Of a stretch of 64,000 nt of DNA, positions 1 to 64,000 are shown piece by piece. This DNA comes from an uncultured Nitrososphaeraceae archaeon (GTDB lineage Archaea > Thermoproteota > Nitrososphaeria > Nitrososphaerales > Nitrososphaeraceae). The notes under the pieces were generated by a model. It was not told the origin of the DNA. It did not search any database and worked only from the letters and a program-made list of their open reading frames with translations. How positions within the stretch are numbered: position 1 is the stretch's first letter; every line of letters begins with the position of its first letter. The stretch lies in the NCBI GenBank assembly GCA_963779615.1, contig CAVZZA010000003.1:192001-256000 (forward strand). Reading direction: 5' to 3'. Both the position numbers and the translations under genes were made by a program.

Positions 1-1138
1 ACAAATCGTCTTTGTATTGTGAACCTAATTTTTCCGAGTTTAAAAATACAAGAGCGGTAGGTCCGACAGGGTCTTCCAATTCAAACTTTGGTTCTGAATA
101 TTGAGCATTATTTGACAAATTTACTAAAGAAGAAGGGTTTGTATGTTTAAGATGAGACTCTTTTGCAAACCCCTGTATAAGCTTCCAGCCGCTATTGAAT
201 CCTGGATTAACTAAATTTATCTCATCTCCATATTTAGGTCCATTCTCTGTATCCCAGAGATTTCCTGTCAACGGATCAAAAGCAATACCAAAACTGTTTC
301 GAATACCATAAGCAAAATAACTGCTTAAAGGAGGTTCATCTCCAAAAGGGCTGTTTGGAACTGATTGTCCGTTTGATGTAACCCTGAGGATACCACCGGT
401 TCCATCAGCTTGAGGACCATTTTTTACATTCTGTGCCATAGTTTGATGGCCCCCTACATCTCCAATGACCGCATAAATGTTGCCATCAGGTCCGATTGCT
501 ACTCTACCTCCATTATGTTCTGAACGACCTGATGATCCAAGATTAGCAGGCAGCTGCATCAATAGCGTTGGATTGACAAGTTGATTGTTAGCCCATTCAT
601 ATCTATATACCATATTTCCTTTTGGAGGAGCGGCACCAGTGAATTCATCTCCATCTGTGGTGTCACTGCCAGCTTGTGTATAGTATAAATAAACATATCT
701 TTTTCCATCTGGGGAAAGAGTAGGTGCTACAGCAATTCCAAGTAAGCCCCTCTCTATATAGTTTGCAACAGCAACGTCCAATACTGAATTAGGCAAAAGC
801 TTGCCGTTGACAATTCTATCTACTTTGCCTGTGTTTTTTTCCAAGACAAGAATATCATTTGGTGCCAAAAATGCCATGCTTGTATTTCCTTTGCCAGAGG
901 CTGGAAAAACTATTTGCACTCTTAAATTTGGGTCATTAACTGTTGGGCCAGATGGTGAGGTTGGAGCGATAGAATATTGTGCAAAAGCCTTAAAATTAGA
1001 AACTGAGAATGGCAAAAGAGATTTGTTGAGATTGTTAAATTGCGTCATTGTTAATGATGCAGATAATAACAACATTAATGAGAAAAAAGTAAAACAAGAT
1101 TTGATGAAAAACTTGTTTGATTTTAAAATAAATCTCAA
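1..1138 (-). CDS. PQQ-dependent glucose/sorbosone dehydrogenase family protein (secreted); 3' end runs off the window
   Basis: Manual minus-strand translation: signal peptide, then SMAFLAPNDILVLEKNTGKV, ERGLLGIA, HNGGRVAIGPDGNIYAVIGD and YAYGIRNSFGIAFDP-like motifs followed by LWDTENGP. Absent from the ORF track because there is no stop in the window. TTG start is tentative. Confidence 0.88.
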   Translation of the reverse strand, partial: MRFILKSNKFFIKSCFTFFSLMLLLSASLTMTQFNNLNKSLLPFSVSNFKAFAQYSIAPTSPSGPTVNDPNLRVQIVFPASGKGNTSMAFLAPNDILVLEKNTGKVDRIVNGKLLPNSVLDVAVANYIERGLLGIAVAPTLSPDGKRYVYLYYTQAGSDTTDGDEFTGAAPPKGNMVYRYEWANNQLVNPTLLMQLPANLGSSGRSEHNGGRVAIGPDGNIYAVIGDVGGHQTMAQNVKNGPQADGTGGILRVTSNGQSVPNSPFGDEPPLSSYFAYGIRNSFGIAFDPLTGNLWDTENGPKYGDEINLVNPGFNSGWKLIQGFAKESHLKHTNPSSLVNLSNNAQYSEPKFELEDPVGPTALVFLNSEKLGSQYKDDL

Positions 1139-1223
1139 TACCTGTTTTACGACGTATTAAATTTATATTTTTTTTGTGCTTTGTTGCATGATTCTTAAAA
1201 TCCAATCTTACTGTCTGTCTTGC

Positions 1224-1426
1224 CTAAATAGACATTGTCTTGTTGTACAGTGACGCTTTTAGCATTATTTCCTGTACCGTATTTTTAAACTTGACAGAAT
1301 AAACACATATTCAATATCAAACGTTCTCTTTATTGAGGAGAACACGGTTTCGGCCGTCCATCCGTGTCCATAGCCTACACCATCCCTCCATCCTTGCAAA
1401 CCGTTTCTTTGCTCTAAAACTGACAG
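1224..1426 (-). mobile_element. IS5-family transposase C-terminal remnant
   Basis: Translates to LSVLEQRNGLQGWRDGVGYGHGWTAETVFSSIK...EYVYSVKFKN-like...EIMLKASLYNK, with the WxxETVFSxIKR DDE C-terminal signature. Frameshifted and truncated. Confidence 0.75.
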
Positions 1427-1627
1427 TGTACCCCCGATAAGACCCTCAAAGTATCAAAATTAATGAAGCCAGACCCTTCCACAGGTAAGACAGACGATAA
1501 GAAAGTGACTCAATTTTTATCTGGCCACCAATGAGCTGCTAACACAATAAGCGTGGCTAAAGCCATGCCAGCCCCGTTCAGCTCTGCCCAGACTGCATTT
1601 CGCGCACTTTACGCCTTTGGTTCGTGA

Positions 1628-2010
1628 ATGCATCTAAAGAAGCACGGTATGCTCGATACCACTGAGTGCCAGAGGCGGGCGTTGCTGGTCAGACACGAAG
1701 AGCTGGAGGCACGGCTGAGAAAAGCGGAGGTGGTTTTCAACCTTGTTCTGCAACTTGCAAAAGGCGGAGATCCTACTGAGGACCCTACCGCACCTTGGCC
1801 CGACGATAGTCCTCGCTTAGGCATTTGCCGGCTCGGATTGGGGCGACCAACCACAGTTGAAGAAGAAATCAGCGGTCCTGTGATGCTCCAAGATCCCACA
1901 CGCCTTAAAGACGGCATGGAGGCATCTGACCGCCCCATCCTGGCTGTGCGCCCTGGCGTATATGGAAGTCCCTGTTGCTAATCGCACAGGTGGCTGGAGG
2001 GGACGTATGG
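1628..2010 (+). pseudogene. Catalase-related (SrpA-like) heme peroxidase C-terminal fragment
   Basis: EELEARL..VFNLVLQLAKGGDPTEDPTAPWPDD..DPTRLKDGMEASDRPILAVRPGVY, then EVPVANRTGGW in a shifted frame. The N-terminal catalytic part is absent. Confidence 0.7.
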
Positions 2011-2248
2011 CAGCCGTGGAAGGGGTTGATTCACCCCTTTTGCACCAGGAACAATCGAAAGAGAACAATACAGTATTTTAGACAACACACCATGCCTTGA
2101 TAGCTACCTTCCCTTTTGCAATACGAAAGGTGGAATGAAACATCATACGTTAAGAACTTGATTGACCGTGCTTATGGATTGCATAACAGGGACGCAGCAA
2201 GGGCCTTAGCTATAGGCCCTGTTGCCTTTATTTTAGACTTGAACCATC

Positions 2249-3082
2249 TTATTCTGCAGGTTTTTTTTGGAAACGCTGACGCATTAGCTTTATTATGTCC
2301 GTGTTACGGCCAGGGTGGTAAAAAATTTCATCAGCAATCCTAGACAATTCCCTTGGCTCTATGGGCCTGTCTTTCGGAAGGCCTTGATTTGCTTTAACAA
2401 CCTCGCTTTCAAGAACACATTTGGGGGACTTTAGTGTTTCAACCTCAGCCTGACAGTCAAGAAGCTCTTCCCTCAACAAAGACACTTCGTTTTCCATTTC
2501 ACTTAATTCCTCTTTTAGTTTGCCTATTTTGTCTGCAAGAGGCCTGTTTAGACGGTATTCGTTTAAATCAGACATGGTCAGGTTATCCTCCTCAAGCCTT
2601 TGTCTAATGCGATTATCCCTTTTTGCAATCTCCCTGTCAAGGCCTTGTAGTTGCCTTGTCTTTTGACTAAGATATAGGTGGACATCCGATATCGGAATAG
2701 TCTTGCCATCTGCCCAGTCAAATGTTTCATCTATCCGCGACACAAACTCCTTTTCATCCATTCCTCGCCTAAAGCAATGTACACTTATCTCCTCAAGCAA
2801 TAACTCCATTTTCTCCTCGGGCAGCCCTATCCTATCCAACACTTTTTTTAACCTGACCGCAGAGGCGAAATCACTTACGTCAAGATCTTTCTTTCTTATC
2901 CTCAAGGCGATCTCCCTCAGCAAGTCGATGTCAGGAATGTCCTTGTCACGGGCCTGTTGGTGTATGGCCGTTACAGTCCCAGCGCCAATGCCGTTGTCTC
3001 GTGCTATTTTGCTACGCGGGGTTCCCTGAAGCCACTCATCCAATACCTTTGTTTTTATTGACTGGGGGGTCTTGGCAACCAT
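2249..3082 (-). CDS. N-terminal HTH plus coiled-coil protein (Nitrososphaeraceae multi-copy family)
   Basis: 277 aa; VLDEWLQGTPRSKIARDNGIGAGTVTAI is HTH-like, followed by long heptad-rich helices. Confidence 0.75.
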   Translation of the reverse strand: MVAKTPQSIKTKVLDEWLQGTPRSKIARDNGIGAGTVTAIHQQARDKDIPDIDLLREIALRIRKKDLDVSDFASAVRLKKVLDRIGLPEEKMELLLEEISVHCFRRGMDEKEFVSRIDETFDWADGKTIPISDVHLYLSQKTRQLQGLDREIAKRDNRIRQRLEEDNLTMSDLNEYRLNRPLADKIGKLKEELSEMENEVSLLREELLDCQAEVETLKSPKCVLESEVVKANQGLPKDRPIEPRELSRIADEIFYHPGRNTDIIKLMRQRFQKKPAE

Positions 3083-3178
3083 TGTTTATTTTACACATAT
3101 ACATACTACCAAAGTGTTTAAAAGGCATAGAACATACAGTCGACCCTTTGCTTCCATTGGGCTTGTATCCTATTTGGT

Positions 3179-3222
3179 CGCCATCTGACCGCCATCTGAC
3201 CGCCATCTGACCGCCATCTGAC
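3179..3222. repeat. Tandem repeat, 4 x 11 bp CGCCATCTGAC
   Basis: Read directly. A fifth copy lies at 3302-3312. Confidence 0.95.
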
Positions 3223-3229
3223 CACCACC

Positions 3230-3850
3230 ATAACCATCGCCCAAACCTGAACCCTTCTGGTCACAAAGAACGTCATCTGCCCCGACGGCTTTTCTGCCCA
3301 CCGCCATCTGACTTTACAATACGTGTCACCGGAACCTCGGGAGACGGCAATCCAAGCCCCGGCTCGTTTGCCGGCTCTGCGGAGGGCATCACAGTCACAC
3401 TCAATGCCGGTAACTATAACATCACCGAGGGCTTTCAGGACAGCGCCTCATCGCCCTTATAGTTTGTGAGGAACTTTAGTGCCGGTTGCAGCGGCGGCAT
3501 AAAATCCAACGGCGAAAGCAGAGTGCAACGGGACAAACGAGTTTGTAGTAAAGAGTGCCTGTTTCTGGACAAGTTTGAATCACGTGGCACCGGCGACGGC
3601 CCGTTTAGATCTCAAGCAGGAGTTGCCGTGAACCCCTCGACGGGCAGCGTATATGTGGCAGACCAGGCCAACAACCGCATATGGGTGTTTGACTCCAGCG
3701 GCAACTTCATCACAAGTTTCGGAACAACCGCAGGCTCCGGTGACAGCCAGTTTTTTAGTCCGAGGCGTTGCCGTGGACCCATCCACGGGCAGTGTGTATG
3801 TGGCAGACACCAACAACAACCGCATCCAGGTGTTTTTCCTGGACCCGTGA
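3230..3850 (+). pseudogene. Surface protein relic with a SpaA/prealbumin-like domain and NHL repeats
   Basis: PPSDFTIRVTG..GNPSPGSFAGSAEGITVTLNAGNYNITE, then GVAVNPSTGSVYVADQANNRIWVF and GVAVDPSTGSVYVADTNNNRIQVF in different frames. Confidence 0.75.
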
Positions 3851-4623
3851 CTTGCCGCCACCCGGCAAATTGGTCCCTCCTTGCTAAATCTGCCAGGTGG
3901 ACAGAGTAGCCACCGCCTGCCAGGCAACACAAACCTACTCAATGGCAAACAGAATGACTTGTTTTCTATTTCCTGACTACAATTGCCCTTGGCAACCGCA
4001 TTTGAGCATGTCTTTATCCGTGCGAGATAATGTTGAATCTGGCACCGGCAGACCACTCTCTAGGCGACTTTAAGGTTAATTACATTAAGCGAAATGGCGG
4101 TGGTGGCGTATCATCAAGCACTACAACTTGGTGGATGAAGGACTGGCTTTTCCGGTTATCCTAAACAATTGCTTTAGGTCCCCATGTCTTTTCTGCCGTA
4201 AGTCAACGCCTAAGGAAGGATCCTGCAAATTCAAAACCGTCTCTGGCCGCAGATGACTGCCCTTTCCGTTGATTCAATTCAGGCAATGGCGTTATATGTG
4301 CATAACGTGTAAGCCGTTAAGCCGCGAAGGCCCCAATCGCAGTTGAGAGGTGACACAAAGGCGATAGATCACTCCGAAGCGCAAGGAAACATTGGACGAG
4401 ATGTGCTTTTGTCCTTCTTGGACAGGGTGGATGGTTGGTTTGGCCTTTGGGCATCCCTGACTCGAGGCAAACATGCTTTAGCTGCAACTCTGGCATGTAT
4501 GTCACCCAATTATGGTCTGCCAACCTCCTGCTGTCAGCATATCTTTTTGGAGCATTCGGTAAAGGCATCTTTCGTACTCGCCAACCATGAAAACTTAAAG
4601 TCTGCCATCAAGATAGGAGTACC

Positions 4624-5379
4624 ATGAAAAGGCTTGAGGGAAAAGTCGCAGTCATCACCGGGGGAAGTAGTGGCATAGGCCTGGCTACGGCCCAGCGGTT
4701 CGTGGAAGAGGGCGCATACGTTTTCATCTCGGGCCGCCGCCAAGGTGAGCTTGATGCAGCGGTAAGGCAGATCGGCAAAAACGTCACCAGTGTTCAGGGG
4801 GACGTGTCAAGCCTTGAGGACCTTGACAGGCTGTATGCCACGGTGAAGGAACAGAAGGGCCGCATCGACATCCTGTTCGCTAATGCCGGCATTGGGGAAT
4901 TCGCCCCATTGGGGGAAATCTCCGAAGCACACTTTGACAAAACGTTTGGTGTTAACGTCAAAGGGCTTTTGTTCAGTGTCCAAAAGGCCCTTCCCTTGTT
5001 CGGGGACGGTGGAGGAGGTTCGATTATCCTGAATGCTTCGGTCGCCTCATCCATGGGGTTGGATACGTCCACCGTTTATAGCGCAACCAAGGCTGCAGTG
5101 AGGTCGTTCGCCCGGACCTGGACAGTCGATCTGAAGCAGCGCAAGATACGCGTCAATGCCATCAGCCCCGGTCCGATAGACACACCCATCTTCAGTACCG
5201 CGATAGAAACTGAGGAACAGATCGAGCAGACAAAGACCAGTCTTGTGGCCAGCGTACCGATGGGCCGAATGGGGGGACCTGATGAGGTCGCCAAAGCCGT
5301 CTTGTTCCTCGCCTCAGATGACAGCAGTTATGTCACCGGCATAGAATTGTTCGTTGACGGGGGCATGGCTCAAATCTAG
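4624..5379 (+). CDS. Short-chain dehydrogenase/reductase (SDR)
   Basis: [16 protein letters not shown] and NAISPG motifs; 251 aa, intact. Confidence 0.95.
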
Positions 5380-5631
5380 GTGACCTTGGGACCGCAGGCA
5401 TTTAACATTGGCTGATAATACTTACTACCATGAAAAATGACTCTTATCTGCCAATGTTCCCTAAATTGAAACAGATTGGATTTTTCCAAGAGTCTTGACT
5501 TGCCAAAGTTTTTGCAAGCAGTAAGGCAATTCTCCAATTCCAAGATTGAATGGAACATAGATAGGTGTCTGGAAACCGCGGAATTAGATGTCTTCAATCA
5601 TTCTTTAAAATCTTGATTGCCCACCTTTGTC

Positions 5632-6596
5632 ATGAAAGCAGTGCAAATCAGCAGGTACGGTGGAAGCGATGTTGTGGAAATCAATCAAAACGCTCCCTTC
5701 CCCTCCGCTCCAAAACCATTGCCCAACAAAATTCTCGTTGGCATAAAAGCGGCAGGGGTAAACCCTGTGGACTGGAAGATTCGCGAGGGGCACATGCAGC
5801 AAATGATGAATCCCAAGTTTCCATTAACCTTGGGGATGGATTTTTCAGGGGTTGTGCAGCAGGCTATAGAAGAAGGGGAAAATCCGTATGAGGTCCTCAG
5901 GCAAGGTGATGAGGTGTATGGTCAGGCTGCAGTTCCAAGCGGAGGCTCCGGAGCGTTTGCGCAAATGGCCATTGCAAATGCTGACAGTGTTGCACCCAAG
6001 CCCAAAAGCCTAAACCACACTGAGGCGGCCGCTTTACCGCATGCTGGAGTCAGCGCATGGCAGGCACTTGTAGAAACATGGGGTTGTCAAGTGGCCAGAA
6101 GATACTTATCCACGGTGGGGCAGGGGGCATATGGTCAATCGCCATATCACTCGCAAAGAACTTGGGAGCCCACGTGGCAACAACCGCAAGCCCGGATGAC
6201 AGGCAGTTTGTCGCAAAGCTGGGGGCTGATGAGGTGATAGACTACAAGACGCAGGCATTTGAGGATTTGGTGCATGACTATGATGCGGTACTTGACACTG
6301 TGGGTGGCCAAACATACTCCAAATCCTTTGGGGTGCTGAAAAGGGAAGGCGGCGGCATAATGGTTTCAATGCTGGAGCTGCCAAACAATGGTCTCATGGA
6401 GCGGTTTGGTGTGAAAGCCATGTTCCAGTCTACACAGGTAAACAGAGAGCGATTGGCCAAACTGGCCCAATGGGTGGACAAAAACAGCATAAAGGTGAAT
6501 GTTGACAGAACATTCTCAATTGATGACGCCGCAAGGGCCCTTGACTATGTAAGGGATGTCCATCCAAGGGGCAAGGTGGTATTGACTATGCAGTGA
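5632..6596 (+). pseudogene. NADP-dependent MDR/quinone oxidoreductase, single frameshift
   Basis: MKAVQI..AAGVNPVDWK..GMDFSG in one frame; ILIHGGAGG..GKVVL in another. The shift is near 6078-6084 (ACATGGGGTTG). Confidence 0.85.
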
Positions 6597-6733
6597 TGGT
6601 GCGGCAAACAATCAAAACCTGCAAGTGAATATAGGCTTGGCAACAATCTGTGGTGTAACAGGTTAGGCGGCACCTTCGACATTAGGGCTATTCACGCCAA
6701 GCGCGACAACCACTTTCTTTTCATCTTCTTGGT

Positions 6734-6758
6734 TTAGCGGCGGTGGTAGCGCCGCTAA
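6734..6758. terminator. Hairpin between convergent genes
   Basis: TTAGCGGCG-gtggtag-CGCCGCTAA, a perfect 9-bp stem between the MDR and LLM stop codons. Function inferred. Confidence 0.35.
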
Positions 6759-6819
6759 CTTGCCATTGCCCCTGAATTCTGGTTGCTGCTATTGCTGCTG
6801 TTATTGTTGTCCTGTATTG

Positions 6820-7833
6820 TCAAAGGGAAGACAGGATTTCATATGAGCGCAGCCTTGCCGCATGCTCATATATGTGCGAAACAGCCATTATCTCGTCTAC
6901 CTGCGTCCTGTCCAAAAAGGACTCTAGGCCCCTTTTGACGGTGGCAGGCCCCCCAACAAAGGAATACCTGAGCCTTTGGTTCACAGCCTCCTTCTCAGCT
7001 TTGCTGCATGCGCCATCAATGTCGTTTACCGGCGGTTGCAATGGTGTCTGGTTTCCCCTGATCATTTCAAGGGCCCTCAACTGTGTGGATGTGAACAGAC
7101 GACTGGCCTCGTTGTCTGTGTCGGCTGCAGCAGCCACGTTGACAGCTGCAATGACGTAAGGCTCCTTCAGGGTCTCAGAGGGCTGGAATCCTTCTCGATA
7201 GGCTGCAACAGCCGTATCAAAGTAAGAGGGAGCAAAATGGCTTGCAAAGGCAAAAGGCAGGCCCAGCATTGCAGCCAGCTGGGCACTAAATGTGCTGGAG
7301 CCCAGCAGCCATATGGGAACTTTCAGTCCCTCACCAGGTGTTGCCCTTACCTTGGCTTCAGGTTTTGGCGGCCCCAGGTAGTTTTGCAACTCCATCACGC
7401 CATTGGGGAAATCCTCCTCCAAACCGTCCAAGTTGCGCCTTAAGGCCATGGCGGTGCCAATGTCAGTTCCAGGCGCACGGCCTACCCCAAGGTCAATCCT
7501 GCCTGGATACAGGGATTCCAGGGTTCCAAACTGCTCTGCTATTACAAGCGGGGCATGGTTTGGCAGCATCACCCCGCCAGAGCCCACCCTTATTGTGGAG
7601 GTGCCTGCTGCTATAAACCCAACAAGCACAGAGGTGGCTGTGCTTGCTATGCCCTTGGTGTTGTGATGCTCGGCCAGCCAATAGCGCTTGTATCCCCACC
7701 GCTCGGCATGCCGGGCCAAATCCAAGCTGTTTTGCATCGACTGCCGTGGGGAGCCATCAACTGCGTTTACCATCACCAGGTCAAGAACAGACAACGGTAT
7801 GCCCACATTTTTTGTTGGATGCTTCAGCGCCAT
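6820..7833 (-). CDS. Luciferase-like (LLM class, YhbW-type) flavin-dependent monooxygenase
   Basis: [44 protein letters not shown] and FASHF motifs. Confidence 0.93.
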
Positions 7834-8514
7834 AGCAGTAGTAGTTATTCTGATCCGATGCTTTTATCTTATGATCGATATGATGCCTTAAGCACCATTG
7901 AGTAACCAATGGACAGGTTAATCGCCTGTTTATGACAGGTCGATCATGCATAAACCTGGCAGCAGAGCCAGATCTACGCCAATACACACAAGACATTATC
8001 TTATTAATAGATGAAAGATATCAAATTCTCCAAATCGTCAAGATCATGTATTGGAAGAGGCTAACGTTACAACTATTTATGGGTGTTTGAGGCACAGGCG
8101 GACACCCTTGTAGAGACAGTAGTGACGGCCGCAACCTCCAGAAATTCAAGGAAAGACACAAAAGTGGTAGTAATAGGACAAACGGAAATAGGGCTATAGC
8201 AATAGTGAATCTCTGTCTATCCGGACATCTCTCCTCAAAGTATCAAATGCAGGGGACACAGGCTCGTTAGGGTTCAAGGATTGTTCAACCCTATGCACTG
8301 CTTTATCCCCATTCCGTTTCACACAAGCCCTCTACACCTAAATCCGAATTCACCTGGATGTTATGCCTGCCAGCTGTGCCAAGTCGTCTACCAGGATGTC
8401 TATGTTGACGTCGCACCCCACAAGAAACCATTTTTGAATCGGATCCACAATGCTGTTTCTTGTGTCTGAAATTCAATGCCACAGATTATAACCATTCCAA
8501 AATATGCCACTATC

Positions 8515-9009
8515 CTAAAACACTGTTTTTCGTTCCCAGGGGAACACAATCCATTTGTTATGGTTCAATACCTTTCCAACATATGATACTACTCCATCGC
8601 CATTATTGTCTTTGAATCTCCTCATAAGATATGCAAAATCACAATCAAATCCTCGCACCGCATCAAAGACTTTAGAAAACGTATTACCAGTATCATATAT
8701 TTCGTCAACTATAAGATATTTTTTGTATTTAGATAATGGAGGCATCCCTTCTTTGTGCAGCTTTTTACTTCTGACTGGTATGAATTGTATATCATCAACA
8801 TCAAGTTCCAGTGCCATCAGCCTAGCTGGAATGATTCCTCCATTTGTTATTCCCAGAATAGAGTCATATCTTTTGTTTGAACTTTGTATTTTGTCTGCAA
8901 CAATCTTTGTTAGTAATCCTACTTCCTCCCAACTACAATACTCTTTAGGGGAGCTTTTTTCGCTCACCTCTTCTTTTTTGAACCTCAAATTACTATCACA
9001 CACTACCAA
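8515..9009 (-). CDS. Purine phosphoribosyltransferase family protein
   Basis: ILGITNGGIIPA, PRPP loop YLIVDEIYDTGNT and C-terminal WIVFPWE. Confidence 0.88.
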   Translation of the reverse strand: MVVCDSNLRFKKEEVSEKSSPKEYCSWEEVGLLTKIVADKIQSSNKRYDSILGITNGGIIPARLMALELDVDDIQFIPVRSKKLHKEGMPPLSKYKKYLIVDEIYDTGNTFSKVFDAVRGFDCDFAYLMRRFKDNNGDGVVSYVGKVLNHNKWIVFPWERKTVF

Positions 9010-9121
9010 TTATCATAATGATAATAAAATAATAACAATCAGGATATCCTACCCACACTATTATTATTATTATCAATAGTGCCTGTTGTGTACATATTTT
9101 TTGGGTTAGTTTCATTGTTTG

Positions 9122-9235
9122 CCCGGAGTTTTTGCGATAGGCGACATGCGAGGCGACAGCATAAAGCGTGTTGCATCGGCTGTGGGCGAAGGACAAATTG
9201 CCATCTCACTTGATAATCAAGTACTCCGAAAATAG
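9122..9235 (+). pseudogene. Thioredoxin reductase-like C-terminal fragment
   Basis: PGVFAIGDMRGDSIKRVASAVGEGQIAI is the second FAD-binding motif; there is no upstream ORF. Confidence 0.7.
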
Positions 9236-9509
9236 AATATAGATCAAGCATTACCGTAATCAGATGAATCTCCCAATAGCATTGAGTCAAATGACACGAA
9301 ATATGCTAACACATATTTGTAACCTCTATTGAATTTCTAAATTTTAATCAAATTGGCACATATACCGTTTATAGTGTAACAATGGCTAACAAGTTAGTTG
9401 GTATATGCGGGGTTTTCGCAGTTAAATCATATGCAGGATTCTGATAGTTCTTCATAAACCAAGTCTGTTACCTGAACCATATTTTCTTTGCCCAATTGTG
9501 AAATGGTTC

Positions 9510-10631
9510 TCATCCAAATGTAAATGCATAGGCTTGAAATCCTTTTCCTTTGACATCTATTATCAACGAATGAAAACCCTCATCACCATATGACTGATGG
9601 TTTACTATGTTGTACAGCCTTGGATAATCAATTGCAAATTTGGAACCGTTTTCTGTGTCTACACCTTTGGAATAACTGGACAATAAAGAATTATCCTCAT
9701 GAACTATTCCTTGACCCCTACCGCCTGCTACCAGGTTTACATACTGTGCAGAATAGTTTAAGACAATACGACCAGCATCACTTTGTAATTCAACATTATC
9801 ATGATTGGTTTTCCATTTCCCTTCAAGATATATCATGTCAGGTTTTACAGATGAATTTGATATTGATGGTGTTGCATATGTTACAGCCTGTCCTAGATGA
9901 ATACCTTCTGGATTCTCTACCGCTGAATTTGACCCTTGATTTCCAAAATACAATTCCGGTGTTTTAATTTTTGAAAAATCAACAGGCTGTTCAAGAAAAT
10001 TACGAAGAGTGTTTGTGGAATTTAACTGCGTTTTGTTCTCGTACGGATGGGTTGCATTTCCACCATCAGTATCTTTTGTTCCCTTGTTGCTATTTCTTTC
10101 ATACAAGAGCGATTGAATTGCCTTTTCTGTTTGGTCATATTCCCCCTCACCAATTTTGTCATATCTTATGAGCCCTTGATCATCAACAAGATACATTCTT
10201 GGCCAATAGTTGTTTCCATAGGCATTCCAGATTTTATAATCATTATCTTGTATTACGGGATATTTTATGCCGTATTTTTGCAATGACATCTTCACATTAT
10301 CAACATTCTTTTCAAATCCAAATTCTGGTGTATGGACTCCTACTATTACCAGTCCCTTATCCCCATACTTTGCATTCCATTCCATAAGGTGTGGAACGGT
10401 TCTCAGGACATTAATGCAACTATAAGTCCAAAAGTTCACAAGCACCACTTTTCCTTTTAAGCCGGCCATTGTTAGCGGCTGACCATCATTAATATTGTTG
10501 ATGTTTTTTATAGTTTCACCAGTTTTCTCAAATTCAGGCGCAATTTTAGATTGAGAGTAGCATGTCAAATAACTTATTGTAAATATACATGCAATAATCA
10601 CCGTTGTAAGGATAATGATCTTTTGTTTCAA
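9510..10631 (-). CDS. Membrane-anchored redoxin with a DipZ-like C-terminal domain
   Basis: N-terminal TM; VNFWTYSCINV, GVHTPEF, NNYWP, TPELYFG and YAFTFG. Confidence 0.88.
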   Translation of the reverse strand: MKQKIIILTTVIIACIFTISYLTCYSQSKIAPEFEKTGETIKNINNINDGQPLTMAGLKGKVVLVNFWTYSCINVLRTVPHLMEWNAKYGDKGLVIVGVHTPEFGFEKNVDNVKMSLQKYGIKYPVIQDNDYKIWNAYGNNYWPRMYLVDDQGLIRYDKIGEGEYDQTEKAIQSLLYERNSNKGTKDTDGGNATHPYENKTQLNSTNTLRNFLEQPVDFSKIKTPELYFGNQGSNSAVENPEGIHLGQAVTYATPSISNSSVKPDMIYLEGKWKTNHDNVELQSDAGRIVLNYSAQYVNLVAGGRGQGIVHEDNSLLSSYSKGVDTENGSKFAIDYPRLYNIVNHQSYGDEGFHSLIIDVKGKGFQAYAFTFG

Positions 10632-10651
10632 TTTTAATCACTTTTTGCATT

Positions 10652-11722
10652 TCATTTTGTGTCAGTTTTGTTATTATTTTGGCCAAAGAAATTAGAGAGC
10701 TGTTTTATGACGAACTGCGGCTGCTCCTCTGGAATAAAATGACCTGTGTTTGGAACTTTAATGCCCTCCACATTTTGAGCTAACATCTTCATCCCATACA
10801 CAACACTGGGCATAGTAATATTGCCTCCTAACACCGGAATAAATCCTCCCCCCAGGGCCAAAACTGGCATTGTAAGATTTGTCTTGGAATAATTTTGATT
10901 GTCTATTGCATCCTGCGGAAAAGCCCGATAATACTCAAATCCCGCATGCATCCCTCCTGGAGAGGAATAACGGCTAACGTATTCGTTGATGTCTGCCTGA
11001 GTTATTGCAGATGGATTATACGCAAGACCACGATAGAACCATGACAAGTACGTCATCTCCTTACCCTGTACAAGGTCTTCTGGCACATTTGGTACCTGAT
11101 GGAACAAGCCCCACCATATTGGCGGTCTCCCGGGAGGCCCAAAGCCAGGAATAGTGAGTTCCATAACTGCCAACCTCTTTACTTCCGCATGGTGTGCGGC
11201 TGCGTAAGAATAGGCTACCTGTGTTCCTATGTCATGACCCACCAGGAAAATTGTTTTAAATCCCAGCTGAGCGACTAGTTGATGTATGTCTTCAGCTGCG
11301 GTCTTGCCATCATATCCGGAAGGTGGTTTTGAAGAGTCTCCGAGGCCTCTAAGGTCAGGTGCTATAACAGTATAGTTCTTGGCCAAAGCTGGCATGATAT
11401 TGTGCCATGCATACCATGTTTCTGGCCATCCGTGTAGTAAGACTACAGGATCACCATGGCCTCCAATCACATAGTGCATTTGAATTCCATTAACAGAAGC
11501 CATGTGATGTGAAAAAGTAATGTTATTGACGGTAGAGAAAGAGCCTTGCAAACTGGAGGGGTCTTTTAGGACAAGAGACGTTTGGTTGGCTTGCTGTCCT
11601 TGCTGCGTTTGATTTTGTTGCTCCTGTGCAAATGCAACAGAAAAAAGATTTGCGGTAACACCGTTTGTGATAAGAACAGGAATTATTACTAATGATAAAT
11701 AAAGTAGAGTTTTATTTAACAT
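10652..11722 (-). CDS. Secreted alpha/beta hydrolase, epoxide hydrolase-like
   Basis: Signal peptide MLNKTLLYLSL..FA, Gln-rich linker, HGWP, GHDIG, EYYRA and GHFIPEE. Start moved to ATG 11722. Confidence 0.88.
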   Translation of the reverse strand: MLNKTLLYLSLVIIPVLITNGVTANLFSVAFAQEQQNQTQQGQQANQTSLVLKDPSSLQGSFSTVNNITFSHHMASVNGIQMHYVIGGHGDPVVLLHGWPETWYAWHNIMPALAKNYTVIAPDLRGLGDSSKPPSGYDGKTAAEDIHQLVAQLGFKTIFLVGHDIGTQVAYSYAAAHHAEVKRLAVMELTIPGFGPPGRPPIWWGLFHQVPNVPEDLVQGKEMTYLSWFYRGLAYNPSAITQADINEYVSRYSSPGGMHAGFEYYRAFPQDAIDNQNYSKTNLTMPVLALGGGFIPVLGGNITMPSVVYGMKMLAQNVEGIKVPNTGHFIPEEQPQFVIKQLSNFFGQNNNKTDTK

Positions 11723-12803
11723 TTTTACATTGATAAACGCATTTTTGAAGTATTTAAGATTTTTATTGTCAACTTTACAATAATCACAAAAAAGTTTAGG
11801 GATTATTGAAATATTATGAGTCTTTGTGTCCCCTTCCAAGCCTGCAAGGTACCACAGTCCAGAGTGCTGATGTGTCGATTCTTAAAGTCACCATACTGAT
11901 TGTATTGATGTTCAAATCCTCGAAATCTTTCTAAAACTTCCTCACCATCATATTTATCGAAAAGAGCATGAATAAAAGAATACAAGGGAGATGAGAAAAG
12001 ATGTTCAAGAACATCCTAACAGGCATTTGGAAGAAGCACTGATGGAAAAGTTGGTAGGTGTCGCGGCGGACATTGAAACCCAATTTTTACAATATTTGTT
12101 ATTGTTACTGCATGATGTTGGGTTAGTAGACTCACCACTGGTCTTCGCTGAGCCTATCGAGTTCATCTAGTACCAAGTGAAAGAAGAAAGGATGCCATAC
12201 CAAAGTTTGGTATATTTATGATGGCAAAGGCTACTATAATGGATAAATAAATCAGCTTCGTTATTGAGGCAGAAGAAAGATGATGCTTATTCTTTGAACA
12301 AGAAAAATACTGTTATCATGAATGGAACAAACAAGAGAACTGGCAGGATTATCAAAAAAAGGAACTGAGAGGCAACAATTGGATACCAATACAAAAAACA
12401 CATTAATTTTTGTCAAAAACTCGAGTTATCAATTATTGAATCTATTTTGGGAAATGAAAAATTTTTTAGTGTATTTTTTATCACTCCATTACACTTTACA
12501 ATTATTATTGGTCATTATGGATTATTGCAGAAGAAATAGGATAAGGAATAAACATAAAAGGAATTTAAGATTTTGTCATCAGGTTTTTATTTTGACTTCC
12601 ATACCCAGTACTCTCCAAATCGATAAGGACAAATGTTGGGGGCATTGGCTAGTGTTTTTTAAACAAAGTGGTTGTTGTCTTTGGAAATGTCACCGCATAT
12701 TAGAACGCAGTGATAGCCTATAGGGGTACGGCTAAGCAGATAGACCACAGCACTACTTCAATTGGATTGCAGGCTAAAATCCGACCAGGATTTTATTTTC
12801 AAA

Positions 12804-13067
12804 TTATTTTATGTTGGCCTTTTGCTTAAATCCATCAAGCATTTTGTTGTAGATATCCAACAACTCCTTTCTTGATCCTTGATCCATTTCGTTAATATAT
12901 GTAACAAAAATATCTGTTTCTCTTACAATTCTCTTTATGCTGTCTTCAAGTAAAATTTTTTCGTCTGTGTTTTTTGCTATTTTATATATCAGGTTTAATA
13001 TGTTGTCCTGTATATGTTCCCCCTGAGCAATTGTTCCTTGAGTACTGGAAGATTTTTTACGAGTCAT
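12804..13067 (-). CDS. Small hypothetical helical protein
   Basis: 87-aa ATG ORF with host-like composition; no recognisable motif. Confidence 0.5.
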   Translation of the reverse strand: MTRKKSSSTQGTIAQGEHIQDNILNLIYKIAKNTDEKILLEDSIKRIVRETDIFVTYINEMDQGSRKELLDIYNKMLDGFKQKANIK

Positions 13068-13299
13068 TTGTTATGACTACATTAGACATGAACCAACTAA
13101 TATTGTTTCACATTAAGTTAAGAACAAACATATCTTCAAGAAATGATTTTTTGTTGTTGCTTTGTGTTTGCAGTACATGTATAATTGAGCCCGGGTCTAA
13201 ATCCATAACAAACAAAGCTAGTCTAGAGGAGTATCATATTTTGGTGAAAACAGATGCTGCCCAAAAGACTGGCAACATATTGCTCATCATTCACTCTAA

Positions 13300-13450
13300 T
13301 TGGCATTTTGCATATAATGGGGTTGATTGACTGGTCATGCAGAGACAATTTATCAACAATAACAACTGATCCTACATCATTATCGGACATAAGTTTGGTA
13401 CGCAAAAATATTTTGATTCTGCGCTTCTGTTTTAACATCCCTTCTCATCG
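13300..13450 (-). pseudogene. CBS-domain fragment
   Basis: MRRDVKT..NQNIF, then LMSDNDVGSVVIVD across a frameshift. Confidence 0.5.
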
Positions 13451-13687
13451 TTTTAGGGAAGTTAATAGGTTCCAAAATCATATGGATGCCACATCATCCG
13501 TTATATTTACACCAGACCTTTTAAACTTGGCATCATGAATTGAAAGTTATTTGTGTTTTTTTTTTGAATGTCATTTTATGCAGGCAATTATTTGAGTTAC
13601 AGAGGTTCGTTAATAAAATTTTGGGGATTGAATATTTGGATTACTATTTTCATAAAACCTTTTTAATTTCATGCCAAACTTGAATAC

Positions 13688-15223
13688 ATGGGTTTTGCTG
13701 ATTTAGATGATAAAAGAAAAGAGCATCTTTTGGGAGGCGGAAAAGAAAAACAAAAAGAGCAAAGAAAAAACGGAAAGATGACTGCGTTTGAAAGAATTAG
13801 CACATTATTTGATGTGGGAAGCTTTGAAGAAACAGATGCTTTTGTGACGCATGATTGCCATGATTTTGGAATGGAAGGTAAAAAGACTCTCGGTGATGGT
13901 GTTGTTACCGGATATGGAACAATAAACGGTCGCCTTTTTTATACATTTTGCCATGATTTTACGGTTTTTGGCGGATCTCTTGGGCTACATTTTGCAAACA
14001 AAATTTGCAAAATAATGGACCATGCTTTGAAACAGGGCGCACCAATAGTAGGCATAAACGACTCAGGAGGAGCAAGAATTCAAGAGGGGGTTGAGAGCCT
14101 TGGGGGGTATGCGGAGATATTTCAAAGAAATGTCAGGGCCTCTGGGGTAATTCCCCAAATATCGCTAATAATGGGTCCTTGCGCTGGAGGCGCGGTTTAT
14201 TCGCCAGCAATAACCGATTTCATAATCATGACAAAATCTGCATACATGTTTGTCACCGGACCTGACGTAGTCAGGGAAGTCACAAATGAAAATGTTACAC
14301 ACGGCGAACTTGGAGGCGCAATAACCCATAATGAAAAGAGCGGGGTTGCGCATTTTCTCGCAGAGGATGAAATCGACTGTTTTAACATCTTAAGAAGACT
14401 TGTCTCTTTTTTGCCTTTGAATAACCTGGAAGTGCCGCCCAAATTAGCCGCAGGCGATGATGCCAACAGAAAGGATGAAAGCCTCAATTCGATACTTCCT
14501 GCAGATTCGCACAAACCATACAACATCAAAATCATAATAGGGGCAATTGTGGACAATGGAGACTTCCTTGAGGTTCAAAAATTTTGGGCGCAGAACATAA
14601 TCATAGGCTTCGCAAGGCTAGATGGCAATTCTGTTGGGATTGTAGCAAACAACCCGGAAGTTTTGGCTGGTGTTCTTGACATCAATTCATGCGACAAAGC
14701 AACAAGATTTATAAGGTTTTGTGACTGTTTTAACATCCCCCTCATTACCTTGGTGGATGTGCCTGGCTTTCTTCCGGGAACAGATCAAGAGTGGGGAGGC
14801 ATTATAAGGCATGGCGCAAAGTTTTTGTATGCATTTTCTGAAGCCTCGGTGCCAAAACTTACAGTAATCATAAGAAAAGCATATGGAGGAGCTTATTGTG
14901 TTATGAATAGCAAGCATATAGGTGGAGATTATAATTTCGCATGGCCAAATGCAGAAATAGCCGTAATGGGAGCTGAGGGTGCATGCAACATCATCTTTAG
15001 AAAAGAAATCGCCAATTCCAAAAATCAGGAAAAAAAAAGAGCAGAGCTTGTAACGGGCTATAGAAAAAAGTTTTCCAATCCCTATATTGCAGCAGCCAAG
15101 GGCTATATTGATAATGTGATTGAACCCAAGGAAACTCGTGAGAAGTTAATTTCCGCTTTAAAATCCATATACAGAAAAAGAGAAGATTTGCCCAAAAGAA
15201 AACATGGCAACATTCCGGTTTAA
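13688..15223 (+). CDS. pccB: Acyl-CoA (acetyl/propionyl-CoA) carboxylase, carboxyltransferase subunit
   Basis: [49 protein letters not shown] and KHGNIP. Confidence 0.93.
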
Positions 15224-15402
15224 TTAGCAATATGCAACATGCGGACAATAAACAATCCGGTTTGAGAGCCCTTACCCAAATAGTGGGACATTGCCATAAA
15301 AAGTATTTGCAATTTGTTAACCAAAGTCATTCTTCAAGATGCAATGAAAATTCAATCAATGTTCTTATTTTTAGTTTTTTGAATGATCTAATTTTAATTC
15401 CA

Positions 15403-16914
15403 ATGTGCCTATTGATTTCACGTTTGCAAAAAGTTCTCATAGCTAACAGGGGAGAAATTGTAATAAGAATAGCAAATACGTGCAAAAGACTAGGGTTTGT
15501 CCCCTGCGGAATATATTCTAATGCAGATAAAAACGCACTCCATGCAAAGCATTGTAAAGAGACAGTTGATATTGGCGGGGACCTTCCCCATGAAAATTAT
15601 CTTGATATGCACAAGATAGTTGATGCGGCAAAAAAAATGGATTGTAGTTTTATACACCCGGGGTATGGTTTTTTATCAGAAAAATCCGAATTTGCCCAAC
15701 TTTGTGCCGATGAGGGGTTTGTTTTTATTGGACCTTCCCCTAATGTCTTGGAACTTTCAGGAAATAAGGTGTTGGCAAAACAAGTAGCTTCGGCTTTTGC
15801 GCCAGTAGCGGAAGGAAAGGAAATATCCAATCTGGATGAGGCATTGGAGCTTGCGGATAGGATTGGATACCCCGTAATTTTAAAGGCAACAAAGGGAGGA
15901 GGAGGAAGAGGCCTTAGAACAATAAACACCCCCTCCGAGCTAAGAGACTCATTCAATACCTCCAAAAAAGAAGCAACAACAAGCTTTGGGTCCGACAGGG
16001 TCTATATTGAAAAATACATTGAAAATCCAAGACACATCGAAGTCCAAATACTTGCAGACAAATCACACATAATACACCTTGGGGAAAGAGAATGCTCCAT
16101 TCAAAGGCGCCATCAAAAGCTAATTGAGGAGACCCCATCTCCTGCTTTGACTGAGGAAACCAGGAGTGGGTTGACAAGGACGGCAACTGTGATTATGAAA
16201 GAAATCAAATACGATAACGCAGGGACAGTGGAATTTCTTTTCAAAGACGGAAAGTTTTACTTCATGGAAATTAATTCCAGAATTCAGGTCGAGCATCCAA
16301 TAACAGAAGCAGTTACTGGAATTGACATAGTTGAGCAGCAACTCAATATCGCCGCTGACAAAGGACTATCCTTAGGACAAGACGAGATAAAGAACAAGGG
16401 ACATGCGATTGAATGCAGAATAAATGCAGAAAATCCGTTAACATTTGCCCCCTATCCCGGGTTAGTCAAAAAGTTTCTTCCACCAAAGGATAATAGCATT
16501 AGAATAGATAGTTCTCTGTATTCGGGATATGCCGTACCCCCTTTTTATGACTCGTTATTAGCTAAAGTAATTTCCATTGGAGAAAGCAGAAAGGATTCCA
16601 TAGAAAGAATGAGGCATGCACTCCTAGCATTTAGAATTTCAGGAATTCCCTCTACCATACCATTTCACCTATCTGTCCTAAATGATAATCGATTTTTGGA
16701 TGCAGACTACAATACATCGTTTATTGATGGTCTAAGGTACTATTCGGATAGGGATTGTGAAATAGCGGCTGCAATATTTGTCCGTTTGCCTAAACGAATC
16801 CAATACCTTCTAAAAAAAGACGAGAAGGACCCTTGGCTTGAGAGTAGATGCAACTCCCATATCAATTTTGAGAGAACTTTTTATTTTAATAACATGATGA
16901 GATGGCTCAATTGA
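15403..16914 (+). CDS. accC: Biotin carboxylase subunit
   Basis: KVLIANRGEI, IHPGYGFLSE, GGGGRG, RECSIQRRHQKLIEE, EINSRIQVEHP and YDSLLAK. Start trimmed to ATG 15403. Confidence 0.93.
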   Translation: MCLLISRLQKVLIANRGEIVIRIANTCKRLGFVPCGIYSNADKNALHAKHCKETVDIGGDLPHENYLDMHKIVDAAKKMDCSFIHPGYGFLSEKSEFAQLCADEGFVFIGPSPNVLELSGNKVLAKQVASAFAPVAEGKEISNLDEALELADRIGYPVILKATKGGGGRGLRTINTPSELRDSFNTSKKEATTSFGSDRVYIEKYIENPRHIEVQILADKSHIIHLGERECSIQRRHQKLIEETPSPALTEETRSGLTRTATVIMKEIKYDNAGTVEFLFKDGKFYFMEINSRIQVEHPITEAVTGIDIVEQQLNIAADKGLSLGQDEIKNKGHAIECRINAENPLTFAPYPGLVKKFLPPKDNSIRIDSSLYSGYAVPPFYDSLLAKVISIGESRKDSIERMRHALLAFRISGIPSTIPFHLSVLNDNRFLDADYNTSFIDGLRYYSDRDCEIAAAIFVRLPKRIQYLLKKDEKDPWLESRCNSHINFERTFYFNNMMRWLN

Positions 16915-17345
16915 AGATCAAGGTTAATGAAGCAGAATACGACATAGATATCTTTGGAGATAAAGCAATTATAGATGGCAGGGAGACAGCAATAGAAATA
17001 AAAGACGACAAGATCATCTTCGGGAATAAAGAATTCTGTCTTGACTTTTATGACGAACAGGAAGAAGAGTCATTATTAATTATAAACGGGTTGGCTTTCA
17101 TAGTGTCCAAAAAATCCCCGGACTATCAGACAGCTAAAGAAATAAAAGCCCCTATGAGCGGCCAAGTTTCTGAAATATTAATCCAAATCAATTCCAAAAT
17201 AGAAAAAGGACAGGGTCTTGTTGTTTTAGAAGCGATGAAAATGTTCAACGAGGTAAAGTCACCGGCAAAAGGAATCATAAAAGATGTCCTTGTGCAAAAA
17301 AACCAAGCAGTAAAGGCTGGAGAAATTATGTTAACTTTAAAGTAG
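16902..17345 (+). CDS. accB: Biotin carboxyl carrier protein
   Basis: APMSG and EAMKM biotinylation motif; overlaps the accC stop. Confidence 0.92.
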   Translation: MAQLKIKVNEAEYDIDIFGDKAIIDGRETAIEIKDDKIIFGNKEFCLDFYDEQEEESLLIINGLAFIVSKKSPDYQTAKEIKAPMSGQVSEILIQINSKIEKGQGLVVLEAMKMFNEVKSPAKGIIKDVLVQKNQAVKAGEIMLTLK

Positions 17346-17624
17346 CAGTAACTTTATCATAATCACGCACAAGAAAACAACCATCAGATGCTTTTTGCAG
17401 TTTTCTTATCCTTCCTGACTGACTGGTAAAGCGTGTTTATGTATAATAGATCCCTTGCATAATGAGCAATGCCGGAAAAATATCCAAAACAATGCTGTTT
17501 ATTGACTGGAATTCAGACTTGATATTGTAAATACTATTTAAAAGTGCAAGAAATTTGCAGAGTTGTGGTCGCTCTCTAATTACGCAAGGGATCTAATGAT
17601 GCATCACTCACTCCTTTTGATAGC

Positions 17625-18539
17625 CTATGTTGTATAGACCCTGTAAAGCGAATTATTCTCATGGTCAATGTATTTCCATTGGTTTTCGTCAAAGTGCATT
17701 AAATGAAATCGTGTTTGTGTGGACGGGTGAAGGAGTTTGAACACATTGTTTCCAACGGATATTTTATTTGGCCCTGTTAAGGAAGTCATCTTTGCTGCTA
17801 CATTCATAGGATACCCAATCAAATCAATCGGCGCGCTTTTGTCAAATCCATATTGGATGGCAACATTTTCTCCTTCGTCTATGCCTATTTTGACAGCCAG
17901 TTTGGGATAACCGTCTTTTTCAAAAATAGGGTTTATGCCATTTTCTATCACATCAATCATGGATTCCGCACACCGAAATGATTTGTCGCATGCAAGATAC
18001 TTGTTAAAACCGATATGAAAAAATGCAATGACTGCATCACCAACATATTTCAAAACAAGCCCTTCATAACTTTCGACAACTGAAGATATCTCATGTGAAA
18101 ATGCTTTTATTATTTTAGCCATCTTTTCTACAGGTAAATTCATGCTCATCCTTGTGGACCCTACCAAATCTGCATACATCACAATAAGGGAAAGTTTTGA
18201 GTCAACGTGGTTAAGCAGGAAATTTTGTCCTCTTTTTATGGATGTGTTGTATTTATAGCGTTCATGCAAAACACTCCAAATTCTATCTTGCCTTTGTGTG
18301 AGTAGAGTTTGCAAGTCAAAAATTTCCCTATTTTCCTTATGGGAGCTGCTTCTGCTGACATGTTCAATATTGCCATACGTGCTGTTATCCCCATCCATCA
18401 TCTTATCCACTATTGTTTCCTTGATACCATTATCCCGATCGTTATCTTCGTTTGCAAGGCTTGCTGCCTTTACTTTGGCGTTTCTTCTGCCAAGCATAAT
18501 CTCCTCATTCGGATTTTCATTTTCTACATCCCCATCCAT
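17625..18539 (-). CDS. Class III adenylate/guanylate cyclase domain protein
   Basis: YADLVGST, KYVGDAV, IGIDEG and DLIGYPMNVAAK. Confidence 0.88.
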   Translation of the reverse strand: MDGDVENENPNEEIMLGRRNAKVKAASLANEDNDRDNGIKETIVDKMMDGDNSTYGNIEHVSRSSSHKENREIFDLQTLLTQRQDRIWSVLHERYKYNTSIKRGQNFLLNHVDSKLSLIVMYADLVGSTRMSMNLPVEKMAKIIKAFSHEISSVVESYEGLVLKYVGDAVIAFFHIGFNKYLACDKSFRCAESMIDVIENGINPIFEKDGYPKLAVKIGIDEGENVAIQYGFDKSAPIDLIGYPMNVAAKMTSLTGPNKISVGNNVFKLLHPSTQTRFHLMHFDENQWKYIDHENNSLYRVYTT

Positions 18540-18976
18540 AAAAAGACTAGATTAAAAATATGTACTTAATGGTTTTTTGTATTTAGGTTTGAATAACATT
18601 CCTGTCTCCTTAACACTGAACATATGGACTGGAGAAGATACATTTCCATGGTGCTGTCCAAAATAAGCAGCATAAAAACTTCCAAATATAAACATGCATT
18701 ATGCATCCAGTATAGAAGCATTTTCCAGTGTCTTTCCTAAGGAAAGACATCCCGACAATTGTCCTGCTTTGCAAAACGCAATCATCCACCCATTATGTAT
18801 TTAACATGTTTCTTGGCACAACCTTAAATCATCTGATCAGGAACCAAAAACGTCATGAATTTATTCTCAGGATCCCAACACTGCAGAAGTTAGCACAAAT
18901 TTTCAAAAGTCTTGCTTGACAGACGCATATTGAAAACACTAAAAAGGACAACCTTTTTGCTTTAGTCATACCTACT

Positions 18977-19597
18977 ATGCCCCCTAACGTGTTTACCCCC
19001 AGAATCAAGTTAGAGTATGTAATATCATTTAGTGACGCAGTATTTGCATTTGCAATAACATTTATGGCTTTAACAATCGATATTCCAGAACTTACGCCGA
19101 ACCTGACGCAATCCCAACTCACCCAAAGATTAATTGACATGTATCCGCAGGTTGAAAGCTATTTTCTTAGCTTTTTTGTTATTGCCATATTTTGGTTATC
19201 CTACCATCATGTCTTTAACCACATTAAAGACTCTCACATCTCCATGGTCTACCTGAACTTGTTGTTTCTTTTTTTAATTACTCTTTTGTCGATATCAACA
19301 TCTTTGGTCATAACTTTTAACTCCTATCAAATATCCTATTTGATTTATTCATCTGTCGTAATAGTCGCCAGCTTATTGCTTGTCATAATTTGGCGGTATG
19401 CCACAAGCAAATTCAAATTGGTGGACGATAACCTAAACCCTTTATTTATCAAAGGGGTGCTGATACACCTCCTCATTATTCCTTTAGTTTTTTTTGTTTC
19501 CATGTTAATATCGTTTATAAATTTGGATATTGCGCAATACTTTTGGTTGGTGATAGCTCCCCTAAATATATACACAAGACACCGGTTCAAACACTAG
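18977..19597 (+). CDS. TMEM175 (DUF1211) family potassium channel
   Basis: SFSDAVFAFAITF, FWLSYHHVF and about 6 TM helices. Confidence 0.88.
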   Translation: MPPNVFTPRIKLEYVISFSDAVFAFAITFMALTIDIPELTPNLTQSQLTQRLIDMYPQVESYFLSFFVIAIFWLSYHHVFNHIKDSHISMVYLNLLFLFLITLLSISTSLVITFNSYQISYLIYSSVVIVASLLLVIIWRYATSKFKLVDDNLNPLFIKGVLIHLLIIPLVFFVSMLISFINLDIAQYFWLVIAPLNIYTRHRFKH

Positions 19598-19853
19598 TAA
19601 TTCGGGTTGTTCTGAGCATCCATGGCCTTCAGTAAAGCGTCAATTTTGCAATTTATTAATCGGGTCAAAAAAAAGACCAGGAAAGAGGAAAGAATCTCGA
19701 AATTTTAGCGCCACTCGCCTTTACACCACATGGCGATGCGAGAATACATATTATACGGATGGATGGGCCAATCCAACATCACGGTTATTTTTTTAACATC
19801 ATTGTTCAGTAAGAGCAGAAAGATGTGACATATAAAAACAATCATAGGGAATA

Positions 19854-20276
19854 ATGCTTATGAGCCAAAAAGAAAATAATTTGGACAATCCCTCAATAAG
19901 AAGCCTTTTTGAGAACAAGAATTTTGCTTTTGTAGCGACATCCATGAAAGATGGATCTCCCCAAATAACTCCCACCTGGGTGGATATAGAGGGCAGCCTC
20001 ATCCTCATTAACACCGCATTGGGAAGATTAAAGCAAAAGAACCTAAGAAGGGATCCAAGGATTGCAGTGGCAGTGGCAGACAATAACAATCCTTATGAAA
20101 TGGTTACAGTTAGGGGGGAAGTAGTTGAACATGTCACTGGCGAGGCCGCTGAGACCCATATAGACAAGTTGGCGAAAAAATATATCGATAAAGACAAATA
20201 TCCCGGAAGAGCCCCAGGCGAAAAAAGAGTTTTGTTAAAGATAAAGCCCATAAAAATATTCCATATGAAACAGTAA
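19854..20276 (+). CDS. PPOX-class, probably F420-dependent, oxidoreductase
   Basis: FVATSMKDGSPQITPTW, KQKNLRRDPRIAV and IDKLAKKY. Confidence 0.9.
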   Translation: MLMSQKENNLDNPSIRSLFENKNFAFVATSMKDGSPQITPTWVDIEGSLILINTALGRLKQKNLRRDPRIAVAVADNNNPYEMVTVRGEVVEHVTGEAAETHIDKLAKKYIDKDKYPGRAPGEKRVLLKIKPIKIFHMKQ

Positions 20277-20598
20277 CAAACCCATCAATAGAACAAGTGT
20301 CCCCGCTTTTGATGTGATGAAAAGGGGTTTGAAGTGTTAGCAATGACATGGAAACAGTAACAAAAATCAGCATGTTCCACAACTTCCGACCATATTAATG
20401 CCTGTTGCATAAACCTTGACGAAACAGAATCGAGAATACAATCCATTTCAAAAATAGGAAAAAAAAGAAAACAAATGGTTTTAGTGGAAACAGAGAGCGG
20501 ATCACCAAAACATTAAAATCTAAAATCTTGACGAAAATCCAAAATCATGTTTTCCTAAAGAGAAGGAAAAAATAAAAGTTTAACAAAAAAAGAATGAA

Positions 20599-21852
20599 AT
20601 GTCAAAAGGTTTGGTAAAAAACAATCATATAATAAAACCGTTTATCATATCTGCGATAATTTTCATTTTTGTTGGGTCATTCATTGGGTCCATGTGGTTT
20701 GCGTCTATTTTAAGGGTAAACATTCCCTTATTTGACGGATCCATCTTTAACCTACATCGCATGTTTCAGGTAGAAAGCGGCCTCACTCTTTTAATCATGG
20801 GGATAGGGTTTATAATTGTACCCCGCTTTAGGAATGTTCCTATGGGCTCACCCACAATGATTAAAATTTCTTTTCTGTCAATCATTGTTTCTGCCTTTTT
20901 GTCAATTGTTTCCGCAATCAATATGCATGAACCTACAATGAATGAAAAAATCCTATTCATCTCCGAGCTCTTTAGGATTTTTGGAATATTGCTGTTTGTG
21001 GGAAAAATAATTGATACGCTAAAAGTCAAACCAAAACTATTGAGGACTGCGGATTATTTCATAGGATTTTCTTCCATATGTTTATTGACAGTATCAATCT
21101 TAAATGTATTCAAACCAAATGACAATTCATTAACGGACATAGAAATTCAGCTATTGTTTCCCCTCATAATGATATTTGGAATAGAATATAAAACATTGCC
21201 TTCATTTTTGGGATTTATCAGGCCCAGGAACAAACTGGGCGTATTGTCCTTATTGTTTCTAATTGCCGCTTTCATTTTGGGGATTGCTACAAGGCTCCGC
21301 ATCAACGATGATGCACTGTTGCCGATTTTATTTAACCTGTTTTTGATATTTTCATCAATAACCTTCAGTGTTTCTATTTACCTGTACAGCAATTACGAGT
21401 ACAAAAAATACATTCTCCGGTCTCCGACAGACAAAAGGGAACGATATCTTTACACCCTATATCACACAAGAATTTCCTTTTGTTTTTTATGTCTGGGGGC
21501 CTTTTTGGGAATTCTGTATCACATGTTTGACAAAAAGTTTATTTTTTATGACCTGTCCATTCATTTTACCGCAATAGGGTTTATAGGAATCACCATCGCC
21601 TCATACCTTCCAATGATGCTTGCGCCGATTTTGGGGAAACCGATTGTTTTAAAAAAATTTAACAGAATACCATTGATTATTATAACAACATCATTATTGA
21701 TAAGAACCACAGGAATGGCATACATATCCTATTTTGATAGCAATGGCTTTTCCTTATTGCATGCATTGACAGGCATATCTGGCTTTTTGATTCCAATGGC
21801 CATAATAGTTTTCATCGTGGCATTGTACAAATCAATCAAACTAAACAAGTAA
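20599..21852 (+). CDS. Polytopic membrane protein, NnrS-like
   Basis: 417 aa with about 12 TM helices; LHRMFQ..VPRF and HFTAIGFIG segments recall NnrS. Confidence 0.65.
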   Translation: MSKGLVKNNHIIKPFIISAIIFIFVGSFIGSMWFASILRVNIPLFDGSIFNLHRMFQVESGLTLLIMGIGFIIVPRFRNVPMGSPTMIKISFLSIIVSAFLSIVSAINMHEPTMNEKILFISELFRIFGILLFVGKIIDTLKVKPKLLRTADYFIGFSSICLLTVSILNVFKPNDNSLTDIEIQLLFPLIMIFGIEYKTLPSFLGFIRPRNKLGVLSLLFLIAAFILGIATRLRINDDALLPILFNLFLIFSSITFSVSIYLYSNYEYKKYILRSPTDKRERYLYTLYHTRISFCFLCLGAFLGILYHMFDKKFIFYDLSIHFTAIGFIGITIASYLPMMLAPILGKPIVLKKFNRIPLIIITTSLLIRTTGMAYISYFDSNGFSLLHALTGISGFLIPMAIIVFIVALYKSIKLNK

Positions 21853-22657
21853 GCATGAAAAAAACGGTATCATTTTCAAGGGGCCATAAGTACAAATGGT
21901 ACCTAATTAGGAAATGCCATAGCACTGCAACCGGTTCGGTGGTCAAGGAAGCGGTGACTGCCATTCTCATGCATTCTCTAAACGGCAACTCCACCGTTGT
22001 AGGGGTATTAAATGGCGGCACTGATTTCAACGTTTTAAATAAAGAACCTCAGTCATTTAGTGTCACAGAAACCACAATGACATCCGCAGCAGCAACAGCC
22101 GGGGACCTCAAACGTGTTGTTTGTGCAGACAGCAATGGACAAAAACTGGCAGATTCTGATGCAAGCAAAAGTAAAACTCAAGTCTTTTGCAAATCCGAGT
22201 AGTTTCAAGAATGCCATAAATGGAGGGACCGGATTAACGACAAGTAACATAGACAATGAAAATACGGTAGTAACATACCGGCCAACCAATGCATTACCTA
22301 ACACTATATGCTGTTCCTTTTGATCCAGCCACAAGTACCAACATTTCTTTCTTTGATTGACTATAATCCTTTTTTGCATGTAAGGCGAAAGGCAAACCGA
22401 AAAAATAAATAAATCGCAAAAAACAAATGTCTTGCACTTATCATTTCTCTTAATCTTCCGCCTATCAATTCTGGCTCCATGTAAAAATATATGGAAAATG
22501 ACATCATTGTCGCATGCCTAGATAATTGTAGTTATTATGTCCCATTGAGATCCATTCCTTTTTGTAGGTTACAATAACAAAAAAAGGTCCTTAAGCGGAC
22601 AAAGCCAGTTACAAACATGCAGCAATGCGCCAAATAATTGAGTTTTTCTAAAAGCAC

Positions 22658-23300
22658 CTAGTCTAAACCTGCTTTTTCTTTACCCGATGCTATTAGCCTA
22701 TAGTGCTTTAACATCCCTATATCTAATCCCAGCATAAATCCTTTACCTGCCAGTAACATGAAATCAAAAAATATTGCGGTAATGGCAATAACCGATAAAG
22801 TGGCATATATCGGTGAAACTATGCCCGCCAATTTGATGTTTAACATATCGGAAATATTAGGGAGAAAGGAAGTAACTATAATTAATACTGCAATTCGACC
22901 TACAGCGGCTACTGCATAATATGTAAAGGCATTCCATCCAAGACCAACAAATATCTCCCCTTCTTTGTTTTTCCAAAACTTTAAAGTTTTATCTGAATAC
23001 CTTATGGAGAAAAATAGAAAAACACTAAAGGTTATCAGGTAGGGAACAACAAAATAATAAGGGATTCCCACAATAGAGAATGAACTTGAGATTAGCACAA
23101 TCGTAAGAATAGATTGTATTAGAGTTCTGGCCAAAATTTTTCTCTTGTTGATAGGTTTTAAATTGCGAATAAATTTAAAAAATATTTTCCATCACCTTAT
23201 TGTCATCATTACTAATATCATTAATATTATTATGGCATATTTCAATCCGGAAGATAAAACAACTGCAAGATTGAAATCTGCTGCTGCGGATTTTATGTCG
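22658..23300 (-). pseudogene. DUF1453/CcdC-like membrane protein with an internal TGA
   Basis: The ORF 22658-23134 continues upstream in frame as LKYAIIILMILVMMTIR*WKIFFK, with the TGA at 23192-23194. Confidence 0.5.
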
Positions 23301-24039
23301 AAACATTTTTCTTTCACTATCCATTGCTTTAAGGTTTACAGTATAGGGTGTTGTCTCTAAATGAGGTTCATTTTTGTTGGTCATTTAGATGAACTATCAT
23401 AAAATAATGAGATTACGTCAAATATGGTTATAGAGAAAACAAACTTGATCCCTATTTTATATTCAAATTTTTCTTGGTCCCAAAGGGTTTTAAGATTTGC
23501 AGTTAATTGGGTTTATTGATTCATAATATCGGTATGACTTGTTTGATTATTAAATGCAGATATTAGCCAAAGATACCTTTTGATAAAAATAATCTGAAAC
23601 TCCCAAAGATGCTCAGTATAGTTTTCGCTATGCATTACAATAGTGGGAAAAAATAATCACATTTCTGCTACGGGTATCCATAAAGTGGTGGTGTAGAATC
23701 AGTAGTCACACCCATTAACATATTAATGAGGTGGTTGCAATTTATAAGGGGTTTATTAGATTTGTTGGTCGGTACAGTTGAAGGGCCGCCCAACAACAAC
23801 TATACAGTAATCTAGTAAACCCCATAACAATACACTAGGTTGATATATGGCAGCAAGACAAAACGTTTTACTTTGTTGTATTGTCATTGTTCTTCCCCAT
23901 ATGTCTTATAATCGCACCATGCCTGTTTGGTATCACAACCCATGGCCGAACATCAGACCATCCCCACTTGCCGTATCTTGAAATTCTATAGCAAATGCTG
24001 TTTATATCCCATTTAGCACTTGCTGCCTATCGGTCCCAA

Positions 24040-24350
24040 CAAAATACAGATATGGGACTTAAATCATCAGGCGCGGGGAAAAAATGCAAAAATAACGTTG
24101 CTGTCGGTGAATACAATAATTGCAACCCATGTTGTTTTGAAAACAATGGTACCAGTACTGGAACAAAATCTGACATCATCCAAGAGAATTGGGATTGCCT
24201 GGCTTGGGTGTAGCAGTGATAACTACAATCAAGCATCTGCAGTAACATCCGGTAAGGGTTTTGGCGGAGTTAGTGACATAAGATTAAACCAACAGATGAC
24301 TCTCCATATGTTTCATCAATCTATGACGAGCGTATGCATAGGAATGTACC
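24040..24350 (+). pseudogene. Degraded C-terminus of a PQQ sugar dehydrogenase paralog
   Basis: NNVAVGEYNN..FENNGTSTG and AVTSGKGFGGVSDIR resemble the family C-terminus (NNIFVGDxNNG, FGxGFGGITDI). Confidence 0.5.
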
Positions 24351-25001
24351 ATCCACCAGATGATTGTGTCCCATTACCCAGTATCAACCTTTTTCTTGCG
24401 GAATTCTTTGTTGCAAATCCCTTGTGCTTTATCTCCTATCCATTGCAACTATTGTTGCTGCACATATTCTTATCATAAATGGGCTCAACCACTTTTGAGC
24501 TTTGACTGAGGGGATTATAGAAGACATGTAATTGGGTTAAATCACAGTATAATTTGGTTTCAGTTTACTTTAGCTTTGGATACAAATCATTTCATTGTGT
24601 GGGCCAAAAGGGTAAAGCTGTTGATTGTCCTCAATTCAGATTCATACTAACGACAAATCGACCATAAGGTGATGATTTTATAATTGTGCAAAAAAGCGCA
24701 TCAATCTAAATCTCCCCAGCCATACAGTCATGTCAATCAGAAACAAAGTATATCCTAGCTAGTCAGATCGTAATAACAACCATAAGAGCACTTTACGAAC
24801 ATCGTGATCTAACCCTTGATCCTTCGGTACATCACAGGCTCAAGATAGTTTTGGAAAAAAATTTATGTTTTCCCAAGACATCGATACTCCGAAGGTAATA
24901 TCAGGTATTTTCAGGGTTCATGACAAAAAACAATTCAATTAGGTTATTTTGCTAGTTATGCAATGGAATTCTTTTAATAGAATTGTCATAATATATCTAA
25001 T

Positions 25002-25652
25002 TTGGATAATAGTAATCTGTATGTTAATGTAATAAAGTTTCAAGAGCAACTTGCAAAAAAAATTATCATGAGGGATGATTTTGACCGAGAAATTGAATTT
25101 GTTTGTGGAGTGGATGTGTCTTACAAAAAGGAAATTGCACATTGCTCAGCGGCAATAGTCAAAAAAAATACTTTGGAAATAGCAGAAGTAGTCAGTGACA
25201 CAAGTAAAATAAAGTACCCATATATTCCGAGATTATTTATGTTAAGAGAATCAAATCCAATACTGCAAACTTTAAAACTGCTTAAGAATCCTTTTCAACT
25301 TTTACTTATTGATGGGCATGGAATACTTCATCCCAGAAGATGTGGCTTAGCATGCCATATTGGTGTAATCACAAATAATCCCACTATTGGAGTTGCAAAA
25401 AGTCTGTTATGCGGAATTGTCCAGTCGGATGGTTTTGTGAAACACAATGATGATGTCCTTGGATATGCCATAAAAAGAGAGGGCAACCAAAAGAAAATGA
25501 TTTATGTGAGTCCCGGTCATAAGATAAGTCTACTTACATCAGTACGACTGGTTAAATCATTAACAAAGATAGGGGAGTTGATTCCGGAACCTATTAGAGT
25601 TGCAGATATCGCATCCAAAGACCATGACAACAAAGAACATATTTTGTTTTAA
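25002..25652 (+). CDS. nfi: Endonuclease V
   Basis: CGVDVSY, PYIPRLFMLRE, IDGHGILHPRRCGLA, IGVAKS, YVSPGH and PEPIR. Confidence 0.93.
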   Translation: MDNSNLYVNVIKFQEQLAKKIIMRDDFDREIEFVCGVDVSYKKEIAHCSAAIVKKNTLEIAEVVSDTSKIKYPYIPRLFMLRESNPILQTLKLLKNPFQLLLIDGHGILHPRRCGLACHIGVITNNPTIGVAKSLLCGIVQSDGFVKHNDDVLGYAIKREGNQKKMIYVSPGHKISLLTSVRLVKSLTKIGELIPEPIRVADIASKDHDNKEHILF

Positions 25653-25654
25653 GT

Positions 25655-26320
25655 AGTTTGTGATGTCCGATACCCTGTTGTATTTTATTAGTCTGTTTCT
25701 AAACATGTCTGCAAGAATCCTGCATTTCTTTATCTTGCAGATAGTACGCTCTATCACTATCCTTCTTTTAGAATGGCTTTTGTTGTGATCTTTTTCCTGA
25801 GACAATTCTGTGTTTCGTTTCTTTTTGTTTGGCATGGATGACTTTTGTTCTGGAAAGTCTCTCCCCCTCCACAGGCATCCAAGCTCAAACATGCTGACAG
25901 ATTGCTCTGGGGTTACAGGGTGACTTTTTGTATGGATGTCATAATCATGCCTTTTTCCTTTCTTGTGTTTTGCTTTATGAATGATGACACCCTAGTTGTT
26001 AACCATGAGCTGTGTCTTTACGACATGCCTTTTCCTCCTGCCCGAATGGTGCATCTTCTTTCTTCTTTTGTTTTCAGGCCTTGGTATCTGCTGTTTTGAG
26101 CAATCTAGGAAGCAAAGAAACCCTGGCAAGTACTTTCCAAATTCTTCTGGTGTGGACAGCCTTTTGGTTGTTTTGTGCATCTTTTGCGGAATTGGTACGC
26201 ACTTTGTTACCAACGACTCAATTTTTTGGAAATCCCTGCAGATGTTGCTCTGGTCCAAGGCAAACAAAAAGCCAGCCAAAGTGTAGGTTATGCAAAGGCG
26301 GCAATATTGAAAACGATAAC
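25655..26320 (-). mobile_element. Degraded IS transposase (HTH_Tnp_4/DDE_Tnp_4 type, IS5-like)
   Basis: ITYTLAGFLFALDQSNICRD, QQIPRP, SGRRKRHVVKTQ and RRIVIERTICKIKK, with stops and frameshifts. Confidence 0.85.
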
Positions 26321-26546
26321 AATAGGAAAAACACTTTTTATTGTTGTTCCATTGGATATCAATACAAAACAAAGAGCTTGTTAAAAGGATCACTTCTTTA
26401 TAGTTGTACTTTACTGGCGAGCCACCTAATTAAAGATAGAATAAAAAAAGAAATCTAACGCACATGCAACAAACTCAGTTTGTTTACGCCATTGTAAAAA
26501 AAGATAAGGTCTTGACTCTGTTTATCCAACTTGCGACTAGTCGCAT

Positions 26547-27011
26547 TTAATTAGTCCCATTATTGATCAGGTTCTGGCTGCTGTCCAGGTTCTGGCTGCT
26601 GTCCAGGTTCTGGCTGCTGTTCGAGTTCATGCCATTTATCAAGTTCTCGCTGATCAGGCTTTCGCTGCTGTCCAAGTTTTCGCTGCTGTTCAGGTTCTGG
26701 CTGCTGTTCGAGTTCATGCCATTTATCAAGTTCTCGCTGAGCGAACTTCCATCCCCATTTGTCGCGTCAAGTGTATTTTCAAAATCACGGCTTAAAGAGC
26801 TAAAAACACTCTCCTCCTGATTTGTTGATCCGTATGACACATTTGAAAGAACAAATGACAAAGGGTTTAAAAATAAATTAAAAGAGATAAAATAGCATAA
26901 GGTCAAAGTTAAAGTAAGCGTTAAAGAGTTGCCACAGGTCATCAAATATAGATAAAGGTTTAAATCTATTAAAGATATGGTAATGAAACTTTCTTTATAG
27001 TTAGTATACAA
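26547..27011 (-). CDS. Small exported Ser/Asn-rich repeat protein
   Basis: Hydrophobic N-terminus, then SSQNLD and SENLINGMNSN repeats. True start uncertain. Confidence 0.55.
   Translation of the reverse strand: MYTNYKESFITISLIDLNLYLYLMTCGNSLTLTLTLTLCYFISFNLFLNPLSFVLSNVSYGSTNQEESVFSSLSRDFENTLDATNGDGSSLSENLINGMNSNSSQNLNSSENLDSSESLISENLINGMNSNSSQNLDSSQNLDSSQNLINNGTN
26568..26740. repeat. 18-bp coding tandem units plus a roughly 50-bp duplication
   Basis: CAGGTTCTGGCTGCTGT(C) x3 and variants; 26604-26653 is repeated at 26691-26740. Confidence 0.9.
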
Positions 27012-27093
27012 CTCCTTTTCTTCATTCCTCAGATTCTAAATTTGGATAAAACGCATACAAAAAATTATAATTGATGAATAATGGTATCAACGT

Positions 27094-28737
27094 ATGGTGG
27101 GCCAAATTGTTATATTTTCATTCTTTTGCTTATTGCTTCTGCATTTACAGTTTTATTTTAATACACACAAAGACAGTTACTCTGCGCCTTTGCTTAAAAG
27201 TGAAGAAAAAAAAATGCACGGTAAATTTGTTTTTGGCCAAGATGCCGAAAAAAACTTTGTTTCAGGGTACAATACCGGGAGTTACCCTATTGGTATCACT
27301 ATCAACCCATTTACTAATAAAATTTATGTGGCCAATCAATTTTCTAATACAATATCAGTATTTGATGCAAAAACAGATAAACTGAAGCAAACTATCGAAA
27401 CAGGCATTTTTCCTTATAGTATTGATACAAATCTCTTCAATAATCGAATTTATGTGACAAATAGAGGTTCAGACAATGTATCTGTTATAGATGGATCAAC
27501 AGATACAATAATCGACAAGATTAACGTTGGCAAATCCCCAGTTCAAGTTGCTGTCGACCCATCAAATAATTGGATCTATGTAGCCAATATCGATTCGAAT
27601 TCTATTTCAGTAATAGATGGAATTACCAATAAAGTAATTAAAACCATAAACGGCATAAATACGCCTTACGGGATAGGGGTAAATCCGGTTTCTAAAAAAG
27701 TATATGTCACTTCATTGTCTAATTCATCAGTCACTGTAATAGACAATACTAATTACAAAACCATAAAAAATATAAAAGTGGAAAGGGCACCTGTAGGGGT
27801 AGACGTAGATATAGACAAAAACATCATATTCGTTTCAAATTATTTATCAAATTCACTGTCCATAATAAACGGAACAAACGACTCCATAATCAAAACCATC
27901 CCAGTTGGGGATTTACCTGTAGGCGTAAAAATAAACCCGGTTTCTAAAAAAGTATATGTCAGCAACATAGGATCAAATACTGTAAGTGTCATAAATGAAA
28001 CAAACTATGAAAAAAACAAAGACGTAACTGTCAACCCCTCATTGATAATAGAAAGAAAAGAATATCCATTCCAAATTCCGGAATCTGTTAAATTTCCCCT
28101 AATTGCAAGTTTTATTGGGATAAACACTCTAACTAATTTAATTTACGTGACAAATACTGCTTCAAACACCATTTCTTCCATAGAAGGAAAAGACGATGAA
28201 AATACAGTTAGAGTAAACATGGATATTCAACCCAGCAATGCAGGTTTTATAGAATGCAACGGTATTAGAAACACCAATCAAAATACGATAACAATTCCAA
28301 TAAACAAGACTACCCACTGCAATGCCATTCCGGAAAGAGGCTACACGTTTAATTCCTGGTCCGGATTATCTTTCAGTGAAGAGAATCCAATAAAACTCAA
28401 TTTTAATGAGTATGGAAACATGATAACTAATTTCCGCCCTACTTTATCCTATGAGCAATATATTTTTATAATAGGAGGTATAATTGGAATTTTTTCTTTC
28501 TTGTTTAGTTGGATTTACAAAGGAAGACAAAGAAGAAAATTTAATAAATTTATCCAGATTATTAATCAAACTATTGAAAATGCAAACTTTGGCGATAAGG
28601 ATGAAACGACCAACAAATTAGAAAGTTTAAGAAACAACATCTTTAATTCCTATAGGAAAGGATCAATAACGGATTTTGAATTTGATTTTTTAGATAAAAA
28701 ACTTGTAAATTATATTGAAAAAATAAAAAAAATATAG
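27094..28737 (+). CDS. YVTN/YncE beta-propeller surface protein with an InlB-B-like domain and C-terminal TM
   Basis: Repeated IYVAN/IYVTN..VSVID blades, AIPERGYTFNSWSG, TM IFIIGGIIGIFSFLFSWIY and a cytoplasmic tail. Confidence 0.88.
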   Translation: MVGQIVIFSFFCLLLLHLQFYFNTHKDSYSAPLLKSEEKKMHGKFVFGQDAEKNFVSGYNTGSYPIGITINPFTNKIYVANQFSNTISVFDAKTDKLKQTIETGIFPYSIDTNLFNNRIYVTNRGSDNVSVIDGSTDTIIDKINVGKSPVQVAVDPSNNWIYVANIDSNSISVIDGITNKVIKTINGINTPYGIGVNPVSKKVYVTSLSNSSVTVIDNTNYKTIKNIKVERAPVGVDVDIDKNIIFVSNYLSNSLSIINGTNDSIIKTIPVGDLPVGVKINPVSKKVYVSNIGSNTVSVINETNYEKNKDVTVNPSLIIERKEYPFQIPESVKFPLIASFIGINTLTNLIYVTNTASNTISSIEGKDDENTVRVNMDIQPSNAGFIECNGIRNTNQNTITIPINKTTHCNAIPERGYTFNSWSGLSFSEENPIKLNFNEYGNMITNFRPTLSYEQYIFIIGGIIGIFSFLFSWIYKGRQRRKFNKFIQIINQTIENANFGDKDETTNKLESLRNNIFNSYRKGSITDFEFDFLDKKLVNYIEKIKKI

Positions 28738-28950
28738 AGTTCACAGAACAACCCGAAAACAAATTCTTCCTTATAATCCGTGTCAGAGAAAAACGTGTGC
28801 TATGACACAGATAAGGTGTGGGCAGGACTTTCAAAATAAAATTTGATGCTTCTTGATTATTGGGGAGGTCGCGGACATAAAAAAAAGTCTACCAGGTCAA
28901 TCCATTATGAAAGTCTTTAGCATTTGAATTATCAATAGTACCACACAAAA

Positions 28951-29300
28951 TTGATTGACAATAAGTCAACAAAAAAGAAAATATACCAAAAATTTTGTTG
29001 CTGTAGATGGCTCGCACCTTCAATGGACGCTGCAGGGGATACAATTCAAATCGCCAGGAAAAACAAATCACTGTTAACTGTTTTATACGTTACTGACTTG
29101 CAAAACATTCTTAATTGGCATCTACTATTTTGGCCTCAAACATTCGGGATGGAGAAGTATATATCGAGGAAGAAAAAAGAAGCAGAATAGTTGATAACAA
29201 AACTACAAAAGAAAAAAATAAGCAAAACAACGAAGATACGGATACTTAAAATCCCAAAACAGGGATTGTTGAAGGTACAGTCTTTTTTGCATTAACTTCT
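28951..29300 (+). pseudogene. Universal stress protein relic
   Basis: YQKILL/VDGS, then MDAAGDTIQIARKNKSLLTVLYV; frameshifted. Confidence 0.6.
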
Positions 29301-29369
29301 TACTAGTGGCATATATCCCCAAGTAATATATTACATATAAATAGTAGCCTGCCTATCCATAGGCTACAT

Positions 29370-29660
29370 TTGTCACAATACATCTTACTCGTAAATTGGA
29401 CCGAACAAGGGATTAGCAAGATCAAAGAATCTACAGACCGTTACAGTTCCTTTAAAGCATCGGTCGAAAACGCAGGTGGAAAACTGATTGGAGGATACTA
29501 CACTTTCGGAGAATATGACGTGGTGTTGATTATAGAAGCTCCAAATGATGAAGCAGTAATGTCTCTGATGCTCAAAGTTGGGTCTTATGGAAATGTGAGA
29601 ACCAAAACCTTGAAGGCATTTACACCTGAGGAGGGAGCGAAAATCATAAAGGATCTGTAA
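29370..29660 (+). CDS. GYD domain protein
   Basis: YILLVNWTEQG, YYTFGEYDVV and GNVRTKTLKAF. Confidence 0.9.
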   Translation: MSQYILLVNWTEQGISKIKESTDRYSSFKASVENAGGKLIGGYYTFGEYDVVLIIEAPNDEAVMSLMLKVGSYGNVRTKTLKAFTPEEGAKIIKDL

Positions 29661-30393
29661 CCTTTTTAGCAACAAACAGATGAAAGAGCATCATAATTAT
29701 GATTTATTTTGAATGATTGGATTCGTATTTAAAGACCACTTTAATAAATATACACATTTCCGTTCTTTTAATATTCCATATTTTTGCCATATTTTAAAAC
29801 CTCGTCAATTAGACGATGCTCTTTTTTTCTGCCGAAAATCAAAGCCATAAAGAGTGACCAGTTGAGAAAGGTTCATTTTTGGTGTTGGCTTTCAAAGATC
29901 CGAGGAAAATAAATACATTTTATTAATTAAGAACGTGTGTATTAAACCCAAAAACAAGTAATGATAATATCCAGTTGTTACCATATTATCATTTATTGCA
30001 TTAGTAAAACATTATTCTGAAAATAAACAGATAAAAGAAAATGTGGTGTGGTTTTACCCTAAAAGATATTTCAATACGGTCAGACCGGTTTTTTCTTGGC
30101 GATTCATTTTTGCCCAACCAGATTTGTATCCACCTATCCATAGTTTTGAATGAGATTCATCATTAACCCTGTATGGACCTTATCCTGACAGTCTTTTTCT
30201 CCCAGTGTCATTTCATCGCAATAATCTGCGCCGTGCTATTAGCAGCAGTTCCACAAATTCCTACTTATTCTCCATGCAAGAGAAGAGATTACAAAATCAC
30301 GTTATTTACAATTTAGATCCAATTCTTCTCATCATCTAACAACATCACAAGGCATTACTTGAGAAGTTAAAGAATCCCCAATTCTACATTATG

Positions 30394-31659
30394 CTAATCC
30401 TTTGACGCTGCAATATCCTTTAAAACATGATCTGTTTTCTCTTCACCCTCTTTTATTAAATATTTGATCGTTTCAGGTGCAAAGTCTGCATTCTCATACA
30501 TAGCAGGAAAGGGCTCATCACGGCTTATGTAATAAATTCCTTTAATCTCAGCTCCATGCTCTTGTTTATATTTTCTATATTTACGACGGATTCCCCTAAG
30601 CTTCTTTTCATCAATATCTATCTTGTCAATGTTATTTTCTATTATTTTATACAGTTCTTCAATGTAACTCAGGTACCTAGTTATTACTTTTGACATTGTT
30701 ACATTGTACTCGGTCTTGTCAGAAAACATGATATCTCTTGCTCTGTGATGAACTTCAGGCAAATTCTCTGGGAGACTATCAATGTTTTTTGGATAGTTTT
30801 CTACCAGGAATATTTTTTTGTCGTTTATAGGCGATGCATCTATGACTTCTCTCAATGGAGTATTGCTTAATAATCCCCCATCCCAAGCAAATACTCCTTT
30901 TTCTACCTCTATCCAACGAAAATTGTACATTGGGTAAGCAGAAGTTGCGAGTATGTGTTTTGGAGTTATCTGTTGCTTGAAACTATCAAATACCAAAGGC
31001 TGTGCATTCAGGACATTTACCGCAGTTAAAATCAAACGTGTGTCAGGGTTTGCACCAGGCTTTAACCTATCATAGTCAATATATTTTTCGAGGGTTTTTG
31101 CTAAGGGTGAATGGTCATACATATATGTCCATGTTTGGGGTGAAAAGTATTCTGGGTCCATTGTATCAGATTTTTGTGTCCATCTTGGAAGAAACATCCT
31201 ATCGTTACCAAAGATAGCAGAGCTGTAAAAGGATCGTATTTGCTTTAGTTTCACCTCATGCTCCTTTCTATTGGTAAAATATTTTTCTGTCCCAGACAGT
31301 GGGGGAAACCACCATTGAAAGTTAGGTGATATCGAGTGTTCTATTTGTTGTGATAAGGTATGATAAGGTGCAAATTTGTCTAAATCTATATAACTTTCGG
31401 ATAATTCTAGCCAGAATTGCTCTAATAGTTGCGCTGCATGCCCTTTAACTTTGCTCCCTGCCATGATTGCGGCATTTATGCCACCAATGGATGTTCCTGC
31501 AATTATATCAATCTTGATGTTATTTTTTGCGAGTGCCTTGAAGACTCCACATCCAAAGGCTCCTAAGGAGCCACCACCTTGAAGTATTAATACATTTTCC
31601 ACTGCATCATTCTTTTTTGTTAAGGAGGGTGACTTTGAAGGTGAGGGGGAAGAGGGCAT
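30394..31659 (-). CDS. Patatin-like phospholipase
   Basis: GGGSLG, GTSIG and WDGG motifs. Confidence 0.9.
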   Translation of the reverse strand: MPSSPSPSKSPSLTKKNDAVENVLILQGGGSLGAFGCGVFKALAKNNIKIDIIAGTSIGGINAAIMAGSKVKGHAAQLLEQFWLELSESYIDLDKFAPYHTLSQQIEHSISPNFQWWFPPLSGTEKYFTNRKEHEVKLKQIRSFYSSAIFGNDRMFLPRWTQKSDTMDPEYFSPQTWTYMYDHSPLAKTLEKYIDYDRLKPGANPDTRLILTAVNVLNAQPLVFDSFKQQITPKHILATSAYPMYNFRWIEVEKGVFAWDGGLLSNTPLREVIDASPINDKKIFLVENYPKNIDSLPENLPEVHHRARDIMFSDKTEYNVTMSKVITRYLSYIEELYKIIENNIDKIDIDEKKLRGIRRKYRKYKQEHGAEIKGIYYISRDEPFPAMYENADFAPETIKYLIKEGEEKTDHVLKDIAASKD

Positions 31660-32342
31660 TGTATTCCTACTCTGTCTTATTAATATTAAAGTTGTTCATG
31701 GTCAGGGGCCGAGGTTCAACAAAGGCATTATAAAAGATACAAATGAGCAAAAAAACATGCCCAAATTATTAAAAAAGCATAGTTTGGGAGAAATTTAATA
31801 TTGATGATCTCAAACAAGCATTAAAAGAATCCGCCAGGAGGCAAATACTCTTTTTGTAACCAAATTTGTTGTTCCAATATCAGCATAAATCCGCAACTGT
31901 TCTTATCAATTGTAGATAAAACACACCTCAAGTGTTAAAGATAGCAGATCCCCCACCATAACGGTCTTTTATATTAAACATCTGATCATTTCCAAAATTT
32001 ACCGCATGTGCTTTTGTCCCCATCTATGTGATAATAATGATAAAGTCTGGCAGGTCCAGAAATCGTATACTAATGTTTTAGGTATTGCAGTGATTGAGTC
32101 GTTTCCCCTCAAAAAAGTCATTGCTAAACAAACAGCATACAGAATCTGTAACCCTCCAGCGTATTGCGCACAAACAGATAATCAAGTCCAAACGGTATTG
32201 AAACCATATTTGATGGGACTTTACAATAGAAAATGTTAGGCCAGGGTTAAATTTTCTACAATCAGTACCCTGAAGTATTGCCATCTGTTTATTTTTTTTC
32301 TCTTTGTATACCAATGTAATAAGGATGAAAATATTTACGAAT

Positions 32343-33662
32343 TCAACCTTTGGCTGGAAGATGGATGGCTTCTCCATCAATAGCTCTTGCAGCTTCCGCA
32401 AATGCCTCTGGAAGGGTAGGATGAGCATGTATTGTATCGAAAACGTCTTTAGGACTTAGTTTCATTCTGATTGCTAGTGCTGCCTCACCTATAATTTCTC
32501 CAGCGTGTGGCGCAATAATATAGGCTCCGACAAGCCTTCCTTCCTTCTCAAATACCTTAACTGATCCCCTTGTGTCCCCCAAACAATTTGCCTTTGCGCT
32601 TGCAGCAAGTGGAAATTCTCCAGATCTTCCATGCAAATCCCCTACGAATGCAACCTCTGGATAGGTGAATACACATACAGGTAAAGATCGATAGTCAATT
32701 CTGTTGTCTTTTATTCCCATTATGCTTTCAGCCACGACCTCGCCCTGCTTTGATGCAACATGTGCAAGCTCATACATACCAGTTATATCACCAATTGCAT
32801 ATACATTGGCAACGTTAGTTCGCATTTTTTCATCCACACCAACACCTTGTTGATCGAATGCTACACCAATATCATTTAGTTCATTAGCATTGGTATTGGG
32901 CTTTCTCCCTATGCAAACTAGTATTTTTTCTGCAACAAGCTCTTTTCCATTAACAAAAGCAACGTTGTCAATAATTTTTTCGACTCTGGATTTTGTCAGT
33001 ACATTGACACCATCTAGCCTCATGTACTTCTCAATTGAACTTCCGACTTCCTGTATTTGAAAAGGCATTAGATGATCTTCAGCCTCGATCAAAGATACCT
33101 TGCATCCCATAGCATTCAAAATAGAGGCAAATTCACATCCACTGTACCCGCCTCCAACAATGGTAATCGACGTGGGTAAGTCATCTAGTTCCAGAATTGA
33201 ACTGGTCGACAGTATGTTTTTTCCAAATTCGTAACCTTGCAAACAAACAGGGTGGCTGCCGGTAGCAATAACAATATTTTTTGTCTCCAGCGTGGTGTCA
33301 TTGACTTCCACTTTATTTTCTGAAACCATGTGTGCTTCACCCTTCAGCAGATTGACACCATTGCTTTTTAGGAGAAGATTTATCCCAGAAGCGAGTCTGG
33401 AAACTGTGGCATCCATCCTTGACTTTAAAAGCCTATAATTCAATTCAGTTTGGATATTTAACCCGTTCTTCTTTGCGCCTTTTGCTCTTCTTATTGTATC
33501 TCCCAAGGAATGAAGGTACTTGGTGGGAATGCATCCCCTTTGGGTGCAGGTTCCACCCAGTCCGTTCTTCTCAATTAGGCAAACGTTACCACCAAGTTGC
33601 GCTGCTCTAATAGCGCAAGCATAACCACCAGGGCCTCCCCCTATTACTATTGCATCATACAT
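32343..33662 (-). CDS. lpdA: Dihydrolipoamide dehydrogenase (GCS L protein)
   Basis: GGGPGG, GGTCTQRGCIPTK, GGGYSGCE and HAHPTLPE; lies in the gcv cluster. Confidence 0.92.
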   Translation of the reverse strand: MYDAIVIGGGPGGYACAIRAAQLGGNVCLIEKNGLGGTCTQRGCIPTKYLHSLGDTIRRAKGAKKNGLNIQTELNYRLLKSRMDATVSRLASGINLLLKSNGVNLLKGEAHMVSENKVEVNDTTLETKNIVIATGSHPVCLQGYEFGKNILSTSSILELDDLPTSITIVGGGYSGCEFASILNAMGCKVSLIEAEDHLMPFQIQEVGSSIEKYMRLDGVNVLTKSRVEKIIDNVAFVNGKELVAEKILVCIGRKPNTNANELNDIGVAFDQQGVGVDEKMRTNVANVYAIGDITGMYELAHVASKQGEVVAESIMGIKDNRIDYRSLPVCVFTYPEVAFVGDLHGRSGEFPLAASAKANCLGDTRGSVKVFEKEGRLVGAYIIAPHAGEIIGEAALAIRMKLSPKDVFDTIHAHPTLPEAFAEAARAIDGEAIHLPAKG

Positions 33663-33714
33663 AATGCCTACCCTCCATAACTACCAAACGCTTGGCAATA
33701 AGCCTTTGAGCTAG

Positions 33715-34458
33715 TTATAATTTCTTTTTCCAATTCCACGGATCTGAGGCATATTTCTCACTGGCCAACTTTTTGGCTTTTTCCGCCTCTTCAATGGTTG
33801 GATCGTCTGCAACAATCTCAGAGCCAAATTTTTCACCGAAAGACTCCTTTAGAGCCCAGGATACCTCTTCAAACGTCTTGTCCAATCCCATCACCCTTGA
33901 TTTTGCATCGCTGATCATCTTGTCCCTGATTTTCTCAGATGGAACCTTTAGCACGGAAAACATCTTCTCAACATTAACACCTAATAATATAGTTCCATGC
34001 TGAAGTAGTGTGTTTTTCTTCCTAGTTTGGGCATTTCCAGACACTTTCTTGTTGTCGACTACTATGTCATTCAGTGGGGCAAATTTTGCGTTAAAGCCAA
34101 GCTTATTTATGCACATTACCACTGGATCGCATATCAAATTGTAAGATTCCATGATGTTTTTTGGATAAATATTTGTGATGAACGAATAAGTCAGTTCAGA
34201 ATCATGCAATACCGCTCCACCTCCTGTTATTCTCCTGACAACATCAATACCCATTTGCGCACACTTTTTTAGATCCACTTCCTCATCAATGCTCTGGAAG
34301 TACCCTATAGAGACAGTTGGTGGTTGCCAGCCATAAAGCCTTAAAATGGGCATATCATTGTTTGCGCCGTGCATTAACACCTCATCAAGAGCCATATTCC
34401 ATGGCCCCGGGTTGTGCCCAGTCTCCAAAATTCTGATTTTGCCAAACTTGAGACTCAT
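33715..34458 (-). CDS. lplA: Lipoate-protein ligase catalytic subunit
   Basis: NMALDE, VSIGYFQ, RRITGGGAVLHD, NDIV..KKVSGNAQ and LQHGT. Confidence 0.9.
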   Translation of the reverse strand: MSLKFGKIRILETGHNPGPWNMALDEVLMHGANNDMPILRLYGWQPPTVSIGYFQSIDEEVDLKKCAQMGIDVVRRITGGGAVLHDSELTYSFITNIYPKNIMESYNLICDPVVMCINKLGFNAKFAPLNDIVVDNKKVSGNAQTRKKNTLLQHGTILLGVNVEKMFSVLKVPSEKIRDKMISDAKSRVMGLDKTFEEVSWALKESFGEKFGSEIVADDPTIEEAEKAKKLASEKYASDPWNWKKKL

Positions 34459-34496
34459 TGCTCCTTCATCCTCCTTTTGTTTTTTCCTGTTAGTAA

Positions 34497-34784
34497 CTAG
34501 CCGTGTTCATGACCTAAACATCCAAGAATTGCATCTGTCATAGATTCCAGATCAAAACCAAACGCCTCAGAGCCGCTCAGGCATTTTTCGACCTTTTGTC
34601 CAATAGAGTCCTTATCTAACTTTGCGCCAATCAAACCGACCTCAAGTGTGTCCAAACTTTCCTCCGGGTAAAGAAAAAAATCCCCTGTTATTGTTATAGA
34701 GTCAATTGTTTTACTGTGCTCATCATATTCCAGTGAAACCTTGATCAATTTTTTTGATTTGTATATATTATTTGCCTTTCTCAC
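34497..34784 (-). CDS. Lipoate ligase accessory (C-terminal domain) subunit, LplB-like
   Basis: KLIKV..ITITGDFFLYPEE; stand-alone and adjacent to lplA. Confidence 0.85.
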   Translation of the reverse strand: MRKANNIYKSKKLIKVSLEYDEHSKTIDSITITGDFFLYPEESLDTLEVGLIGAKLDKDSIGQKVEKCLSGSEAFGFDLESMTDAILGCLGHEHG

Positions 34785-34850
34785 TTATCATTCCACTACC
34801 CGCATCTTTTCAAAAGACAAGCAAATCCTCCCTACCTGTCTGCCTACCCT

Positions 34851-36311
34851 TCACCGTCTTTTTTCATCATGTTGTGAAGGTATGGTCCATCTTAAGTTCG
34901 GCTTTCGCGCTGCTGCAACCTCGTCTAGCCTACCAATTGATTTTGTGTATGGAGATCCCTTGGCAATATCGGGGTTTTCCTTAATCTCATCTGCTATGCT
35001 TCTTAATGCCGATGCAAACCTATCCAGCGTTTCTTTGCTTTCTGTTTCGGTGGGCTCAATCATCAATGCTTCGCGAACAATCAGGGGAAAATAAATAGTA
35101 GGTGGGTGAAAACCATAATCCATGAGCCTCTTCGCAATGTTTAAAGCGCTCTTTTCGCCAAATTTCCTGGAAGATAAGACAAATTCATGAGCACACCTTC
35201 GGTCATACGGAAGTTCGTATGTATCGTTTAACAGACTGAGAAGGTAATTGGCATTCAAAATCGCGTGTTCAGATACCTTTCTCATATTTGTGCCCCATGA
35301 CTTGATATAGCAATAAGCTCTGACCAGCATTCCAAAGTTTCCATAAGAATACCTGACCCTTCCCACAGATTTCCTTAGGGTATAATCCAGGGTTAACTTG
35401 TTGTCTTGCTTTGTTACCCGTGGCAATGGCAAATAATCCTCCAGGAACGACTTTACCCCTACACTTCCTGCTCCAGGGCCTCCGCCACCATGCGGAGTTG
35501 AAAAGGTCTTGTGAAGGTTCAAGTGAATCATGTCAAACCCCTGGTCGCTCGGCCTGGTTATTCCAAGTAGCGCATTCATGTTTGCACCATCACAATACAT
35601 TAAAGCCCCATTGCCATGTGCAAGGTCACTAATCTCCAGAATCTTTTCTTCAAAAAGTCCAAGGGTATTAGGATTTGTTAGCATGACAAGCGCCACATCA
35701 TGTGTAAGTGACTCCTTGAATTTGCAAATATCCATGTTGCCCCGGGAGTCAGAGGGGATGGTAATGGTATCAAACTTGCACATGCCCGCAGTTGCAGGGT
35801 TTGTGCCATGGGCAGAATCAGGGATAATTATTTTCGTTCTTTTTTCATTCTTTTGCCTAAAGTAAGCCTTTGTTATCATAATGCCTAAAAGCTCACCCTG
35901 TGCTCCGGCTGCAGGCTGCAGTGAAAAGGCGTCCATGCCTGTAATTTTCTTCAAGTCTTGTTCAAATTCCCACATCAATTGCAGCGATCCCTGAGTGCAG
36001 CTTTCATGAGAAAGGGGATGAAGATCCATGAATCCACCCAGCCTTGCGATATCCTCATTTATCTTCGGGTTGTACTTCATTGTACATGAACCCAGTGGGT
36101 AAAATCCAAGGTCGATACCAAAATTTTTTCTTGACATGTTGGTGTAGTGTCTTACAACACTGATCTCGCTCACATTTGGAAGGGGAAGTTCTTTTCGGAT
36201 CAGGTCTTTTGGCAGTCCGGTAAGAATGTCTTCAACCCCTTCTTTTTGGTTGTCATCAACACCACGCACATGTCCTGTGGCTTGTTCTTCGTATTCGAAT
36301 ATCAGCTTCAC
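34851..36311 (-). CDS. gcvPB: Glycine decarboxylase P protein, subunit 2
   Basis: YPLGSCTMKYNP, QPAAGAQGE, SAHGTNPA and PLP lysine motif HLNLHKTFSTPHGGGGPG. The GTG start overlaps the gcvPA TGA. Confidence 0.95.
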   Translation of the reverse strand: MKLIFEYEEQATGHVRGVDDNQKEGVEDILTGLPKDLIRKELPLPNVSEISVVRHYTNMSRKNFGIDLGFYPLGSCTMKYNPKINEDIARLGGFMDLHPLSHESCTQGSLQLMWEFEQDLKKITGMDAFSLQPAAGAQGELLGIMITKAYFRQKNEKRTKIIIPDSAHGTNPATAGMCKFDTITIPSDSRGNMDICKFKESLTHDVALVMLTNPNTLGLFEEKILEISDLAHGNGALMYCDGANMNALLGITRPSDQGFDMIHLNLHKTFSTPHGGGGPGAGSVGVKSFLEDYLPLPRVTKQDNKLTLDYTLRKSVGRVRYSYGNFGMLVRAYCYIKSWGTNMRKVSEHAILNANYLLSLLNDTYELPYDRRCAHEFVLSSRKFGEKSALNIAKRLMDYGFHPPTIYFPLIVREALMIEPTETESKETLDRFASALRSIADEIKENPDIAKGSPYTKSIGRLDEVAAARKPNLRWTIPSQHDEKRR

Positions 36312-37591
36312 TTTCTTAGTGTCCCCTTTGTTACTGAAATAAAAGATTCTATGTCTTGAACTGTGTTCATCTCGGTGCAGCAAATTAACATCTTATCCTC
36401 ATCCAAATTGAGGCCCCCAAGAATCCCATTTTTGAGCAGGCTTGAGGAAATGTTTTCAGAGGAACCCTGAGGCGCACTCACAATGAACTCGTTGTAGAAT
36501 GGCTTTTTGTTTAGGGTTGTGAATCCACATCTCCTCAATTTATCGTGCAATAGGTGTGCCCTACTGTAAGAGAGTTTGGCAACATTGGTTAGCCCATCCC
36601 TGCCCATAAGAGCCAAATAAATAGTCGATGCTAGAGCCATCAATGCCACATTTGTTGTTATGTTGCTCGTGGCCCTTTCTCTTCGTATATGCTGCTCGCG
36701 AGCTTGAAATGTCAGCACAAAGCCTTTGTTTCCCTTGGAGTCTGTGGTCATGCCGCAAATTCTTCCGGGGATTTTCTTTAATAAAAAATCCCTGACACCA
36801 ATAAACCCAAGATACGGGCCACCAAAATTTATTGGAATGCCAAATGACTGTCCTTCGCCAACTACTATATCTGCACCATAGTTTCCAGGAGGTTCCAGTA
36901 TTGCGAGTGAGGTAGGCTCTACTACACAGGTAATAAAGAGCGCGCCGACTCTGTGTGCCTGTTCGGACACGTACTGCAAATTCTCAACGTTTCCGTAGAA
37001 ATCAGGGTTCTGCGCAATCACACATGCCGTATTCTCATCAATCTCATTTGAGAGTTTGAGGTCCGCTACCTCAAAGTACGTTTTTAGAACTTCAAGATAT
37101 TGAGGGTTGAGGCCATCCTTTACAAAAACGCAATTCCTTCCGCTATATGATGAACAGAGCAATACTGCCTCTGCCAATGCAGATGAACCATCATACATGG
37201 AAGCATTGGCCACATCCATGCCTGTAAGCAGGCATATGAACGATTGGAATTCGTACATAGCATGCAGGGTTCCCTGACTCATTTCTGCCTGATATGGCGT
37301 ATAGCCTGTAAGGAATTCTCCCCTCAATAACAAATGGTTTACTGCAGACGGGATATAATGGTGGTAAGATCCACCTCCAATAAAGTATTTCATGATCTTG
37401 TTCTTTAGGGATAGATTCGTCATATGTGCCCCAAGCTCAAGCTCACTCATTGGGTCAGAGAGATCCAGTTCTTGATTAAAAAGTGGCTTGAAATCCACTG
37501 TTAAGTCATTTATCGATCTTACCCCAATTTGCCTTAACATGTCTTCTCTATCTTTTTTAGTTGTAGGTATGTAGTTCATAATAATTGACAT
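36308..37591 (-). CDS. gcvPA: Glycine decarboxylase P protein, subunit 1
   Basis: YTPYQAEMSQG, NASMYDG, FGGPYLG and REQHIRRERATSNI. Confidence 0.95.
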   Translation of the reverse strand: MSIIMNYIPTTKKDREDMLRQIGVRSINDLTVDFKPLFNQELDLSDPMSELELGAHMTNLSLKNKIMKYFIGGGSYHHYIPSAVNHLLLRGEFLTGYTPYQAEMSQGTLHAMYEFQSFICLLTGMDVANASMYDGSSALAEAVLLCSSYSGRNCVFVKDGLNPQYLEVLKTYFEVADLKLSNEIDENTACVIAQNPDFYGNVENLQYVSEQAHRVGALFITCVVEPTSLAILEPPGNYGADIVVGEGQSFGIPINFGGPYLGFIGVRDFLLKKIPGRICGMTTDSKGNKGFVLTFQAREQHIRRERATSNITTNVALMALASTIYLALMGRDGLTNVAKLSYSRAHLLHDKLRRCGFTTLNKKPFYNEFIVSAPQGSSENISSSLLKNGILGGLNLDEDKMLICCTEMNTVQDIESFISVTKGTLRK

Positions 37592-37621
37592 CCAACCCGT
37601 TCTTTCATCTTTTCCTTCTTC

Positions 37622-38011
37622 TTATTCCTTTTCCATTTCGCCAACGAACTTGTTATATTGCTCACTTGTCATCAAACTTTTAAGCTCTTCATCCATATTC
37701 GAGGGTTTCATTTTCACAATCCAACCCAATTCGTGCGGGGATTGGTTTACCAGTTCGGGATGCTCAAGCAACTCCTCGTTGACATCCACAACCTCTCCGC
37801 TCAGGGCACAGTATATGTCAGAAGAGGCCTTTACCGAGTCAATTATAGCCATTGTTTCCATGTACCTAAATACACTGCCGACCCTTGGCAACTCTATCGA
37901 AACTATATCCCCTATCTGTCTTTGAGCAAAATCTGAAATCCCCATAACAGCAATTCCTTCCTGTATTATAATCCATTCGTGCTCTTTTGTAAATCTTGTT
38001 CCCTCATTCAC
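37622..38011 (-). CDS. gcvH: Glycine cleavage H protein
   Basis: FTKEHEWI, GISDFAQ and lipoyl lysine in DSVKASSDIY. Confidence 0.95.
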   Translation of the reverse strand: MNEGTRFTKEHEWIIIQEGIAVMGISDFAQRQIGDIVSIELPRVGSVFRYMETMAIIDSVKASSDIYCALSGEVVDVNEELLEHPELVNQSPHELGWIVKMKPSNMDEELKSLMTSEQYNKFVGEMEKE

Positions 38012-38043
38012 AGAGATCTATTTTTAATGTTCTATAAAAAATC

Positions 38044-39108
38044 TTATTTTCTCCTATAGAAGCGTGTGCTGCTAACTTTTGCTTTATACAATTTACCGCT
38101 AATATTAATTTCAATTAATTGGTTTGGCAAAACACGTATAGGAACAAAGCAAAAGCCAATGGATTTTTTTATAGTTGGTGAAAAGCTTCCGCTCGTCACA
38201 AAACCCGCCTTCTCCCCATCAACTAATACTTCGTTTCCGTGCCTAGCTATCCTTTTTTCCTGAACCTCAAACCCCACAAGCTTTCTGTTTATCTGCTGAG
38301 TCAATAATGCTTCCCTTCCAATGAACTCTTTCTTATCAAACTTTACCGTCCATTTAAGGGGAACCTCTAATGGAGTAGTATTTTCGTTAATGTCATTTCC
38401 ATAAAGCATTAGACCAGCCTCCAATCTGAGCGTGTCTCTGGCACCCAAGCCGTTCGGTTTGATGTTAAATCTGGAACCTGACTGCATGAGCTTGTTCCAA
38501 ATATCCATTTTTGAAGAATCAAAGAACAGCTCAAAACCATCTTCTCCCGTATAACCAGTCCTTGATATCACGCATTCTATTCCAAAAACCTTTGCAATAG
38601 CAATACCAAAGGGTTTTAAGAGATCCAGGTTTACGCCAACCATTGTTTTCTCAAGGACCTTTTGTGCAAGAGGCCCCTGGAGTGCCAGAAGAGCAGTTTT
38701 GTTACTAATGTTTTCAACAACAGCTGACTTTGAGTGCTTAACAATCCAATCCAGATCCCCTTCCCTGTTTGAGGCATTGACCACAACAAGAAATTTCTCC
38801 CTGCTTATTCTGTATATGATTAGATCGTCAATTATTCCACCATTATCATGGCATATGGGAGAATAGAGTGCCTGATGGTCGTCTAGTTTAGAAATGTCAT
38901 TAGTTACTAACGTTTGTATACAATCATAGGCATAGGAGCCTTTAACCTCAAAACGGCCCATGTGTGAGACATCAAACAGACCAACGTTTGTTCTGGTGTT
39001 GATATGCTCGTCAATTATTCCTGAATATTGCAGAGGCATTTCCCATCCATGAAAGCTCAGCATTTTTGCTTCAAGCGACCTGTGAATGTCATAAAAAGGT
39101 GTTTTCAT
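38044..39108 (-). CDS. gcvT: Aminomethyltransferase (T protein)
   Basis: GWEMPLQY, FDVSHMG, SRTGYTGEDGFE and GLGARDTLRLEAG. Confidence 0.96.
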   Translation of the reverse strand: MKTPFYDIHRSLEAKMLSFHGWEMPLQYSGIIDEHINTRTNVGLFDVSHMGRFEVKGSYAYDCIQTLVTNDISKLDDHQALYSPICHDNGGIIDDLIIYRISREKFLVVVNASNREGDLDWIVKHSKSAVVENISNKTALLALQGPLAQKVLEKTMVGVNLDLLKPFGIAIAKVFGIECVISRTGYTGEDGFELFFDSSKMDIWNKLMQSGSRFNIKPNGLGARDTLRLEAGLMLYGNDINENTTPLEVPLKWTVKFDKKEFIGREALLTQQINRKLVGFEVQEKRIARHGNEVLVDGEKAGFVTSGSFSPTIKKSIGFCFVPIRVLPNQLIEINISGKLYKAKVSSTRFYRRK

Positions 39109-39194
39109 GTGTATGTAAGCCAGATAATAATTAACGAATGATGTGTTTAACTCTTATTATTATGATTGTTGATTGATTACAAAGGCGTGTAAAA
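39109..39194. promoter_or_regulatory. Divergent promoter region between gcvT and lipA
   Basis: 86-bp AT-rich gap between head-to-head genes, with ATAATAA/TTATTAT inverted elements. Exact TATA boxes not assigned. Confidence 0.45.
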
Positions 39195-40079
39195 GTGGAC
39201 CTAATAAAAAAACCAGTGTGGCTTAGAGCGAGAGCACCATCCGGAGAAAACTATACAAAGGTTAAACAATCACTCAGGTCACTAGACCTTCATACCGTTT
39301 GTGAGGAAGCTAGATGCCCCAACATATCAGAGTGCTGGGGAACAGGTACAGCCACAATCATGATTATGGGGGACACATGCAGCAGAGGCTGCAGATTTTG
39401 TGCTGTCAATAGCGGCAAGCCAGTTTTACTTGATGCAGAGGAGCCCAAAAGAGTGGCCAAGGCAATCAAAGAATGGGGATTGAGATATGTGGTAATCACC
39501 TCCGTTTGTAGAGACGACCTAAAGGATGGAGGAGCAGACCACATAGCCAAAACAATCAAAGCCATAAAGGATCTGTGCCCAAAAATAATAGTAGAACCGC
39601 TCATCCCAGACTTCAGGGGAAATGAGGATTCAATAAAAAAGGTGGTGGAATCAAAGCCGGAGGTTATAAGTCACAACATAGAAACCGTAAGCAGACTCAC
39701 GCCCAAAGTCAGGGATGCCAGAGCGTCATATGAACAATCTCTCCTGGTCCTAAAGAAAATCAAGGATATCGATTCAGCAGTCTTCACAAAGTCCTCCATA
39801 ATGCTTGGTCTTGGTGAAAACGAAAAAGAGGTTATTCAGACAATAATGGATCTGAGATCGGTCGGGGTCAACATATTAACTTTGGGCCAATACCTTCAGC
39901 CGAATCCAAAGTATTTGCCAGTTGCCGAATATGTCACACCAGAAAAATTTAACTGGTTTAGGGAAATTGCAGAGTCAATGGGGTTTGCCTATGTAGCTTC
40001 CGGCCCACTTGTTAGGAGTTCTTACAGAGCAGGCGAGTTTTTTGTAGAAAAAATTGTAGGCAGGAATAAAGGAGTCTAA
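39195..40079 (+). CDS. lipA: Lipoyl synthase
   Basis: CEEARCPNISEC (CX4CX5C), CSRGCRFC (radical SAM) and RSSY. Confidence 0.96.
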   Translation: MDLIKKPVWLRARAPSGENYTKVKQSLRSLDLHTVCEEARCPNISECWGTGTATIMIMGDTCSRGCRFCAVNSGKPVLLDAEEPKRVAKAIKEWGLRYVVITSVCRDDLKDGGADHIAKTIKAIKDLCPKIIVEPLIPDFRGNEDSIKKVVESKPEVISHNIETVSRLTPKVRDARASYEQSLLVLKKIKDIDSAVFTKSSIMLGLGENEKEVIQTIMDLRSVGVNILTLGQYLQPNPKYLPVAEYVTPEKFNWFREIAESMGFAYVASGPLVRSSYRAGEFFVEKIVGRNKGV

Positions 40080-40833
40080 ACGTTGCCTAACCACACCATA
40101 CTTACAAAATGCAAAATATAATGGCACAACAGATAAAGAATACAAAAGATAACGTGCGGAAAATATAAATCGCCTTTGATACGATTTATACTCATCTCTC
40201 CCAGAAGTAGTCTTTTAACAAATCATTGTCAAACAACATAATATTACAAGGACGCATACGATCCCATGCCATTATTGGGCCCAAGGGGTTTAGTAATAGG
40301 TACATTACGGGCCTAAATTTTCGGTTTTATAATTGCGACACCAATCCTTATCATCTTACCATCACTTTTTTTGGTTATTGCCAGATCACATGGAAAAATT
40401 CTTGTCACTTTATCACAATGCAATGAGCAACGCACCTAATCCACAGGTTGTAGCCAATGAGACAATCCCAGCAGTAGAAATGGTTTAATGGAAATAAATC
40501 CTAATTCACTCAAAGAGTAACAGCGGAAATGGCTCCAAAAAATATTCTAAATTTAAAAAGGACCCATCGGAAAACGAATTTCACGAAATGCTAATGGAAG
40601 ACCAGCTAAAGCAGGCCAAATTATTTCCATGGCACTTCATCATTTAATGATTATCATGGCAAGAAAGCAAAAAGCAAGCGAACAGAGCCGGTCCTGATAC
40701 TTTAATATATTTAACAAAGAACATTACATTGGTTATTTTAGACAGAGCACAAATACGCATTAATGTTGTAAATATGCCATAGCTCCAAGATACACAAATA
40801 AAAATGGGCTTGTGTTAACAAGTATGGTAATCG

Positions 40834-41891
40834 TTAATGTTCTTGAAAAATTAATGAAATTGGAAAATGATCACTAAACCCCTCCTTATTCATATAGCTT
40901 GGTTTCCCGCATTTTGTGGGTCTCCCGAATTTTTTGGGTACCTCATATGAATATCTTTCCTCATATAGAACGTATTCCCCTATCTTTTTGTTTACCTTAA
41001 CTGAACCATCTTTGACGCCTACTTTATTCACAAAAGCTATGGATTTTGAAACCATAAACTGGTCAAGCATATTGGGATAGGTTGTATACTTGTCGAAACA
41101 AGGGTCTGGTTCTTTTTTACCAAAGTAATAGGTAGCGAGACCCCGATTAACCAAAGACCACATCAGATTATAAAAGAAAGGAACATGTTCTGATTTTTCC
41201 AGTTGCTCTTTATAAGGGGTAGAAAACGCATAATCCATCAATGATCTGCTAAATGGCATGTCATTGAAGTCTCCCATTACTATTATTGGAATATCGTCTC
41301 CAAGTTCTTCCAAAATGCGTTTATGGAAATAGGACAAAGCATCTGCAGCAGCTATTCTATAAGGTTCAGTGATAAGTTCTCCGATAGTCCTGGACGGCCA
41401 ATGATTTCCTATTAGTACCTATTTGAGTACCCTGACGTTTTTATCCTAAAGTTTACTTGTAGGATGTTACGAGTAGCTTCCTCCCTTAAGACTTGGTGTG
41501 AAAATACAAGGTCTTTACCCGTTTGATTGTGTTTTGCTATTTCAAATTTTGAAGCGTCGTAAATAAATCCAACTTCAATGCCCCTTTTGTCGTCATATTC
41601 CTCATGCACAACCTGATAATTCCGAGGAACGAAGTTCTTTATTTTAGTTACCAACTTATTTACCACGGGTCCATCTTCCACCTCACAAACTCCTATTATG
41701 TCTGGACCATTGCCATGGTTCATCTTTGATATGATTTTTGCCAGTTGAGAGATTTTGGTAATTAGAACTTTTTCGTTCCACCCTATTAGCTCATCTTTTA
41801 AAACCTCTTTTAACCGGCTAGATCTTTCAGTAGAGTTTTCTATATCAAAAAGATTTTCTACATTCCACCACGCTACAAAATATTTATCCAT
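40834..41891 (-). pseudogene. Endonuclease/exonuclease/phosphatase family nuclease, frameshifted
   Basis: WNVENLFD and GVCEVE in the first ORF; NHWPSR, MGDFND and SDHFPI in the second frame. The shift is near 41420. Confidence 0.85.
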
Positions 41892-42169
41892 GTTTCAAAT
41901 AAAAAGACGCATATGGTATAAAAATAACAAAACAGTATAGTTTTTTTTATGATTTTACAGTAATGCTTTGTTGCACGGTTACATTAAATCGTTTCTGTTG
42001 GCGATTTGATTTATCACCCTAATACACAATGATAGCATAATTTAACGCGATTTTATAAAAATACGGCCCAGGTTTAGATGTTTTTTGAGTCATGTAACAA
42101 GCATAGCCAATACACCTTTGCAATTAAATGGATAGGAAAGGTTTCTTGGCAATATCTTTTACCGTGAAT

Positions 42170-42400
42170 TTTGTGTTTCATCCAAAAATGGTTCTATGAT
42201 TGCTGTAAACTTTTCTGGATGTTGCCAAAGATAACTACTTGATGATTTTTTGGTAGTTCTTGTAAATATATGAGGGCCAAACACCCATTACATTACCACT
42301 TCCACTAATTAGTAAAACAGGTTCACCGTTACCAAACATCTTGCATGCGATGTCTATGTCTCCAACATGGACTTTTTCTGTCTGCATGTCCTGCATTTTC
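42170..42400 (-). pseudogene. Alpha/beta hydrolase relic with an internal deletion
   Basis: EKVHVGDIDIACKMFGNGEPVLLISG is joined to C-terminal WQHPEKFTAIIEPFL. Confidence 0.6.
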
Positions 42401-42837
42401 ACCGAAATTTTTATACTGAATTCACTAGGTTTTTATCTGATTTACTGAAGACCGCATTAGGAGTGTCAATATAACCATTATTACTGATCAAGGAACTAGG
42501 GACAAGAGGCACAATGCGAAAACAAGAAGAAAGACTGATCTTGTGACCGCATTCTTCCTAACAGGCATATTAACGGGCGTGACTCTCGATGCGCCATGCG
42601 TTATTTAAGCATGCAGGATTACCAATTTGGCTGGTCATAAGGATTCAAGGGCTAGCCCTGTTACTGATAACGGGATTATCAATTAATAACCACTTGGAGA
42701 TTCAGAAGTAGAAAAAAATTTTCCTACAATCCTCATAGTCAATCTATGTGTACAATACAATAGAACAATTTTACTGAAAATCTTAAGGGAAAGATCTTTA
42801 AATCCACATTTAGGCAATATAATCATATGATAAGGTA

Positions 42838-43329
42838 TTGCAGATATACCCAAATTTCATCGATGCATTAAATAAAAAAGCATTGACTCTTTACAGGCTC
42901 CAGCAATACGACAAAGCCTTGGAAAAACTCGATGAGGCTATTTCAATGGACACCAACAATTCACACGCATATAATCTGAAGGGTCTTGCTTTAATGAATT
43001 GTAACCGATATTCGGAAGCTCTTTCAGCTTTTGATAAGTCCATAGAGATTGATTCCAAATATTTGGCACCTTTAAAAAACAAAGGCATTGTGTCCATGAA
43101 AAATCAAAAATATAATGAAGCGATAGACATTTTCACTAATGCATTGCAAATCGATCCCATAGATCAATTTGCAATGGATGCTAAGAGTACTGCAATGCAT
43201 CTATTAAACCTGTATTCCAGATTATATGTGATTGATGAAGCAAGCGAAATGAAGTCAGGACCAGATGGATTGTCTGAGTATTGCGGGACTCATGGGAAAA
43301 AAGGGGCCCACTCTAGCCATAACAATTAA
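42838..43329 (+). CDS. TPR repeat protein, possibly 5'-truncated
   Basis: Three TPR units, e.g. AYNLKGLAL..YSEALSAFDKSIEIDS. Confidence 0.75.
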   Translation: MQIYPNFIDALNKKALTLYRLQQYDKALEKLDEAISMDTNNSHAYNLKGLALMNCNRYSEALSAFDKSIEIDSKYLAPLKNKGIVSMKNQKYNEAIDIFTNALQIDPIDQFAMDAKSTAMHLLNLYSRLYVIDEASEMKSGPDGLSEYCGTHGKKGAHSSHNN

Positions 43330-43840
43330 ACAGCAATCCCATAAAATTACAATAGCTTTAAGGGATTTGGTAACAGGCATATCATTATGAGTCCACACTA
43401 AAGTCTTGTAAATCAGTCTTTTCCAAACGTGTTTTTTGCCAATTTACTTGCAAACAACAAACCAGTTTTTTAACATACACTTATTATTTGCAACTAATTC
43501 AATTCTCATTTTAGGGACCCATCTAAAAAGATGCAGAAATGCACTGGACTGAGTGGGATCAGCATTGGTATTGAATCCTAGCAAAGATCCAACAAATCTG
43601 AGTATGATTATCGCTAAAATGGACATCATCTGGTAAAGAATTGTTTTTGCATCAAATTTTTTGAAGAGTAATTAATATAAACCACATTGAATAGAAAATA
43701 TGAGTGTCATCCGGTATTAATTTGTGTAATTTTGAATTGCATCAACCTTGAAAATTTGATTTGTTGGGAAATCTGTAAATATGCCATATATTGCTAAATT
43801 TAATAACAATCCAGAAATACAAATGATTTCATGGTAACTA

Positions 43841-44314
43841 TTGTTGTTGGAAGAAATTAGCATAGAAGGTTATTTTGGGATTGGTGAAGCAATAGGAATT
43901 ATCTCCACCTTATTTGTTATCCTTTATTTTTCACGAAAACAAATGCAGAGTTTAACAGTTGATTTGGAAACAAAGATCCTAAATGATTTGGATGACAAGA
44001 TAAACGGATTAACCCGGATGATGGTGGACAGTCCTGAATTAATTAAGGTAGTAAGCAAATCAGAATCGCATTTTACACCGGATTTAGCATTTAGTTATCA
44101 CGTATTATATACATTTGCACACGCTTTCCATATGCGACAACGTGGAGTGGTGAGAGATAATGAATGGCATGGATGGTTCAGGTATATAAAATCTGCGTTT
44201 CAACATGGCGAGATATATGACATATGGAAGAATAACATAGAATTGGAAAAATGGTTTGATCCTGCTTTTCAGGAATTCATTAACGACGAAATAATTCCCG
44301 TTGTCAGGAAGTAG
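43841..44314 (+). CDS. Conserved hypothetical single-TM protein
   Basis: N-terminal TM; FAHAFHMRQRGVVRDNEWHGW..WFDPAFQEFIN. Confidence 0.7.
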   Translation: MLLEEISIEGYFGIGEAIGIISTLFVILYFSRKQMQSLTVDLETKILNDLDDKINGLTRMMVDSPELIKVVSKSESHFTPDLAFSYHVLYTFAHAFHMRQRGVVRDNEWHGWFRYIKSAFQHGEIYDIWKNNIELEKWFDPAFQEFINDEIIPVVRK

Positions 44315-44926
44315 GTAGTTTGAATAAAATATGTGTGGAGATGGTGAACAATGACTCTTTAAAAAGACTTGACAATCAGTGCCATGTGGGAATTGCAGAA
44401 AATTTAAAGGAATGAAATTATTGCGAGAGTTTCTTTCAATTAGATTCATTAACCAACAAATATCTTCCACATTGGACCTTTTTTTGTTTTGAATGATCCA
44501 AGACAAACCATCGGATCATATTTCTTCAGATGATTGTGAAATGAGTGAATTTGAAAGGGTGGAAAGACGGAGTAAATACACATGATAAAATGGAAATTTT
44601 TCAAATACATACATCAAATATAAACCAAAAGAGTCAAGTCCAAAATGGAAAAGAGCAGATAGGTTGATAAATAAATCTGAGTAATGGGTTTTATTGCCAT
44701 CAACGATATTCTGAGCTAAAGGAAGTATCTCCTTATGATCTTGCAGTTGTTTTAAGAACACTTTCCATGGTTTTTCAGTCTATCTCCTTTTTTCTTTTCT
44801 GGCCTTGTGTAATGCCAGGCTTCCCTACGATTTGATTGGACTCAAATCAATGTTCTCTGGCATTTCGGAGGATTCAAGGGTTTGCAAATTTGCTGGCAGA
44901 TAACCCTCCACAGTTGACCTCCTGAA

Positions 44927-45877
44927 TCACCGTGGCAACAACGCCCTGTGCATGTCCCACAGTATCAGTGTGTATTCGGACAGAAATGGCGGCCCCCCGC
45001 CAAAGTTTCGGGGCTCGCCACCGCGTGCAAACTGACAAGATTCGTCTCTTACCTGAACTGGCGCAGAATCCAGCTTTACCGGCTTGCTTGCCTCCTTGAA
45101 AACAACAGTGCTCCTGCTGGCATAGTTGCAGTCACCTGTCCTTGTCAGCGGGAGGTTGATTTCATCTGCAACGGATTGCTTTTTGAGCACCAGCCTCTTG
45201 TCGCCCGTGTTGAGCCCAAACCAATCCTCAACTCCGGCACCAGTGGATGGGTTTATGAAATCTACACGCATCCACTGCCAGCCACTTGTTGGGGTGCCAT
45301 CCCTGCGCTGAAGGTCCGGCAGGGTTATCAGTTTGCTTGCGTCTGCCAACTCGGGTATCGGGACATCCCTTAGCCTGAGCGTGGTCTGTTCACTGGTGTA
45401 CACCATTGATATTTGTGTCAGGATGTTTTTGACCTCCAGGAGTGGGTACCTTGCCGGTGGTGGCTGCTCTCTGAACAGATCGTAATGATCTTTGTCCTGC
45501 ACCATGACTGGCAGGTCAAACTCCCCATCCAGCCCCGCAATTCTGATTTTTCCTGGTTGCTCTTTTCTCTTGGATGAGTCATCTCCCACCCCATCAGGCC
45601 CGTATCCAAATGCAGACAGGAATTGAGGCGCCACGTCTGTGGTCGTTGCCCCAGTGTCAAAATTGTATTTTACTGGCTGACTCCACGTTCCATCTGGCAG
45701 CTTCAATTGTATCGTCAATACTGTCCTGGTTTCTGAACTTGTGAGATCATAAACAAGAGTACTCTTACCTGGAGGGGGATGTTTAAAAAAAGTAATTACT
45801 AAGATAGATGATAATGCAAGTACAACCAGAAAAATTATAGAAATAGTACTTTTTTTAAATGGCTGATGATATATCAA
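44927..45877 (-). CDS. Membrane-anchored bilobed retropepsin/aspartic-protease-like protein
   Basis: Signal anchor; FDTGATTT in lobe 1; LNTGD and GGPPFLSEY in lobe 2. Confidence 0.6.
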   Translation of the reverse strand: MIYHQPFKKSTISIIFLVVLALSSILVITFFKHPPPGKSTLVYDLTSSETRTVLTIQLKLPDGTWSQPVKYNFDTGATTTDVAPQFLSAFGYGPDGVGDDSSKRKEQPGKIRIAGLDGEFDLPVMVQDKDHYDLFREQPPPARYPLLEVKNILTQISMVYTSEQTTLRLRDVPIPELADASKLITLPDLQRRDGTPTSGWQWMRVDFINPSTGAGVEDWFGLNTGDKRLVLKKQSVADEINLPLTRTGDCNYASRSTVVFKEASKPVKLDSAPVQVRDESCQFARGGEPRNFGGGPPFLSEYTLILWDMHRALLPR

Positions 45878-46280
45878 ATTATAGATTCCCCAACTACGTT
45901 GACTCTACCACGATATGAAGACAAAGAAACACACATAGTGGTAAATTAAATCACTTGTATATTAGAGCTGAGGCGCAGTTGCCCAATTAATAAATTTTGC
46001 AATATTGTTTAACACCCCTATAGCGCATATTACAATGAACATAGGGTTACCTCCATCAAGGAGACAGAAATACATGATGCAGAAAAACAAATTGGATAAA
46101 TCTACGAGTCATCACTAATGAAAAAAGAATCATTAATGAAAAAAGTGCTGAATAAGATATTTACCAGTATAAAACTATAATCATGCCTTTTTCAGATAAT
46201 TTTAAAGATAACAATATTAAAGAATACATAAAAAGGAACAAGAAAAATTAATGGAATAGTAAACCCATAGCCAATAAACA

Positions 46281-46799
46281 TTATGATGTACCTATTTTAT
46301 TTTTACTCATCAACTTTCTGGCCATAAACACATCAGCTCTATAATCATCGTTATAGCGAGGTATATTTGTAAAACCATTCTTTAAGTACAGTTTTATGGC
46401 TGCTTGCAAATCCTTTGAACTATATAAATAGATGTTTGTATAACCTGACTTTTTTGCATAGTCAAGCACAACATCAAGCATCATCTGCCCAATCCCTAAT
46501 CCCCTATACCGCTTCAATACGAACATTCTCTTTAGTTCGCAGGTAGAAACAATTTGCCTTAGATTTCTTATTGCCACTGTACCAACTATTTGGTTATTAT
46601 CATTTTCAACTTTTTCTACAACCCAAAAGTATCCACCATTATCTTTACTATAATGCTGATTTATATGTAGTAAATCTGAATCAAGCCCATCTAATTTAAG
46701 TTGAATGTTAAATTCATTGACAACTATGTCTGCTATAAGGTTTACAACAGTTTCTAGATTGTTATCCAACAGTTCTCTCACCCTAAAGGATTGTGGCAA
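46281..46799 (-). CDS. GNAT acetyltransferase
   Basis: ELKRMFVLKRYRGLGIG and AIKLYLKNGF. Confidence 0.88.
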   Translation of the reverse strand: MPQSFRVRELLDNNLETVVNLIADIVVNEFNIQLKLDGLDSDLLHINQHYSKDNGGYFWVVEKVENDNNQIVGTVAIRNLRQIVSTCELKRMFVLKRYRGLGIGQMMLDVVLDYAKKSGYTNIYLYSSKDLQAAIKLYLKNGFTNIPRYNDDYRADVFMARKLMSKNKIGTS

Positions 46800-46908
46800 G
46801 CATACTTCTCCTTAGTTAGTTATTTACCTAAGTTGTTTATTAAAAATAGGATAAATAAGTAACATACCTTTCTCTAGTATTTAATAACCAAATTACTACA
46901 TTAGCGCC

Positions 46909-47770
46909 ATGTCTTTTCTTTGCTTTCATATTACAGGTTATCCAAAAATTACTGCTATTCAAGTCATTCACCGGCTTAACAGTGCAAGAGTTCGACGATA
47001 TTTTCATTAAAGAGAAAGTAAAAAAAACGGCAAGCATGAGATACAGCGTTCGGAATACAAAAGAAAGAAAATAGAGAAAGAAGTTGTGGTACAGGCAGAC
47101 CTTTTAAATTCGATATAGAAACATCTTTTTAATGCTGCTTGCGTATTACCGTTTGTAAATAACCTACACTCTGGCTGGTTTTTTGTTTAATTTGGAACAG
47201 ACCAACATTTGCATGGACATACAAAAGATTGAAGGTTTGATAAAACAATGCATTTCTATACCTAAAAAACCACCATATAACTAAGGGTTGAAAACCACTG
47301 AAGAAGTGAAAAAGTATTTTCCAGGCTTTCTATCTTTCGCATATTCCACAGAACAGCTGATACCAAGACCTGTAGACAAAAAAGAAAAAGAAGGTGTTCC
47401 ATTTAGGGAGGAAGAAAAGGATACTGCAAAGACACAGATTATGGTTAACAAATTAGGTTTCAACATTCACAAAACAATCCTTAAGAAAGGATAGACATGA
47501 TGACTATTATATATACAAGAAGAATCATCATCCAACTCCCAAACAAGTTGTCAATGTGTTTGATCTAGGTGTGGAGAAACACTACGCAAGGCAAATATCA
47601 TTGTTACCACATAAATAGAAGAAAGATCAAGAGTCATCTGCAGGAGAAAAGGAATGCAAAAAAAGCCACTCTAAAAAGAGAATAACGATAGAGTACACCA
47701 TTAGTAGATTGAAAAATAAAAGGATACTTGCAGAAGTGTTTAGAAACAAATCGAAAAATATTGGTTTTTT
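46909..47770 (+). mobile_element. Degraded IS transposase, same family as 25655-26320
   Basis: LLLFKSFTGLTVQEFDDI, ITYTLAGFLFNLEQTNIC and EEVKKYFPGF..EQLIPRPVDK, with many lesions. Confidence 0.85.
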
Positions 47771-47977
47771 AGCTGTGTTACACTATTTGCCTTCTTTATA
47801 AACTAATCTGACCATTTGTTTCCAAATTAGATATCTTTATTTCATTTATGCCTTAATAATGAAAATCGCGCTGACATAAAAAATATGTTTAAAATATAGT
47901 AACAAAAGTAAATCCAGTCAACAGTATGGTTACTATAATAGTATTGAATCGAGAGTCGCATAACCAATTCAACATTA

Positions 47978-48418
47978 TCAAATTCTATAACGTCTTTCTG
48001 ATTCTTCAATAGGATAATCATTAGCACTCATATCGCGAATACGCATCAAACCATCATTATTAAATTCCCAATGCTCATTACCATGAGTTCGCATCCATTG
48101 GTTAGGGGTATCTGCATCTCTCCATTCATACTCAAACCGCACTGAGATACGATTGCCTGTATAACACCAAAGATTTTTCATCAGGCGATAATCAAGCTCT
48201 TTGGTCCATTTACGTTTAAGAAACGCCATAATTTCTTCCCTTCCTTCAAAAAACTCAATACGATTACGCCATTGAGAATCTATCGCATACGCTTGTGCTA
48301 CAAATTCGGGGTTACGAGTATTCCAGGCATCTTGAGCAGATTTAACTTTCGCTCTGGCTGTTTCTTCAGTGAATGGCGGTTTTATGTCGGTAGGTCTTGC
48401 CATTGTGACTTGTACCAT
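47978..48418 (-). CDS. NTF2-like DUF1348 family protein
   Basis: PPFTEETARAKVKSAQDAWNTRNP, WRNR and GNEHWEF. Confidence 0.92.
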   Translation of the reverse strand: MVQVTMARPTDIKPPFTEETARAKVKSAQDAWNTRNPEFVAQAYAIDSQWRNRIEFFEGREEIMAFLKRKWTKELDYRLMKNLWCYTGNRISVRFEYEWRDADTPNQWMRTHGNEHWEFNNDGLMRIRDMSANDYPIEESERRYRI

Positions 48419-48539
48419 ACTGGTGGTTTAAAAATACTTGTAAAAAATCTGACTGAATAATCAATCTTTTTATTGGATCAGACGTCTCAGATTACCTAAA
48501 AACTCCTGACGATGGCCTCTTGGAATTGCTACCTCAGCA

Positions 48540-48950
48540 TCCCATTGAATCTCATTCCGGGTATGAGGAATATCTGCAACCTCTTTAATATTTTTCAAGT
48601 CTGGCAGGCGAGATCACCAATACTTTTCCACCATTGGGGCCTGATTGATAATTATGCAGAATATTCCTTGGAATGAAAACAAAGTCACTTGTCTGATCAA
48701 GATATGTGTTAATGCCGCACCTTGTAGAATGCTCTCCATCAAATACATAACATGCTTCTGATGCTATAGAATGTGTATATAAACTAGTAACAGTATTTGG
48801 AGGATGTATCATCTATAGGGTGTATCTATGCTCTCAATCCAATCCGGAGACCTCGAAGGTCATTTTTGTATTACGGAAATTAATCTGAGATCCTTCGCCT
48901 TTCTTACACGCAAATCCATCATTGGATAAATCAAAAAAGAAACTATCCAT
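48540..48950 (-). pseudogene. Cupin domain relic
   Basis: HPP..H..EACYVFDGE..DFVFIPRNILH, with in-frame stops. Confidence 0.65.
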
Positions 48951-49284
48951 ATTTTCATTAATAAATTACAGTTTCTTTGCGTGGTATTTTAAATGAAATT
49001 CCAATCAAATAAAATATACTAAAGTTTAGTTTAGCGAAATGACGATTATCTAAAAACATGTTGTAAGTCATTTAGATGTGGAAAGAATAATTGCAATGGT
49101 GGTATATTGTATTATCAATCATAAAGACAATAACATGCCTTCTATTGGCTACGTGCAAAGGAAGTTTGAACATATACAATTGTTTATTACATGGTTCTGG
49201 AGTTTTGACAATCATTATCCTTTTTTTCTTCTCCATTTCATTGACACAAAGTTTTTGAGACAATCATTTTTTAGTTCCAACATT

Positions 49285-49677
49285 ATGGAAAGGAATAATT
49301 ATTTATCCGGTTCACCATGGGAGTCAATAGTTGGTTATTCAAGGCTTGTCAAATACGGACCATATGTATTCATTTCTGGTACAACATCCATTGATGAAAA
49401 TGGAAAAGTTGTAGGGGTGAGAGATCCGTATGTACAAACCAAACAAATCATTCAGACTATTGAAAAATCATTGAGGATAATTAATGCAAATTTAACCGAT
49501 ATAGTCAGAACAAGAATCTTTGTAACCAATATCGATGATTGGAAAATAATAGGCAAAGCATATGCAGAATTTTTCAAAGATATACAGCCTGCAGCAACTA
49601 TGGTGGAAGTAAAACGGCTAATCCAGCCAGACCTGCTTGTAGAAATCGAAGCAGACGCGATAACAAATTCCCCTTAA
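49285..49677 (+). CDS. Rid (YjgF/YER057c/UK114) family protein
   Basis: SGSPWESIVGYSR, ISGT and LVEIEADA. Start moved to ATG 49285. Confidence 0.9.
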   Translation: MERNNYLSGSPWESIVGYSRLVKYGPYVFISGTTSIDENGKVVGVRDPYVQTKQIIQTIEKSLRIINANLTDIVRTRIFVTNIDDWKIIGKAYAEFFKDIQPAATMVEVKRLIQPDLLVEIEADAITNSP

Positions 49678-50080
49678 TCTTGCTTGCGTATACTTTGATT
49701 AGAAGAGCAACTCGGTACGTTCAAAATTCAGAAACATGTGAGAAAATATGTCAAAGTGGTCGCAATTCAAGATGCACTGCAGTTTACAATAATATCCATA
49801 ATGGCAGAGTTTGCACCAGGTTTTTCGCCCCATTCAGCAAAAAAAAACAATTGGTTTGTTTTCAAGACGATTGAATGTTATTCAAAAGCCATTTTTGGCG
49901 ATGTTTTGTCACTATTTAAGGTAATAATTAAATTATTAGACAAAATCATACCAAATATTCATCTCAACATATGCAGTATTAATGTTACTCATATCTTTTT
50001 AGGTTAATGTTTTCCAATATAATAGCAGGTATTAACAAGCAAACTCCTATTATACCAACAAATGTATCTAAATACCAACT

Positions 50081-50290
50081 ATGAACAACACCAAAAAAAT
50101 TTTATTGATTACAGCCATAGCGTCGTTATTAATAATGGGAACAAGCATAATTCCGATTCAGTCATATGCAGACATGGATGACAAAAATATAAAAAAAAAT
50201 AGTGATCTTGATTCAAAAATAAATGCAAACTCAGGGACAGAAGAAAATTGGGCAAACCAGCAAATGGACCAAGACAATTTCTGTTGTTAA
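50081..50290 (+). pseudogene. Truncated secreted protein, paralog of 58269-58628
   Basis: Signal peptide ..IPIQSYA; stops right after QQMDQDNFC, where the paralog continues. Confidence 0.6.
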
Positions 50291-51037
50291 TAGCAAACTC
50301 GAATGACAACACGGTCCCTGCGGCATGGTTTTTTACAACAACATATTCAGGCGTATGACGGGTACAATCTGTAATGCAGGTCAAGTATCCATGCGTGACA
50401 TAGCCAACCTAATAGAAGATAGATGCCCAGAAAATTTTTAAAACAATCAGTATCCTCAATAGGCAAATCCATAAATCCGCAACCTTTCATAAACCATTGG
50501 TTTAGCCTCATCATATATAAACAACATTTGGTGTAACGCCTTTTTCTAGTTTTTAGACATGATTAGTCTCATGGCGAGGTAAGGCGGTAACCTTAGCATT
50601 TGTCAAGGGCTTTTCACTGAACAAAGGTTATTCCTGGGATGTTTTATAGCTCCACTGACCTAAAGGAGATTTGTAATGTATTATTCATATTATTTTATGT
50701 TGATTCCCTGTTGTAGGGAAGGATTGAAACCGTTGACTTACGCTCATCATTAACCCACATACTTCTGCTGCGCGTCCCATCTGATATACCCATACATCAA
50801 AAATTACTACTAACAGGCGACGAAATTTTAATGGTATCTGTCTTCTAGCAATTTCCTTTACTATTTACAATAAAATCAAGTTGTAATGACAAATGCCTAT
50901 TTCAAGTGTATTGGTAAAAATAGTTTTTAGGACTGCATAAAATAATTACCCTTCATTGATTGATTCGTTATTCTACAAACCAAACCAGCAAAAATTTGTT
51001 GTGATATCTTTATATTTATTACTCCTAGACCTAGGAT

Positions 51038-51566
51038 ATGAGCAATAAATTCAAGGTAGCCCTTCTTATAGGAGTCCTTGTGGTAATGGGTGGTTCGATT
51101 TGCAGTGCATCTATGTCAACGGCAAGCGCACAGTCAAATTATACGATTAAAGTCGCAAAAGCCACAGAAGGAGACTTTACCGTTACCAATGGGGCAAGCT
51201 ATGTTGGTTCATCCTTTGACACAACATATACTATGACAGGCACAGCACCTGACTTTATCAAGGCTAGAGATGCGTTAACATCCTCAATACTTGACGATTT
51301 CGGCAAATCTCCCACCATTGGGTACGTAAAAATGAACAGTACCTGATACTCAGACAAACACAAATGTGACTGGACTTGCTAACCCATTTGTAAGCAAAGA
51401 ACAAATTGATGAAAAAGTAAAATCAGTGCTCTCCTATGCACTAGACAAGATTGAGCATCCAGTGGGAATCACGCCTAATGTGGGCGATTCAAGGGAGATC
51501 AAGTGTAAATTTGGCAGCGTCTTAGACGACTTTTGGTGTGACATTCCGACATTTGTAGCCAAGTAA
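51038..51566 (+). pseudogene. Secreted hypothetical protein, frameshifted
   Basis: Signal-peptide ORF 51038-51346 continues in another frame as PDTQTNTNVTGLANPF..CKFG..FWC. Confidence 0.65.
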
Positions 51567-52561
51567 GAACTACGAGCCACACACCTCAATTTTTTATTGC
51601 AGATCTAACAATTATTTTCTTCAGCTACTAGCAGTTGCCAAGGTTTCTCTAACCTATAGAGAGAATTGGACTTTTTTCGATAACAAATTCCTTGATTTGT
51701 AAATAATCAAGAAAAATTTGATCTCCTTGGATACTGCCTTTTCGATTCTGGGGGTCAGCGCATAAACAAACTTTTGATATGGAGAAAGATAAGCATTCTC
51801 ACAAGTCTGAGAAGGCGAAGAGAAGGCGAAGGGTATGGCGACAAGGCCTCAATTTATAACATGGTTTATCTCGGGCCTATGAAGGAGAAGAGATATCTTG
51901 TTGGCCAAGGGGGCTAATGCCGATATCGGCTCTATATGAGATTCTAATTTTATACAAGCTGTAGAGATTAAGTTTTCAATGAAAAAAAATGGAAAATCAA
52001 GCAACCAAAGAAAAACTTGTTTTCAATCTGGCATGGCTAAAGTAGGAGACACCCAATTACCATTATCACGTCTCATAAAATACAATTCTCTTTTTTATCA
52101 AGGTGTAAAAAAGTACAAGTTATTGTAGTATCCATTATTGCTGTTGAAGGTGTAATGGATTATTAAATTGGTAGATAAAGTTTTACTATATATTCATGCA
52201 TTCAATTGCAGTTCTAATATTATGCTCATTTTTTTGGGTTAACAAACCCCAAGATAATGCCTTGCTGCATAACTATGAAATTCGTCAATTTATGATAGAG
52301 CACATATCAGGATAATGCGAATATCGATTATTTCCCTTGAGGAAATAAAACCAGCACGTCTAAAAAACACAAAAATCTGAGTTACGCAACAAAGCACAAG
52401 ATAATATCACGCATTAACTAGCCTATTTTAATTATATCCATGAATGTATCTAAATTTCAACTATGAACAATATAAAAAATATCTTATTGATGACAGCCAT
52501 AAAAAAGCAAACCAAAATCTTAAATCGCAAATTGAGTATCGTTGTCAAAATTTCATAACCA

Positions 52562-52981
52562 CTAAATGAAAAAATGCATTCGCAAATGATTACTCAACTG
52601 AATTTCATCCTCAAACTCCATTCCGCAGTGACGGCAATGATGCATTCCGGCAGATTCCCCTTGATTTCTCCCTAGGATAATGAGTCCATTATTTACGGTT
52701 TCATCCTTGACAACAATATACTCACCAATTGCTCTTTTGATAAAGAGATCTTTTATTCGATGCTTGATTTTGTTTATTTGATTTTCATCCTCTTCCAACA
52801 TTATGCCCTTGACAGATTTTAGATTCCCCGGCGCACTGTTTTTTTCGTTGTCCTCTTCATGAATTAGTCTAAGGTAACCTTGTGAATTAACGTCATGTTG
52901 AAGGAACTCGGTTTCAATATCTTTTATAATTTCTGATTTAATGCTTTCATCAAGGGACTGTAAATCAATCTGTATGACCAA
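52562..52981 (-). CDS. Protein with a C-terminal C2H2 zinc finger
   Basis: HCRHCGMEFEDEIQLSNHLRMH. Confidence 0.8.
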   Translation of the reverse strand: MVIQIDLQSLDESIKSEIIKDIETEFLQHDVNSQGYLRLIHEEDNEKNSAPGNLKSVKGIMLEEDENQINKIKHRIKDLFIKRAIGEYIVVKDETVNNGLIILGRNQGESAGMHHCRHCGMEFEDEIQLSNHLRMHFFI

Positions 52982-53118
52982 TATCAGATATTTGCTTCCA
53001 AGGGTTTTAACTGTGTTGTTGAATATCCCCTGTAAAGATAATCCTATGTTTTACGTTTATCATTTGGCTTATGATTTTAACCACTGAAAGCATCGGCAAT
53101 CAAAATACATCCGTCCCA

Positions 53119-54162
53119 TCAATTGTGTTTGATGTCATTTTGCGTGGGTTTTTTCGGAACTTTTTTTTTCGTAACCATCAGAGCGACTCCAAGTAGGATA
53201 ATGACCATAGCTATGATTGTAGTAATTGTCAAATTTTCATGCAGAATAGCCCATCCCAATAATACCGCAATGACTGGGCTAACATATGCAAAGGTGTTTG
53301 CCAATGATGCGGATGTAACTCGAAGCAACCAGTAAAAGTCGGTAAATCCCACAATGGTGATAATAACTATCAGATAGATTTGCGCTATTAAAGACTGCAG
53401 TGAAATTTGCATTAAATCCAAATTGCGATATTCCCCAAATGCAAAACTAACAGCAGTCAACATTAACCCTCCAGAAATCATGATCATCCCTGACGACGCA
53501 AGGATACTGACAGGAAGCTTAGCCCTGGTGGAATATAGTGAGCCAATGGCCCATGAAATTGAACTTATTATTAGGGCCAATGTTCCAATGGGGCTCAGAT
53601 CTCCAGACCCAATAGATGGAGCAACAAGCAACATAAGGCCGCCAAATCCCGCAGCTAATCCGATAATCGTTGCTTTTGTCATGGATGGACCAATTGCCCC
53701 TTTTTTTATCCATCTATAGACAGCATATCCAATAATTGCAACCCATAACGGGATAGTGGAATTTAGCAGGCCAGTCATACCCGAGGAAAGATATTGTGCG
53801 CCCCAAGTTAGCAATCCTTGACCACCAAGAAACAAGGTAACCCCTAAAATCAGGCTATCTCCCCATTGCCTGAATGTTATATGTTCTTTAGTAGGCTTTT
53901 CAGAATCCAGAACTTGATCTTGCGCCCCTTGTGAGTGTTTTTGATTGTTACTGGTACTGCTATTGTTTTTGAATATAGTTTTGTTAACCTGAAGAAAATA
54001 AAATGTAAAGAGTATCGCCCCTGCAAATGAAAACCTTATGCCCGCGCTCAACAGAGGAGGTATCGTGTCGATGGCAACTTTGATTGCAAGAAAACTCGAG
54101 CCGTTGATAACCCATAGTGCAACCAAGATAAGCCAAATTTTAGATTGATGATTTAAGTTCAT
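53119..54162 (-). CDS. EamA/DMT family transporter
   Basis: WVINGSSFLAIK, PPLLSAGIRF and AYVSPVIAVLLG; 10 TM helices. Start moved to ATG 54162. Confidence 0.9.
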   Translation of the reverse strand: MNLNHQSKIWLILVALWVINGSSFLAIKVAIDTIPPLLSAGIRFSFAGAILFTFYFLQVNKTIFKNNSSTSNNQKHSQGAQDQVLDSEKPTKEHITFRQWGDSLILGVTLFLGGQGLLTWGAQYLSSGMTGLLNSTIPLWVAIIGYAVYRWIKKGAIGPSMTKATIIGLAAGFGGLMLLVAPSIGSGDLSPIGTLALIISSISWAIGSLYSTRAKLPVSILASSGMIMISGGLMLTAVSFAFGEYRNLDLMQISLQSLIAQIYLIVIITIVGFTDFYWLLRVTSASLANTFAYVSPVIAVLLGWAILHENLTITTIIAMVIILLGVALMVTKKKVPKKPTQNDIKHN

Positions 54163-55621
54163 TATATGGATAAACTTGCAATAAATATCATTTAATAATA
54201 ATGTTTTTTGTAATAGCCTTGTTGTGATTTTGGTATCAAATTTATCATGATTGTGCGGCTTTGATTTTTCACTCGGATGCCATAGCCATTTGTATTGGCA
54301 CCTGAAACTTTCCTGTTGTTTTGTCATGGTGATGAGGTTGGGTGTCATTTTGTTTCGCAGTTGCATTCTTTTCCATTTTGGTTTTGCCCTAATACATCGA
54401 TTACACGATTAGAATGACCTTGGGGATTTTTGTGACTGGACCGTGGACACCAACACCAAATTTGACTAAAATTCATAGCCCTTGGCCGGTATGCACATGG
54501 CAATACCAAATAGAAGACGCACATATGATATCTTGTCTTTTTATTCTGCAACCTGTCTTATTGACATTTTCGTAAGAATTCAACTATCTTTTTAACATAT
54601 AATTGATTTCTGTTGTCGTGGCAAACCTATGATACTTTTTTTAATCCTACTGCCAAATAACTGGATAAACAGCGAGTTTAATCTTTATGAAAGTTATCAC
54701 ATAAAGAGTCGAGAATCATTAAACAAATAGTATTGCAAGATGACATTATTATATTCCATTAAATTTTATATTTATCCGACTATTCCACAGCTATATTAGC
54801 GACAATCCATAGTGTCGGATAGTAATAACGAAAATCAGCTGATCAAAAGTGGAATTGACAGTCAACAAAAAGGGAACACAAAACCAAGTGGAAGAGAGGT
54901 AAAGGCAGGCTGGTAAAGCAATGCCGCCCTGTTACTATTTCTAATTAAGAGAGGCATTTGTAATGGCAGGGGAAGAACACTAAAAACCTTTAAGCATTTA
55001 TTGATATCCTGTATGATATTCAAAACAAGAACTCAATCCCTTTTAACTATCATAAATATCTCTTTCATTACAGGTCTCGTCTAGCACTAGAAAATAGAAT
55101 ATCTTCAAAACACAAATAATCAGAAAAAAATAGGTTGAAAATGGCAAAACGGATAATCCAGTAATCCGATAATAAACTCAAATTAGCGAAGCATCAATTT
55201 TAATGCGTACTGAAGCATTTAACTGGTAAAACCATTGTGTCGATTAAAAATAATGTCGTAAAGTTATACAAAATAATTGAATAACATCCATCTTGTTGGT
55301 TTTGGAAGATGACTCCATAATTTCTATTTATCCTCTACTTTTTTATAATTTGACATGTATATATTTTATTTCTTAATTAAGAACGCAATTTGCAAAATTC
55401 ATTGTGCCAAAAGGATTGTCTTTTATTGTGAGATGGCCTTCACGGTTTATTGTTGGATTAAAGGTAAAAGACATGGATTTGGATAGATTTTTCATACCTG
55501 TGTTTGGATTCATTCTTCCGACAGCCGGTAATGACCGTTTACTTATGATAAAAGAAGCGAAAAATATTGAGGAAAAACTATTGCGGTTTAGTAAACGTAT
55601 TTTTCTCAATCGCGTTCATAA

Positions 55622-55744
55622 CTATTGCCAACAAGACCCCTCTCTTCGGAATTTGGAGTAATGTTTATGATCCAAAAAATCCTTTTCATTGCCGAATGTC
55701 ATGTCACATACCTCACATCTGTAAGAATTACCACCAGAAACCAT
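55622..55744 (-). CDS. 40-aa zinc-finger microprotein (not in the ORF track)
   Basis: MVSGGNSYRCEVCDMTFGNEKDFLDHKHYSKFRREGSCWQ, ATG to TAG; C-x2-C-x3-F-x5-F-x2-H spacing. Confidence 0.65.
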   Translation of the reverse strand: MVSGGNSYRCEVCDMTFGNEKDFLDHKHYSKFRREGSCWQ

Positions 55745-55806
55745 TTCGGAAAATAATCTCAAAGGTATTATTTAACGGTTGAATAAATCGAAAGACATTT
55801 GCCAAG

Positions 55807-56379
55807 TCAATAGGGAGTGCCTTGAGCCCTTTGATTTGCTAATGCTTTTATGTACCATTCAAACTCATCAAGAAATTTATTAACTCTTTTATCATAGGAT
55901 TCATCAATTAGAATTCCATTTTCATCAATAACTTTATGCACTCTTGGTATTGGTAATGATGAAGGTATTGATGGTGCACCCAGCTCTGCGAATATCAATC
56001 TAAGCTGCTGTGCAGCATTTATTCCACCAAACATACCTGGAGAATAGGAAACAATTGCAGAAGGTTTGAAATAATACTCTTCTAAAAAGTAGTCTAAGGT
56101 ATTTTTCAATGCACTTGATGTATTGCGGTTATACTCCGGTGTTACAGGGACATACCCTTCAGCATCCTTGATTTTATTTCCTAAATCCCTTAATTTTTCA
56201 GAAGGGTTATCCATCTCTTTATACATTCTATCGAGTAGTGGCAAGTCTAGTTCCATTGGATCTATAAAGAAAACGCGGTGATTCCTTGCCTTTAGTTTTC
56301 TTTCAATCCACCTAGCTACTCTAACACCAATCCTGTCTCTTCTAACGGAGCCAACAAAAACTGCAATAATTGCCAACAT
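55807..56379 (-). CDS. NADPH-dependent FMN reductase
   Basis: FVGSVRRDR, TPEYN, LKNTLD and SYSPGMFGG. Confidence 0.9.
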   Translation of the reverse strand: MLAIIAVFVGSVRRDRIGVRVARWIERKLKARNHRVFFIDPMELDLPLLDRMYKEMDNPSEKLRDLGNKIKDAEGYVPVTPEYNRNTSSALKNTLDYFLEEYYFKPSAIVSYSPGMFGGINAAQQLRLIFAELGAPSIPSSLPIPRVHKVIDENGILIDESYDKRVNKFLDEFEWYIKALANQRAQGTPY

Positions 56380-57190
56380 GATCAAATGAACACATTATTA
56401 TTAAAGTACTTGTTATTTAGAAGGAAAACAACTGATACACCATTAAACAGTTTACATATTCTCTAGAAATTAAATTCAATAAAATAAAAATTTATGATGG
56501 AAAAAAATTGGTTTAAGGAATCAAAAACAGATTTTTTGATTCCACACCTCAAGTCCATTTCTGATGAAAAATTCCTAACTAATTTTGTGTTCATGATCCT
56601 AATGGCATAAAAATACAACTTTTGCCATGAAAATACTAAACTCAGTAACAGATGCAAAAGGAGGAGGTTTGCAATTTCTGAAATTTACTGCAAATTTTTG
56701 AACTCATTGGTGTTTGTAACTTAGACATTCATGTCAAAGATTTCGTTCTGGGGCACAGGTTTTGAAGCATTAGAAACAACACTGTAACGGTTCATTTTAC
56801 TGATGGCTGTGGAAACATTTCCAAACAATTTGATTTATTTTGGTATTCAGTAAAACAAGTATTGCAAATTGATTGCTTGTAAGGTATGCCGTACTTCATT
56901 AGGTCTTCAAAATAATAATCATCACGAAGTTTTTAGCCATTTCCAAATACTCCCTTAAGAAAATTTGTTGTTAGGATTACATTCTGCATTTGATAAATGT
57001 ATCAGCCTGTTAATAATACTCGTTTTAATTTTGGAGGATTGCCCACGCTTAATGGAATTACTTGAAATCAAACTGAAATGGATTTTTTTTGAACATCAGT
57101 AAATTCACCGATCTTGGAGTTACTATGCTGTTGTCATTTAAATCTCAATGCGATACAAAAATATTCAACTGTATAACCCCATAAAAACAT

Positions 57191-57781
57191 ATGTCAACAA
57201 CATGTACAATAGTTGAGGTTCCCGGAATAGTTGCAGCACTAAAACAATCCAAAAATTTTGACTGCTGGGCAGTTGTTACCACCATTCTTATCTCATGGCG
57301 TGAACAAATAGGCTATGATGTTCACACCATAATGGAAAGATTGGGATCAGAATACTTGAAAATGTATGAAGATGACACAGGGCTTCCAACAAACAAAATA
57401 AATGAGTGGATATTGGCATCTGGCTTGGTTGAAGAAAACCCCCAATGCTATTCACAATCCAAAACAAGGGACATTTTAAAGGAGTTTGGACCTGTTGTTT
57501 TTACCACGGCGCAAGATGAGAATGGTCTACACCTAATGCATGCAAGAATAATTACAGGCATGCAAAATGCAAATGGGCCAAATGCAAATGGAGATTGCAC
57601 AATATCCGATACTGATGCAACAGGGATATTGGGATTAGATCCTAGCAATGGTCATGCATTTACCCTTCCCTATTCTATGTTTGGGAAAGAACTTGAACAC
57701 CAACCGTCAGACTGCTACCTGTTTGCTCAAGCCGTCCATATGCCCGCGCAGTCTATGTTCATATCCAACCAACGAAAATAA
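57191..57781 (+). CDS. Papain-like cysteine protease, C70/AvrRpt2-like
   Basis: Q-x4-CW motif (KQSKNFDCWA..ISWR), HARIITG and LDP give a Cys/His/Asp triad. Confidence 0.7.
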   Translation: MSTTCTIVEVPGIVAALKQSKNFDCWAVVTTILISWREQIGYDVHTIMERLGSEYLKMYEDDTGLPTNKINEWILASGLVEENPQCYSQSKTRDILKEFGPVVFTTAQDENGLHLMHARIITGMQNANGPNANGDCTISDTDATGILGLDPSNGHAFTLPYSMFGKELEHQPSDCYLFAQAVHMPAQSMFISNQRK

Positions 57782-58268
57782 ATTTGTAAAAAACAATATC
57801 CAATAAAAATAATCATTCAAGGCTGCTGTTAGGGGGGGTTAAAATTATACTAGTTATCATCCCATTTCATCAATATAACATTTTTTGACAGATACACAGA
57901 TTTTATTAAAATCATTGGTTTTCTGATTGCCTTTTAGGGTTGCCACATGCATATCCAATATGACCATAATGACAATGGGGTTGTTTCCCAGGCTTTAAAT
58001 ATAGAGTCTGCAACGGGCTTTTCACTTTTACAAGAAAACCACGTTCAACCATTTACAAGATAATCGAATGCGAGGCTTAATTTTGATAACATTCCGTTAC
58101 TGTTGAAATTACTAATTAAATTACTAGTTATAATTATACTGAATACTCCCATTAAAATTCTTTATATTAATATTAGATTAAATTTTTTCTCTCATTGAAA
58201 CCCAAAAACACTTTGCTAATTAACATATTAATTTTTAATATATTATAAAATGCATCTGGATTCATAGT

Positions 58269-58628
58269 ATGAACTATACTAAAGGTTTATTATTGATGGC
58301 AGCCATGACGTCGTTATTAGTCATGGGAACAAGTGCCATCCCCATGCAATCGTATGCAGGTGAACACAAAAAAACAAGTGACTTTGAGTCATTAATAAAG
58401 GCAAGCTTTGAGATAGACAAAAAGAGTGCAAGCCAGCACTTGGACCAGGACAACTTCTGCTATAGAAGCGATAATTGCCAACAGGCAAATCAAGCCGTAC
58501 AAATAGTAGGTGAAGACAATGAAGCAATTGGATTCAACGACCAAAGTGCCAACTTGTCACCATCATCAGAAGATGGAACAGGAGAAGGCGATGGAGAGGA
58601 AAATGAGATAGGAGACGACTTCTGGTAA
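58269..58628 (+). CDS. Secreted lineage-specific protein; a 3' extension may be frameshifted
   Basis: Signal peptide ..PMQSYA; ASQHLDQDNFCYRSDNCQQANQ..GFNDQS. Confidence 0.65.
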   Translation: MNYTKGLLLMAAMTSLLVMGTSAIPMQSYAGEHKKTSDFESLIKASFEIDKKSASQHLDQDNFCYRSDNCQQANQAVQIVGEDNEAIGFNDQSANLSPSSEDGTGEGDGEENEIGDDFW

Positions 58629-58939
58629 CTGTACCAATTGGAGTCTGTTTTTTTCACCACTAGTTGGTGTAAACCTAACCATAGGAACGACATTGCCGAC
58701 AAGTAACTGCACCAATCCACCCGTGAAATGCATTACCTGGGCCATTAGTTGGTGAAAATTGTATTGCATGGTTTAGGGTGTTACAATCACAATAGCAAAA
58801 CCCGGGCAGTTGATTGACTGTGTCTTCCATGGTTACCTGTGCAAATATACCATTTAGGTCAATTTCTTGACCTAGCGCCAAATTTAAATGGCATGTTACG
58901 CATTAACAATCTTGATTTTTTTGCCTTTGATTCAAAATT

Positions 58940-59110
58940 AATTGCCTGATAGCCCTTTTTTCCCCAGTTGTTTGGCCACGTAAACCTTAGACATTAAAAA
59001 ACCTTTCCAATCTTTTTTTGATACTTTCCTATGGTCTCTGGCGACTTGGCGCAAACAGATACATATACAAGCACCTGGTCCCTGATTTTTGTTTTGTTTT
59101 ACCAACTCTT
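58940..59110 (-). pseudogene. Possible N-terminal relic of a Nitrososphaeraceae tyrosine integrase
   Basis: Piecing frames together gives MYLFA-KSPETIGKYQK-RLERFL-GLRGQT. This resembles, from memory, the YLYAxKSPxTRxKYxxRLxxF N-terminus of that family. Confidence 0.4.
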
Positions 59111-59429
59111 TTCATATATCTTGGTTTTGTAGGATTCACGTAAAGGAACCGTTATTGGAATGGGCCCAAGGGGGTTTGAGCATGGCAGGTAAGGGGTTCA
59201 ATAAACTCAATTACCAAATACTACTTATTTGAACATTCTTTAAAATCGAAACTACGGAATCCGTTTATGATAATTAGCCAAGGGATCGGCAATAGACACA
59301 CTATTGATTCTTCCGGATCCCTGAAAAAAGGATAATGTTTTTCTTAGTTTTTGAATAAGGGTTTTCTTTTATATTGTGATAAATTGGCAAAACCATATTT
59401 ATGTATGGAACGTTGTGGATGACAAGTGA

Positions 59430-60187
59430 ATGGAAAATCTATTTTTTGGGACGCCGATGCTTGTGACAATTTTTAAACACACAAGAAAAATGGGCCAACA
59501 TACTGATTCACAAAAGAAAATGGACTGGAAACGAAAATATATTGGATGAGGGGCGTCGTTCAGGAAGGATTACAAAAATCCTTTCCAAAACAATTACAAT
59601 GGAAAAATTTATGCGGTTGATAATGATACCAATATGATTAAAAAGGCAACAGAGAACCTGGGTGTTGTTGAAAATGTGAAACTTGTCCAAACAGATTTGC
59701 TGAATATCGAGTCTGCCAACATGCCCATAAACTTGATGCAATATTCTCTATGCCGTTTTGCACTAGATATGGACCATTATAAGGTATTTGAAAATTTTTA
59801 CTGCCCTCTAAACCCAGGCGGAGAGATATTGATTCGATGTTGAGTTTATGGAATGTTAAAAAAGACGTTGCCAGAATCTGGCAAATTTTTTTCTGAATGG
59901 AAAATCGACTGGAATTATGCAAAACCTGCAGACAGAAAATATCTTATAGCAGGCAGGCTATGAAAACATTGAAGTTTACCTGACAGAAACCTAGGCAAAT
60001 TTCAATAGTAAAAATGATTAATTTATTTATTTGAAAACAGTGGACCTGCGACCATACCAAAGTACCTACCATCAGAACAATCACGACTTGATTTGCTAAT
60101 ACAGTTATGCCATATAAGGAAAAACATCAACCTGATTTTTGCTGGAAACTGGATTATATACGCCTAACCGTTTCAGCATCGAAATAA
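59430..60187 (+). pseudogene. Tam-like SAM methyltransferase, heavily degraded
   Basis: WDA..QEKWANILI..WTGNENILDEG..SGRITKIL, LNPGGEILI and LDYIRL, with several frameshifts. Confidence 0.7.
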
Positions 60188-60216
60188 ACTAATGGATAAA
60201 GAGTCAAGAAGATATA

Positions 60217-60810
60217 ATGATGGAGCCTCAGAGAATAACAATTACAGGTAATGACATTATTTTGCGCCCTCCATCCACGACAGATTTGGAGGGTTTGCTC
60301 GATGCGGCAAAAGATGGAGAAATTTGGAAGAATCCATATGCAGTGTTTCCTAGTATTGGGGAAATGCCCGGTTATTTACAGGACTTGCTAAAAGACACAA
60401 AAACAATACTACCCTTTATAATAGATCTAAAAGAATCAAACAAGATAATAGGCTCAACACGATTCTTCAACATTGACCATGATAATTACCGTGTAGAAAT
60501 TGGCCATACTTGGATTACCAAATACTATCGCAGAACGGCAGTTAACACCGAAGCTAAATTTTTAATGCTGCGACATGCTTTTGAAAAGATGGATTGCATT
60601 GCAGTGGAGTTAAGAACCGATGTGTTAAATGATACATCTAGAAAGGCAATTGAAAGGCTTGGAGCAAAACAGGATGGAATATTAAGAGGTCACAAGATAA
60701 TGAGAGGATGAAGGATCAGGGACACTGTATGCTACAGCATCATAAAGGAAGAATGGCCAACCATCAAGGAAAAACTTTTGACAAAGATGATTAGTCATCA
60801 TGAGAGATAA
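60217..60810 (+). pseudogene. RimJ/RimL-type GNAT with an in-frame TGA
   Basis: EIGHTW..VNTEAKFLML..HKIMRG*RIRDTVCYSIIKEEWP. The stop at 60709-60711 sits where Gly is expected. Confidence 0.82.
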
Positions 60811-62066
60811 GAAATCCCATTAATTATAACAATAAAAATTTTGATTATAAGAAAATTCCACATATCTTTAAAAATCAACAATGGTTTTTGTACTTCAGAA
60901 AAGGGGTTATTGCTGTGCTGCAGCGTAGTTTCCCTTGTTCTTTTTGTGTTTTTTTTTGCTAAAGCATCACCTATTTCAACTACTGGACTGACTAACAAGG
61001 AGAATGTGACCACTATTGCGATTGAGGCAAAGAGGAGTTTTGTGTTTTTTTTTTGATTTGGATATGCTTCATTTTATTCATTCGTTTACTACTATGGAAA
61101 AATGAGATGACATTTGCTAACTAACTGCAATACTATAATATTCTAATGGTTTTAGAAAATTCATGGTCTCTTTGACGGAAATACGGTAACATGACGGGTA
61201 TTGGATGTGATTTGACTTGGAATATAGGACATGGGATTTGGCAAGTTAAGGCGGTTCAGTTGATGCCTTAGAATCACCCATAGTTAACCATCATTTTTGA
61301 GGTAAAATAGCAGTTTTGAGCCAAAGGGGTTTGAGGAGGCAGGTAAAGGGGGTTCAACAACTTTCTCATCAGATGCCAATCTAATTAATCCTTTTCCTGA
61401 TTTGAAGAATCGAATTAAAATACAGTGGATAAATCCAGGATTGATTTGTTATAAAATATCAGTGATTGATTTGTAGAAAAGTCTGAAAAGACTTTACAGA
61501 TCCATAACGTTAAATATTTACATACCAAATGAAAATGTCATCCAATCCCTTGAATTCCAAAACTCTAAAACAATTCTTTGGGTTTGGTTCACTATAATAC
61601 ACAATATATCCATAACAACAACAGCAACAAGTTATTCTGATCTCTCAAATGTCATGGAAAGGCCCGTCATTCTACAGAACAATTGGCTGTGGTTATTATG
61701 GACAAATACAGTATTTGATATTAGGCCCTTGACCATCATTCGTTTCACAATAACCAATCAAAACTCCAATTATTCGGTCAATCCAATCACCTGAAATTGA
61801 TGGATAGCCAAACTAACAAAGCTATTTCGCCAAAATAGCGAAGGAGAAGACCATATAACACTGTGCAGGGTTTTTGTCCCGTATCCTCATTCGACAATTA
61901 AGATGGGGTTGGGTTTATGAACAATTGCTTTAATAGTAAATACACCCACTGTTTTAGATTGATTATGGCTTGGGGGTGTAACTATTATCCTTTCTTTAAA
62001 ATATTTTAACCTATTCCAGATTTATCAAGATTTAGCATTGCACAAAAAAATAAAAAAATATTGAAG

Positions 62067-62480
62067 CTATTTTAAGAGATCTGCTGTAGCAGTAACATTA
62101 GTTCCCCCTATGCTATAAAAGGAAATAGTTTCCAGGGTGTTGAATGAATGGGATTGTCCGGGTTTTAGAACAAAGGATGGTTGGGTGACAAAATTGCTGA
62201 ATTTGCCTAACTGATTTCCGCCTTTGTCAAAAAAAGCAACGTCTACTTCTATATCATCTACGCTAGAGGTGCTATTGTTAACTATGTTTCCAGTTACCTC
62301 TGTTATTCCTGTCGGAGTTCTTGCTATTGAGATACCCTCCACTCTCAAATTAGTCTTGTTTGGGTCATTTTGACCATAAGCCATACTGTTGGTTGAAAAT
62401 TCGTCTATGCAAAGAGCCAAAGCAAAACTAACTAGCATTTGAGCAGAAAGCCACAATTTTTGCCCAAGTGTTTTTTCCAC
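62067..62480 (-). CDS. FxLYD-domain secreted protein
   Basis: Signal peptide; VTGNIVNNS, VAFFDKGGNQLG and LKPGQSHSF. Confidence 0.8.
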   Translation of the reverse strand: MEKTLGQKLWLSAQMLVSFALALCIDEFSTNSMAYGQNDPNKTNLRVEGISIARTPTGITEVTGNIVNNSTSSVDDIEVDVAFFDKGGNQLGKFSNFVTQPSFVLKPGQSHSFNTLETISFYSIGGTNVTATADLLK

Positions 62481-62789
62481 ATCTATCTTGCAATAGCCAT
62501 TTAGAAATACTTTTTGATTTTATTGAATCTGGAAGATTTGGTGAATTATGCCAACACTGCCGGTCAGACATGGCAAAGTTTAGTTTGCTACTACCTCCCC
62601 ACCTTATCCAAAGGATATTGTCAAGGAGTATTCAAAACCAACTTCAGCTTGGAAAAGGCGACTGCAAATCCGTCCACATCTTTGAAGACATTAGATGGCG
62701 GGGCACGGCTATCTAATCCCTTTTGTTGCAGCTACCTATGGGTAAAGCTGGAAACTTACATATCTTATGTTATTTATTCTAGTATTAAT

Positions 62790-63575
62790 GTGACAAGAGT
62801 TACCATTTGTCAGGTTAATTTACAAAACAACAAAACGAAGGCAATAAAACATATTCTGAAGATATTAAAGAAAATTGGATCATGCGATTCGGACATACTG
62901 TGCATGCCAGAATTATGGTACTCCAAAATTGTCACACATTTTGAATCGGAATTTATTGAAATAATTGATGCTGCAAAAGAATACAATATCACAATAATCC
63001 CAGGGGCATTTTTTGAAAGAAAAAACAAAGTTGATTCTAACAACAACAACTCATTACGCATTTCATCTCCTGTAGTTTCAAATAAAGGAACCATATTAGG
63101 CCGTCAGTTGAAAATCAATCCATTTGGGCTACAACGCAAAGCCGTAAAAGCCGGTACAACGGTACAGGTATTTGAAACTGGGAGTTTCAAGTTTGGAATA
63201 GGCATATGTTACGACATAGTTTTTCCAGAAGTATCCAGGGCATTAACTAAGAAAGGTGCAGATATACTCTTTTTCCCTTCAAAGATAAGAAATGAGGGTA
63301 CAAAGCCATGGCATATGTACGTCCAAGTAAGAGCGCTTGAAAACAGGATACCAATAGCCGCGCCAAACGTGTGCTGCAATGATACCTATAAAGGAAAAAG
63401 CATTTTTGTTGACTTTGATTATGATAACAGGACGGACATTGCCGTTCCAAAGATTAGATTTGGATCATCAGCAATTGAACAGATCCTTACAACGGATATT
63501 GATTTTAAACGCACAAGAAGAATACATAAGAAAAGGTTTGAAAATTTTCCAAATAGCTTTTATGACTTGCTTTGA
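62790..63575 (+). CDS. Carbon-nitrogen hydrolase (nitrilase/amidase superfamily)
   Basis: Glu/Lys/Cys triad in MPELW, LKINPF and ICYDIVFPE, plus RALEN. Start moved to GTG 62790. Confidence 0.9.
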   Translation: MTRVTICQVNLQNNKTKAIKHILKILKKIGSCDSDILCMPELWYSKIVTHFESEFIEIIDAAKEYNITIIPGAFFERKNKVDSNNNNSLRISSPVVSNKGTILGRQLKINPFGLQRKAVKAGTTVQVFETGSFKFGIGICYDIVFPEVSRALTKKGADILFFPSKIRNEGTKPWHMYVQVRALENRIPIAAPNVCCNDTYKGKSIFVDFDYDNRTDIAVPKIRFGSSAIEQILTTDIDFKRTRRIHKKRFENFPNSFYDLL

Positions 63576-64000
63576 AATATACAAAATGGTTATCCTTCAT
63601 GGTAAATGATGGTCAAGCTGATGAAAACTCAGGATTTATATCTTTGTTGTAGATTTGTATGTAAACGGCACAAATAATAACAACGGTACAGATTTTGGCG
63701 GACTGTGTGCTAGATCCGTAAAAATTGCTAACTAAATTCTTTTTAACGTGTATTACTCAAAAACCGATGAATCACGTGTAGGCATGATGAAAAACTATTT
63801 CCACTGTAAATCTGATTTTATCTCTCGTTCCCGCGGTATACCCTGCTTTTTTAGCGCATAAAGCTAAATGTCGGCCGGACTAGGCTAACCCGGCAAGTCT
63901 GGATGGTGGGCCACTACATGTCTCTCATACCAATCAACTGAACCAAAATCACTTTGATTAAAATATTAGCATTTAGGCAAAAAAACGCTCGTGTTTGGAA

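What the first reader, a model, noticed from the sequence alone, without database searches (positions are those of the whole stretch)
32343..40079. Complete, self-sufficient glycine cleavage cassette in an apparent ammonia-oxidising archaeon
Seen: eight intact genes (gcvT-H-PA-PB-lplB-lplA-lpd and divergent lipA) with all catalytic motifs, in a region where many neighbours are pseudogenes, which suggests selection. Established: GCS converts glycine to NH3, CO2, a methylene-folate C1 unit and NADH. Inference: the host looks like Nitrososphaeraceae, and as far as I recall typical AOA lack GCS and lipoate-dependent complexes. The cassette could supply the energy substrate (NH3), CO2 and reductant from glycine, i.e. 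organic-N-fuelled nitrification or mixotrophy. It could also run in reverse to make glycine. This is the best candidate for a new system here.
Basis: partly seen in the sequence, partly recalled or inferred. Interest (0 to 1): 0.85.

Follow-up and report, generated by a model that had tools for sequence, protein, structure and literature searches.

The report
Borrowed glycine-cleavage cassette in soil archaeon
A soil ammonia-oxidising archaeon carries a complete, intact gene set for splitting glycine plus the genes that make its lipoic-acid cofactor; the same set is already known from about a tenth of such archaea, and this genome seems to have picked it up recently from a neighbouring genus.

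Summary
Eight intact genes (lipA divergent from gcvT-gcvH-gcvPA-gcvPB-lplB-lplA-lpd) lie at 32343-40079. The host is an ammonia oxidiser, with archaeal amoA on the same contig.

The cassette is not a new system. The same eight genes in the same order occur in 40 of 109 related loci, from Nitrososphaeraceae to Nitrosopumilus. GcvPB is found in 28 of 315 sampled species genomes of the amoA-bearing families. Papers already describe it in deep-sea, sponge and arctic ammonia oxidisers, including the idea that glycine feeds ammonia oxidation.

What is new is local. None of 33 other genomes of this genus has it. It sits between two genes that lie 4-5 kb apart in congeners. Its nearest relatives are in other genera, at 88% DNA identity over exactly 32286-40156. 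Synonymous divergence is 0.47, against 1.8 for aEF-2 between this genome and its closest congeners. This points to recent horizontal gain, followed by purifying selection (dN/dS 0.10).

The "pseudogene neighbourhood" argument is weak, because the assembly also splits the essential EF-1α gene. The function is an ordinary glycine cleavage system; its physiological role is untested.

The parts
32286..40156 (.). Whole cassette as a unit: the stretch of DNA shared with the nearest relative
   Evidence: A single collinear blastn match to L035 (88.1% over 7878 columns). Shorter matches to L036, L039 and L041 end at the same edges. No homology in the flanks.
39195..40079 (+). lipA, lipoyl synthase (294 aa), divergent from the gcv operon
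   Evidence: TIGR00510 398.7 bits vs 310.25. CX4CX5C, CX3CX2C and RSSY are present.
38044..39108 (-). gcvT, aminomethyltransferase (354 aa)
   Evidence: NF001567 426.4 bits vs 300; Pfam GCV_T plus GCV_T_C.
37622..38011 (-). gcvH, lipoyl carrier H-protein (129 aa)
   Evidence: NF002270 145.2 bits vs 117. The SVKA lysine aligns with solved H-protein 2edg_A, E 3e-34.
36308..37591 (-). gcvPA, glycine dehydrogenase subunit 1 (427 aa)
   Evidence: NF001696 519.3 bits vs 364.
34851..36311 (-). gcvPB, glycine dehydrogenase subunit 2. Likely start is the GTG at 36311 (486 aa); the mechanical ORF runs to 36383.
   Evidence: NF003346 682.8 bits vs 441. GTGA overlap with the gcvPA stop. NLHKTF present. 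Nearest solved chain 1wyt_B, E 2.2e-146.
34497..34784 (-). lplB, small accessory subunit of a two-part lipoate-protein ligase (95 aa)
   Evidence: Pfam Lip_prot_lig_C 26.9 bits vs 24. NF053749 52.6 bits is below its cut-off of 65.
33715..34458 (-). lplA, catalytic subunit of the lipoate-protein ligase (247 aa)
   Evidence: Pfam LplA-B_cat 164.6 bits vs 27. Nearest solved chains are the LplA chains 2ars_A (E 9e-31) and 3r07_A, the latter deposited as 'subunit 1'; RRxTGGGAV and the KK(V/I)xG lysine are aligned.
32343..33662 (-). lpd, dihydrolipoyl dehydrogenase, the L-protein (439 aa)
   Evidence: TIGR01350 431.1 bits vs 408.8. CTQRGC and HPTLPE present.
25002..25652 (+). Endonuclease V gene: conserved left anchor of the variable stretch
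   Evidence: Pfam. Syntenic at 75-80% DNA identity in congeners G409 and G417.
25560..26393 (-). Broken IS transposase (DDE_Tnp_4 / HTH_Tnp_4), a multi-copy element
   Evidence: At least 7 further copies in G000 and many in congeners.
40834..41891 (-). Exo_endo_phos_3 gene split into two ORFs (41412-41891 and 40834-41337)
   Evidence: Pfam model positions 2-139 and 184-308 of 311. A DNA-run contig lacks one base each at 41419 and 41430 (table 4). By my arithmetic, that would put both pieces in one frame.
42838..43329 (+). TPR protein gene: conserved right anchor of the variable stretch
   Evidence: Pfam. 85-86% DNA identity in G409 and G417, which place it only 4-5 kb from the endonuclease V gene, against 17 kb here.

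Best explanation
This is the standard glycine cleavage system of ammonia-oxidising archaea, packaged with its own cofactor supply. The P-protein is a GcvPA/GcvPB pair. With it are T-protein, H-protein and L-protein, a two-part lipoate/octanoate-protein ligase (LplA+LplB) and the lipoyl synthase LipA.

Inferred mechanism, from established knowledge of these families:
1. LplAB loads free octanoate or lipoate onto the GcvH lysine.
2. LipA inserts the two sulfurs.
3. GcvP decarboxylates glycine onto lipoyl-GcvH.
4. GcvT releases NH3 and passes the carbon to tetrahydrofolate.
5. Lpd re-oxidises the lipoyl arm and yields NADH.

GcvH is the only lipoyl acceptor found in the genome, so the three lipoylation genes serve this one pathway.

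The 7.9-kb unit was gained recently by horizontal transfer from another soil Nitrososphaeraceae genus. It landed in a variable, IS-bearing stretch of a genome whose genus otherwise lacks it, and it has since been kept under purifying selection.

The most likely role is glycine cleavage: C1 units for SHMT/FolD-linked metabolism, with NH3, CO2 and NADH as products. Whether the NH3 matters for energy is open.

Shown here: gene identities, distribution, transfer signal and selection. Inferred: direction of flux and physiological role.
For: Identity:
- Curated family cut-offs are passed by 6 of 8 proteins, and Pfam cut-offs by all 8.
- Motifs are present.
- The nearest solved chains are a two-subunit P-protein, an LplA chain deposited as 'subunit 1' and H-proteins.

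Dedicated lipoylation:
- No 2-oxoacid_dh E2 in the genome (genome 92.5% complete).
- Both Biotin_lipoyl hits lie beside biotin carboxylases.
- Bipartite LplAB with LipA is a described archaeal route that uses free octanoate or lipoate (PMC10332631, passages read).

Known cassette:
- 40 of 109 compared loci hold all eight genes in this order and orientation.
- All 84 ammonia-oxidiser rows form one clade in a GcvPA+PB tree (SH-aLRT 100).

Horizontal gain:
- GcvPB family found in 0 of 33 other genomes of the genus, and none of the matches listed for those 33 genomes lies in the cassette part of the DNA query.
- On an aEF-2 tree the host is nested inside its genus, as (G332,(G000,(G360,G371))), support 100/99.
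- The cassette groups with genera g87 and g86 (100/100).
- An AU test rejects grouping it with the cassettes of g3-like genomes, g3 being part of the genus's apparent sister group (p 2.4e-58).
- Cassette proteins are 86-92% identical to those of g87. SHMT is 78% identical to g87 and 86-92% identical within the genus.
- Cassette dS is 0.47 to g87 and 0.76 to g86. aEF-2 dS is 1.79-1.84 to the closest congeners and saturated to 11 other genomes, including g87.
- Homology ends at the cassette edges.
- Endonuclease V and TPR genes flank the site. They are 4-5 kb apart in two congeners and 17 kb apart here.
- An IS remnant lies at the left edge of the variable stretch.

Selection: dN/dS is 0.10-0.11 over 1684-2364 codons, with no garbled stretches.

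Downstream genes: SHMT and FolD are present.

Weak hint of use: contigs from three soil metatranscriptome libraries (three studies) lie on 12-14 of the 14 cassette bins at 93-99% identity. This shows presence in RNA libraries, not proof of transcription.
Against: - The host tree and the dS yardstick rest on one housekeeping gene (aEF-2). The sister relation of genus g1 to g3+g9 is only 91/83.
- The AU group was chosen after the tree was seen.
- Base composition does not mark the cassette as foreign. It is in the top 5% of 7.7-kb windows (0.422 vs 0.363), but its genes sit at the 56th-87th percentile of long ORFs.
- No integrase, tRNA or flanking repeats define an insertion mechanism.
- 13 of the 33 congeners are below 90% completeness or above 5% contamination.
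- The window's branch is about 7 times longer than its sister's (0.097 vs 0.013). This could mean some relaxation of constraint.
- The source of octanoate is not encoded here. The KASIII-like/luciferase-like pair that accompanies the cassette in 17-18 of 74 other loci is missing.
- Nothing here shows enzyme activity, direction of flux or glycine uptake.
Confidence: 0.72

Rival explanations
1. One reading: the cassette's main role is to feed nitrification. Glycine taken up from soil or the rhizosphere is split, and the released NH3 is oxidised by AMO, with NADH and CO2 as bonuses (mixotrophy, or organic-N-fuelled ammonia oxidation).
For: The stoichiometry of the system yields NH3, CO2 and NADH (established knowledge). 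The host has amoA and an amino-acid permease family gene. The cassette was recently gained and is kept under purifying selection in a soil lineage. DNA runs labelled soil or rhizosphere metagenomes hold a fifth to a third of its sampled words; none of these was laid, and the one DNA run laid, X1, is labelled an outdoor metagenome. The same idea is in print for sponge symbionts (PMC7848895, passages).
Against: No transporter or regulator is linked to the cassette; none of the 43 flanking ORFs scanned is a glycine carrier. One NH3 per glycine is a small energy yield. In most organisms the system serves C1 and glycine balance. No physiological data exist for any ammonia oxidiser that carries it, in the papers whose passages I read.
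Confidence: 0.2
2. Vertical retention: the cassette is ancestral to the genus and was lost in every other sampled lineage.
For: The cassette is old in ammonia oxidisers: one clade, and in 16-17 of 74 loci it sits beside the same FBPase-TIM genes in different families. Loss is evidently common, since 287 of 315 sampled genomes lack it.
Against: This needs at least three independent losses on the aEF-2 tree of 9 genus members and absence in 33 of 33 congeners. Cassette dS to another genus (0.47) is far below aEF-2 dS to the nearest congeners (1.8). FBPase-TIM in G000 has no cassette beside it. The gene tree conflicts with the host tree.
Confidence: 0.05
3. The system runs in reverse as a glycine synthase, assimilating CO2, NH3 and a C1 unit (reductive glycine route).
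For: The reaction is reversible (established knowledge; stated in PMC7848895). FolD and SHMT are present.
Against: No formate-tetrahydrofolate ligase was found (genome 92.5% complete). The host has acetyl/propionyl-CoA carboxylase genes, so another carbon-fixation route is available. Congeners without the cassette still have SHMT (5 of 5 tested), so glycine supply does not depend on it.
Confidence: 0.05
4. Assembly artefact: the cassette belongs to a co-occurring Nitrososphaeraceae organism and was joined into this contig by mistake.
For: The assembly has errors (EF-1α frameshift). Its nearest relatives are in other genera.
Against: The nearest known sequence is only 88% identical, so no known donor genome is the source. 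A contig in an independent run (X16) runs from inside lipA across the right edge into the flank (joint 40152 to 40555). Depth in DNA run X1 continues over both edges, though X1 may be the source sample. Codon GC3 lies within the host's range.
Confidence: 0.03

Closest known systems
[quoted passage not shown] Nitrosopolaris (PMC7265257, PMC7848895, PMC13006922; passages read)
   Same: Same gene content: gcvH, P and T, the E3, a COG0095 ligase and the COG0320 lipoyl synthase. Loci titled Nitrosopumilus and Nitrosotalea hold the eight genes in the same order and orientation, and shorter loci titled Nitrosotenuis and Nitrosopolaris are collinear as far as they reach. The window falls in the same clade. 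The host bears amoA.
   Different: This is the first case among 34 sampled genomes of this genus, which is probably Nitrosocosmicus. The genus name is my recall from genome sizes, GC content and rRNA copy number; no tool gave it. Two full-text searches found no paper that reports the system in that genus. Here it is a recent horizontal gain in a variable region, and it lacks the KASIII-like/luciferase-like pair seen beside the cassette in 17-18 of 74 loci.
Two-subunit P-protein glycine cleavage system with a solved structure (1wyt/1wyu/1wyv); Thermus thermophilus by my recall, the tool named no organism
   Same: GcvPB matches chain 1wyt_B at E 2.2e-146 over residues 33-474. The P-protein is split into subunits 1 and 2. 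The NLHKTF pyridoxal-phosphate lysine motif is present (meaning recalled).
   Different: This one is archaeal and sits in an operon with its own lipoylation genes.
Bipartite LplA-LplB lipoate-protein ligase of archaea (solved chains 2ars and 3r07, Thermoplasma acidophilum by my recall; the tool named no organism) combined with LipA, the 'Lpl/LipA' route of Tanabe et al. 2023 (PMC10332631)
   Same: Separate catalytic (247 aa) and accessory (95 aa) polypeptides. The best solved matches are the LplA chains 2ars_A and 3r07_A. LipA is of the classical type (TIGR00510), not LipS1/S2 (LipS2 scores only 24.9 bits vs 270).
   Different: Both subunits score below the NCBIfam 'exception' models built for this form, so they are a divergent branch. 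By my recall Thermoplasma lacks a lipoyl synthase, and the paper says so in its Discussion. Here LipA is adjacent, which implies that octanoate can be used.

Membership tests
Glycine cleavage system (P, T, H, L) | P-protein (here GcvPA+GcvPB) with the pyridoxal-phosphate lysine | tested here: met
   NF001696 519.3 bits vs 364 and NF003346 682.8 bits vs 441. NLHKTF at 289 (motif meaning recalled). 1wyt_B at E 2.2e-146.
Glycine cleavage system (P, T, H, L) | T-protein aminomethyltransferase with folate-binding and C-terminal barrel domains | tested here: met
   PF01571 297.5 bits and PF08669 73.9 bits. TIGR00528 367.6 bits vs 235.85.
Glycine cleavage system (P, T, H, L) | H-protein with the lipoyl-lysine | tested here: met
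   NF002270 145.2 bits vs 117. 'DSVKAS' aligns with 'ESVKAA' of solved 2edg_A.
Glycine cleavage system (P, T, H, L) | L-protein: dihydrolipoyl dehydrogenase with a redox-active disulfide | tested here: met
   TIGR01350 431.1 bits vs 408.8. CTQRGC at 39 and HPTLPE at 414 (meaning recalled).
Glycine cleavage system (P, T, H, L) | Glycine-dependent CO2/NH3 release and methylene-tetrahydrofolate formation | not testable with these tools
   Needs an enzyme assay or labelling.
Lpl/LipA lipoate assembly with a bipartite ligase | Separate LplA catalytic subunit | tested here: met
   PF21948 164.6 bits vs 27; 2ars_A at E 9e-31. It is below the NCBIfam NF053750 cut-off (175.9 vs 480).
Lpl/LipA lipoate assembly with a bipartite ligase | Separate LplB accessory subunit | tested here: inconclusive
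   PF10437 26.9 bits vs 24, but NF053749 52.6 bits vs 65. Its position between gcvPB and lplA is conserved in relatives.
Lpl/LipA lipoate assembly with a bipartite ligase | Classical LipA with radical-SAM and auxiliary cluster cysteines | tested here: met
   TIGR00510 398.7 bits vs 310.25. CX3CX2C, CX4CX5C and RSSY present (meaning recalled).
Lpl/LipA lipoate assembly with a bipartite ligase | A source of the eight-carbon chain | tested here: not met
   Nothing in the cassette supplies it. No homologue of the KASIII-like gene that neighbours the cassette in other ammonia oxidisers (tblastn, E<=1e-5). Free octanoate or lipoate from outside remains possible.
Eight-gene cassette of ammonia-oxidising archaea | Order lipA(-) gcvT gcvH gcvPA gcvPB lplB lplA lpd(+) | tested here: met
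   Identical in 40 of 109 compared loci. The other ammonia-oxidiser loci are cut by contig or locus ends and are collinear as far as they go, except L037 and L040.
Eight-gene cassette of ammonia-oxidising archaea | Falls in the ammonia-oxidiser clade of GcvPA+PB | tested here: met
   An 84-row clade with SH-aLRT 100. The window lies inside a Nitrososphaeraceae subclade.
Eight-gene cassette of ammonia-oxidising archaea | Host carries archaeal amoA | tested here: met
   amoA on the same contig, 390.6 bits. All 28 strong GcvPB holders are amoA-positive.

The most novel reading that the evidence does not exclude
The 7.9-kb cassette is a self-contained metabolic module that still moves between genera of soil ammonia oxidisers. 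Supporting signs are exact-edge homology, different flanks in every genus and two copies in some genomes. Its recent fixation in this lineage may reflect a real niche shift: using glycine, for example from root exudates, as a private source of ammonia, reductant and C1 units. That would make part of soil nitrification organic-nitrogen-driven.
Probability: 0.2. Interest if true: 0.6.

Novelty: new member of a known kind. Interest (0 to 1): 0.3.

Why it matters
Whether ammonia-oxidising archaea are strict autotrophs living on free ammonia, or can tap organic nitrogen, is a long-running question. This cassette is one of the few gene sets that could link an amino acid directly to their energy substrate. 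This genome does not add a new system.

It does add a clean natural experiment. The lineage gained the cassette recently, while 33 sampled congeners lack it. A comparison of glycine use between close relatives with and without the cassette would therefore be unusually well controlled. The data also show that the module is exchanged among soil Nitrososphaeraceae, not only inherited and lost.

Tried and rejected
- Base composition as a sign of foreign origin: the cassette GC is 0.422 against a genome GC of 0.363, but single genes lie at the 56th-87th percentile of long ORFs. Not used as evidence.
- Insertion signatures: no tRNA in the window, no Rfam family, and no convincing direct or inverted repeats at 32286 or 40156. 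The best pair spanning the cassette is a 39-nt inverted repeat, 72% complementary, at 29036 and 41981, which I take as chance.
- Uncovered parts in the laid runs: the RNA-library contigs leave most of 40424-44000 without depth (bins with depth: X8 3 of 6, X16 1 of 6, X18 0 of 6), while DNA run X1 covers 5 of 6.
- Habitat from run labels: the shares of words held were 0.14-0.36. Only four runs were laid, so no habitat claim is made beyond 'soil-type metagenomes hold close relatives'.
- Earlier scan notes by place: none exist for this genome.
- Origin of the ammonia-oxidiser cassette outside the class: in the 93-row tree it is sister to one DPANN (Bilamarchaeaceae) row and separate from three rows of amoA-lacking Nitrososphaeria, which group with Armatimonadota. 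With an unrooted tree, long branches and few outgroups, I do not claim either retention from the class ancestor or re-acquisition.
- Supplementary tables of the papers cited, which may list which genomes carry the system, were closed and not seen.
- Structure prediction, fold search, complex prediction, the search for homologous proteins and the search of protein representatives were not used, because the families are unambiguous.

Full report
**What is there.**
The stretch 32343-40079 holds eight uninterrupted ORFs. On the minus strand lie gcvT, gcvH, gcvPA, gcvPB, lplB, lplA and lpd. lipA is divergent on the plus strand.
- All eight pass Pfam gathering scores.
- Six pass NCBIfam curated cut-offs: GcvT, GcvH, GcvPA, GcvPB, Lpd and LipA. 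The two ligase subunits score below the cut-offs of the models for the bipartite form.
- The expected cysteine and lysine motifs are present (their meaning is recalled from memory).
- The H-protein lysine aligns with that of a solved H-protein. LplA aligns best with the solved LplA chains 2ars_A and 3r07_A, the latter deposited as 'subunit 1'. GcvPB aligns best with a solved two-subunit P-protein.
- The mechanical TTG start of gcvPB is probably wrong. A GTG at 36311 overlaps the gcvPA stop as GTGA.

**The host.**
The window is G000:C3:192001-256000, in a 3.17-Mb, five-contig genome rated 92.5% complete.
- An archaeal amoA lies on the same contig, about 590 kb away.
- There are three SSU rRNA genes.
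- The window also carries a carboxyltransferase/biotin carboxylase/BCCP operon at 13688-17345.
- Family f1 rows are sequence-identical to records titled Nitrososphaera sp., and f2 rows to Nitrosopumilus, Nitrosotenuis and Nitrosotalea. The host family is therefore Nitrososphaeraceae.
- The genus (g1) is probably Nitrosocosmicus. That name is my recall from genome sizes, 36% GC and multiple rRNA operons. No tool gave it.

**How common the system is.**
In a sample of 400 other species genomes of the class:
- amoA occurs in f1 (74 of 78), f2 (214 of 223), f3 (10 of 10) and f5 (4 of 4), and in 0 of 85 genomes of the other families.
- GcvPB at E<=1e-100 occurs in 10 of 78 f1, 16 of 223 f2, 0 of 10 f3 and 2 of 4 f5 genomes. 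That is 28 of 315, all amoA-positive. It also occurs in 52 of the 85 amoA-lacking genomes.
- A second, genus-balanced sample of f1 gave 22 of 110 at E<=1e-40, concentrated in g11 (5 of 7), g12 (6 of 10) and g10 (4 of 11).
- These tallies include genomes flagged unpublished: G132 and G365, and G365 and G470. No conclusion depends on them alone.

**The cassette is a conserved unit.**
- Of 109 related loci (29, 80), 40 hold all eight genes in the window's order and orientation. They range from Nitrososphaeraceae to Nitrosopumilus.
- The remaining ammonia-oxidiser loci are cut by contig ends, except L037 (three genes inserted after gcvH) and L040.
- In a GcvPA+PB tree of 93 rows, all 84 ammonia-oxidiser rows form one clade (SH-aLRT 100).

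**Literature.**
- The gene set is reported for a hadal Nitrosopumilaceae genome, where it lies 'near the insertion sites', and for other deep-sea lineages (PMC7265257, passages).
- It is reported for two sponge symbionts, with the explicit suggestion that downstream oxidation of the ammonia yields energy (PMC7848895, passages).
- It is reported for Ca. Nitrosopolaris (PMC13006922, one passage), and it appears in a figure legend for sediment lineages (PMC8397731).
- An ancestral reconstruction lists the family among losses at the origin of ammonia oxidisers (PMC7554672, one passage).
- An early survey found no lipoylation genes in five Thaumarchaeota (PMC3904984, passages).
- Two full-text searches found no report of it in Nitrosocosmicus. 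Supplementary tables could not be read.

**What is special here.**
- The GcvPB family model finds nothing in 33 of 33 other genomes of the genus. Of these, 20 are at least 90% complete with at most 5% contamination.
- A 20-kb DNA query gives matches only to the flanks (matches weaker than E 6.6e-56 were not listed).
- On an aEF-2 tree of 41 rows the genus is monophyletic (100/99). G000 is nested as (G332,(G000,(G360,G371))).
- The cassette groups with L035 and L036 (100/100). Through identical coordinates, these loci lie in genera g87 and g86, which sit in a different part of the aEF-2 tree.
- Holding the window together with the cassettes of g3-like genomes (g3 is part of the genus's apparent sister group) costs 158 log-likelihood units (p-AU 2.4e-58). 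The group was named after the tree was seen.
- Cassette proteins are 86-92% identical to L035. SHMT is 78% identical to g87 and 86-92% identical within the genus.

| Comparison | Codons | dS |
|---|---|---|
| Cassette, G000 vs L035 (g87) | 1684 | 0.47 |
| Cassette, G000 vs L036 (g86) | 2364 | 0.76 |
| Cassette, G000 vs L039 (g3-like) | 2354 | 0.94 |
| aEF-2, G000 vs nearest congeners G371 and G360 | 725-738 | 1.79-1.84 |
| aEF-2, G000 vs G332 | 735 | 3.0 |
| aEF-2, G000 vs 11 other genomes, including g87 | 535-734 | not computable (saturated) |

(Cassette values; aEF-2 values.)

- DNA homology to L035 is one collinear block, 32286-40156, at 88.1%. It stops within 80 bases of the outer stop codons.
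- The flanks of the cassette differ in every one of the 15 nearest loci.
- In G000 the cassette lies between an endonuclease V gene and a TPR gene. These are 4-5 kb apart in congeners G409 and G417 and 17 kb apart here. A broken multi-copy IS lies beside the endonuclease V gene.
- The FBPase-TIM pair neighbours the cassette in 16-17 of 74 other loci. In G000 that pair has no cassette beside it.
- Together these results favour one recent gain over at least three losses.

**Selection and integrity.**
- dN/dS is 0.10-0.11 for every comparison.
- Mismatches to relatives are evenly spread.
Three split genes were seen among 43 flanking ORFs scanned. The assembly also breaks the single EF-1α gene by one extra base in its conserved core. 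A contig from another DNA run differs by single-base deletions at 41419 and 41430, next to where the Exo_endo_phos gene is split.

**How it probably works.**
- No E2 acyltransferase was found. The only two biotin/lipoyl domains belong to carboxylase carrier proteins. GcvH is therefore the sole lipoyl acceptor, and lplA, lplB and lipA serve it alone.
- A bipartite LplAB with LipA is a described archaeal route that starts from free octanoate or lipoate (PMC10332631, passages).
- The source of the C8 chain is not encoded here. The KASIII-like/luciferase-like pair that earlier notes of this scan pointed out does neighbour the cassette in 17-18 of 74 loci. It has no homologue in G000.
- SHMT and FolD are present. 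Formate-tetrahydrofolate ligase was not found. This fits cleavage feeding C1 metabolism better than reductive glycine synthesis.
- Contigs from three soil metatranscriptome libraries of three studies lie on 12-14 of the 14 cassette bins at 93-99% identity. This is a hint of use in the field, not proof of transcription.

**Verdict.**
This genome is a new carrier, the only one among 34 sampled genomes of its genus. There is good evidence that the whole cassette arrived recently by transfer from another soil Nitrososphaeraceae genus and is under purifying selection. The physiological idea of glycine-fed nitrification is neither new nor tested. This lineage and its cassette-free congeners would be a good pair in which to test it.

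Noticed in passing
G000 contig C3, about 308596-309895 (outside the window): The single EF-1α gene is read in two frames. One extra base sits inside the conserved G-V-G-T-V-P-V-G-R-V-E-T-G stretch. This points to indel errors in the assembly, and fits 92.5% completeness for a five-contig genome.
   Followed up: partly
window 13688-17345: A carboxyltransferase, biotin carboxylase and BCCP operon. Its carboxyltransferase has patchy orthologues: 86% in G360, 73% in G399 and 76-77% in G171, G444, G449 and G429. The other 8 of 14 genomes tested hold only a 56-60% paralogue. A second biotin carboxylase plus BCCP lies at G000:C5, about 690 kb. This may be an accessory second carboxylase.
   Followed up: partly
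window 2000-8000: An island of about 50% GC in a 36% GC genome. It holds an SDR, a zinc alcohol dehydrogenase split into two overlapping ORFs (5617-6237 and 6057-6596) and a luciferase-like monooxygenase. Probably another foreign segment.
   Followed up: partly
window 25560-26393: A broken DDE_Tnp_4 transposase element. At least 7 further copies at 77-81% identity occur in G000, and many occur in congeners.
   Followed up: partly
window 26546-26755: An 18-nt tandem repeat (GGTTCTGGCTGCTGTCCA-like) inside the ORF 26547-27011, which matches no Pfam family.
   Followed up: no
window 40152-40555: A contig in RNA-library run X16 joins 40152 to 40555 with nine other letters in between. Run X18 has a loose end with the same letters at 40152. 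So a strain variant lacks about 400 bases right at the cassette's right edge.
   Followed up: no
G364 (contigs C1 and C35); L065 and L099 (same Nitrosotenuis record set): Some Nitrosopumilaceae genomes carry two cassettes of different subclades (about 73% and 64% identical to the window's GcvPB). This is another sign of exchange between lineages.
   Followed up: no
G326, G347, G365, G468; L088, L093, L106: In genera g8 and g10 and in a record titled Nitrosopolaris, GcvPB matches in two pieces within one longer ORF (584-601 aa). This implies an insert of some tens of residues near residue 325.
   Followed up: no
L105, L111: Contigs titled Bilamarchaeaceae (DPANN, Micrarchaeia) carry GcvPB 55-58% identical to the window's. 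In L105 it is followed by lplB and lplA, as in ammonia oxidisers. L111 is the sister of the ammonia-oxidiser clade in the tree.
   Followed up: no
L101: A 2.2-kb contig binned as Aminicenantales bacterium carries a Nitrosopumilaceae-type gcvPB-lplB (63% and 48% identical). Probably misbinned.
   Followed up: no
window 57191-57781: A 196-aa ORF matches Pfam Peptidase_C70, the papain-like cysteine protease family of AvrRpt2 (E 1.8e-15). An odd family to see in an archaeon.
   Followed up: no
L035 (10164-12033): In the nearest relative, lplA and lpd are each read in pieces (coverage 0.55 and 0.56). The cause is either frameshifts in that assembly or decay of its copy.
   Followed up: no
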